In this document: positions 1-32,000 of the stretch, one piece after another
How positions within the stretch are numbered: position 1 is the first letter of the stretch
Layout of the letters: the number at the start of each line of letters is the position of its first letter
Source: Gemmatimonadetes bacterium T265
Lineage (GTDB): Bacteria > Gemmatimonadota > Gemmatimonadetes > Gemmatimonadales > Gemmatimonadaceae
DNA: 32,000 nucleotides
Reading direction: 5' to 3'
Assembly: GCA_019973575.1 (NCBI GenBank)
Contig: BPUI01000001.1
Span: forward strand, 1,220,342 to 1,252,341
Translations under genes and position numbers: made by a program
The notes under the pieces: generated by a model
What the model saw: the letters and a program-made list of their open reading frames with translations, nothing else
Told to the model about the DNA's origin: nothing
Databases searched by the model: none

Positions 1-134
1 GGCACGGGGATCCGGACGCGCTGCTCGCGGAGTACCGGCGGGCGGTGGCGGACGTGGAGGCGACGCGCGAGGCGCTCAAGGCGCAGCTCGCGGGGGCGCT
101 GGAGTCGGCACTCAGCATCGGGACGGCGGCGTGA
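1..134 (+). CDS. 3' end of upstream gene, probably type I R-M methyltransferase subunit (HsdM), partial
   Basis: Frame 3 reads ...EYRRAVADVEATREALKAQLAGALESALSIGTAA with TGA at 132-134. This overlaps the GTG start (131) of the HsdS-like ORF (GTGA overlap, operon-style coupling). The HsdM call rests on synteny only; 43 residues are not diagnostic. Confidence 0.45.
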   Translation, partial: HGDPDALLAEYRRAVADVEATREALKAQLAGALESALSIGTAA

Positions 135-1633
135 CGCCGGAGGCGCTGCGGGCGCAGTTCGACGTGTTGGCGGAGGCGCCTAACGGCGTCGAGAAACTAC
201 GCGAACTGGTCCTACGGCTGGCGTTCCAGGGACGCCTGCTCGGCGAGCCCAGCACGCGGGTGAGCGATGGGCTGCCCAATGGCTGGGCATGGCGAACCGT
301 CGGAGATCTGGCAAACGCGATCGACAGCGGATTTGCATGTAACAAGCAGAACGAGGTCGCTGACGGCTACGTCCATCTCCGCACACACAACGTCGGCACA
401 GATGGGCGGCTCAACTTCGACCTCGTCGTCCGCATCGCGCCGGATAGGGTGCATCCCGAGCGGGCACGCCTGCAGGCGGGCGACGTGCTCTTCAACAACA
501 CAAATAGCCAGGAGCTTGTCGGCAAAACCTGCTTGGTCGATCGCGACTACGAGTACGGCTTCAGCAATCACCTGACGAGAGTTCGGGTCAGCGACGCGGT
601 CGCGCCCGGTTATCTCGTGCGCTACTTCAATCTGCTGCTCCGTACGGGATACTTCGCCTCGTACTGTAATCGCTGGATCGGCCAAGCCGGCATCAACTCA
701 AAGATGCTCCGCGAGGTGACCATCCCTGTCGCGCCGATTGCTGAGCAGCGTCGCATATTGGCGAAGGTCGACGAGCTGATGGCGCTCTGCGACGAGCTGG
801 AAGCGCAGCAGCAGCGTCGCGCCGAGGCGCGGGTGCGGGCGAACCGGTCGGTGTTGCACCACCTCGTGGAGGCCAGCGGCGACGAGGCGCTCGCGGCGGG
901 GTGGGAGCGGCTGCGCGAGAACTTCGGGGTGCTCTACGACGCGCCGGAGCCCCTAGCTGAGTTGCGGCAGTCGGTGTTGCAGCTCGCCGTGCGCGGCAAG
1001 CTTGTTCCATTCGACGCCGCCTCGTGCACCGCGCCGCTCGGCGAAGTCCTGGCCGAGAGCTCACTCAACGGCATCGCCACAAAGCCGCATGACGGGCCAA
1101 CTGGAACACCGATTCTACGGATCAGCGCCGGAACGGCGCGGCGCGACGGCATCGTCGAGGAGAGCGACCACAAGTTCCTGGACCTCGACGCCGCGTCAAT
1201 CGACACATACGCCTTGCGACCTGGGGACCTGCTCGCGTGCCGCTTCAACGGCAACCTCCGTTTCGTCGGACGCATGAGCCTATACACCGGAGCGAGCGGC
1301 GCCACCCAGGTCTACCCGGACAAGTTGATCCGATACCGCGTCGCTCCGGACAGGGCGGACCCCGCGTACGTCCGCCACGTGTTCAATGCGCCCGACACGC
1401 GGCGGCTCATTGAGGCCGAGTGCGCAACCACGGCGGGCAACATCGGCATCAGTGCCGAGCGGCTCCGCACCATTCCTATCCCCGTTCCCTCTCTCATCGA
1501 GCAGCGCCGCACAATCGCCAGGATCGACGCGATTATGGCCCTGTGTGACCGCCTCGACGCCCAGCTCACCCACGCGCGCGAACGCTCGGCCCGCCTGGCT
1601 GATTCGGTTGTGCATCGCCTCACCGCGGCGTAA
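131..1633 (+). CDS. hsdS: Type I restriction-modification specificity subunit (HsdS), two target-recognition domains
   Basis: 500-aa ORF with the classic two-fold HsdS layout. Two variable regions (first opens with LPNGWAWRTVGDL, second with PLGEVLAESSLNG) are each followed by near-identical conserved helices: IAEQRRILAKVDELMALCDELEAQ and LIEQRRTIARIDAIMALCDRLDAQ. GC is visibly lower in the first variable region (301-360 is 55% by hand count). Confidence 0.9.
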   Translation: MTPEALRAQFDVLAEAPNGVEKLRELVLRLAFQGRLLGEPSTRVSDGLPNGWAWRTVGDLANAIDSGFACNKQNEVADGYVHLRTHNVGTDGRLNFDLVVRIAPDRVHPERARLQAGDVLFNNTNSQELVGKTCLVDRDYEYGFSNHLTRVRVSDAVAPGYLVRYFNLLLRTGYFASYCNRWIGQAGINSKMLREVTIPVAPIAEQRRILAKVDELMALCDELEAQQQRRAEARVRANRSVLHHLVEASGDEALAAGWERLRENFGVLYDAPEPLAELRQSVLQLAVRGKLVPFDAASCTAPLGEVLAESSLNGIATKPHDGPTGTPILRISAGTARRDGIVEESDHKFLDLDAASIDTYALRPGDLLACRFNGNLRFVGRMSLYTGASGATQVYPDKLIRYRVAPDRADPAYVRHVFNAPDTRRLIEAECATTAGNIGISAERLRTIPIPVPSLIEQRRTIARIDAIMALCDRLDAQLTHARERSARLADSVVHRLTAA

Positions 1634-1751
1634 GCGCGCCGGACGCCTAACGCAAGTCGACACCCTGACGCGCGTATCGGTCGCGCGGTGGCGAGCACGG
1701 CGTGCACCGCCCGGCACGGCCGCCCGTAGGCAATCCACACCGCTCGCCCGA

Positions 1752-1772
1752 CGCCGCGCCTTCGGCGCGGCG
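1752..1772. terminator. GC-rich hairpin between convergent hsdS and kinase genes (candidate bidirectional terminator)
   Basis: cgccgcgcc-ttc-ggcgcggcg gives 9-bp perfectly complementary arms (effectively 8 bp plus a cUUCGg-type loop). It lies 119 nt after the hsdS stop and 35 nt after the kinase stop. There is no clear U-tract. Confidence 0.35.
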
Positions 1773-1806
1773 CGGACCTCCGCCGCGTGTGGCTCGGCAA
1801 CCGGCA

Positions 1807-4341
1807 CTACCTCGTGAGCGTGAACGTGAACGGGAGCTGCACGAGCTGCTTCACCTTCTTCCCGCCGATCTCGGCCGGGTAGAACCTCGCGCGGCTCACG
1901 CCGTCCTTCGCGGCCTGCGTGAAGAGGTCGTTCGTCGACTCGAGCACCTTCCACGTGCTCATGTCGGCGAGCCCCGTGGTGTCGACGACGAATTGCGCCG
2001 TGACCTTGCCGTCGCCGCCGCCGCCGAACTTGAGCGCCTCCGGGTAGCTGGCCGAGAGCGTGCCCGGGACAGCCGCTGCCTGCTTCTCGACCTGGAACTC
2101 GAAGTAGGTCATCCCCGTGGACGCGCGCCCGGTCGGCGTTGCCGATCCTGGGAGCGGCGCAGACGACGCTGGTTTGGTCGGCCATTGCCCTGGCGCGGCG
2201 CCCTGCGACTGGACGACTTGGGGACTCGCCGGCTCCGTACTCTCCGAGTGGCCGGCGACGCGTGCGGCCACGTTCCCGGACACCAGCCCGAGCACCGCGG
2301 CCGCGCCCCATGCAAGGGCGGCGAGTCGTCGGTCCAGCAACGCGCGGCCCGCGACGGCGGCGACGTTGGCCGTCGCCGCGCCGACCGCGACCTGCTGCGC
2401 CCCGATCTCGCGCACGAGCCGGCCGCGGAGCTGTGCCGCGGCGCCGCCGAGTTGGCGGAGCACGCCGGGGCCGGCCGCGAGCGCCCGCTCGATCTCGTCG
2501 CGGCGGCGGGCGAAGCGCGCCTCCAGGGCCGCGAGTTCGGTGGGATCGACGGCCTTCGACGGATCGAAGAGAAACGTCCGTTCGACAAACCGCCGCCACG
2601 CGACGAGATCGTTCGCCCGCTTTCCGCCGAAGCCAGGGACGGCGACGACGGCCGCGTACGTGACGTCGGCCGCCGTCTCGATCCCGTAGGACGCCAGCGT
2701 CGCCGCGCGTCCGGCGCCGATCCCCGGCACTCCGCTGCTGGCGATGAAGTGCCCGTCGAGGTACTGCTGGAGCTGGTGCTCGCGGCGCCTTGCGTCCAGC
2801 TCCTGCCGCGCGCGCCGTTTGTCCGTGTCGAGCCCCTGGTGTTCGGACCGCAGCGCGTCGAGTTCTTGCCGTTTCGCGCCGAACTGCCCCGCCGCCCCGC
2901 CGATCTCGCGCGTCCACCGTTCCTCCATGCTCCGGAGGCGCGCGCCTGCCGCCTCGACCTCTCGCGTGCGGCGCTCGTGCTCCCCCGCGAGCCCCGAGCC
3001 GCGCCGCAGGCCGAAGAAGAGCAGGAGCAACCCGGCCGCGACGGCGTCGGCCGGCGCTCCGGCGCCGCCCACGGTGCCCGCGACGAACGCGCCCCCGGCA
3101 GCGGCGGCGACGAACCGGTGACTCCGCCACGCGGCGCGTCTCCAGCGTGGCACGGGCGCGGTGGGCTGGGCCGCCGCGGACGCGGTGGTGAGCGCAACCG
3201 GGATCGCGGGACTCGCCTCGGGTGCCGGAACACCCATGATCGCCGCCCACACCTCGACCGCGTTGAAGCCGGCGAGATGCTGCACGCCGACGAGCACGCT
3301 CGCGAAGAAGTCCGGCCCGCCGGCGTTCGCGATCGCGCACCAGGGACAGGCGCCGAGCCCGCGCGGATATTTGTGCCCCGGCATGACGGCGCACGTCGTG
3401 ACATCCTTCGCCAGCGCGCCGAGCGCGGTCTTCCACTCGGCCGCGGTAGGGCGGGCGCCGTCCCGAACCCCGTCGCGCCCGAACGCGCGCTCGAACAGGT
3501 CGGCGACGTCCGCCGACGCGCTCGCGAGCGGGAGCGCGTTAGGCGGCGGCGCCATCTGGAGGGTGCCCGCGTTCCGGCCGAAGGCGAAGCGGAACTCGGC
3601 GATGGCCTGCTCGAGCGGCATGTCGCCCGCGCCGGCGTACCGCCCCGCGAACGGGTGCCGGCCCATGAACAGCAGGTGGAAGACGAGGACGGCGAGCCCG
3701 AACGCGTCGTGGTTCGGCGTCCGGGTAATGCCGACGAAGCTCTTCCCCTGAAGCTCCGGCGGCGTGAAGTGCCCGACGCCGACCTCGCACGGAAACCAGC
3801 GTGACCCGTCGCGGATCTGGAACGAGTCGCAGTCGATGAGGCGGACGCGCCCCTCGCGGGCGACGAGCACGTTGCCCTGATTGACGTCCCCGATCACGTG
3901 CCCCGCCGCATGCACCTGCGCCATCGCCGCCGCCAGGTTGTGCGCGACGATGACGAGGCGTTGCCAGTCGACGTGCGGGAACTCCGTCTTGCGCGAGATC
4001 GGCGAGTAGAGCCGGTGGACGGGCGCCCCGCTCGCGCGCGGCATGACCAGGCCGACCACGGGCGCGCCCGCGCCGGCTGCGCGCGCGTGCGCGTGAAGCG
4101 TCGCCGTCGGCCACGCCGCAACCTCCGTCAGCGCGGGGCGCACGCCGCGCACCATCGCGGCGAGCTTCGCCGATTGCTCGGCGTCTGCCGTCTCGTGGTA
4201 CAGCTTGGCGACGCAGTCCGGGGCGTCGATGATCTCGTAGACGTTCCCCTCGCCCCCTCGTCCGATCTCCCCGCCGAGGTGCAGCGGCCGCCCCGCCGCG
4301 TCGACGAGTGCCCCCCACGGTGGCGCCGTGGTGCTCGTCAT
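1807..4341 (-). CDS. Ser/Thr protein kinase of a vWA/PP2C/kinase triad (YegI-like), with helix-hairpin-helix region and an in-frame C-terminal TonB-like module (844 aa)
   Basis: The real start is ATG 4341 (MTSTTAPPWG...). The upstream 260 codons of the 1104-aa ORF are an Arg-rich shadow of the PP2C gene. Kinase motifs: Gly-loop GEIGRGGEGNVY, Lys in VAKLY, catalytic HVIGDVNQGNVLV, IDCDSF. These are followed by C-x5-H-x8-C-x2-C (TTCAVMPGHKYPRGLGACPWC), a hydrophobic hairpin, coiled-coil-like charged repeats, two HhH motifs (GVPGIGAGRAATL, VPGFGGKRANDLV), a TM helix, a P/S-rich linker and a TonB_C-like end. No stop codon occurs before 1807. Confidence 0.9.
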   Translation of the reverse strand: MTSTTAPPWGALVDAAGRPLHLGGEIGRGGEGNVYEIIDAPDCVAKLYHETADAEQSAKLAAMVRGVRPALTEVAAWPTATLHAHARAAGAGAPVVGLVMPRASGAPVHRLYSPISRKTEFPHVDWQRLVIVAHNLAAAMAQVHAAGHVIGDVNQGNVLVAREGRVRLIDCDSFQIRDGSRWFPCEVGVGHFTPPELQGKSFVGITRTPNHDAFGLAVLVFHLLFMGRHPFAGRYAGAGDMPLEQAIAEFRFAFGRNAGTLQMAPPPNALPLASASADVADLFERAFGRDGVRDGARPTAAEWKTALGALAKDVTTCAVMPGHKYPRGLGACPWCAIANAGGPDFFASVLVGVQHLAGFNAVEVWAAIMGVPAPEASPAIPVALTTASAAAQPTAPVPRWRRAAWRSHRFVAAAAGGAFVAGTVGGAGAPADAVAAGLLLLFFGLRRGSGLAGEHERRTREVEAAGARLRSMEERWTREIGGAAGQFGAKRQELDALRSEHQGLDTDKRRARQELDARRREHQLQQYLDGHFIASSGVPGIGAGRAATLASYGIETAADVTYAAVVAVPGFGGKRANDLVAWRRFVERTFLFDPSKAVDPTELAALEARFARRRDEIERALAAGPGVLRQLGGAAAQLRGRLVREIGAQQVAVGAATANVAAVAGRALLDRRLAALAWGAAAVLGLVSGNVAARVAGHSESTEPASPQVVQSQGAAPGQWPTKPASSAPLPGSATPTGRASTGMTYFEFQVEKQAAAVPGTLSASYPEALKFGGGGDGKVTAQFVVDTTGLADMSTWKVLESTNDLFTQAAKDGVSRARFYPAEIGGKKVKQLVQLPFTFTLTR
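1810..2112 (-). other. TonB C-terminal-like domain (last ~100 aa of the kinase ORF)
   Basis: MTYFEFQVEKQAAAVPGTLSASYPEALKFGGGGDGKVTAQFVVDTTGLADMSTWKVLESTNDLFTQAAKDGVSRARFYPAEIGGKKVKQLVQLPFTFTL matches the TonB_C pattern as I know it (YP..a...g..G.V...fvVd..G.v....vl.s.......aa..av...rf.Pa...G..v...v..Pf.F). It is preceded by a TM helix (LAALAWGAAAVLGLVSGNVAARV) and a Pro/Ser-rich spacer. Recognised by eye, not by HMM. Confidence 0.7.
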
Positions 4342-5195
4342 GCGGTCCAGGCGGTCGCGGTCCGGCGCGTCGCGAGGACGAGCGTCTTGTCGTCGTCGGT
4401 GCGCGCGTTGACGCGGGGCGAGTCCAGGAATTCCCGCAGCCCCGCGACGAGCCCCGGCGCGTCGCCCGTCGGCCGGCCGCGGAGCTGGCCGAACATCGGG
4501 CGGAAGAACGGCGCGTGGGCCGCGCGCGCGTCGAAGCGGAGCGCGAGCCCCTGCAACCCGTCGGAGAAGAGCGCGACCTCCTCGACGATGCGGTCGCGCA
4601 CGAACGCGACCTCGAGCCGGCACAGCGCTTCGGGCTCCGTCGCGAAGAAGGTCATGTTGGCGTACTCGCCGGACTGCGGCCAGAAGACCGGGGCGTACCC
4701 GACCGGCTCTGGCGCGTCGACGACGATGGCACCGTCCCCGATCTGGGCGAAGACGGCCGCGTCCGGGCCGACGACCGCAAGCAGCAGCGTACAGGCGAGA
4801 TCGCGAGGCGTCGCGTCGAGTTCCGCCGCGCGAGCCGCGACGGCGGCGTGCACGCCGAGGAACCACGCCTCGACCGTGTCGCGCGTGGCCGCGTGGAGCG
4901 CGTGACGTTCGAGGTGATCGCGGACCTCGCCGAGGATCGCCGCGCAGGCGAGCGAGGAGCCCTCGTGCGAGAGGCGCGCGCTTCCCGCGCCGTCCGCGCA
5001 GGCGAGCGCGAGCACCTCGCCGTCCGGGCTCGCCAGGTGCTCCGTGTCCGACGCGTCCTGGCAGCCTGTCCCGGTCGCGCGGTGCGACGTCCCGACGACC
5101 GACGCCCGCACGACGCGCCACCCCGGGCGGGCCGACGTGGACCCCGAGGGCGTCGCGTCCGCCGGGAGCGGCCGGTCCGCGGTGGGGAGCGTCAC
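4338..5195 (-). CDS. PP2C-family protein phosphatase (PP2C_2 type, YegK/PphC-like)
   Basis: GTG at 5195 is the first start downstream of the vWA stop (25-nt gap). Motifs: WRVVRASVVGTSHRATGTGCQDA, ACADGAGSA, ALFSDGL. The stop TGA 4338-4340 overlaps the kinase ATG 4339-4341 (ATGA). The annotated 330-aa ORF start at 5330 would overlap the vWA gene and is Arg/Pro junk. Confidence 0.85.
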   Translation of the reverse strand: MTLPTADRPLPADATPSGSTSARPGWRVVRASVVGTSHRATGTGCQDASDTEHLASPDGEVLALACADGAGSARLSHEGSSLACAAILGEVRDHLERHALHAATRDTVEAWFLGVHAAVAARAAELDATPRDLACTLLLAVVGPDAAVFAQIGDGAIVVDAPEPVGYAPVFWPQSGEYANMTFFATEPEALCRLEVAFVRDRIVEEVALFSDGLQGLALRFDARAAHAPFFRPMFGQLRGRPTGDAPGLVAGLREFLDSPRVNARTDDDKTLVLATRRTATAWTA

Positions 5196-5220
5196 GCGCC
5201 GCGCCGCCGGTGCCGGACGG

Positions 5221-5910
5221 TTAGGCGCTGATGGACGCCCAGCCGCCAGCCGCGGTCGGGTTGACCAACGCGACGCTGGTGCCCGGCGTCGACTGCGAGA
5301 TCGAGCGCATCGAATTGGAGAGCCAGACAAACAGGTCGCGGAAGCGGAGGCCGTCCATCTTGAGCGCGGGCCGCGCCGGCGAGAGCTGCGCGAGCACGTC
5401 CATCTTCGCCCCGCCGATCCCGACGGCGAACATGGAGAACGACTTGCTCGCTTCCCCCTCGCGGATCATCGCGCTCGCTTCGTCGACCCGGTCCGTCGGG
5501 GCCCCGTCGGTCATGAGGAAGACCCACGGACGGTAGAACGCGATGCCGTTCACCTCGTAGACGGCCTTCCGCTGACGGAGCAGGTCGAGGCCCTGCAGAA
5601 TCGCGCCGCCCATGGGCGTATCGCCGCCCGCGGTCAGCATCGGCGGCACGTAGGCGCTCGCGCCGACGAAGTCGTGGGCGACGCGCACGGGGCCAAAGGT
5701 CACCGCGGCGATCTCGACGCGCTTCGCCGCGAGCGCGTCCGCGTTGAGCTCGTCCCTCAACGCGACGAGTCCACGGTTGAGCTGTTGAATCGGCTGCCCG
5801 CCCATCGAACCGGAGGTGTCGAGCAGCAGCACGACGGGACACCGCGGCTCGGGGTTCTCCGCGAAGTCGTCGGAGCCGAAGGCGATCTGCTCGTGGGTGG
5901 ACTCTTCCAT
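5221..5910 (-). CDS. von Willebrand factor A (vWA) domain protein, TerY/YegL-like
   Basis: MIDAS motif DTSGSM, later GGDTPMG and LMTDG; the N-terminal NPEPRCPVVLLLD is typical of TerY-type vWA proteins. I prefer ATG 5910 (MEESTHEQ...) over ATG 5970. By hand count, third-position GC is about 70% in the 20 codons between them and about 88% afterwards. Confidence 0.85.
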   Translation of the reverse strand: MEESTHEQIAFGSDDFAENPEPRCPVVLLLDTSGSMGGQPIQQLNRGLVALRDELNADALAAKRVEIAAVTFGPVRVAHDFVGASAYVPPMLTAGGDTPMGGAILQGLDLLRQRKAVYEVNGIAFYRPWVFLMTDGAPTDRVDEASAMIREGEASKSFSMFAVGIGGAKMDVLAQLSPARPALKMDGLRFRDLFVWLSNSMRSISQSTPGTSVALVNPTAAGGWASISA

Positions 5911-6194
5911 GATGCGGGGCGACGAATCGTGGGACGCCCGAACGGGACTCGAGCGATGAAGCAGTGACATGGATCACGCTGCCACAACCTGCGGGAGAGT
6001 CGCGGCACCAGCAAGAGCCGCCGTTCTGCCGCGGTCGGGTACGTCCTCTGTCGACACATGTAGGGACAGGGGTACGCGACGGAGCCGACGCGCCGCGTGC
6101 TGGAGAACGCGGGGCTGTGCCACGAGGGCGTCCTCCGGCGCCGGACGACGAGCCCGCTACAGCCCCGCCCCGCGCGATGCCCACGGCCTCGCTA

Positions 6195-6524
6195 TCACGC
6201 GCGGCTCGCGGGCGCGACCCAGGCCCGCCCGGTCGCGAGGTCGCGCGTCACGTCCCAGCCGCGGAGGAAGGTGACGCCGAGGTTCACGGCGAGCGCGAGC
6301 CCCTCCGTGTCGCACACGACGCGCATCGGCACCGCGACCGCTCCCGTCGCAGGCGCGACGCGGGCGGCCAGACTCGCCGGGCTCTCCACGGTCAGCGTCC
6401 CCGGCGTAAGCTGGACGGCGATCGCCCGCCCGGCGAACACGTCCAGCCCCAGGGCGCCGTCGCCCGGGCCGGTCCCCGCATCGGTCACCACACCGATCCG
6501 GCGCGTGTCGGCGCGCGTGGACAC
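6195..6524 (-). CDS. Hypothetical protein (109 aa), weak resemblance to retropepsin-like (clan AA) small proteases
   Basis: GTG start. Third-position GC is about 95% by hand count over the whole ORF, which supports real coding. The C-terminal NLGVTFLRGWDVTRDLATGRAWVA resembles the LG.dFL..f.v..D motif that closes bacterial retropepsin-like domains. The N-terminal VVTDAGTG is only a degenerate D-T/S-G-A. The function call is tentative. Confidence 0.55.
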   Translation of the reverse strand: MSTRADTRRIGVVTDAGTGPGDGALGLDVFAGRAIAVQLTPGTLTVESPASLAARVAPATGAVAVPMRVVCDTEGLALAVNLGVTFLRGWDVTRDLATGRAWVAPASRA

Positions 6525-6728
6525 GTGAGACCATGGAAGCTGTTAGGCGGCGGGGGGCACGCGCCCGAGTCCGGGCGGTGTACGGGTGCCCGGCGACGTA
6601 CGTGGAACGCGCGCGAGTAGACGGCCGAACGGACCCGGCGGTGTGCCAGGGGTGCCGTCCGGTGCGACGTCAGTGCTCCCGCGCCAGGGTGTGCCCTCAG
6701 ACTATCCGACCGAGTCACCCGTACACGA

Positions 6729-6760
6729 GAACCGGCCAGCGCGCGCGCGCTGGCCGGTTC
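6729..6760 (-). terminator. 32-nt perfect palindrome immediately downstream of tRNA-Phe (candidate terminator)
   Basis: gaaccggccagcgcgc|gcgcgctggccggttc is exactly self-complementary (about a 14-bp stem plus 4-nt loop). It starts 32 nt after the tRNA 3' end on the minus strand. A weak U-containing tail follows (UCGUGU). Confidence 0.55.
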
Positions 6761-6791
6761 CTAAGCTCTGTCCCTTCAACACGTTAGAGAG

Positions 6792-6864
<73 letters not shown>

Positions 6865-6897
6865 GTGATCTGGTAACCCATTGCAAATCAACGACTT

Positions 6898-6931
6898 GCA
6901 AACCTGTACCAGAATAAGTCCGCAAACCTGT
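6898..6931. repeat. Two copies of the 10-mer GCAAACCTGT, 24 bp apart, in the AT-richer segment upstream of tRNA-Phe
   Basis: GCAAACCTGT occurs at 6898-6907 and 6922-6931. A related TTGCAA occurs at 6881-6886 and 6895-6900 (self-complementary hexamer). This is the only clearly AT-enriched stretch of the window and is presumably the tRNA promoter/UP region. I could not assign a canonical -10. Confidence 0.4.
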
Positions 6932-7654
6932 CTCAAAACGTGTCTCAGACCGATCTGGTCCTGACCGGCGAGCGGCGCTCCATAGAATAGCCGGCCCGGC
7001 GCGAGACCGGCAAGCGGCCGCCTCGCGGGGTGCGACCCCGGAACGTCAGTCTGACCGCCCGCCATCACGGCCGGCGTGTCGCCTCTCCGATGTCACTGCC
7101 GTGATTGCCGGGTTGCATGCTGTGATACGCCACCCGCCGGCAGGCCGGGGGCGCGCAGCATTGTCAAGTTCACACCGGATCCTCGATGTCCGTGTGCTCG
7201 GCGGCTGGGACTCCGCGCCCGTGCTCCTCCAGGGAACGAGCACGGCAGGTTCCCGCGATCCATCGCCAGCGGGTACGCCCGCCGTCACTTGACAACGCCG
7301 TCCCACGCCGCCGGATCGTGATGCGCTCCTCCGGCCGGGCGTCGGCGTGGTGTTCGACGTGTTCGCGGTATTCGGAACCGCGATCAGCCAGGCGGACGAG
7401 CCCATGGCCGGCTTCCCCCGCCCCGGGCCGGTGATCCGGGCGACGGGCAGCGCCGTCGCGGGTGAGGTGCGCGTCCTCGTCCGCGCGCCCGCCGACGCGC
7501 GCGCCGACACACGCTAACGGGACTGCCCGCGCATCGGACGCGGCACCAACGCCGGCCACTCCCCCGGCGGACGGCTTGCGCGTACGTGCTCTCCACGCCG
7601 GCGCGCCCGCGTACCTCGCTGCCGCTCCCGGGAGCGCGCCCGAGCCCCCGCGGA

Positions 7655-10039
7655 CTACCGCGACCCCGCGGCGGGCCGGGCGCCCTCGGCGGCGGGCACG
7701 CCGGCGGGCAGGTGCTCGTGCAGGTAGCGCGTCAGCAGCTCGAACAGGTGCCGCGAGGTGTTGTCGCCCTCGCAGATGCAGTGCGACCGGTTCGGGTAGG
7801 CCATCATCGTGAACGGCTTGTTGGCGGCCACGAGGGCGTTGATCACCGCCTCGCTGTTCTGGTAGTGCACGTTGTCGTCGCCCGTGCCGTGCACGAGCAG
7901 CAGGTCGCCGCGGAGGCCGGCCGCGACCGACACGGCGGCGGCCTGGCGGTACCGCGCCGAGTCCTCTTGGGGGAGCCCCATGTAGCGCTCCTCGTAGATC
8001 GTGTCGTAGTACCGCGGGTCGCTCACCGGGGCCACCGCCATCCCCATGCGGTACAGGGCGGGGTAGCGGAACAGCAGGTTGAGCGTCGTCGCCCCGCCGC
8101 CGCTCCACCCCCATACGCCGACGCGCGCGGGATCGAGGTACGGGCGCTGTCGCAGGAGCGCCTCGACGGCGCCGGCCTGGTCGCGCGCGTTCAGCACGCC
8201 GATCTGTCCGTAGATCACCTTGCGGAACGCGCGGCCGCGCGGCGCCGGCGTCCCGCGGTTATCGACGCTCGCGACGACGTAGCCCTGCTGCGTGAGCATG
8301 AGATGCCAGAGGTACTCCGCCCCGCCCCACGCGTCGAGCACGGTCTGCGCGGCGGGTTCGCCGTAGACGGTGAAGAGCACCGGGTAGTGCTTCGTCGGGT
8401 CGAAGTCCGGCGGCGTCATCATCCAGCCGTCGAGCGTGACGCCCGCCGCGGTGGTCACGCGGAAGAATTCGGCCGGCCGGCGCTGGAGCGTCGTCACCGC
8501 GGCGCGGAGCGCGGCGTTGTCCGTGAGCGTGCGCACGACCTCGTGGCTCGGGAGCCGCACGAGTTGCGTCACCGGCGGCGCGCCGAACGCCGAGGTGGTG
8601 TGGAACGCCCAGCGTCCGTTCGGCGCGACGACGTACGTGTGCGTGCCCGGCTGGTCGGCGGGCGTCACGCGCCGGGGGGCGCCGCGCCCGTCGAGGCGCG
8701 CCGTGTAGAGGTACAACTGCGTCGCATTCTCCGGCGACGCCGTGAAGTAGAACACGCCGGCCGCGCTGTCCGTCCCGACGACGAGCGGCGCCCCGAACGC
8801 GCTGCCGGGGTTGTCCAGATCGAACGCGCCGGGCGTGAGGAGCCGCGTCGTCGCGCCGTCGCGCGACACCGTGTAGAGGTGGCGCCAGCCATCGCGCTCG
8901 CTCACCCACGTGAAGCGCCGGCCGCCGGCCGCCCAGCGCAGGTCGTCGACGACGTCGAGCCACGCGCTGTCGCGCTCGGTCAGCACGGTGCGCACCCGTC
9001 CCGTGCGCGCGTCGCCGAGCATCACCTCGTTCGTATTCTGCCGGCGGTTGAGGTGCTGCAATACCACCTCGTCGGAGTTCGCGGCCCACTCGAGCCGCGC
9101 GATGTAGTGGTCGCGCGGGTCGCCCGGCACCGCCAGCCAGCGGGTGGGGCCGCCCGCCGCGTCGACCACGCCGACGCGCGCGGCCGAGTTGGTGGTCCCT
9201 GCCTTGGGGTACTGCACGGGCGTGGCGACCGCGTAGAGCGAGTCGGTGTCGTCGACCAGCAGGTAGTCGCGCACCCCGCTCGCGTCGAGTTGCCAGTACG
9301 CGAGGCGCGTCCCGTCGGGGCTCCAGCGGAAGCCGTCGCGGAGGTTGAACTCTTCCTCGTACACCCAGTCGAAGGTGCCGTTGATGACCGTGCGCGACCC
9401 GTCGCGCGTGAGGCGCGTGATCGCGCCGTCGGCCACCCCTTCGACGTACAGGTCGTGGTCGCGCACGTACGCGACGCGCCGCCCGTCGGGCGAGAATTTG
9501 GCGAACATGAGCGTCGACGGCGCCGCGTCCCCGCCGAGCTTCCGCATCGGCCCGCCCGCGGGGTCGACGACCCAGTAGTCCCCGCGCGTGTTCTGCCGCC
9601 ACACCCGCTGCGAGTTGGTGAACACGAGGAGCCGCGCGCCCTCGGGCGACCACGCGTAGTCTTCCACCGCGACCGGGGTCGCCGCGCCGGGGGGCACGAG
9701 CCGCGTCGCCGGCACGAGTACCGTCCGCTGGCCCGTCGCGGCGTCGTAGCGCACGAGGTCGCGGCCCCCGGCGCCGTTCGCCGCCGGCTCCAGACTCGTG
9801 TACCCGGCGCCGTCGGCGAGCCACCGCCGCCCGCGCGCCGGCTGCGGCGCGAAGTCGCGCGAGGCGAACACCCGCTCGAGCGTGACGCGCGTGGGATCAC
9901 CCGGCAGCGCGGCAGTGCCCGGTTGCGCGCGGACCACCCGTCCCGACGCGAGGAGGCCCGCCGGTGCGACGGCAACGAGGGCCGCGCGGCGCACCGGCGC
10001 CCAGCGGGAACGGTCGGGGGAGTACACGGCAGTCTCCAC
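7655..10039 (-). CDS. Dipeptidyl-peptidase IV-type prolyl oligopeptidase (peptidase S9B), secreted
   Basis: 794 aa with a GTG start. N-terminal signal-like RRAALVAVAPAGLLASG. DPPIV beta-propeller signatures: FAKFSPDGRRVAYVRDHDLYV, INGTFDWVYEEEF, FRWSPDGTRLAYWQLD. Catalytic triad context: GVWGWSGGG (Ser), VHGTGDDNVH (Asp), YPNRSH (His). Confidence 0.92.
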   Translation of the reverse strand: METAVYSPDRSRWAPVRRAALVAVAPAGLLASGRVVRAQPGTAALPGDPTRVTLERVFASRDFAPQPARGRRWLADGAGYTSLEPAANGAGGRDLVRYDAATGQRTVLVPATRLVPPGAATPVAVEDYAWSPEGARLLVFTNSQRVWRQNTRGDYWVVDPAGGPMRKLGGDAAPSTLMFAKFSPDGRRVAYVRDHDLYVEGVADGAITRLTRDGSRTVINGTFDWVYEEEFNLRDGFRWSPDGTRLAYWQLDASGVRDYLLVDDTDSLYAVATPVQYPKAGTTNSAARVGVVDAAGGPTRWLAVPGDPRDHYIARLEWAANSDEVVLQHLNRRQNTNEVMLGDARTGRVRTVLTERDSAWLDVVDDLRWAAGGRRFTWVSERDGWRHLYTVSRDGATTRLLTPGAFDLDNPGSAFGAPLVVGTDSAAGVFYFTASPENATQLYLYTARLDGRGAPRRVTPADQPGTHTYVVAPNGRWAFHTTSAFGAPPVTQLVRLPSHEVVRTLTDNAALRAAVTTLQRRPAEFFRVTTAAGVTLDGWMMTPPDFDPTKHYPVLFTVYGEPAAQTVLDAWGGAEYLWHLMLTQQGYVVASVDNRGTPAPRGRAFRKVIYGQIGVLNARDQAGAVEALLRQRPYLDPARVGVWGWSGGGATTLNLLFRYPALYRMGMAVAPVSDPRYYDTIYEERYMGLPQEDSARYRQAAAVSVAAGLRGDLLLVHGTGDDNVHYQNSEAVINALVAANKPFTMMAYPNRSHCICEGDNTSRHLFELLTRYLHEHLPAGVPAAEGARPAAGSR

Positions 10040-10740
10040 GCGGGTGAGTCCTCGGTCGGCCGTACGCGGCCGACGGCGTCACGATACCGACGGCGTCGCC
10101 GTTCGCAAGCGCGGGCGGGCGCGTGCCCATCACGGCCGCGGGCGCGACCTCGCCGGTGCGCGGGGACGAACGGGCGCCGACGTGGCGTCGCGAGCGGACG
10201 CGTCGGCGCCCGTGCGGCCGCTGACGAGGTCGTGGTGGGGTGCTCGCAACCCGGACGGGACCGGAGTCCGGCTCGGGTCGGAGCGCGAGGCACACGTCAC
10301 CGACGCTGTTGGGCAACTCCGCCGGCGCGCACGGCGCACGGGTGAGCAGCCCCGGTTTCTCCCACGCTCGGTCCCGCCGCACACCTCGCGGCGAGCGACG
10401 TTGCCAACAACGTCCGGCGACGTTCTGTGAAGCCGGTGACAGGTTCAGTTCACGCCCCTGCCGATTCGCGGGCCGCGTTGTGCTCGCCGACCACGCGTCG
10501 GCCCGTTGCGGGCCGACCGCTGGTGCGCCGCGTGCCGTGCCGGTACGGTGGACCATGCGCCGCGTCCTGATCCGCGCGCCGTGCAAAGACGAACGTCCCA
10601 GGTGCGCACAGCCCTGCCGATCCACACGCACAGCGTCTTTGCGGTCACCGCAGGAGCCGCGACTTGCCGCGCTCGCGCGAAGGGCCGGTGTCGACCGGCC
10701 GCCATCCGCGCGCGGGAGGCGGCTGGGCCGGACGGGGCCG

Positions 10741-11040
10741 TTACGGGCCGCACTTCGGGCAGCGGGCGAGCACGGGGCCGGTCCCCGGGCGCTCGCGCGC
10801 CACCCACGCCCGGAGCGCCCCGGGCGCCTCCGCACAGATCTGTCGCCGCCCCGCCGCCCGCAGTCGCTTGGGGTGGCGGTCCCGGTCGACCTCCGGGCAG
10901 CGCGCCCGGTGGAGCAGTGGCGCGTCCTTGGGGCTGACGGCCAGCACGTAGCCGCCCGGATGTGTGCTCAGCCACCACGCGTACGCCGCGTCATCGGGCC
11001 ACTCGGCCGTGGCAGTCAGGAGGTCGGGCACGTCAGTCAT
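10741..11040 (-). CDS. Hypothetical small protein (99 aa) with four Cys (C-x..-C-x..-CPKC)
   Basis: ATG at 11040 (MTDVPDLLTATAEWPDDAAYAWWLSTHPGGYVLAV...LHRARCPEV...RQICAE...ARCPKCGP). The upstream part of the 154-aa ORF is Arg/Pro junk. Third-position GC is very high throughout and the residue composition is balanced. Confidence 0.65.
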   Translation of the reverse strand: MTDVPDLLTATAEWPDDAAYAWWLSTHPGGYVLAVSPKDAPLLHRARCPEVDRDRHPKRLRAAGRRQICAEAPGALRAWVARERPGTGPVLARCPKCGP

Positions 11041-11318
11041 CGGTCGGGGACGGGGGTGGGGCGGGCGACCGCCCGCAGTCAGGCGCGGCGCCGGGCCCGC
11101 GCGGGGGCGCCGGGGTAGGATAGCGCCGGTCGCCGCGCGTACCGCGCCGGGCCGCAGCGTCGACCGGACGACCGTCGGCGTGCGACGGCGTGCGACGGCG
11201 TGCATCTCGTCGGCGTGTCCCTCGGCGCCGGGCGCGTAGTACCGTGTCGTACCTTCCGCCGGGCCGACTCGCCCGGAGCGCCTTCTCTGGGGCGTCCCCC
11301 AACCACCGCCCCAGGGCG

Positions 11319-11777
11319 ATGAAGCTCTGGCTCGATGCCGACGCCGCGCCCCGCGACGTGAAGGACATTTGCCTGCGCGCCTCCGAGCGGCTGCGGATCG
11401 ACGCCGTCCTCGTGGCGAACCAGCGGCTGCTCTTGCCGCCGGGCTACGCGTACGCGACGTCCGTCCGGGTCGAGGGCGGCCCTGACACGGCGGACCGCCA
11501 CATCGCGGAGCACGCGGCGGCCGGCGACGTGGCGGTCACGGCGGACATCCCGCTCGCGGCGCTCCTCGTGCCCCGCGGCGTGACCGTCATCGACCCGCGG
11601 GGCGAGGAGTACACCGCCGAGCGCGTCGGGGAGCGCCTGTCCGTGCGCAACTTCATGGACGGGCTCCGCGGGGCCGGCGTCGAGACCGGCGGGCACGGCA
11701 CGTACGGCCCGCGCGAGAAGCAGGCGTTCGCCAACGCGCTCGACCGGGCGCTCACGCGCGCCCTCCGGCGCCGCTGA
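11319..11777 (+). CDS. YaiI/YqxD family protein (UPF0178 / DUF188)
   Basis: Start at ATG 11319: MKLWLDADAAPRDVKDICLRASERLRIDAVLVAN...DRHIAEHAAAGDVAVTADIPLAALLV..GVTVIDPRGEEYT...VGERLSVRNFMDGLRGAG. This is the family signature as I know it (I.VDADACP.., D..I......GDiVvTqDi.LA..ll..Ga..l.prG). The first 43 codons of the 195-aa ORF are Arg-rich junk. Confidence 0.85.
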   Translation: MKLWLDADAAPRDVKDICLRASERLRIDAVLVANQRLLLPPGYAYATSVRVEGGPDTADRHIAEHAAAGDVAVTADIPLAALLVPRGVTVIDPRGEEYTAERVGERLSVRNFMDGLRGAGVETGGHGTYGPREKQAFANALDRALTRALRRR

Positions 11778-11921
11778 CGCGCGCGATCCGACGCCCGCGC
11801 CGCGAGCGCGACGTCGGTGCCCCAGACCTCCGCCGTGCGGCATGCCGTGCGCTCCAGCGTCTGCGTGCCGCCCGCGTGCATCCGGCCAGCACGCTGCACG
11901 CTGACAACCTTCAGTGCCGTC

Positions 11922-11945
11922 TCCCCGTGAGACGTCTCACGGGGA
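11922..11945. repeat. 24-nt perfect palindrome overlapping the stop of the transposase remnant
   Basis: tccccgtgagac|gtctcacgggga is exactly self-complementary. It spans the remnant's TGA (11937-11939). It may be a terminator or the relic of an IS end. Confidence 0.5.
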
Positions 11946-12122
11946 ACGTGACGGTTGAAGAACGCGCCAACGCGGCCGAACGGCGGCTAGTCGATTCAGG
12001 TTCTGTCCGTAAGTGACGGCGAGCAGGAACTGCTCGGCGGCCTGCGGCAGCCGGTGTAGCTGCAGCCGGCGCAGCCCGACGACGCGCTGAAGCTCCGCGA
12101 AGCGGGCCTCAACCTTCTTGGA
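11940..12122 (-). pseudogene. C-terminal remnant of a DDE transposase (IS5/IS1182-like), 5'-truncated
   Basis: The tail of ORF 11937..12740 reads SKKVEARFAELQRVVGLRRLQLHRLPQAAEQFLLAVTYGQNLNRLA. This matches the conserved C-terminus of IS5/IS1182-type transposases (..vE..F..lK...GLRR...RGL.kv....ll.a.a.NL.RL). Everything upstream in that frame is Arg/Pro/Ser junk antisense to the polymerase gene, so only about 45-60 codons survive. No terminal inverted repeats or DDE core are visible. Confidence 0.6.
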
Positions 12123-12300
12123 CCGTCTTGCGCGCCGGCGCCGCCCGGGTGAACTCGGGCGTGCCAACGCGCGCCCCGACCGCCCGGCGCGCGACGTCGT
12201 GCCAGTCGACGCGATTCGTGCACGCGCCGGGACGTGGGCGCCCACCCCGTCGGGGCGCGGGCCGGCGGTAGATTGGCCGCATGGCGCGCCCTGCGATCCG

Positions 12301-14715
12301 GTGACTGCCGCCGCGCCCGCCGCCGCGGCGGAGTGGCTCTGGGGCTGGGACCCGACCCCCGGCATCGTCTCCGTCCACGCGGAGCCCGACGGCCGGGCGG
12401 CGGTGTGGCGCCGCCTCCCCGAGACGGGGGCGCTCGTCCGCGAGGACGCGCGCTTCCGCCCTTGGCTGCTCCTCGACGCCCTCGACGACCTCCGCCACCT
12501 CGGCCCCGCCCTCGGCCCCGAGGGCGACGCGCGCGCGGCCGTGTGGTACCGCGAGCTCGCCGGGCCCGGCGCCCTGCGCTGGCTCGTCAGCGCCGGGGAC
12601 GGCCGGGCCCTCGGCGCGGCGCTGCTGCGCGGCGCGGCGCGGCGGCTCGGCCGGCCCGTCGGCCACTTCGGCGACCTGCCCCGCGACGCGGTGCTCCGCT
12701 TGCCGCCGGAGGAGCAGTACCTCGTCGCGACGGGGCGCACCTACTTCCGCGACCTCCCCTTCGACGCGCTGCACCGCCTGCAGTTCGACCTCGAGACGAC
12801 CGGCCTGGACGCCCGCTGCGACCGCATCTTTATGGTCGCGGTGCGCTACCCCGGCGGCGACACCGAGGTGCTCGAGGCCGCGGGCGACGACGCGGCCGCC
12901 GAGGCGGACCTCATCCGGCGCCTGGTGGCGCGGGTGCGCGAGGCTGACCCCGACGTCCTCGAGAACCACAACCTACACGGCTTCGACCTGCCCTTCCTCG
13001 ACCGGCGCGCCCGGACGCTCGGCGTCCCGCTCGCCCTCGGCCGGATCGGCGGGCCGGGGCTGCGGACGCGGGCCGCCCAGCGGGGCGTCGATCTCGGCGC
13101 CCAACGGGGTGCGCAGCGCGGCGCCCCCGGCCCGGCCGACCGCCGGCGCGTGCGCTTCGTCGCGCCGGGCCGCGAGCTGATCGACACGCTCGACGCCGTG
13201 CGGCGCCACGACTTCGTCCGGCGGGACCTCCCCGGCCACGGGCTCAAGGCGGTCGCGCGCCACCTCGGGATCGCCGCCCCCGACCGCGCGTACCTCCGCG
13301 GCGACCAGGTCTACGCGACGTACCGCACCGACCCGGCGCGCGTGCGGCGCTACGCGACGGACGACGTGCGCGAGGTGGCCGAGTTGTCGCGCCTGCTGGG
13401 CGGGCCGGCGTACGCGCTCGCGCAGCTCGTGCCGCGCCGCTACGAGCGCCTCGCCGACGCGGGCCCTGCCACCGGCATGATCGACCCCACGCTCGTGCGC
13501 GCGTACCTCCGCGCCGGGGAGGCGCTCCCGGCGCACGCGGTCGACGACGGCACGCCGCACAGCGGCGCGGCGCTGCACCTCTTCGCGACGGGCGTTGCCC
13601 GCCGCGTGGTGAAGGCCGACGTGGCGAGCCTGTACCCCTCGCTCATGCGCGCCGAGCGCATCGGGCCGGCGCGCGACCGCCTCGGCGCGCTGCTCGCACT
13701 CGTCGACGACCTGGTCGAGCGGCGGCTCGACGCGAAGGCGCGCGCGGGGGCGGCCGTGCCGGGCTCGGCGGCGCGCCACGCGCACGACGCGATGGCGGCG
13801 GCGCTCAAGCTCGTGGTGAACTCGGCCTACGGGTACCTCGCGGCCGGCGGCACCCTCGCGCGCTTCGCCGACGTACACGCCGCGAACGCGGTCACCCGCC
13901 GGGGCCGGGACGTGCTCGCCCTGCTGTGCCGGGAGCTCGCGGCGCGCGGCGTGACCCTCGTCGAGGCCGACACCGACGGGGTCTACTTCGCCGTGCCCGC
14001 GGCGTGGACCGCGGCGGACGAGCGCCGCGTCGTGGCGGAGGTCGCCGCGCTGCTGCCGCCGCTCGTCCGACTCGAGCTCGAGGGGCGCTACGCGGCGATG
14101 CTGTCGCACGAGCCCAAGAACTACGCGCTGCTCGACTACGAGGGGGGCCTCACGCTGCGCGGCGTCGCCTTCCGGTCCAGCCGCGCGGCGCCGTTCGGCG
14201 AGCGCTTCCTGCGCGCGGCAGTCACGCGGCTGCTCGCCGGCGACGTGGCGGGCGTGCGCGCGGCCTACCTCGCGACCGTCGCCGCGCTGCGCGGCCGCGC
14301 GCTCCCCACGGCCGACGTCGCGTCGCGGGTGCGGCTCACGAAGTCGCCGGCGCAGTACGGCGCGACGCGCGCGGCGCGCCGCGAGCTGCCCTACGAGGTG
14401 CTGCTCGCCGCGGGACGGACGACCTGGCGCGCCGGCGACCGCGTGCGCGTCTACCGCCAGCAGAACGGCGCGGGCGGGCTGGTCGCGTCGGACGACGACG
14501 CGGCGGCGGGGGCTCCGGCCACAGACCTGCGCGCGTACGACGCCGAGCACTATGTGCGCCTGCTGCGGGCGACCTACGCGGCGCGCCTCGCGCGCGCGTT
14601 CAGCGCGGCGGACTTCGGCGTCGTCTTCGCCGACGCGGAGCAGCTGCCGCTGTTCGCGCCGTCCGTCGACACGATCCGCCCGATCCTGCGGCGGCATGCG
14701 CCGGCAACCAGCTGA
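12301..14715 (+). CDS. Family B DNA polymerase with 3'-5' exonuclease domain (Pol II-like)
   Basis: ExoI FDLETTG (12784), ExoII NHNLHGFDLPFL, ExoIII YATDDV, motif A DVASLYPS (13618), motif B KLVVNSAYGY (13807), motif C VEADTDGV (DTDG at 13969-13980). The start is uncertain. GTG 12301 (VTAAAPAAAAEWLWGWDPTPGIVSVHAEPDG...) sits just before the conserved N-terminal domain. ATG 12118 and GTG 12199 would add Arg-rich sequence overlapping the transposase scar. Confidence 0.88.
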   Translation: MTAAAPAAAAEWLWGWDPTPGIVSVHAEPDGRAAVWRRLPETGALVREDARFRPWLLLDALDDLRHLGPALGPEGDARAAVWYRELAGPGALRWLVSAGDGRALGAALLRGAARRLGRPVGHFGDLPRDAVLRLPPEEQYLVATGRTYFRDLPFDALHRLQFDLETTGLDARCDRIFMVAVRYPGGDTEVLEAAGDDAAAEADLIRRLVARVREADPDVLENHNLHGFDLPFLDRRARTLGVPLALGRIGGPGLRTRAAQRGVDLGAQRGAQRGAPGPADRRRVRFVAPGRELIDTLDAVRRHDFVRRDLPGHGLKAVARHLGIAAPDRAYLRGDQVYATYRTDPARVRRYATDDVREVAELSRLLGGPAYALAQLVPRRYERLADAGPATGMIDPTLVRAYLRAGEALPAHAVDDGTPHSGAALHLFATGVARRVVKADVASLYPSLMRAERIGPARDRLGALLALVDDLVERRLDAKARAGAAVPGSAARHAHDAMAAALKLVVNSAYGYLAAGGTLARFADVHAANAVTRRGRDVLALLCRELAARGVTLVEADTDGVYFAVPAAWTAADERRVVAEVAALLPPLVRLELEGRYAAMLSHEPKNYALLDYEGGLTLRGVAFRSSRAAPFGERFLRAAVTRLLAGDVAGVRAAYLATVAALRGRALPTADVASRVRLTKSPAQYGATRAARRELPYEVLLAAGRTTWRAGDRVRVYRQQNGAGGLVASDDDAAAGAPATDLRAYDAEHYVRLLRATYAARLARAFSAADFGVVFADAEQLPLFAPSVDTIRPILRRHAPATS

Positions 14716-14716
14716 A

Positions 14717-14824
14717 AGCACCCGGGCCGCGTTCCCGCCGCGGCGTGCCGCTCAACGAGTGCCCGGCGCCCCGGTACGCGACAGCGTACCCGTCCCGGAG
14801 CCGCCGATCCGGACCCCGGGTGCT
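14717..14824. terminator. Nested inverted repeats between convergent polymerase and hydrolase genes (candidate bidirectional terminator or structured element)
   Basis: The outer 10-bp arms are agcacccggg (14717-14726) and cccgggtgct (14815-14824). The inner hairpin is ggtacgc-gaca-gcgtacc (14773-14790). The element starts 2 nt after the polymerase stop and ends 66 nt before the hydrolase stop. Confidence 0.3.
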
Positions 14825-14889
14825 GACACGTCCGCCCGCCCCGCAGGCAGGCGACGCGCCCGTGTCGCTACCCGTCGCGAGAACGACCG

Positions 14890-16725
14890 TCAGTTCGTCG
14901 CCGCCATCACCGCCGGGACGAGCGCCTCGCGAATGCGCCGCCACGCCGCGTACTGCCCGTAGTTGCCGCCCGTGGTCGCGACGACCAGCGCGAGGTCGGG
15001 CACCACGACCACGAACTGCCCGCCGTTCCCGCTCGCCTCGTACGTCGGGTAGTCCCGCCCGTGCGCCCGCAGCACGTGGCGGTGCCACCCGAAGCCGTCC
15101 GTCGACCCGTCCGGGCGGTCCACCTGGCGCGCGGTCGACTGCACCGCCCACGCCGCGCTCACGAGCCGGGTGCCGCGCCAGACGCCGCCGTCCAGGTACA
15201 GCTGCCCGAGCTTGAGGAAGTCGCGCGGCCGCAGCTGCAGCCCGCCCCCGGCGTACGCCTCGCCCGTGGGCATCAGGTTCACCGCGTAGTGCGCGATCCC
15301 GAGCGGCCGCGCGACCGCCCGGTCGAAGAAGGCCGGGAGCCACTGCCCAGTCGCTTGCCCGATCACTCGCCCCACGAGATTGATGCCGCCCGAGCAGTAG
15401 GCATAGGTGGTCCCCGGCGCGTGCGCCCGGGGCAGGGCGAGCGTGAACCGGTACCAGTCTGGCTGCTGGTGCTGCGCCTGCATCGCGTCCTCGTTGCCCG
15501 GCGAGGCGTCGTCGTCGTCGTCGCAGGCCAGCCCGGACGTGTGGGTGAGCAGCTGCCCGACGGTGACCGGCGTCCCCGCGACGGTGCCCACGGACGTGTG
15601 CACGTCGACCGGTGCCCCGCCGTACCGCGCCCCCTCATACATGGCGGCTCCCAGCAGGATCGACGTGACCGTCTTGGAGGCGGAGCGCAGGTCGTGCAGC
15701 TGGTCCGGCCCGGTGCCGTAGAAGTACTCGTCGAGCACGAGCCGGCCGCGGCGCGCGACGACCAGGGAGTGCACGCGCGGCAGGCTGTCATCGAGCGGGT
15801 CGGCGCCCACGAGGCCCCGCACGATCCGCGTGAGCGCGGCCTCGTCCACCCCGACGGTGCGCGCGGGGGCGCCCCGCCATCCGTCGGCCAGGTCCGCGGG
15901 CGGCCGGTACGCGTACGGCGCGAGCGACGGCGAGCGCGGGACGAAGCCCACCGCCTGCTCGCGCGTGCGGGGCGTGAGCAGGATGGGCCCGCCGAAGTCG
16001 AAGAGCAGCGTGCGCCCGGCCGAATCGTACGGCTGCCGGTACTTGGGCCGCTTCGTCCGCGGGTCGAGGAAGGTGACGACCTCGCCGTCGCGCACGACCC
16101 CGTACACGCCGGCGCGCCCCGGCCAGTTCGCCGCGGGGTTGCGGAAGACGCCCTGGAGCGCGCCGTCGCCGCCGCGGCGCACCCAGAGGTAGAGCGGGAA
16201 GCGCGCGTCGAGCGGCGTGACGGTCGCGCGCCACGCGCCGACCCCGGCGCCGCCGTCACCCGCCGGGCGGAAGCGCAGCGGGGTCGCGTAGGGCGGGCCG
16301 TCGCCGTCGGCCGGCTGCACCCAGAACCCGTCAGGGGTCGAGCCGTGGCGCCCATTCGGCATCCCGTCCGTTGGGCGGTCCGGCGGGGCCCCAGACACCC
16401 GGGCCCGAACCGTCCCCTGCCCGCCCGGCAGCCGAAGGACGACGCTGTCGCCGGCCTGGTCCGCCGCGACCTCGAACCCGGCCACCCGGGCCGTCCAGCG
16501 GCGCCCCCCGGGTCCTCCGCGCTCGAGCAGGAGGTCGCCGCGCACCTGCGGGCCGAGGAGCGCCTCGCCGCCCCACAGGCCGAGGAGGTCGTCGCCTGCC
16601 ACGACGGGTGACCCCGTAGCCGGTAGCGGCGCAGGCTGCGACGGCGCAGGAGTCGCGAGCCCCGCCAGCGCGCTGGCGGCGGTGATGAGCGCGGTGGCAC
16701 GCGCGGTCCTTCCCTCACCTTGCAT
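14890..16725 (-). CDS. Secreted serine hydrolase, beta-lactamase/PBP fold, with ~280-aa N-terminal extra domain
   Basis: ATG 16725 (MQGEGRTARATALITAASALAGLATPAPS, signal-like) is preceded by gggagaggg (SD-like). The S-x-x-K active site is in LRSASKTVTS, and later motifs are YCSGGINL and HTSGL. The upstream 37 codons of the ORF are not needed. Confidence 0.85.
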   Translation of the reverse strand: MQGEGRTARATALITAASALAGLATPAPSQPAPLPATGSPVVAGDDLLGLWGGEALLGPQVRGDLLLERGGPGGRRWTARVAGFEVAADQAGDSVVLRLPGGQGTVRARVSGAPPDRPTDGMPNGRHGSTPDGFWVQPADGDGPPYATPLRFRPAGDGGAGVGAWRATVTPLDARFPLYLWVRRGGDGALQGVFRNPAANWPGRAGVYGVVRDGEVVTFLDPRTKRPKYRQPYDSAGRTLLFDFGGPILLTPRTREQAVGFVPRSPSLAPYAYRPPADLADGWRGAPARTVGVDEAALTRIVRGLVGADPLDDSLPRVHSLVVARRGRLVLDEYFYGTGPDQLHDLRSASKTVTSILLGAAMYEGARYGGAPVDVHTSVGTVAGTPVTVGQLLTHTSGLACDDDDDASPGNEDAMQAQHQQPDWYRFTLALPRAHAPGTTYAYCSGGINLVGRVIGQATGQWLPAFFDRAVARPLGIAHYAVNLMPTGEAYAGGGLQLRPRDFLKLGQLYLDGGVWRGTRLVSAAWAVQSTARQVDRPDGSTDGFGWHRHVLRAHGRDYPTYEASGNGGQFVVVVPDLALVVATTGGNYGQYAAWRRIREALVPAVMAATN

Positions 16726-16834
16726 CAACCCTCTCCCGTGATCGCGTCCTCCGCCGGCGCGCGCGCGCTGCGGCTGGTCGGGGGAAGTGAGCGCGCACCC
16801 TGCCGCCCGTCTTGTACCGCCGCAACATTCGGCC

Positions 16835-17791
16835 ATGCCATCCGATCTGCCCGGCCGCGCGGGTCCGCGCGGCAGCCACGCGGGCGCCGCGCCGGGCGCG
16901 GCCCTGGCCGGCGCCGAGTCGCCGGGGCGCGTCCTCCCGTTCGGCGCCTTCTACGGACGCCCTGACGTGCGGCGCGCCGCGCCCGGGCTGGAGGTGGCGG
17001 TGCTGGACGCCGACCCGCATCGCGTCGTCGAACGGCACGCGCACGCCGAGGCCCACTTCGTCTTCGTGCTCGCGGGCCTGTACGTCTCGACCGCGGCCGG
17101 CGCCCCGGCCGTGAGTGCCGGCCCGCTACTCGTCTACAACCCGGCCGGTACCACGCACCGGGACCGCTTCGAGGCACTCCGCGGCGCGAGCCGGCGAGGC
17201 GGCCCGCAGTTCGAGGGCCGCTTCCTCACGCTCTCGGTCGGGGCCGACCTGGTGGACGCGGCGGCCACCGACGGCCGGGCGCCGGAGGCGGCCACGGTGC
17301 TCCGCGACCCGGACGCGCTCGCGCTCGCGCGGCGCCTCGCCCGCGCCGTGACGGGCGACGAGTCGGGCCGTGAGGCGCTGCTCGGGGAGTCGCTCGCGCT
17401 CACCCTCCTCGCGGCCGCGGCGCCCGGCCGCCGCAGCGAGCGCACCGACGTGGCCGCGGCGCCGCCGCGCTGGCTCGCGGTCGCCCGCGAGCTCCTCGAC
17501 GACCGCTGCGGCGAGGCCGTGCGCGTCGCCGACCTCGCGCGCGCGGCCGGCGTGCACCCCGTGCACCTCGCCCGTGTGTTCCGGCGGCACCTGGGCTGCA
17601 CGCCCGGCGAGTACCTGCGCCACCGGCGGTTCGAGCGGGCCGCCGTGCTGCTGCGCGAGACGGCGCGCCCGCTGTCCGACGTCGCCCTCTCCTGCGGCTT
17701 CGCCGACCAAAGCCACCTCGCGCACGCGTTCCGGCGCCACGCCGGCATCACGCCCCGCGCCTACCGGCGAGCCGAGGACCGCAGCCCCTGA
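16835..17791 (+). CDS. AraC/XylS-family transcriptional regulator (cupin-like N-domain plus HTH_18)
   Basis: The C-terminal dual HTH is VRVADLARAAGVHPVHLARVFRRHLGCTPGEYLRHRRFERAAVLLRETARPLSDVALSCGFADQSHLAHAFRRHAGITPRAYR. The gene is divergent from the hydrolase gene (about 109-bp shared region). The start is ATG 16835 or ATG 16787. Confidence 0.85.
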   Translation: MPSDLPGRAGPRGSHAGAAPGAALAGAESPGRVLPFGAFYGRPDVRRAAPGLEVAVLDADPHRVVERHAHAEAHFVFVLAGLYVSTAAGAPAVSAGPLLVYNPAGTTHRDRFEALRGASRRGGPQFEGRFLTLSVGADLVDAAATDGRAPEAATVLRDPDALALARRLARAVTGDESGREALLGESLALTLLAAAAPGRRSERTDVAAAPPRWLAVARELLDDRCGEAVRVADLARAAGVHPVHLARVFRRHLGCTPGEYLRHRRFERAAVLLRETARPLSDVALSCGFADQSHLAHAFRRHAGITPRAYRRAEDRSP

Positions 17792-18225
17792 TGTCGCACC
17801 GGTAGACGTCTCGGCCGTTCGGGCCGTCGCAGAGCTCACGCGTTCGCGCGAACGCACGTTGCGTTGGCGTTAGGCGCAATCTTCGGAGTGAGACGCGGCG
17901 CAGGCGTCCACAACACGACCGTTCGGCTCGGGTGAGGCGGGCCGGCGTCGCCGCGGTGACGGCCGTCTTGCCTAACGTCGTGCGCGCATGCTCGCCCGCA
18001 TCCTCGGCAGCCCGTTGCGCACCACGCGCTCATTGGGGGCGCTTGCCGATGTTGGCGGCGCGGACGACATTCGGGCGCACAACGTCCCGCGCGGCGCGCC
18101 ACGCCGTGTCCCGGGACACGCGAGGCCGAGGGGCGCTGCGACGGACGACCGGTCAGCCGGGCGTTCGCCACGCTCGGCCCGCGTCGGCGACCAAGGGCGC
18201 CCCCGCATCTCGTGTGGGGGCTACC

Positions 18226-18927
18226 ATGCTGACCGTGGTACTCCTCGAGCCCGCCCGGCTGCACCGGCCCGGCACCAGTCTCGCCCTGTTCGTCACGACC
18301 GCCGTCGTCCTGCTCGGCTCGCCGGGCCCCGGCATCGCCGCCCTGGTCGCGGTCGGCCGCGCGCGCGGCCTCGGCGGCCTGCGGTTTTACCTCGGCCTGC
18401 AGGTCGGGCTCGCGGGCGCGTTCGGGGTGAGCGCGGCGGGGCTCGCCGCCGCCCTCGCGACCGCGCCGGCGGCCGCGACCGCCCTCGGCGTCGCCGGAAC
18501 CGCGTACTTGGGATGACTGGCGTGGCACATCGCCGCCGCGCCCGTCCGCGGGGCCGATGATCGGGCGGCCGCGCGCCCGGCCGCGGGCGCCCCGCCGGAG
18601 CCGGGGCCGTCAGGTTGCCACGCATTGAACGCGGGAGCGTCGGCCCGTGCCGGCCTCGTCCTCGGCGCCGCCAACCCGAAGGCCTACCTCGCCTGCGCGT
18701 CGCTGTTTGCCTCCTTCCGTCTCCTCGGCGGCGGAGCCGCCGACGCGCGGGCCGACGCGCTCCTCAAGTGGGGGCTGTGCGTCGCGGTCGCGGTGACCGT
18801 CGACCTCGCCTGGCTCGGGGCCGGCGCGGCGCTCGGCCGGGTCGCGCTGTCGGCGCGCGGCGAACGGGCACTGAACGTCGTTCTGGGCGCGACAGTCGGC
18901 GCCGCCGCGCTCGCCGTGCTGTGGTGA
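18226..18927 (+). pseudogene. LysE/RhtB-family amino-acid exporter interrupted by one in-frame TGA (18514-18516)
   Basis: ORFs 17932..18516 and 18625..18927 are in the same frame (both start positions are 1 mod 3). N-part: LALFVTTAVVLLGSPGPGIAALVAVG...ALGVAGTAYLG. After the stop: LAWHIAAAPVRG...RAGLVLGAANPKAYLACASLFASF...LNVVLGATVGAAALAVLW. Together they form one LysE-type six-helix protein. Start ATG 18226. Confidence 0.7.
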
Positions 18928-19318
18928 AGCGCCGGGTGACCCCACGGTCAGGCACCCCCGGTGTCTACCCCCCTCGGTGTCTACCGCCAACTCGAGGCCG
19001 ACCACGGCGGCCGTCCGGTCGTGCAGGCACGTGTGTTCGGACGCGGCGTACGTGCAGCGCGCGGTACTTGACCCGTAACGCGATCTGGCCCCGGGTCTCC
19101 GTGACGCACGAGCCACGCACCTGTTGGCGGATTCGGTCGCCGTGGGGTGAACCGGGACCGGGCCCTGGGGCACGTGAGGGGACGACGTCGCGCAACTGTG
19201 GCAGCCGGTCGAGTTCGCCAACGGAGCCCCACGGCTGAGGGACACCCGCCGGCGTTCGCGAACTCGACCGCAGGCGACTCTCATCGGCGGTGCTGATCCG
19301 GGGGCCGCCCGCCGCCGC

Positions 19319-20755
19319 TCATCGCAATCCCTCCACCAAGCGCGTCACCAGGGCGTCCACGCGGCCCTGGTCGCGCTTCTCGTTGACGAGCACCACGAGG
19401 CCGAGTCCGCGCGTCGGGTACAGGTAGGCGGCGCTGTTCCCGCCGAAGCCGCTGCCGGTGTGGTAGATCGTGCGGTCGCGGAACCAGTCGTGCCCCAGCC
19501 GCCACCCGAGCCCGATCCGCTCCGTCGAGTGCGGCAAGGCGTAGGTGGGCCGGTGCGACAGCACGAGCGCCGGCTCGGGGGACAAGTTGGTGGCGAGGTA
19601 GGTGAGCAGGTCGGCCGGCGTGGAGACGAGTTCCGGCCCGAGCGCGGCCGTGTACTGGGCGAAGTAGGGCACCGGCAGCCCCCGCTCGTCGGTGCCGGTC
19701 ACGGCCCGCCGGATCTCCGCCGCGCCCAACACCTTCTTCGTGTCCGTCATCCCGTAGCGCGCGCCGTAGTAGTCCCGCACGAGCCGCTCGAAGTCCCGGC
19801 CGTAGACGTGCTCGAGGGCGAGGATCAGTGTATTGATGCCCGCGCCCGAGTACTCGTAGCGCGTGCCCGGGGCGGCGTGGAGGGTGACGCCGTGCAGGTC
19901 GCGCGCGAGGTCCTGCAGCGTGTACGTCTCGTAGAACAGGTGTTGCTGGACGGGCGTGAGCCGGTCCAGGCTGTCCGGCCGGGTGATGGTCCAGAAGGGC
20001 AGGCCGGAGGTGTGGTTGGCCAGGTCCACGAGCCGGATCGGGCGGCCCGCGTACGCCAGATTCGGGTACGCCCCCGGCGGGTCCGGCAGGTACCGGCGGA
20101 CGTCGTCTGTGAGCCGCACCCGCCCGTCGGTGACGGCCTTGGCGAGCAGCGTGGTCACGAAGGTCTTCGTGATCGACCCCAGCTCGTAGAACGTCCGCGG
20201 CGTGGGGAGCGCGTGCGCCCCCCGCGCCGACTCGCCGTAGTTGTAGTACGCCCGCCGCCCGTGCCGCAGCACGCCGATGGAGAGGCCCACCGTGCCCGTA
20301 TCCGCGAGGTAGAGCAGCGCCGCCTGGTGGACGAGGCGGTCCTGCGCCGTGCGCAGTGGGTTATCGGTGGCGACCGTGCGTGGCGCCGCGGCTGGCTGCG
20401 GCGTGAAGTCGGTGAGCCGCCAGTCCTCGACGACCGCGCCGCCGGTCGTGTAGAAGTCGAAGCGCAGGTTCGCGCGCTCCCCCTGCCAGGTGAACCCCCC
20501 GCCGGCCGGGTAGCGGGCGACCTGGCGCGTCGCCGTGATCGCGCCCGTCTGGTCGCGCAGATGGCGCAGGAAGCCCGCGAGCCACGCCTTGTTCGGCTCC
20601 ACGACCCAGAGGGCCTGGAGCGCGGCGGTGTCGCCCTGATCGTACCGGTCGATGATCTGCGCGTTGAGCGCGGCGGGCACCGTCGGGGCGACCTGCGCGC
20701 TTAGAGAAGCGAGCGCAACAAACAGCACCGCCAACAGGAGGACGAACCGCCGCAT
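19319..20755 (-). CDS. Secreted serine hydrolase, class C beta-lactamase family (478 aa)
   Basis: ATG 20755 (MRRFVLLLAVLFVALASLSAQ, signal peptide). S-x-x-K is in ELGSITKTFVTT; other motifs are YEYSGAGINTL, ANHTSGLP and HTGSGFGG. The 1466-aa ORF 19319..23719 is an artefactual read-through of this gene, an intergenic gap and the next gene's shadow. Confidence 0.88.
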   Translation of the reverse strand: MRRFVLLLAVLFVALASLSAQVAPTVPAALNAQIIDRYDQGDTAALQALWVVEPNKAWLAGFLRHLRDQTGAITATRQVARYPAGGGFTWQGERANLRFDFYTTGGAVVEDWRLTDFTPQPAAAPRTVATDNPLRTAQDRLVHQAALLYLADTGTVGLSIGVLRHGRRAYYNYGESARGAHALPTPRTFYELGSITKTFVTTLLAKAVTDGRVRLTDDVRRYLPDPPGAYPNLAYAGRPIRLVDLANHTSGLPFWTITRPDSLDRLTPVQQHLFYETYTLQDLARDLHGVTLHAAPGTRYEYSGAGINTLILALEHVYGRDFERLVRDYYGARYGMTDTKKVLGAAEIRRAVTGTDERGLPVPYFAQYTAALGPELVSTPADLLTYLATNLSPEPALVLSHRPTYALPHSTERIGLGWRLGHDWFRDRTIYHTGSGFGGNSAAYLYPTRGLGLVVLVNEKRDQGRVDALVTRLVEGLR

Positions 20756-21093
20756 GGCCGGGGTGTGCGGTGGGGGAGGCGACGCCGGCCGGTCGCCGGG
20801 CGTGCCGCCACGACGGCACGGGACGTCGATGCCACAACGGAGTCCTCGGCCACGAGTGTCACCGACACGTGCGGCTCCTGTGCTCGCGGTGCGACTCGCC
20901 GGGTGCTGTCGCGTCGCCCGAGGCGCGCGTGTCGGGGCCAGGGGGTCGACGCGCATCGCCGGGTCAGCACTCGTCGCGACCGCATGACGGCTTACCGGGT
21001 GAGACGTGCTGCCCTGGATCGCGGAACTGACTGTGTAGGAGGGTAGGGGAAGCGCCGGCGGGCGGGCCGCCGCGGGCGCCCGGGCCGCGCCGG

Positions 21094-23598
21094 CTACTCC
21101 GCCCGGAGCGCGGCGTTCGGGTCGGCCCTGGCCGCGCGGGCCGCAGGCGCGGCGCTCGCCCCGAGGGCGACGAGCAGCATCGCCGCGGCCACGCCGCCGT
21201 AGACGCGCGGGTCCGTCGCCGACTGCTGGAAGAGCAGCGGCGCCAGCCAGCGGCTCGCCGCGAGCGCCAGGACGCTCCCGACCACCACGCCCGCGGCGGT
21301 GAACCGCACGCCCTGGCGGAGGACGACCCGCACCAGGTCGCCCGCCCGCGCCCCGAGGGCCGCCCGCACGCCGAGCTCGTGGCGGCGCCGGGCGACGTCG
21401 TAGCCGACCACCCCGGCGAGGCCGACGGCGGCGACCACGAGGGCGAGCGCGCCGAACCCGGTGAAGAGCGTCGCGCCCAGCCGCCACGCCCGCTCCTGGT
21501 CGTCCACGACGTCGCGCAGCGGCTGCACGGTCACGTACGCCGGCCCGGGCAGCACCGCCTGCAGCGCGCGGCGTACCTGATCGCTCTCTCGGGCCGCGTC
21601 GCCGCGCACGCGGACCAGGAGCGCCCAGCCGCCCCCCGCCCAATCCCGGTTCTGCTCGAGGGGCAGGTAGTAGTGCAGGCGGGCCGACGGGGTGAGTTCC
21701 TGCTGGACGATGTCCTCGGCCACGCCGACGACGGTCGCGCACGGCATCGTGTCGGCGAACACGTGCACGCAACGTCCGAGCGCCTCCCGGCCGGGCCAGA
21801 GCGTCCGCGCCATGGTCGCGCTCACCACGGCCACCCGCGGCGCCCCCGCGCGGTCGGCGATGGTGAAGCCGCGGCCGCGCACGAGGCGGGTGCCCATCGT
21901 GCGGAAGTAATCCGGCGTCGCCGTCTGGTACGTGAACTCGCCGAACCGGCCCACCGAGTCGAGGCCGGGGACCGTGGGCGGATTCACGTTCGTGCGCAGG
22001 AACGGCACGGTGGTCACCCACGCGAGGTGCTCGACGCCGGGGACGGCGGCGGCCGCGTCGAAGAGCGCGCGCTCCAACCGGGCGCTCGTGCGGTCGTCCG
22101 CCGGCGCCCCGCGCAGCTCGGGATGGACGACGAGCACCGGCGCCACGTCGTAGCCGAGCGGCAGCGCACGCACCCGACCCAAACTGCGCACGAACAGCCC
22201 GGCGCCGACGAGCAGTACGACCGAGAGCGCCGCCTGCACCACGACCAGCGCGCCCCCGAGCCGGCTCCGCGGCGCCGTGCCGCCGCGCCCGCCCGCCCGC
22301 AGCGCCCCCGCGAGACGCGCCGCGCCGGCGTCGCCCGCACGGCCGGCGAGCCACGCCGGCGCGAGGGCGGCGAGGAGCCCGGCGACCGCCGCGAATCCCC
22401 CAGTCGCCGCGACGGTCCGCCCGTCGGTCCACACGCCGACCGCCCCGGCGTCGGCCGGGCCGTCGGCGAGCAGCAGGCGCCCGACCACGGCGCCGCCCAG
22501 CCACGCGACGGTCAGCCCAACCACGCCGCCCGCGGCGGCGAGTACGAGCGTCTCGGCGAGCACCTGGCGCGCCAGGCGCGCGCGGCGGCCGCCTAACGCG
22601 AGCCGGACGGCGGACTCGCGCGCGCGACCGAGCGCGCGCACGAGGAACAGGTTCGCGACGTTCGCGCAGGCGATCAGCAGCACCACCGCCGCGACCCCGG
22701 CCACCCAGCGCGCGGTGCGCGCCTCGAGGCTCGGGTCCGGCCCGGCGCCGAGGTGGACCGCCGCGACGACCGCGCCCGGCTGCGCCACCCCGGCCGGCGG
22801 GAGCGACGGCTCGACCGCGCGCCGGGCCTCCCAACTCCGGCGGTACGCCTGGTCCGCGTCCGCCGTGGCGCGCGCGAGGGTGACGCCCGGCTTCCGCCGG
22901 ACCAGGACTTCCATCCAGCGCCAGTGGTAGCGCGTGTAGTAGTCGGTCGGGTCGTCGCGGTTCGGCTGGGCCGCCGCGGCGTAGGTCGTGATCGGGAGGT
23001 AGAGGGCCGGCGGCGCCCCGACGTCCACGCCGGCGAAGCCGGGGGCCGCCACGCCCACCACGGTCAGCCGCTGGGCCCCGACCTGCACGACCGCGCCGCG
23101 CACGTCGCGGCCGCCGTACGCGGTGCGCCAGAAGTCGTAGCCGAGCACCGCGACGTCGGCGCCGCGCGGCGTGGCGTCGTCGGCGTCCACGAGGAGGCGG
23201 CCTAACGCAGGGCGGACGTCGAACAGGGCGAAGAACGCCGGGCTCACGGCCAGCACGGGCCGCTCGCGCGTCGCGTCGCCCGTCCCCACGGCGAGCGTGA
23301 GGCGGGCGACGCCCACGACCGGCGAGAAGGCCGTGGTCCACCGGGCGAGGTCCTGGTAGCGCGTGTACTCGGCCGTGCGCTGGGTGGAGACGACGCCCCG
23401 GTTCACGGCGCGGAAGTACACGCGGTGCACCGTGGCCGGGTCGCGCAGGAACGCGGGCGGGCGGAAGAGGAGCCGGTCCACCACGCCGAACATCGTGACG
23501 TTGGCCCCGATCCCCAGGCCGAGGGTGAGGACGACGGCGGCGGCGAAAGCGCGGGCGCGGGCGAGCGCGCGCACGGCGAGGCGGAGGTCGGTGAGCAT
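21094..23598 (-). CDS. ABC-transporter permease, MacB-like/FtsX, duplicated ADOP type (834 aa)
   Basis: N-terminus MLTDLRLAVRALARARAFAAAVVLTLGLGIGANVTMFGVVDRLLFRPP. There are two MacB-type periplasmic domains, each followed by FtsX-type helices (..FLVRALGRARESAVRLALGGRRARLARQVLAE.. and ..RRRHELGVRAALGARAGDLVRVVLRQG..). It ends ADPNAALRAE. No ATPase gene is adjacent. Confidence 0.9.
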   Translation of the reverse strand: MLTDLRLAVRALARARAFAAAVVLTLGLGIGANVTMFGVVDRLLFRPPAFLRDPATVHRVYFRAVNRGVVSTQRTAEYTRYQDLARWTTAFSPVVGVARLTLAVGTGDATRERPVLAVSPAFFALFDVRPALGRLLVDADDATPRGADVAVLGYDFWRTAYGGRDVRGAVVQVGAQRLTVVGVAAPGFAGVDVGAPPALYLPITTYAAAAQPNRDDPTDYYTRYHWRWMEVLVRRKPGVTLARATADADQAYRRSWEARRAVEPSLPPAGVAQPGAVVAAVHLGAGPDPSLEARTARWVAGVAAVVLLIACANVANLFLVRALGRARESAVRLALGGRRARLARQVLAETLVLAAAGGVVGLTVAWLGGAVVGRLLLADGPADAGAVGVWTDGRTVAATGGFAAVAGLLAALAPAWLAGRAGDAGAARLAGALRAGGRGGTAPRSRLGGALVVVQAALSVVLLVGAGLFVRSLGRVRALPLGYDVAPVLVVHPELRGAPADDRTSARLERALFDAAAAVPGVEHLAWVTTVPFLRTNVNPPTVPGLDSVGRFGEFTYQTATPDYFRTMGTRLVRGRGFTIADRAGAPRVAVVSATMARTLWPGREALGRCVHVFADTMPCATVVGVAEDIVQQELTPSARLHYYLPLEQNRDWAGGGWALLVRVRGDAARESDQVRRALQAVLPGPAYVTVQPLRDVVDDQERAWRLGATLFTGFGALALVVAAVGLAGVVGYDVARRRHELGVRAALGARAGDLVRVVLRQGVRFTAAGVVVGSVLALAASRWLAPLLFQQSATDPRVYGGVAAAMLLVALGASAAPAARAARADPNAALRAE

Positions 23599-23841
23599 GG
23601 GGAACCCTGGAGGCGAACCGCGGGGCCACGCGCGGCGTGCCGCCGGAGGCGGCCGCGGCCACCCGACGCGAGGGAAGCGGCGTGCCGCCCGGCCACGGGG
23701 CGCAAGCCGTTGCGTACACGCGCCTTACGGACCGCCGCCGATCACGGCGCCGGCTGGCCGGTGTGCGATTGTGGGACGCTCGTGTTCGGCGTCGGACGGC
23801 CGCGGGCGGCGGACGGCCGCACGCGCGACGGCCCGCCTACC

Positions 23842-24897
23842 CTACCGTCGGGCGCGGCGGACGACCCGTACGATGGCGCGTATCACCGCGCGCGGCCGGT
23901 CGAGCTGAATGTGGTGCCCGGCGTTCGGCACCCGGACCAGCGCGCCCGAGGTCGAGAGGGCCGCGAGCCGCCGCTGCTGCTCGCGGTGCTCGCGCGACAG
24001 CACGGCCGCGACGTCGGGCGGGTACTCGTCCCGGCTGCGCTCCAGCACGACGAGAGGCATGTCGCGGAGCGGGTGCGGCGTCGCCCGCGTCTGGGCGTAG
24101 ACCCGGGCCGCGGTCTCGGGCAGGTAGTCGTCCCCACTCGCGTAATGTGCGGGCTGCGCGAGGGCCCACAGGCGCGCGTGCTGCGCGGCCGGCGGTAGCT
24201 GGTCGTAGGGCGGCTCGATCTTGGGCGGTCCGATCTGCGTCATGAACGTCCGGATCTTCCGCTCTTCGTCCGTGCCCACCTGGTCGGCCGCGCCGACCGA
24301 ATCGCGCGGGGGCGGGACAGCCCGCGGCTGCGCCGCCAGCCGGACTCGCACCAGGCGGCCGCTCTGCGAAAGTTGGGCGTCCTCGCTGAAGGCGTCGACC
24401 AGCACGAGCCCGGCGGTCTCCCGCGGGTACGCCGCCGCGAAGAGCCGGGCGACGAGGCCGCCCATCGACTGGCCGCCGAGTACGTACGGGCCGCGCTCCC
24501 CGGCGGCGGCCAGCAGGCGGTGCAGGTCGTACACCTCCTGGTCGAGCGTCCGGGGCGCCGGCCCCAGGTCGCTCCACGCCTCGCCGCTGCGGTCGTAGGC
24601 GCAGACCCGTGTGGCCGCGGCGACGCCGGGCTGGACGAGGGCCCAGTCGACGGAGAAGTCGCCGGCCCCGGGGGAGAGCACGACCGTCGGCGAGCCGTGC
24701 CCGGCGCGGAGTCCCGTGCAGTAGAGGTGGAGGCGGTATCCGCCGAGGTCGACGAGCCGGCCGGGAGGCCGCGGGGCGGGCGTCGCCGCCGGCGTCGCGG
24801 GCTGGCCGGCGGGCGTCGGCCAGGTGGGGGCGGCGCCCGGCCGCAGGAGTAGGGCGCCACCGCCGAACGCTACGAGGGCGACGAACGTGGGTCGCAC
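23842..24897 (-). CDS. Alpha/beta-fold hydrolase, secreted or membrane-anchored (351 aa)
   Basis: GTG 24897 is preceded by cggag (SD-like). N-terminal hydrophobic VRPTFVALVAFGGGALLL; HG-type oxyanion region VVLSPGAG; nucleophile elbow GQSMGG; C-terminal His in NAGHHIQLD. Confidence 0.85.
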   Translation of the reverse strand: MRPTFVALVAFGGGALLLRPGAAPTWPTPAGQPATPAATPAPRPPGRLVDLGGYRLHLYCTGLRAGHGSPTVVLSPGAGDFSVDWALVQPGVAAATRVCAYDRSGEAWSDLGPAPRTLDQEVYDLHRLLAAAGERGPYVLGGQSMGGLVARLFAAAYPRETAGLVLVDAFSEDAQLSQSGRLVRVRLAAQPRAVPPPRDSVGAADQVGTDEERKIRTFMTQIGPPKIEPPYDQLPPAAQHARLWALAQPAHYASGDDYLPETAARVYAQTRATPHPLRDMPLVVLERSRDEYPPDVAAVLSREHREQQRRLAALSTSGALVRVPNAGHHIQLDRPRAVIRAIVRVVRRARR

Positions 24898-25060
24898 GCG
24901 ACACTCCGGTCGTGGAGGAGGGAACCCCGGCGGGACCGGGCCGCAGTCCCGCGGACGCGAGGGTTCACCAGGCCGCCCCACCGATGGATCGTGCGCACGA
25001 GCGCGCGCACGAATGCGCACGCGCGCACCCGCATGCCCGTCGGCGGGCACGGGTGCCGGA

Positions 25061-25459
25061 TCAGCGCGTGTCCGCCGGCCATACGTGCGACACACCGAGC
25101 TTCCACACGCCCGCGACGGCGCGCGTGGCCCGCACGTCCGCGCTCGGGTCGCCGTCGACCAGCAGCAGGTCGGCGCGGAGCCCGACGGCGATGCGGCCGC
25201 GGTCGTGCAGCCCGAACACCCGCGCCGGCGTCGACGTCGCGGACGCCAGGGCCTCGACCGGACAGAGGCCCGAAGCGACGAGGAGTTCCAGTTCGCGGTG
25301 CAGGCTGGCACCGTGCGCCGTGCCCGGCCCCGGGGCGTTCGTGCCCGCCAGGACCGGCACCCCGGCGCGGGCGAGCGCCCCGACCGCCGCTTCGGCGTCC
25401 GCGAGCCGGTACGCGCTCCAGGGCCCGGGCGGCACCCGGACCGCGAGCGACCCGCGCAT
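25061..25459 (-). pseudogene. C-terminal ~115-130 aa fragment of a metal-dependent amidohydrolase (N-terminal ~300 aa missing)
   Basis: ..AVGALARAGVPVLAGTNAPGPGTAHGASLHRELELLVASGLCPVEALASATSTPARVFGLHDRGRIAVGLRADLLLVDGDPSADVRATRAVAGVWKLG matches the end of Amidohydro_1-type enzymes (GTDa....hG.sl..El.llv.aGl.p.eAL.aAT..pA..lgl...G.i..G..ADlvlvdgdPl.di). There is no room upstream for the TIM-barrel N-terminal part, because the VOC and DUF4199 genes lie within 400 nt. Confidence 0.55.
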
Positions 25460-25541
25460 CGTGGGCGTGAGGTGGGCCGCGACCCGCGGGTCCCGCTCCC
25501 ACCAGGGCGCCGACGCCGCATCGCGCGTGACCCCTTCGAGG

Positions 25542-25769
25542 ACCGCGAGCGGCCGTGATCGCGGCCACGGTCGCGACGACGTCGGGCACGCCGACGTAGA
25601 ACAACGTGGCCGGCGGGTCCTGGCGCACCCCGCCGCGCGGACCGCCGGCGCGGGCCGCGGCGATGGCGTTGTCGGCGCCGACCTGCCAGTCGAACACCTC
25701 CGCGTAGAAGGCGCGGAGCTGGGCGGCGTCGGGGCCGGCGACCTCGAAATACACGATGGGGGCAGCCAT
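25542..25769 (-). pseudogene. VOC (glyoxalase/bleomycin-resistance fold) protein, N-terminal ~76 aa in frame, 3' part frameshifted or lost
   Basis: ATG 25769: MAAPIVYFEVAGPDAAQLRAFYAEVFDWQVGADN...LFYVGVPDVVATVAAITAARG, typical of a VOC beta-alpha-beta-beta-beta module. After about 25542 this frame turns into Arg/Gly junk that runs on without a stop to 24870. A plausible continuation (AVLEGVTRDAASAPWWERDPRVAAHL) lies in the frame of the amidohydrolase fragment. Confidence 0.5.
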
Positions 25770-25834
25770 ACAGAGGACGTTGGGGTGAGTCGTGAGGGGA
25801 GGCGACGGGATCGAGGCTGCTGGTGTTCCTGCCG

Positions 25835-26422
25835 TCATCCGGCCGGCATCCCGGCCGGGGCCGGCGCCTGGTCCGACCGGCCCGGGGCCGGGCGGCGCCG
25901 GCGCTGGGTCGCGGCGGCGGCGACGGCGATCAGGAGTCCGACGGGCAGGCGCTCGAGGAAGGTGATCGCGGCGTTCGCCGCGGGGTTGTCGTACAGGGCG
26001 GCGAAGCGGCGGAGCTCTGCCCGCTTCGCCGCGACGGCGGCCGGCGAGGCGCCCCGCGCCCGGAGCGTGGCGAGGGCATGGCTCTCCATCTCGGCCAAGA
26101 AGTGCGTGCGGTAGACGCGGAAGTAGAGCATCTCCCAAGTCGCCGTATAGCACGCGCTCGCCACGAGCACCGTGAGCGCGCCGACGGCCAGCGCGCGTCC
26201 GAAGCTCACCACGCCGCCCGCCACCCCGTCGCGGTCCGCGCGCACCGCCGCGAAGACGAGCAGGAGCGCCCCGACCATCGTCGCGTAGCCGAGCCACCGG
26301 GCGCGGTCGGGCCCGATCCGGTCTTCCAGGGGCAGGGTGATGACCAGTAAGGCCGACAGCACCGCGCCGGCGAGCAGGCCGTACGTGAGCACTGGCCGCC
26401 GCACCGAGGGCATGAGGGGCAT
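25835..26422 (-). CDS. DUF4199-family membrane protein (195 aa)
   Basis: ATG 26422 is preceded by ccggag (SD-like). Sequence: MPLMPSVRRPVLTYGLLAGAVLSALLVITLPL..., four predicted TM helices, and a C-terminal amphipathic region YFRVYRTHFLAEMESHALATLRARGASPAAVAAKRAELRRFAALYDNPAANAAITFLE, typical of DUF4199. Confidence 0.8.
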   Translation of the reverse strand: MPLMPSVRRPVLTYGLLAGAVLSALLVITLPLEDRIGPDRARWLGYATMVGALLLVFAAVRADRDGVAGGVVSFGRALAVGALTVLVASACYTATWEMLYFRVYRTHFLAEMESHALATLRARGASPAAVAAKRAELRRFAALYDNPAANAAITFLERLPVGLLIAVAAAATQRRRRPAPGRSDQAPAPAGMPAG

Positions 26423-26696
26423 GGGGCACTCCGGTGGAGAGGAGGGATACGCCGCGCGAGGCGCAGCGCGGGACGTACGCGCCGTTCGGTCGGAGGCGCG
26501 CGTCAGGCTGGTAGTACGTGGAGACACGATGCCGCGGGACCTCGGGCGGCGCATCGCCCGGAAGGATGAGGTGCGCGTGGATCGGGTGCGGCCCGGCTGC
26601 AGCGGTCGCCCAGCGGGGGCGGCGCGCACGTCGCCTCATCCTTTCGGGGGAGGGTGCTGCTGCGCCCCGGCCGCGGGCCGCCGAGGGCGTGGCGGC

Positions 26697-27290
26697 TCAG
26701 GGGAGGAGCCCGGCGGCCCGCGCGCTCTGCACGACCTGCGTGCGGCGGCGGGCCCCGAGCTTGTCGAACAGCCGCCCCGCATGGGACTTGACCGTGTGCT
26801 CGCTCACCGCGAGGCGGGCGGCGATCTCGCGCGTGCTGAGCCCCTCGGCGATCAGCGTCAGGATCTCGTGCTCGCGGCGGGTGACGCCGAAGCGGGCGAG
26901 CCGTCGCGCGAGGGGCGTCTGGTCGGTCGCGTCGCGAGCCTCGGTCGTCGGGGCCGCGACCGCCACGGTCGCGGCCCCGGGGAGGGACGACGCTGGGGGT
27001 GGGTCATGCGACACCTCGCGCACGACCTCGCGCACGACCTCGACGGGTACCTCCCGGACGCGTTCGACGACCACCTCGCGCGTCTCGACGCGGAGTTCGA
27101 CCGGCATCGCCGCCCTCGGCCGGACGAACCGCCGGCCGAGCCACACCCCGAGCGCCGCGAATAGCGCGGCGACCAGGCCGCCGTACAGTTGGAGCGCGTG
27201 CTCCACCACCAGGTAGCGGTATTCCACGACCCGGAGCGCGGTGGTCAGCGCGCCCGCGACGAGGCCGTACAGGAGGACGGTCCGCTTCAC
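26697..27290 (-). CDS. Membrane-anchored LuxR/GerE-type transcriptional regulator
   Basis: The C-terminal GerE HTH is LTRREHEILTLIAEGLSTREIAARLAVSEHTVKSHAGRLFDKLGARRRTQVVQSA. Two N-terminal TM helices: KRTVLLYGLVAGALTTAL and LYGGLVAALFAALGVWLG. A repetitive linker reads REVVVERVREVPVEVVREVVREV. I prefer GTG 27290 as the start; TTG 27311 is possible. Confidence 0.85.
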   Translation of the reverse strand: MKRTVLLYGLVAGALTTALRVVEYRYLVVEHALQLYGGLVAALFAALGVWLGRRFVRPRAAMPVELRVETREVVVERVREVPVEVVREVVREVSHDPPPASSLPGAATVAVAAPTTEARDATDQTPLARRLARFGVTRREHEILTLIAEGLSTREIAARLAVSEHTVKSHAGRLFDKLGARRRTQVVQSARAAGLLP

Positions 27291-27526
27291 AGATGCCCGA
27301 GGTAGGAGCAACGCCGCTCGAATCGCGCGGGCCGTCGAGGCGACCGCCGCGCGGCATACGGAGAGTTGCGGTCAAGCATAACGGCGCACTCGCGCGAAAT
27401 CCGGGCGGACGTCCGGCGGCCCAGTCCACCACCCGCGACGGCGACCCAGGGGAGGGACAATCGCCGAACCGGGCCCTGCGTCACAGAGTGAATCGCGGGT
27501 ACGGCTGCGTGGAAAATCTGTCCGGT

Positions 27527-28342
27527 CTACCGGTGGTGTCCCTCGTCCTCGTCGTCTTCGTCGCTGGCGTCACCCGCCCCGAGCCGCCCGCCCGCACCCA
27601 GGCCACCGTCCAGGCCACCGCCTAGACCGCCGCCTCCGCCGCTGCCTCCGCCGCCGGCCTGCCGCGCCTCCTCCCGGCCGCCGCCCTCGCCCCGGCCGCG
27701 CCCCCCCGCGCCAGACGCCCCGGACGGGCGCAGGGGGCCTTGCCGCGGGAGGACGACGTCGGCCGGGAGGGGCTCGAGGCCGAGCGCCGACCGCACGAAG
27801 GCGCGTAGCGCGACCACCAGCTCGTGCGTGTGCACCGGCCGGCCGGCGGCGAGCTCCCGCGCCGCCTGCGCGGCGAGCCGCACGTGCGCCTCGGTCCCGA
27901 GAAGGAAAATGTCCGACAGCGCGGCCTCGACCGCGTCGCGCGTCCGGCGCGCGCGGTCGGAGCCGGCGCCGGGCGCGGGGCCGGCTGTGGAACCGGGCAC
28001 GGGGGACACGCCCGCCGGCGGCCCGGCCCCGTCCCGTCCACCGGCCGGGCCACCGCCGGGGCCGCCGGCGGGGTCGCCGGCGCGGCGCAGGTCGCGCCGG
28101 GGCAGGTCGCGGAGGTGCGTCGGGTCCACGGCCAGGTCGCCGGTGAACGAGCCGCCGAGCGTCTTGTAGGCCGCGATCAGCGTGCGCAGGCGCTCGTTGA
28201 TCTGCCGGTTCTCTCGCTCGCGCCGCTGCTGGATGGTGTACATCGCCAGCAGGCGGAACCCGACGCCGATCAGCGTGGCGAGCGCGAGGCCGACCAGCGT
28301 CGAGAGCACCGCCTGCCAGGACCTGACGTCCACCCCGCGCAT
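27527..28342 (-). CDS. Hypothetical membrane protein with Gly-rich, acidic-tailed C-terminus (271 aa)
   Basis: ATG 28342 follows a strong SD (ggaggaggg, 3 nt spacer). There is one N-terminal TM (WQAVLSTLVGLALATLIGVGFRLLAMY), then a helical region (QRRERENRQINERLRTLIAAYKTLGG; DAVEAALSDIFLLGTEAHVRLAAQAARELAAG). The tail is GGRGRGEGGGREEARQAGGGGSGGGGGLGGGLDGGLGAGGRLGAGDASDEDDEDEGHHR. I recognise no family. Confidence 0.65.
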   Translation of the reverse strand: MRGVDVRSWQAVLSTLVGLALATLIGVGFRLLAMYTIQQRRERENRQINERLRTLIAAYKTLGGSFTGDLAVDPTHLRDLPRRDLRRAGDPAGGPGGGPAGGRDGAGPPAGVSPVPGSTAGPAPGAGSDRARRTRDAVEAALSDIFLLGTEAHVRLAAQAARELAAGRPVHTHELVVALRAFVRSALGLEPLPADVVLPRQGPLRPSGASGAGGRGRGEGGGREEARQAGGGGSGGGGGLGGGLDGGLGAGGRLGAGDASDEDDEDEGHHR

Positions 28343-28835
28343 GCACCCTCCTCCACGTCCGTGGTCCACCTCCGTGGCGCGGCGCCGCAGCTCCGGTCCC
28401 GGTCCGGTACCGGCTCGGCACGCCGGCGCGCGCTCCGCGCTCCACGACTCCCGGCGGCCGCTCGACGCGTTCGACTGAGCCTCCCGCCAACCTACCCGGA
28501 GACGGCGCGGGCGCGCACGTGGGGACCGTGTGACGCCGCCGGCGTGGATGACCCACCAGCCCGGCGCGCGTCGCGCGCGTGAGTCGCGCGGCCGCGACGT
28601 TCCGGCGCCGGGCAGACCCGAGGCGCGGGCCGTCGCACCACGCGTCGACGGCCGGGACCTGCCGAACGTGCTAACGCGCGCCGGCCCGGGCCGCACGCCT
28701 GACCCGAGATTGATGCCGCATCGGCGTGCTGCGAAGCGCCGCCGCGCCGCGCCCGACGCGACCGCAGCGCGGCGCCCTGCCGCGGCAGGCGCCGACCACG
28801 TCGGGGTCACGGCGGCGTCGGGCCCGCGCCCCCGC

Positions 28836-29237
28836 TCACCACGCGTCGGCCGGGGCGTGCCCGTCGAGCGCGAGCGCGGCCCCGACGGCGCCGTGGTGCG
28901 CCTTGGCCCAGCGGGCGAGCGCGTCGAGCACCGGGCGGAGCGTCCGGCCGAACGGCGTGAGCGCGTAGTCGACGCGCCGCGCCCGCCCCCGCGGGCCGGC
29001 CGCCCGCTCGGTGCGCGCGAGCACGCCGTCGCGCACCAGCTGGGCGAGCTGCTCGGCGAGCACCTTGTGCGTCACGCCCGGCAGCGCGGCCTCGAGCGCG
29101 TTGAACCCACGCGCGCCGGCGCGCAGCTCCCAGAGGAGGAGCGGCTTCCAGCGTCCCCCGATCACGTCGAGCGTGAGCTCGACGGGGCAGGTGTACGGGA
29201 CGTCGCGGCGCACGCGACGGGTCAGACGAATGGCCAT
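28836..29237 (-). CDS. HxlR-family winged-helix transcriptional regulator
   Basis: The signature is CPVELTLDVIGGRWKPLLLWELRAGARGFNALEAALPGVTHKVLAEQLAQLVRDGVLART....VDYALTPFG. The gene is divergent from the cupin gene. Confidence 0.88.
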   Translation of the reverse strand: MAIRLTRRVRRDVPYTCPVELTLDVIGGRWKPLLLWELRAGARGFNALEAALPGVTHKVLAEQLAQLVRDGVLARTERAAGPRGRARRVDYALTPFGRTLRPVLDALARWAKAHHGAVGAALALDGHAPADAW

Positions 29238-29299
29238 CGCTGTTGTCGGCTACTCGAGGCGGTTACCCGAACGTGCGTGCTGGCGGGGCGGCCGGACGC

Positions 29300-29319
29300 G
29301 CGCCAAACTGCGCCAAACT
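29300..29319. repeat. Perfect tandem duplication of the 10-mer GCGCCAAACT in the HxlR/cupin divergent promoter region
   Basis: gcgccaaact gcgccaaact occupies 29300-29309 and 29310-29319. It lies 63 nt from the HxlR start and 60 nt from the cupin start. Confidence 0.45.
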
Positions 29320-29378
29320 ACCGCACCGCCCTCCCCGCACACCGGACCACGCGCCCCACCACGCACCGCGGAGCACGC

Positions 29379-29927
29379 ATGACGATCCCACCGCCCCCTC
29401 CGGCCCTCCCGATCTCGCCCGACGACCCGCACCGGCAGCTCGCGGTCGCGCGGCCGAACGCCGACCAGGCGTTGCCCCACATAGGCGTCGTGGGCGACAC
29501 CTACACGATCCTGCTCACGGGGGACGATACCGCGGGCCGCTTCACCCTGATCGACATGCACGTGCCGCCGGGCGGCGGGCCCGCGCCGCACCGGCACGAC
29601 TTCGAGGAGACGTTCAGCGTCCTCGAAGGCGAGATCGAGGTGACGTTCCGCGGGCGGAAGATGGCGCTGCACGCGGGCGAGACGGTCAACATCCCGGCGA
29701 ACGCGCCCCACGAGTTCCACAACGTGACCCGAGCACCGGCGCGGCTGTTGTGCACCTGCGTCCCCGCCGGGCAGGAGGCGTTCTTCCGCGAGATCGGCGT
29801 CTCCGTCGCCGGCCGGACGACCCCGCCGCCGCCGCTCAGCCCGGACGAGCAGGCGGCGTTCCAAGCCAAGGCCGCGGCGCTCGCCCCCACGTACCGCACC
29901 GAGCTGCTCCCGTCCGGGAGCGCGTGA
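29379..29927 (+). CDS. Cupin-domain protein (182 aa)
   Basis: ATG 29379. Cupin motifs are GGGPAPHRHDFEETFSVLEGEIEV (G.x5.H.H..E...G) and GETVNIPANAPHEFHN (G....P....H.N). The upstream 283 codons of the 465-aa ORF are antisense to hxlR plus intergenic junk. Confidence 0.85.
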   Translation: MTIPPPPPALPISPDDPHRQLAVARPNADQALPHIGVVGDTYTILLTGDDTAGRFTLIDMHVPPGGGPAPHRHDFEETFSVLEGEIEVTFRGRKMALHAGETVNIPANAPHEFHNVTRAPARLLCTCVPAGQEAFFREIGVSVAGRTTPPPPLSPDEQAAFQAKAAALAPTYRTELLPSGSA

Positions 29928-30003
29928 CCGCGTGGCGCGCGCGTATTGCGGCGGTGCGCGGCGCGCCCCCCCGGCGGGAGCCGGCTCCGCCGGCGGCGCG
30001 GCA

Positions 30004-30028
30004 ACTGCATGGTACGCTCCCATGCAGT
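30004..30028 (+). promoter_or_regulatory. 9-bp-stem hairpin enclosing the start codon of the downstream small ORF
   Basis: actgcatgg (30004-30012), tacgctc loop, ccatgcagt (30020-30028). The arms are perfectly complementary, and ATG 30022-30024 lies in the 3' arm. Confidence 0.4.
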
Positions 30029-30348
30029 CACCCGATTTCGCACCGCACGCCCCCCAGCCGGATCCCCCCCGGCCGGGCGCCCCGCGGCGCGGCGCGCCCG
30101 CGCCCGAGCGGGCCACAGCGCTTCCCGCGCCCGCGCGGGCTGGCCCCCGCACGCTCACCCGCGCCGGCGTGACGTGGACGGTGACCGAACAGGACGGCGC
30201 GGGCGTGCCCGGCAACGCCGACGGCGCGCGGGGCCCGCGGTGCCTGGTCTTCGCCTCGCCCGAGGCCGTGCGGCGCGTGTGGGACTACCCGCCCGACTGG
30301 CGCGCCCTGCCGGACGACGCCTGCTACGCGCTCAGCTGGCGCACCTAG
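30022..30348 (+). CDS. Hypothetical protein (108 aa), Pro-rich N-terminus, conserved-looking C-terminal half
   Basis: ATG 30022 (MQSPDFAPHAPQPD...). Third-position GC is above 90% by hand count. The C-terminal half (VTWTVTEQDG...RCLVFASPEAVRRVWDYPPDWRALPDDACYALSWRT) has globular-domain composition. Confidence 0.65.
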   Translation: MQSPDFAPHAPQPDPPRPGAPRRGAPAPERATALPAPARAGPRTLTRAGVTWTVTEQDGAGVPGNADGARGPRCLVFASPEAVRRVWDYPPDWRALPDDACYALSWRT

Positions 30349-30610
30349 CACGCGCCCGTCGTACGCGCCCCGAGTGCGCGGACGCAGTCGGCTCCGGAAG
30401 CCGGCAATCCCCAGACGCTGCGCACGAGACGGGTGGTCTCGTGTCCGCGGGATCGTGTCACCGGCCGCCACGTCGCGGCCCTCTCACGAGCCGTGCGCCG
30501 ATGCGAGTCGGACGTCAACTTCCGTACCGCGTGTGGAGGCGCCCACCGTCCACGGAGGGCGCCCGGTCCCGTCGCACGGGAGAGGTTGCCGACCGAGCCG
30601 ACGGCAATGG

Positions 30611-32000
30611 TTAAGCGGCGGGTAGCGTCAGGGTGAACGTCGAGCCGGCGCCGGGCGCGCTCTCGGCCGTGAGGTCCCCGCCCATCCCGCGCGCCAGGTC
30701 CCGGCTGATCGCCAGCCCCAGCCCCGTGCCCTCCTGCGTGCGCGTGAGCCGCGCGTCGACCTGCACGAACGGCTCGAACACGCGCGCCAGCTGGTCCCGG
30801 GCGATGCCGATCCCCGTGTCCGCGACGGCCACCCGGACCGCCGCCGCGTCGCCCGCGCACGCCAGCGTCACCCGCCCGCCCGGCTCCGTGAACTTGACCG
30901 CGTTCGAGAGCAGGTTGAGCACGACCTGCTGCAGCTTCTCCCGGTCCGCGCGCACCCGGAGCGTCCGGTCGCACGCGTCGTGGCGGAGCGTCAGCCCCTT
31001 CGCGCGGACCTGGGGCGCGGTCAACGCCTCGCAGGTGGCAAGCACCTCGTCGAGCAGCACGTCCGCGAGGTCGTAGTGCACCGCCCCGGCCTCGACCCGC
31101 GCGTAGTTGAGCACCCCGTTGATCAGGCCCAGCAAGTGCCGCTGGCTGCGCTGAATCTTCTCCAGGTCGGTCCGCTGCTCGGGCGTCACGGGCCCGCGGA
31201 TGCCGAGCTCGATCAGCTCGACGTAGCCGCCGATGGCGTTCAAGGGCGTGCGCAGCTCGTGGCTCATCGTCGCCAGGAACTGCGACTTGGCCGCGTTCGC
31301 CGCCTCCGCCTCCGCCCGCGCAGCCCGCTCGGCCGCGAAGAGGCGGGCGCGCTCGAGCGCCTGCGCGCACTGCTGCGCCACGGCCGCCTTGAACGCGCGG
31401 CCCTCGGCGTCGAACGTGCGGGACGTTGCATAGTTGAACGCCAGCGCGCCGATTACCCGCCCCCCCAGATCGGCGAGGGGGAGGGCCGCGGTCGCGCCGC
31501 TGCCGGTCGCGGCGTAGATCGGGACGAGGTCCGGGTACGCCCGCGCGGCCGCGTCGGCGTCCTCGACCCACACGGGTCGGCCCTCGCGCACGGCGGCCGC
31601 GATGGGCAGGGCGGCGTCGAGCGGCACGGCGTCGAATCGGGCGGCGAAGCCGGGCGGGTAGCCGTGCGCGCCGGCGCACGTCAGGTGCGTCCCGTCCGCG
31701 CTCAGCAGTAGGACCAGCCCCGTCGTCGCCCCGAGCGCCGCGACCCCGTGCGCCAACAGGACGTGGACGACGGCCTCGGGGGTGAGCGCCGCGTTGAACG
31801 CGGCGGCGAGCGCCTGGAGCAGCATGACCCGCCCGGCGGCCGCGCGCTCGGCCGCGAGGAGCCGCTCGCGCTCGGTCACGTCGAGGGAGGTGACGACACC
31901 CCCCACAATCCGCCCGTCCGCGTCGCGCACCGGCGCGGCGCTCAGGCTGACCGTCACCCGCGACCCGTCGGGGCGCTCGACGTCGACCACCTCGTCGGTC
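30611..32000 (-). CDS. Sensor histidine kinase (PAS tail - GAF - HisKA - HATPase_c), 5' end outside window
   Basis: H-box ATMSHELRTPLNAIGGYVELI, N-box LLSNAVKFT, G1 VADTGIGI, G2 GTGLGLAISRDLARGMGG. A GAF-like region lies upstream (VLLAHGVAALGATTGLVLLLSADG...VIGALAFNY). The reading frame is still open at 32000. Confidence 0.9.
   Translation of the reverse strand, partial: TDEVVDVERPDGSRVTVSLSAAPVRDADGRIVGGVVTSLDVTERERLLAAERAAAGRVMLLQALAAAFNAALTPEAVVHVLLAHGVAALGATTGLVLLLSADGTHLTCAGAHGYPPGFAARFDAVPLDAALPIAAAVREGRPVWVEDADAAARAYPDLVPIYAATGSGATAALPLADLGGRVIGALAFNYATSRTFDAEGRAFKAAVAQQCAQALERARLFAAERAARAEAEAANAAKSQFLATMSHELRTPLNAIGGYVELIELGIRGPVTPEQRTDLEKIQRSQRHLLGLINGVLNYARVEAGAVHYDLADVLLDEVLATCEALTAPQVRAKGLTLRHDACDRTLRVRADREKLQQVVLNLLSNAVKFTEPGGRVTLACAGDAAAVRVAVADTGIGIARDQLARVFEPFVQVDARLTRTQEGTGLGLAISRDLARGMGGDLTAESAPGAGSTFTLTLPAA

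Follow-up and report, generated by a model that had tools for sequence, protein, structure and literature searches.

An in-frame fusion of a YegI/TerY-P-type kinase to a TonB C-terminal domain in Gemmatimonadetes bacterium T265

We identified a single 844-aa ORF (4341..1807, minus strand, with its ATG at 4341 and its TAG at 1807-1809) in a 32-kb stretch of DNA from Gemmatimonadetes bacterium T265, to which we refer here as the window. In this ORF, a YegI/TerY-P-type Ser/Thr kinase continues into a predicted third transmembrane (TM) helix, a disordered linker and a TonB C-terminal domain. As judged from comparative sequence evidence, this architecture is real, conserved and selected. The kinase gene is preceded by genes for a PP2C phosphatase and a vWA protein, and its ATG overlaps the PP2C stop codon (ATGA overlap). 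The features of the triad are as follows:

5221..5970, minus strand: vWA protein (TerY/YegL-like), first gene of the triad; Pfam VWA, 36.8 bits
4338..5330, minus strand: PP2C phosphatase (PphC/YegK-like), maximal ORF; Pfam PP2C_2, 162 bits
1807..4341, minus strand: kinase ORF including its stop codon; tb265_11330, 100% match to P0001
3406..4308, minus strand: Ser/Thr kinase domain, aa 12-312; pLDDT ~95 in the full-length AF2 model, conserved catalytic residues
3325..3402, minus strand: CHCC zinc knuckle, aa 314-339 (C317, H323, C332, C335); all four ligands conserved in 90/90 family members
2995..3147, minus strand: TM hairpin TM1/TM2, helices aa 399-424 and 429-449, from hydropathy, the YegI alignment and AF2
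2350..2991, minus strand: long cytoplasmic helices (aa 451-517 and aa 600-664) on either side of the HhH region (aa 519-588); AF2 pLDDT >90
2257..2343, minus strand: predicted TM3, aa ~667-695 (RR-LAALAWGAAAVLGLVSGNVAARV); hydropathy 1.85 at aa 673-689, AF2 helix at 667-689
2110..2256, minus strand: disordered Pro/Ser/Thr/Gln/Ala-rich linker, aa 696-744 (49 aa); pLDDT <50
1810..2109, minus strand: TonB C-terminal domain, aa 745-844, from Pfam TonB_C, PDB fold matches and identity to resident TonBs

Neither a stop codon nor a change of frame was found past the YegI-like core of ~660 aa. An earlier note on this DNA had read the kinase as running in frame into a TM helix, a spacer and a TonB_C domain; the uninterrupted ORF, with the same architecture in relatives, bears this out, and the positions given there were exact (LLDRR at 2340, TM at 2325, spacer at 2244, M744 at 2112 and YPEALKFGG at 2046). 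GC3 stayed near 0.9 throughout the junction, with 0.92 in the core, 0.90 in the tail and 0.97 in TonB_C. TonB_C had a dN/dS of 0.28-0.30, close to the 0.25-0.28 of the kinase domain, whereas the linker, at 0.84-0.89, was almost neutral; by this measure the tail evolves under purifying selection comparable to that on the kinase domain. An assembly or annotation artefact, by which two genes would have been merged via a missed stop or a frameshift, is suggested by nothing beyond the unusual architecture. It was dropped on the comparative and codon evidence and is, for practical purposes, refuted: separate assemblies yield five proteins that share this architecture at 839-882 aa, two assemblies give an identical P0002, GC3 and dN/dS are continuous over the junction, and the T265 sequence is a 2.99-Mb contig.

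It had also been suggested that a TTG at 2340 and an ATG at 2112 could yield free TonB-like products. We rejected these candidates, since neither codon is conserved in P0002 or P0003, where L668 is replaced by P and M744 by T, and since no promoter-like site was found over positions 1500-6400 of the window. The stretch between hsdS and the kinase gene, which converge, showed neither terminator nor promoter signals.

BLASTP aligns the kinase core collinearly with E. coli YegI across aa 22-631 (39% identity, E 4e-128). Residues K46, N154, D170 and D172 were conserved in 90/90 family members and the Gly loop positions in 86-90 of the 90, with Pfam Pkinase matching the kinase domain at 25.9 bits, under its cut-off. 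The zinc knuckle corresponds to the zinc ribbon that the account in PMC11090510 gives for TerY-P kinases. Two hydropathy peaks (aa 410-426 and 429-445), at which AF2 also placed helices, line up with TM I and TM II of YegI. Further downstream, Pfam HHH_5 gave a weak match (18.2 bits, aa 537-580) in the HhH region, where L549, S551, G553 and E555 are near-invariant. The collinear homology to YegI, the vWA and PP2C partners and the retained catalytic and CHCC residues together confirm the kinase type proposed in the earlier note.

In E. coli, PhoA-LacZ fusions showed YegI to be a two-pass protein with both termini in the cytoplasm; it is an active membrane kinase without a sensor domain, and its activation follows second-order kinetics. 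The T265 kinase departs from the two-pass arrangement with a cytoplasmic C-terminus by the predicted third hydrophobic helix, aa 667-695, beyond the core. Being rich in Ala and Gly, TM3 has only moderate hydrophobicity. Since both ends of YegI are cytoplasmic and TM3 is one helix more, the TonB_C tail is predicted, by analogy, to lie on the periplasmic side, as the earlier note had placed it. The linker that joins the two shares 17% identity with that of P0003, and with its 49 aa it may fall short of the outer membrane.

The identity of the tail as a TonB C-terminal domain was supported by profile and by fold. Pfam TonB_C (gathering cut-off 24.6) matched aa 775-842 at 31.8 bits when the whole protein was searched and at 35.5 bits when the search was confined to the tail, on which TIGR01352 (cut-off 27.1) scored 27.2. 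AF2 modelled the tail with pLDDT >90 over aa ~748-840, and the 16 best Foldseek matches of this model in the PDB were without exception C-terminal domains of the TonB family, among them those of TonB2 and of the TonB homologue FusB (for example, 6i97_D with TM 0.85 and rmsd 1.7 A, and 2gsk_B with TM 0.80). All invariant and near-invariant residues of the Gemmatimonadota TonB_C alignment are kept in the tail, including the C-terminal strand KQLVQLPFTF, and with exbB-linked TonBs of the Gemmatirosa clade, to which it belongs, the tail shares 75-85% identity. The sequence comparison thus shows descent of the TonB_C tail from the exbBD-linked housekeeping TonB of the clade. This likeness could reflect the nearest available donor gene rather than selection for shared partners.

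The in-frame fusion was also found in P0002 (90% identity, in two independent assemblies), P0003, P0004 and P0007, and all four are encoded within vWA-PP2C-kinase triads. TonB_C was present in only 5 of the 120 best kinase homologues, and a literature search turned up no description of a kinase-TonB_C fusion. Among the 150 best matches to the tail, from 1.84 billion representatives searched, one was a fusion representative. The representative-genome collection, from which T265 is absent, gave 0/80 fusion loci, with true tonB loci only, and in a metagenome scan at least 6 loci were confirmed among the matches listed, none of them covering both halves. A homologue search with C-terminal pieces missed P0001 and the known fusions, and is unsuited to counting fusions. 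As far as these searches reach, the kinase-TonB_C fusion is rare and lies within a small Gemmatimonadota lineage. The fusion and a housekeeping tonB-exbB operon are found in the same genome in MAG DASWUT01 (loci L083 and L003, respectively).

In the tree of kinase cores, all tailed kinases were monophyletic in 0/200 bootstraps and P0007 fell outside in 178/200. In the tree of C-terminal domains, the Gemmatirosa group was recovered in 100/100, and the five tails were monophyletic in 0/100. Because neither the tails nor the cores form one group, the trees indicate at least two independent captures of TonB_C, and on the same grounds a single ancient fusion was rejected. Other members of the family carry a TM helix followed by TolA-like or TPR/SH3 tails. 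Since envelope-facing tails have thus been added repeatedly (TonB_C twice, TolA-like, TPR/SH3), the C-terminus of the family may, by analogy among these members, be an acquisition site for envelope inputs.

In L082, L083, L084 and L086, too, the PP2C and kinase genes are preceded by the vWA gene. The true start of the PP2C ORF is probably near 5190-5220, as its orthologues are 273-293 aa long. ORFs of 352-355 aa adjoining three of the triads were considered as a fourth conserved gene and were rejected, as they are not mutually homologous. Defence-type neighbours were present: a type I R-M hsdS in the window, CBASS in L082, Pnkp/Hen1 in L083 and a toxin-antitoxin gene in L086. PADLOC models searched at E<=0.01 against the vWA and PP2C proteins matched no family, and on the kinase they gave weak matches to the generic kinase models PD-T4-6, MkoA and mad6. 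TerY-P triads, as defined by Anantharaman et al. 2012 and summarised in PMC11090510, comprise a vWA protein, a PP2C and a Ser/Thr kinase whose kinase domain is followed by a zinc ribbon, and TerY-P-like triads are reported there as antiphage systems (Gao et al. 2020).

The earlier note had described the tail as a complete, self-contained TonB. The TM helix, the spacer and the TonB_C domain do follow each other in the order of TonB; completeness, on the other hand, did not stand, since homology to TonB starts only from TYFEFQ (aa 745). In the alignment of LAALAWGAAAVLGLVSGNVAARV with the resident TonB TM helix 'VSVIVHAGLISA', TM3 has no S-x3-H motif, whereas the TM helices of resident TonBs read ...SV[IL][IV]HAGL... 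and all contain it. The 49-aa linker is of mixed composition and half as long as that of resident TonB (~100 aa, with PPPPKEPPPPPP), and neither the PPPP/KP tract nor the IPDVIPKVDLS...GKGVAGG segment is present. The 32-kb window contains neither exbB nor exbD, nor do the fusion loci L082, L083 and L086, and no TonB-dependent receptor was linked to any of them; exbB, by contrast, lies directly downstream in 79/80 resident tonB loci, those of the closest TonBs. It is very unlikely, then, that the protein is a genuine second TonB in which TM3 couples to ExbB/ExbD encoded elsewhere and transduces proton-motive force, with the kinase as a cytoplasmic extension. The order and orientation of the three parts, and the NCBI name of the homologue P0003 ('energy transducer TonB'), would agree with such a protein; against it stand the missing motif, the shorter linker without a Pro-rich rod, the lack of TonB similarity upstream of aa 745 and of linked exbB/exbD, and also P0007, whose helix carries a His at the periplasmic end, which is the wrong one. 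As TM3 lacks S-x3-H, the locus offers no ExbBD partner and the linker is short and non-rigid, we infer that the tail does not transduce energy.

We therefore favour, tentatively and as a reading that falls somewhat short of probable, a triad kinase with three membrane passes, whose TM3, floppy linker of ~50 aa and TonB-box-binding domain derived from housekeeping TonB would serve, without being energised, as a periplasmic tether or reader of TonB boxes. The tail would dock by beta-strand pairing, and its targets would be outer-membrane transporters with their TonB boxes, invaders that bear such a box, or TonB itself. Docking would alter the clustering of a kinase with concentration-dependent activation, and the change in clustering would in turn set the phosphorylation state jointly with the PP2C and vWA partners. 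Two other functions were weighed against this reader or tether. The tail could act as an effector or decoy that competes with resident TonB for TonB boxes, or baits TonB-hijacking phage or bacteriocin proteins, and thereby blocks TonB-dependent entry or, once seized by an invader, triggers the kinase as in a guard model. Periplasmic C-terminal fragments of TonB are dominant-negative in E. coli, and the high identity to the resident TonB domain with all conserved positions kept, the defence-type neighbours of the triads and the antiphage activity reported for TerY-P-like triads all point the same way. We nevertheless consider such a role unlikely: neighbourhood association is weak evidence, the vWA and PP2C proteins match no PADLOC defence model and the kinase only generic ones, and T265 has no known phage or bacteriocin that depends on TonB. 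Alternatively, the TonB domain might serve for localisation alone, holding the kinase to the cell wall or the outer membrane without carrying information, in line with the generic envelope-binding tails (TPR, SH3, TolA-like) of other family members and with the short, nearly neutrally evolving linker. Such passive anchoring appears doubtful to a similar degree, as purifying selection acts on TonB_C just as it does on the kinase, and TonB_C was captured at least twice, specifically from housekeeping TonB, which is more specific than a generic anchor requires.

A broader and less probable proposal, which we regard as unlikely as it stands, is that YegI-type triad kinases are sensors of envelope breach or outer-membrane traffic, to which different lineages have independently added TonB, TolA-like or TPR/SH3 modules. 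The TonB version would read exposed TonB boxes, either of ligand-loaded transporters or of Ton-parasitising phage or bacteriocin proteins, and pass this on to a cytoplasmic phosphorylation switch beside a DNA-binding-type HhH arm. Sensing of phage adsorption or injection by the fusion kinase is speculation.

The fusion provides a natural YegI/TerY-P-type kinase with a well-understood ligand-binding domain, predicted to be periplasmic, and hence a testable hypothesis on the inputs to such kinases, in an organism whose genome is complete. It also indicates that Gemmatimonadota reuse the C-terminal domain of housekeeping TonB as a plug-in periplasmic module, in kinases as well as in BlaR1-like proteases. 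In addition, automatic annotation mislabels kinase fusions as 'energy transducer TonB', as with P0003 at NCBI.

Among known systems, the TonB energy transducer of Gemmatimonadota tonB-exbB-exbD operons (for example P0212, 240 aa) shares with the T265 fusion the fold and conserved residues of the C-terminal domain, the order of TM helix, linker and domain and, as predicted by analogy, the N-in/C-out orientation. The fusion differs from it in the 660-aa cytoplasmic kinase that takes the place of ~16 residues in TonB, besides the absence of S-x3-H, the Pro-rich rod, the IPDV segment and ExbBD linkage and the shorter linker described above. The E. coli YegI/PphC (YegK)/YegL system (COG4248 family) has the kinase motifs, CHCC knuckle, TM hairpin, coiled-coil, HhH and triad partners in common with T265. 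YegI, however, stops at 648 aa in the cytoplasm without an extracytoplasmic domain, whereas the T265 kinase adds TM3, linker and TonB_C (aa 661-844), and yegJ lies between the phosphatase and kinase genes in E. coli, whereas the three T265 genes are contiguous and overlapping.

TerY-P triads and the antiphage system of Gao et al. 2020, as far as PMC11090510 describes them, likewise combine vWA, PP2C and a zinc-ribbon kinase in defence-rich neighbourhoods. According to the same source, the kinase of the Gao system ends in an OB fold and CoCoNuT-linked kinases end at the zinc ribbon; unlike the kinases described there, that of T265 is predicted to be membrane-embedded, with a periplasmic TonB domain. 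M56/BlaR1-like membrane proteases of Gemmatimonadota carry C-terminal TonB_C of the same subtype, single or in tandem, as the periplasmic module of a membrane signalling protein. Their signalling part is a zinc protease and not a kinase, and their architecture is common (9/9 long matches tested), whereas the kinase fusion is rare. Receptor-type bacterial Ser/Thr kinases such as PknB, with its PASTA repeats, cross the membrane once, and their kinase domain immediately precedes the TM helix. Like the T265 fusion, they join a cytoplasmic Hanks-type kinase across the membrane to a binding domain that faces the envelope. In the T265 fusion, on the other hand, the putative sensor is a TonB domain, and it comes after a two-pass hairpin and a 200-aa cytoplasmic coiled-coil/HhH arm.

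The kinase ORF of the triad lies on the minus strand, starting with the ATG at 4341 and ending with the TAG at 1807-1809, and its 844-aa product is identical to tb265_11330, a hypothetical protein of Gemmatimonadetes bacterium T265 encoded on a 2.99-Mb contig. The earlier note had described an ORF running without interruption from the kinase into a TonB-like end; all its coordinates were correct on re-examination, and neither a stop nor a frame change was found between the ~660-aa core and the final ~185 codons. Over aa 22-631 the core aligns collinearly with E. coli YegI at 39% identity (E 4e-128); the Gly loop, K46, N154, D170, D172 and the four zinc ligands are kept in 86-90 of 90 family members. 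The kinase ATG overlaps the stop of the PP2C gene. The other annotated features of the window are as follows.

Other features of the window
131-1633, + strand: HsdS, type I restriction-modification specificity subunit (Methylase_S; PADLOC Specificity_I, 222 bits)
4338-5330: PP2C gene (PP2C_2, 162 bits), 3′ of the vWA gene
5221-5970: vWA gene (VWA, 36.8 bits)
6025-6159, + strand, and 6204-6590, - strand: decayed gene remnants, with intact counterparts upstream of the orthologous triad in L086, the locus of the fusion kinase P0002
11124-11777, + strand: DUF188 (YaiI/YqxD) gene
12118-14715, + strand: 865-aa family-B DNA polymerase with an RNase-H-like exonuclease domain, after the DUF188 gene
25835-26629, - strand: DUF4199 membrane protein
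26697-27311, - strand: LuxR/GerE-type regulator
30611-31990, - strand: PAS-GAF histidine kinase

The full-length AlphaFold2 model of the kinase protein (mean pLDDT 85.8) was divided into these parts.

Parts of the AlphaFold2 full-length model
aa 12-312: kinase domain
aa 314-339: small beta/alpha knuckle with C317, H323, C332 and C335
aa 399-424 and 429-449: helical hairpin
aa 451-517: first long helix
aa 519-588: HhH region
aa 600-664: second long helix
aa 667-689: further helix after the core
aa 687-767: unstructured stretch
aa 768-842: compact alpha/beta domain

Hydropathy peaks at aa 410-426 and 429-445 align with TM I and II of YegI, the topology of which was mapped with PhoA-LacZ-alpha fusions at six positions (bioRxiv 10.1101/819920), and a third peak, at aa 673-691, has Arg-Arg just before it. 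By homology to YegI, the kinase and the coiled-coil/HhH arm are expected to be cytoplasmic. As this core would be followed by one extra TM helix, the TonB domain should be periplasmic, in the N-in/C-out orientation of TonB.

The assignment of the tail to TonB_C, proposed from its sequence pattern, was confirmed by Pfam (31.8 and 35.5 bits, threshold 24.6) and by structure, since the top 16 Foldseek PDB matches were all TonB-family C-terminal domains, including TonB chains from FoxA, BtuB and FhuA complexes (6i97_D, TM 0.85, rmsd 1.7 A; 2gsk_B, TM 0.80; 2grx_C, TM 0.78). The C-terminal domain had a pLDDT above 90 in a tail-only AF2 model. The core has a GC3 of 0.92, the tail one of 0.90, and the TonB_C part of the tail one of 0.97. 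Against the orthologues P0002 (90% identical) and P0003 (72% identical), dN/dS was 0.25 and 0.28 for the kinase domain, 0.28 and 0.30 for the TonB_C segment, and 0.89 and 0.84, almost neutral, for the linker. The same architecture was found in the relatives P0003, P0004 and P0007, and on the inspected contigs of P0003 and P0007 each kinase gene is preceded by vWA and PP2C genes. These data indicate that the tail is a real, translated and selected part of the kinase protein.

TonB_C was detected in 5 of the 120 best kinase homologues, and an exhaustive phmmer search in which the tail was compared with 1.84 billion cluster representatives yielded 4780 matches, the best 150 of which include one kinase fusion (P0003, whole query covered); these fusion counts are lower bounds, because a word-indexed search with C-terminal queries returned no long proteins. 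That search missed the 844-aa protein itself and the known fusions, so its counts of long multi-domain proteins are unreliable; phmmer recovered fusions of this kind. No description of a kinase-TonB_C fusion was found in full-text literature searches. The remaining best-150 matches are TonBs, tandem-TonB_C proteins or proteins of 546-642 aa, and all nine long proteins tested were Peptidase_M56 (BlaR1-like) with two TonB_C domains. Among Gemmatimonadota metagenome proteins, P0210, P0277, P0320 and P0328-P0429 are BlaR1-like M56 membrane proteases whose periplasmic part is built from this TonB_C subtype, in one copy or two, and P0323 and P0211 consist of two or three TonB_C domains in tandem. 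Gemmatimonadota widely reuse the C-terminal domain of TonB as a periplasmic module.

The proteins closest to aa 737-844 are short and go by the name TonB. Among these, P0122, with 82% identity, is encoded directly upstream of exbB-exbD-exbD in L001, where the housekeeping tonB (359-1172) is frameshift-split on a 3x-coverage contig, its true N-terminus including an S-x3-H-bearing TM and a poly-Pro tract; the 111-aa gene call is therefore the TonB C-terminal domain only. Several other "small TonB" matches, on ~1-kb contigs, are probably similar fragments. A one-genome-per-species scan gave 80 loci, all in Gemmatimonadota, with exbB immediately downstream in 79 and a kinase upstream in none. Full-length resident TonBs of the nearest clade have 240 aa, laid out as MFNNLIESKAKKQRS...SV[IL][IV]HAGL...PPPPKEPPPPPP...IPDVIPKVDLS...GKGVAGG... 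and then the C-terminal domain. The kinase tail aligns with them only from TYFEFQVEKQ onward (75-85% amino-acid identity), TM3 and the linker being unrelated to TonB. Its distance to the resident tonB of L002 (85% nucleotide identity, dS 0.44) is similar to that between the clade's orthologous TonBs from different species. In the MAG DASWUT01, which encodes the fusion P0003, there is also a normal tonB-exbB operon (L003); the C-terminal domains of the fusion and of this TonB are 80% identical in the codon alignment and 79% in the protein alignment. Judged by these alignments, the tail descends from a resident TonB.

In the C-terminal-domain tree, the tails of the T265 protein, P0002, P0003 and P0004 cluster with TonBs L001-L005 (bootstrap 100/100), and that of P0007 falls inside another Gemmatimonadaceae TonB clade, where L015, L020 and L028 match it at 82% identity; the five tails together are recovered as a single clade in 0/100 replicates. 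The kinase-core tree likewise groups the four Gemmatirosa-type fusions (166/200), sister to the tail-less pair P0005/P0006 (200/200), and places the P0007 core outside a clade that also takes in tail-less P0008-P0011 (178/200), with the five tailed kinases monophyletic in 0/200. No tail remnant was found 3′ of the P0005 gene. Two independent captures of a resident TonB domain are the simplest reading. Of the 120 closest homologues, roughly a tenth bear an extra C-terminal tail; past a third TM, YegI-like P0027, P0102, P0068, P0045, P0054, P0079 and P0087 carry TPR, TPR+SH3, TolA/TonB_2-like, coiled-coil or unassigned tails (in P0087, a TM and a TolA/TonB_2-type domain, 63 bits). The C-terminus of YegI-like kinases appears to be a favoured site for the gain of envelope-facing modules.

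The triad lies in a lower-G+C stretch (0.67-0.75 over window positions 1-7000, mostly 0.75-0.79 beyond 10000), convergent with hsdS, whose own G+C (0.66) is lower than elsewhere in the window; hsdM and hsdR are expected past the window start. In L086 the intact counterparts of the remnants are an acetyltransferase gene and a 355-aa ORF with no Pfam match, and synteny is kept, with both genes apparently eroded in T265. The family-B polymerase is unusual for a bacterial chromosome neighbourhood, and the three genes at the far window end show no visible relation to the triad. The P0007 triad (L082) lies ~1.8 kb downstream of a CBASS-type pair (2174-4620; patatin-like phospholipase and SMODS/DncV-like cyclase), with a 354-aa ORF in between and a DUF4236 gene downstream. 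The P0003 triad (L083) adjoins a Pnkp (kinase-phosphatase-ligase)/Hen1 RNA-repair pair and two RlaP nucleotidyltransferase genes (4622-10443), convergent with the kinase. An Xre-MbcA/ParS-type gene is close to P0002, and an HSDR_N/RAMA gene lies in the vicinity of the triad of tail-less P0005. Earlier work places TerY-P triads in restriction and defence contexts and has validated a TerY-P-like system, whose kinase has an OB fold, as antiphage (PMC11090510). PADLOC models gave no match to the vWA or PP2C protein of the window. A defence role for this triad is plausible but unproven.

The architecture of the fusion, the ancestry of its tail and the selection on that tail are established, and the function of the tail is a matter of hypothesis. 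By analogy with the TonB complexes 2GSK, 2GRX and 6I97, it may bind a TonB box by strand pairing, without energy. Such binding would tether or cluster the kinase and could thereby tune an activation step in which kinases must meet; YegI has no extracytoplasmic sensor domain, and its activation follows second-order kinetics (bioRxiv 10.1101/819920). The partner of the tail may be a ligand-loaded transporter, an invader bearing a TonB box, or TonB itself. Two points above all raise doubt about a TonB-box reader: the linker is short, and the likeness to resident TonB may reflect donor availability only. A tail acting as a decoy or effector is rather unlikely, and we consider one that is a passive anchor to be equally improbable. 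P0002 has an identical 844-aa product in two independent assemblies, and an artefactual fusion is hardly conceivable. The fusion is of interest in that it offers this kinase family, which lacks an input, one that can be put to the test.

That the protein is a true TonB is very unlikely. The TonB-like module had been called complete in the earlier note; its domain is indeed present, but the description is overstated, since three of four defining TonB features are missing. TonB has an S-x3-H anchor motif, which the T265 protein lacks; TonB is linked to exbB/exbD, which neither the 32-kb window nor the other fusion loci contain; and TonB has a long Pro-rich spacer of ~100 aa, whereas the linker here is 49 aa without such a spacer. 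The kinase fusion thus lacks the energy-coupling features of TonB, and the NCBI name "energy transducer TonB" for P0003 is misleading. What it shares with TonB is the C-terminal domain, and it is a YegI-type TerY-P kinase given a predicted periplasmic TonB C-terminal domain.

What the first reader, a model, noticed from the sequence alone, without database searches (positions are those of the whole stretch)
1807..5910. Tightly coupled vWA / PP2C / Ser-Thr kinase operon (TerY-P phosphorylation triad architecture)
**What the sequence shows.** Three co-directional genes on the minus strand: a TerY-like vWA with an intact MIDAS (DTSGSM...T...MTDG), a PP2C_2-type phosphatase 25 nt downstream, and a kinase whose ATG overlaps the phosphatase stop (ATGA).

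**Established context.** This is the triad defined computationally as TerY-P (Anantharaman, Iyer and Aravind) and represented in E. coli by yegL/yegK(pphC)/yegI. To my recollection it was among the candidate systems shown to give anti-phage activity in the Gao et al. 2020 screen. Its trigger, substrates and effector step remain unknown.

**Local details.** The kinase catalytic loop is non-canonical (HVIGDVNQGN instead of HRDxKxxN, and DCD instead of DFG), as in YegI-like kinases.
Basis: partly seen in the sequence, partly recalled or inferred. Interest (0 to 1): 0.6.

Follow-up and report, generated by a model that had tools for sequence, protein, structure and literature searches.

The report
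YegL-PphC-YegI triad with TonB-tailed kinase
Three real, tightly coupled genes (metal-binding vWA protein, PP2C phosphatase, membrane Ser/Thr kinase) are the Gemmatirosa counterpart of the unexplained E. coli yegL-pphC-yegI module, not of the proven TerY-P anti-phage system; here the kinase has gained a periplasmic tail copied from the cell's own TonB and lies in a small tRNA-bounded island beside two defence systems.

Summary
vWA (5221-5910), PP2C_2 (4338-5195) and the kinase (1807-4341) are co-directional on the minus strand, with a 25-nt gap and an ATGA overlap.

All three proteins are clear homologues of E. coli YegL, PphC and YegI (56/38/39% identity). They are not members of the experimentally validated TerY-P family. 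PADLOC's TerY, PP2C and STK_OB models score 572/358/878 bits on the E. coli G3/10 system but hit neither this triad nor E. coli YegLKI, and BLASTP between the two triads is not significant.

The YegLKI-type triad is widespread (at least 548 species genomes), core in E. coli (5417/5426), and of unknown function. This scan has reported it many times on other DNA.

What is unusual here:
- The kinase carries a third TM helix, a disordered linker and a TonB_C domain that is 85% identical to the resident TonB.
- This is a rare fusion that arose at least twice and is under purifying selection.
- The triad lies in a 12.3-kb islet bounded by tRNA-Phe and a repeat of its 3' half, together with SoFic and a complete type I R-M.
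- It is present in only 3 of 61 relatives.

A defence role is plausible (about 40%) but unproven.

The parts
5221..5910 (-). vWA (YegL-like) gene with intact MIDAS; an alternative upstream ATG lies at 5970
   Evidence: Pfam VWA 36.8 bits. 56% identity to E. coli YegL, E 6e-84. Relatives call a 229-aa protein. It is the most conserved component across phyla, at 52-67% identity outside the genus.
4338..5195 (-). PP2C_2 phosphatase (PphC/YegK-like); GTG start 25 nt after the vWA stop
   Evidence: PP2C_2 162.8 bits. 38% identity to PphC. D68 aligns with PphC D46, the residue whose D46N mutant is inactive.
1807..4341 (-). YegI-like Ser/Thr kinase, 844 aa; its ATG overlaps the PP2C stop (ATGA)
   Evidence: 39% identity to YegI over aa 22-631, E 4e-128. 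Junction sequence. AF2 mean pLDDT 80.
3406..4308 (-). Hanks-type kinase domain (aa 12-312) with K46, D152/N154 (GDVNQ) and D170/D172 (IDCD)
   Evidence: PknB/PknA target TM-scores 0.64-0.71.
3337..3393 (-). Zinc-ribbon-like C-x5-H-x8-C-x2-C (C317, H323, C332, C335)
   Evidence: All four residues are invariant in 38 homologues. Two short strands lie at aa 314-326 in the model.
2995..3147 (-). Two-helix transmembrane hairpin (aa 399-449)
   Evidence: AF2 helices 399-424 and 428-449. Hydrophobic windows. Aligns with the YegI region shown by PhoA/LacZ fusions to be a two-pass hairpin.
2350..2991 (-). Cytosolic coiled coil (aa 451-529), HhH region (aa 537-588) and long helix (aa 600-664)
   Evidence: AF2 secondary structure at pLDDT 82-96. 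HHH_5 18.2 bits, below cut-off. Other sources name the family 'DNA-binding helix-hairpin-helix protein with protein kinase domain'.
2107..2340 (-). Third TM helix (aa 668-694) and Pro/Ser/Ala-rich disordered linker (aa 695-745), both absent from E. coli YegI
   Evidence: AF2 helix 668-688, then pLDDT below 50. Hydrophobic windows at 673-675. dN/dS 0.92 against the 90% relative, typical of a linker.
1810..2106 (-). TonB C-terminal domain (aa 746-844), predicted periplasmic
   Evidence: Pfam TonB_C 31.8 bits, cut-off 24.6. 85% aa and 82.7% nt identity to the C-terminal domain of the resident TonB at G000:C2:939256-939978, which lies next to ExbB. dN/dS 0.28.
131..1633 (+). Type I R-M specificity subunit HsdS, convergent on the kinase; the reading frame is open to the window's start
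   Evidence: Methylase_S. PADLOC Specificity_I 221.6 bits. HsdR and HsdM lie just upstream of the window.
6195..6524 (-). orf109, probably a truncated remnant of a 355-aa ORF found in a close relative
   Evidence: 83-91% nt identity to the 3' part of L122:6747-7814. No Pfam or PADLOC hit.
6791..6864 (-). tRNA-Phe (GAA), the only one in the genome; one boundary of the islet
   Evidence: ARAGORN. A 50-nt, 92% direct repeat of its 3' half lies 12.3 kb away at G000:C1:1214798-1214847.

Best explanation
This is a YegL-PphC-YegI-type phosphorylation cassette. It has the TerY-P domain plan in the broad comparative-genomics sense, but it is a different family from the validated TerY-P defence system.

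Shown:
- All three proteins are full-length homologues of the E. coli proteins, with catalytic and MIDAS residues intact.
- The kinase matches YegI up to aa 631 or so. It then adds a third membrane helix, a disordered linker and a TonB C-terminal domain copied from the resident tonB-exbB locus.
- This fusion is rare, arose at least twice in Gemmatimonadaceae, and is kept under purifying selection.
- The cassette lies in a 12.3-kb islet bounded by tRNA-Phe and a repeat of its 3' half, together with SoFic and a complete type I R-M.
- It is sporadic among relatives.

Inferred:
- The kinase domain, zinc ribbon, coiled coil and HhH region face the cytosol, and the TonB_C tail reaches the periplasm.
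- There the tail binds what TonB binds: TonB boxes of outer-membrane receptors, or peptidoglycan. No ExbBD energy is involved, because the third helix has no His inside its membrane core.
- Occupancy or disturbance of those receptors changes kinase autophosphorylation. PP2C resets it, as PphC does for YegI.
- The highly conserved vWA protein reads the phospho-state through its MIDAS and acts as adaptor or effector, possibly at DNA held by the HhH region.

In this islet the most likely role is a conflict or phage-related sensor switch (about 40%). A general envelope or nutrient-uptake signalling role is nearly as likely.
For: Identity:
- BLASTP to YegL, PphC and YegI.
- Pfam hits.
- Invariant catalytic and zinc-ribbon residues.
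- 75 of 80 loci from many phyla keep the order vWA, PP2C, kinase.

Biochemistry of the E. coli homologues:
- PphC dephosphorylates YegI.
- Overproduced YegL or YegI raises DNA damage.

Architecture:
- AF2 model, mean pLDDT 80.
- Kinase fold.
- TonB_C above Pfam's cut-off.

Origin of the tail:
- 85% aa and 82.7% nt identity to the resident TonB, starting abruptly at the domain edge. That gene lies beside ExbB.

Rarity and convergence:
- Only P0003-P0006 and P0009 among the 120 best homologues carry the fusion, and 1 of 80 species loci.
- In the kinase tree the fused proteins fall in two places, separated by well-supported branches.
- P0009's tail is 84% identical to the resident TonB of another genus and only 58-60% to the other fused tails.
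- G007 has a third design, RCC1 repeats plus TonB_C, also behind vWA and PP2C.

Selection: dN/dS is 0.28 on the tail and 0.25 on the kinase domain.

Island:
- Direct repeat of the tRNA-Phe 3' half.
- SoFic 376.9 bits, REase_I 1186, MTase_I 705 and Specificity_I 222.
- A full-length kinase in 3 of 61 relatives.
- Different flanks in each close relative, with CBASS, an AriA/GajA-like ATPase, an HSDR_N/RAMA protein or a toxin-antitoxin part nearby.
Against: - No experiment links any YegLKI-type triad to phage defence in the papers I could read.
- PADLOC holds no model that hits it.
- In E. coli the triad is a core chromosomal locus (5417/5426), with no known inducing condition.
- Across the family, the 48 immediate neighbours of 24 diverse loci are heterogeneous. 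Only a few hit PADLOC: one type I REase, one SoFic and some candidate families. Type I HsdM is near 2 of 80 loci.
- No integrase is present in the islet, and its structure differs between relatives, so its mobility is historical at best.
- Periplasmic location, TonB-box binding and the role of the vWA protein are inferences from topology and homology. None was tested.
Confidence: 0.6

Rival explanations
1. It is a member of the experimentally validated TerY-P anti-phage system (Gao et al. 2020 type) and defends in the same way.
For: Same three-domain plan and operon order. The validated-type system in E. coli G3/10 also lies directly next to a type I R-M, as this triad does. TerY-P protects against T7-like phages and Autographiviridae.
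Against: PADLOC TerY, PP2C and STK_OB match the G3/10 proteins at 572/358/878 bits, but match none of the window's vWA or PP2C proteins even at E<=10. BLASTP between the triads is not significant. The validated kinase ends in an OB fold (the PADLOC model is named STK_OB). This one has a zinc ribbon, TM hairpin, HhH region and TonB_C.
Confidence: 0.03
2. It is a non-defence envelope or nutrient signalling switch. The kinase monitors TonB-dependent outer-membrane transport (iron, carbohydrates, cofactors) and adjusts cytosolic targets, and its place in the islet is incidental.
For: YegLKI is core in E. coli. Family-wide neighbours are mostly ordinary genes such as TetR, Tex, thiolase and binding proteins. 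The tail copies the housekeeping TonB next to ExbB. In this phylum TonB_C is commonly attached to BlaR1-like M56 signal transducers. The genome has many TonB_C paralogues.
Against: Sporadic presence: 3 of 61 relatives and 2 of 5 genomes of the genus. The segment is bounded by a tRNA and its repeat and is shared with SoFic and a type I R-M. Defence-type neighbours occur in most of the close relatives examined. A housekeeping sensor of nutrient uptake would be expected to be conserved within the genus.
Confidence: 0.3
3. The long kinase ORF is an assembly or annotation artefact, or a decaying fusion without function.
For: NCBI's pipeline named the G004 orthologue 'energy transducer TonB', which shows the annotation is confused. 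The linker evolves almost neutrally (dN/dS 0.92).
Against: The same in-frame architecture occurs in five protein clusters from independent assemblies in ENA, NCBI and Logan. dN/dS on the tail is 0.28. Third-position GC stays at 0.84-0.97 through the whole ORF. The fusion arose at least twice.
Confidence: 0.04

Closest known systems
E. coli YegL - PphC (YegK) - YegI
   Same: All three proteins are full-length homologues at 56/38/39% identity. Shared features are the gene order, the ATGA overlap of phosphatase and kinase reported for E. coli B strains, the variant catalytic loop GDVNQ and IDxD, the zinc ribbon, the two-helix membrane hairpin, and the coiled coil plus HhH C-terminal region.
   Different: The kinase has about 190 extra C-terminal residues: a third TM helix, a linker and TonB_C. 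The E. coli locus is core and fixed between yegD and mdtA. This one is sporadic and lies in a tRNA-bounded islet with defence genes.
TerY-P anti-phage system (Gao et al. 2020 type; E. coli G3/10 homologue; PADLOC TerY/PP2C/STK_OB)
   Same: vWA, then PP2C, then Ser/Thr kinase, in one operon. Both lie directly beside a type I R-M.
   Different: There is no significant sequence similarity in any of the three proteins, and the PADLOC models do not hit. Its kinase ends in an OB fold and has no TM hairpin, HhH region or TonB_C. It is very rare in E. coli (4/5426).
TerY-P triads of CoCoNuT type II/III-A and ter-linked clusters (Anantharaman et al. 2012; Bell et al. 2024)
   Same: The same three-domain switch, and the kinase is followed by a zinc ribbon. 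They are associated with restriction-type genes.
   Different: Those triads are embedded in McrBC/CoCoNuT or ter operons. No such genes are here. Sequence relationship was not tested because no reference sequences were at hand.
BlaR1-like Peptidase_M56 - TonB_C membrane transducers of Gemmatimonadota
   Same: A cytosol-facing signalling enzyme joined through the membrane to a C-terminal TonB_C domain of the same local type (44-57% identity to the tail region).
   Different: The output domain is a zinc protease rather than a kinase, and there are no vWA or PP2C partners.
TonB (energy transducer) of the resident tonB-exbB locus
   Same: The C-terminal domain is 85% identical, and the YP motif is kept.
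   Different: The kinase's third helix has no His in its membrane core, whereas the resident TonB helix has the Ser-x3-His pattern. There is no proline-lysine or proline-glutamate spacer and no adjacent exbBD genes.

Membership tests
TerY-P triad in the broad architectural sense (vWA + PP2C + Ser/Thr kinase operon) | TerY-like single-domain vWA protein with a complete MIDAS | tested here: met
   Pfam VWA 36.8 bits. DxSxS, T and D motifs were read in the translation.
TerY-P triad in the broad architectural sense (vWA + PP2C + Ser/Thr kinase operon) | PP2C phosphatase and Ser/Thr kinase encoded co-directionally and adjacent to the vWA gene | tested here: met
   25-nt gap and ATGA overlap. PP2C_2 162.8 bits. 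Kinase fold shown by AF2 and Foldseek.
YegL-PphC-YegI orthologous cassette | Significant full-length similarity of all three proteins to the E. coli K-12 proteins | tested here: met
   E 6e-84, 4e-46 and 4e-128; the whole of YegI is covered.
YegL-PphC-YegI orthologous cassette | YegI hallmarks: GDVNQ catalytic loop, IDxD in place of DFG, C-H-C-C zinc ribbon, two-helix membrane hairpin, HhH-containing C-terminal region | tested here: met
   The topology itself is inferred from E. coli experiments.
Validated TerY-P defence system (PADLOC TerY-P) | Match to PADLOC models TerY (PDLC02224), PP2C (PDLC02222) and STK_OB (PDLC02223) | tested here: not met
   No hit for vWA or PP2C at E<=10, and the kinase hits only PD-T4-6, MkoA and mad6 weakly. 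Positive control: the G3/10 proteins score 572/358/878 bits.
Validated TerY-P defence system (PADLOC TerY-P) | Kinase with a C-terminal OB fold | tested here: not met
   The C-terminal half is TM hairpin, coiled coil, HhH, TM and TonB_C. The OB fold of the validated type is described.
Validated TerY-P defence system (PADLOC TerY-P) | Protection against phages when expressed | not testable with these tools
   Needs plaque and liquid-infection assays.
TonB family energy transducers | TonB_C domain | tested here: met
   31.8 bits against a cut-off of 24.6. 85% identity to the resident TonB C-terminal domain.
TonB family energy transducers | N-terminal signal-anchor helix with the Ser-x3-His motif that couples to ExbB/ExbD, and exbBD partners | tested here: not met
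   The helix before the tail (aa 668-694) has no His in its membrane core, and no exbB lies nearby. The resident TonB has the motif and an adjacent ExbB. That the motif is required for coupling is from my knowledge of E. coli TonB.
tRNA-integrated genomic island | Intact tRNA at one end and a direct repeat of its 3' part at the other | tested here: met
   50-nt repeat, 92% identical, same orientation, 12.3 kb away.
tRNA-integrated genomic island | Integrase next to the tRNA, and an empty site in relatives | tested here: not met
   No integrase lies between the repeats. Relatives have tRNA-Phe at another, apparently ancestral, site, so no simple empty site exists.

The most novel reading that the evidence does not exclude
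YegI-type kinases in Gemmatimonadaceae have repeatedly taken the C-terminal domain of the host's own TonB, so that the cassette can listen at outer-membrane TonB-dependent receptors. When a phage, colicin-like toxin or ligand occupies a receptor and exposes its TonB box, the kinase tail would bind it. The cytosolic kinase/PP2C/vWA switch would then fire before DNA enters. That would be an outer-membrane tripwire for a defence or stress response, and the first clue to the input of the unexplained, E. coli-core YegLKI module.
Probability: 0.15. Interest if true: 0.8.

Novelty: new variant of a known kind. Interest (0 to 1): 0.45.

Why it matters
The YegL-PphC-YegI cassette is present in nearly every E. 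coli and in hundreds of species from many phyla, including archaea, yet it has no known input, substrate or phenotype. It is often equated from memory with the TerY-P defence system. The tests here show that the two are separate families, so anti-phage evidence cannot simply be carried over.

The TonB tail gives a concrete hypothesis about the input side: outer-membrane TonB-dependent receptors. Three observations support that lead. The tail was copied from the host's own TonB. The fusion arose at least twice, and a third design also exists. The tail is kept under purifying selection. The islet context (SoFic and a type I R-M at a tRNA) gives a reason to test for phage defence.

If the tail does sense receptor occupancy, it would be a new way of coupling an outer-membrane event to cytosolic Ser/Thr phosphorylation.

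Tried and rejected
- NCBIfam gave no informative hit for the window's proteins, for E. coli YegLKI, or for the G3/10 TerY-P proteins.
- The promoter and terminator scan of 1500-7700 found nothing relevant to the operon.
- The founding papers (Anantharaman et al. 2012; Gao et al. 2020) are not in the library. I relied on later papers that summarise them.
- I could not decide whether the 'TerY-P variant' tested in Pseudomonas aeruginosa is of YegLKI type. Only primers are in its supplement, and no Pseudomonas collection was left to scan.
- I tested whether type I R-M is a regular partner of the triad. It is not: HsdM is near 2 of 80 loci.
- I tested for a conserved fourth gene. There is none. 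The 355-aa and 354-aa ORFs upstream in L122 and L124 are unrelated, and immediate neighbours are heterogeneous.
- The TonB_C-only tree is poorly resolved. I rely instead on the identity matrix and the kinase-core tree.
- A simple empty-site comparison failed, because the tRNA-Phe region is rearranged between relatives.

Full report
**The sequence**

The window is about 75% G+C. It belongs to a 5.6-Mb genome whose nearest named relatives are Gemmatirosa (Gemmatimonadaceae).

- a vWA gene at 5221-5910;
- a PP2C gene at 4338-5195, starting with GTG 25 nt after the vWA stop;
- a kinase gene at 1807-4341, whose ATG overlaps the PP2C stop in ATGA.

Pfam finds VWA (36.8 bits, above cut-off), PP2C_2 (162.8 bits), and Pkinase (25.9 bits, below the 31.7 cut-off). 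The AlphaFold2 model of the kinase (mean pLDDT 80) superposes on PknB/PknA kinase domains with target TM-scores of 0.64-0.71.

The MIDAS residues, the PP2C metal-site Asp (D68, equivalent to PphC D46) and the kinase residues K46, D152, N154, D170 and D172 are all present. The kinase residues are invariant in 38 homologues.

**Family assignment**

BLASTP against E. coli K-12 (locus L003) gives:

| Window protein | E. coli protein | Identity | E-value |
|---|---|---|---|
| vWA | YegL | 56% | 6e-84 |
| PP2C | PphC | 38% | 4e-46 |
| kinase (aa 22-631) | YegI (whole protein) | 39% | 4e-128 |

The shared features include:
- the unusual GDVNQ and IDxD motifs;
- a C-x5-H-x8-C-x2-C zinc ribbon;
- the membrane hairpin that PhoA/LacZ fusions showed to be two-pass in YegI, with both termini in the cytosol;
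- a coiled coil plus HhH C-terminal region.

A scan of one genome per species found at least 548 genomes with a relative, from many bacterial phyla and from Methanoregula. In 75 of the 80 loci kept, vWA, PP2C and kinase lie in the same order. The vWA protein is the most conserved of the three.

**It is not the validated TerY-P family**

I recovered a homologue of the TerY-P defence system, the one cloned from E. coli G3/10 by Stokar-Avihail et al.. I used a short stretch printed in their supplement to find it. RefSeq names its genes 'TerY-P anti-phage system' proteins.

- Positive control: its proteins match PADLOC TerY, PP2C and STK_OB at 572, 358 and 878 bits.
- The window's vWA and PP2C match no PADLOC model, even at E<=10.
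- E. coli YegL and PphC match no PADLOC model at E<=0.01.
- BLASTP between the two triads is not significant: E = 0.3, 0.24 and 0.008.
- The validated kinase ends in an OB fold, which this one lacks.
- In E. coli the two behave as opposites. The G3/10-type vWA is in 4 of 5426 complete genomes, while yegL-pphC-yegI is in 5417.

So the domain plan is shared but the family is not. The anti-phage results for TerY-P do not transfer by homology.

**What is unusual in the kinase**

E. coli YegI ends at the equivalent of about aa 650. Here the ORF continues with:
- a third hydrophobic helix (aa 668-694);
- a disordered Pro/Ser/Ala-rich stretch (aa 695-745);
- a TonB_C domain (aa 746-844; 31.8 bits against a cut-off of 24.6).

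With a cytosolic kinase and a two-pass hairpin, a third helix puts the tail in the periplasm. This is an inference.

The tail is 85% identical in protein and 82.7% in DNA to the C-terminal domain of a canonical 241-aa TonB in the same genome. The similarity starts abruptly at the domain boundary. That gene lies immediately upstream of the genome's best ExbB match. The kinase's third helix has no His in its membrane core, whereas the resident TonB has the Ser-x3-His pattern. Coupling to ExbBD is therefore unlikely. This rests on my knowledge of E. coli TonB.

**Rarity, convergence and selection**

- Among the 120 best homologues, only five protein clusters carry TonB_C: P0003-P0006 and P0009. 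The nearest unfused proteins (P0007, P0008) are 72% and 71% identical.
- Only 1 of 80 species loci has the fusion.
- A search with the tail region among long proteins returned four kinase fusions. The other 46 were 45 BlaR1-like M56-TonB_C transducers and one RCC1-TonB_C protein, the named ones from the same phylum.
- In a tree of the kinase cores, P0003-P0006 form one well-supported clade, sister to unfused P0007/P0008. P0009 lies elsewhere, and no bootstrap tree allows a single origin.
- P0009's tail is 84% identical to the resident TonB of another genus and only 58-60% to the other fused tails.
- A third design occurs in genome G007: a YegI-like kinase behind PP2C and vWA, with hydrophobic helices, RCC1 repeats and a TonB_C end.
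- Between this kinase and its 90% relative, dN/dS is 0.28 on the tail, 0.25 on the kinase domain and 0.92 on the linker.

The tail is therefore a maintained, repeatedly acquired functional module.

**Context**

The 20 kb upstream of the window (L002) holds, in order:
- a transposase;
- a TonB_C-containing protein;
- a Fic protein that matches PADLOC SoFic full-length (376.9 bits);
- HsdR (REase_I, 1186 bits);
- HsdM (MTase_I, 705 bits).

HsdS (222 bits) fills window 131-1633 and converges on the kinase.

On the other side lie orf109 and the genome's only tRNA-Phe. A 50-nt, 92%-identical direct repeat of the tRNA's 3' half lies at G000:C1:1214798-1214847, just beyond SoFic. It delimits a 12.3-kb segment holding SoFic, the type I R-M, the triad and orf109. 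No integrase is present.

A full-length kinase homologue is found in 3 of 61 relatives (G000, G004 and G007), and in 2 of 5 genomes of the genus.

The flanks differ in every close relative:

| Relative | Neighbourhood |
|---|---|
| G004 | Fic remnant upstream, no R-M |
| 90% relative (L122) | GNAT and MarR flanks, a tRNA-Phe 3'-half fragment and a toxin-antitoxin part |
| P0009 | CBASS (patatin plus cyclase) two genes away |
| P0012 | AriA/GajA-like ATPase and IS21 |
| P0007 | HSDR_N/RAMA protein |

In this clade the triad travels in variable, defence-rich DNA.

Across the whole family the picture is different. The 48 immediate neighbours of 24 diverse loci are heterogeneous, and only a few hit PADLOC. 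HsdM is near 2 of 80 loci.

**How it most likely works**

Shown for the E. coli homologues:
- YegI autophosphorylates, PphC dephosphorylates it, and YegI can phosphorylate PphC-D46N.
- Overproduced YegL or YegI raises DNA damage.

Inferred here:
- The kinase sits in the inner membrane, probably as a dimer through the coiled coil.
- Its HhH region holds DNA near the membrane.
- Its periplasmic tail binds TonB boxes of outer-membrane receptors, or peptidoglycan.
- Events at those receptors shift the kinase/PP2C balance.
- The vWA protein reads the phospho-state through its MIDAS.

I put about 40% on a phage or conflict-related role in this islet and about 30% on a general envelope or uptake signalling role. 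The rest is unknown.

**Relation to earlier notes of this scan**

The scan has reported YegLKI-type triads many times on other DNA: 314 notes in at least 223 genomes, some with other sensor domains on the kinase.

I confirmed the notes on this window about the TonB-like tail and the Cys/His cluster. I strengthened the 'defence islet' note by finding the direct repeat. I corrected the note that hsdR is missing; it lies just outside the window.

**Verdict**

The triad is an ordinary member of a known but unexplained cassette. Its identification with the proven TerY-P defence system is wrong at the family level. The TonB-tailed kinase in a tRNA-bounded defence islet is a new variant worth a bench test.

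Noticed in passing
G000:C1:1263959-1264001 (about 11.6 kb beyond the window's end): An exact 43-nt copy of the 5' half of tRNA-Phe, in the same orientation, lies 36.8 kb from the intact gene. In G001, G002 and G004 the intact tRNA-Phe lies beside the orthologue of the gene next to this fragment. The tRNA region of this genome has therefore been rearranged, or carries a second old insertion that includes the DPP-IV, PolB, beta-lactamase-like and MacB genes of the window.
   Followed up: partly
L002:14672-15925 (minus strand), 4.4 kb upstream of the window: The Fic/Fic_N protein at the far end of the islet is a full-length match to the PADLOC SoFic defence model (376.9 bits).
   Followed up: yes
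L002:16101-19897 and window 131-1633: The type I R-M is complete: HsdR and HsdM lie just outside the window and HsdS inside it.
   Followed up: yes
window 6195-6524 (minus strand): orf109 is 83-91% identical in DNA to the 3' part of a 355-aa ORF that precedes the triad in the 90% relative (L122:6747-7814). That ORF contains a D-T-G motif. orf109 looks like a truncated remnant.
   Followed up: partly
L035:9121-13394 (G007:C105): A same-family genome has a vWA-PP2C-kinase triad whose 1052-aa kinase has a YegI-like catalytic domain, hydrophobic helices, RCC1 repeats and a C-terminal TonB_C domain, but no HhH region.
   Followed up: partly
L124:4000-6446: In the metagenomic contig carrying the independently fused kinase P0009, a CBASS-like pair (patatin, then a SMODS/AGS_C cyclase) lies two genes upstream of the triad.
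   Followed up: no
Loci L042-L121: Across phyla the vWA protein is the best conserved member of the triad: 52-67% identity to the window's protein, against 41-54% for the kinase domain and 34-54% for PP2C (excluding L042, the same-genus relative). This suggests it is the most constrained part of the switch.
   Followed up: no
Proteins P0123-P0167: Gemmatimonadota encode many 500-600-aa proteins that join a BlaR1-like Peptidase_M56 domain to a TonB_C domain of the same local type. TonB_C therefore appears to be a common periplasmic module of membrane signal transducers in this phylum.
   Followed up: no
L030/L031 (G001:C9:142800-166400): In G001 the orthologues of the riboflavin-kinase-like gene and the DPP-IV gene that flank the islet region in this genome are 24 kb apart. 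None of this genome's intervening genes lie between them, so the interval is a variable hotspot in the genus.
   Followed up: partly
L041:9407-12081 (E. coli G3/10): The validated-type TerY-P system of E. coli G3/10 is followed directly by type I R-M hsdM and hsdS genes. This is the same pairing as in this window, although the two triads are unrelated in sequence.
   Followed up: no
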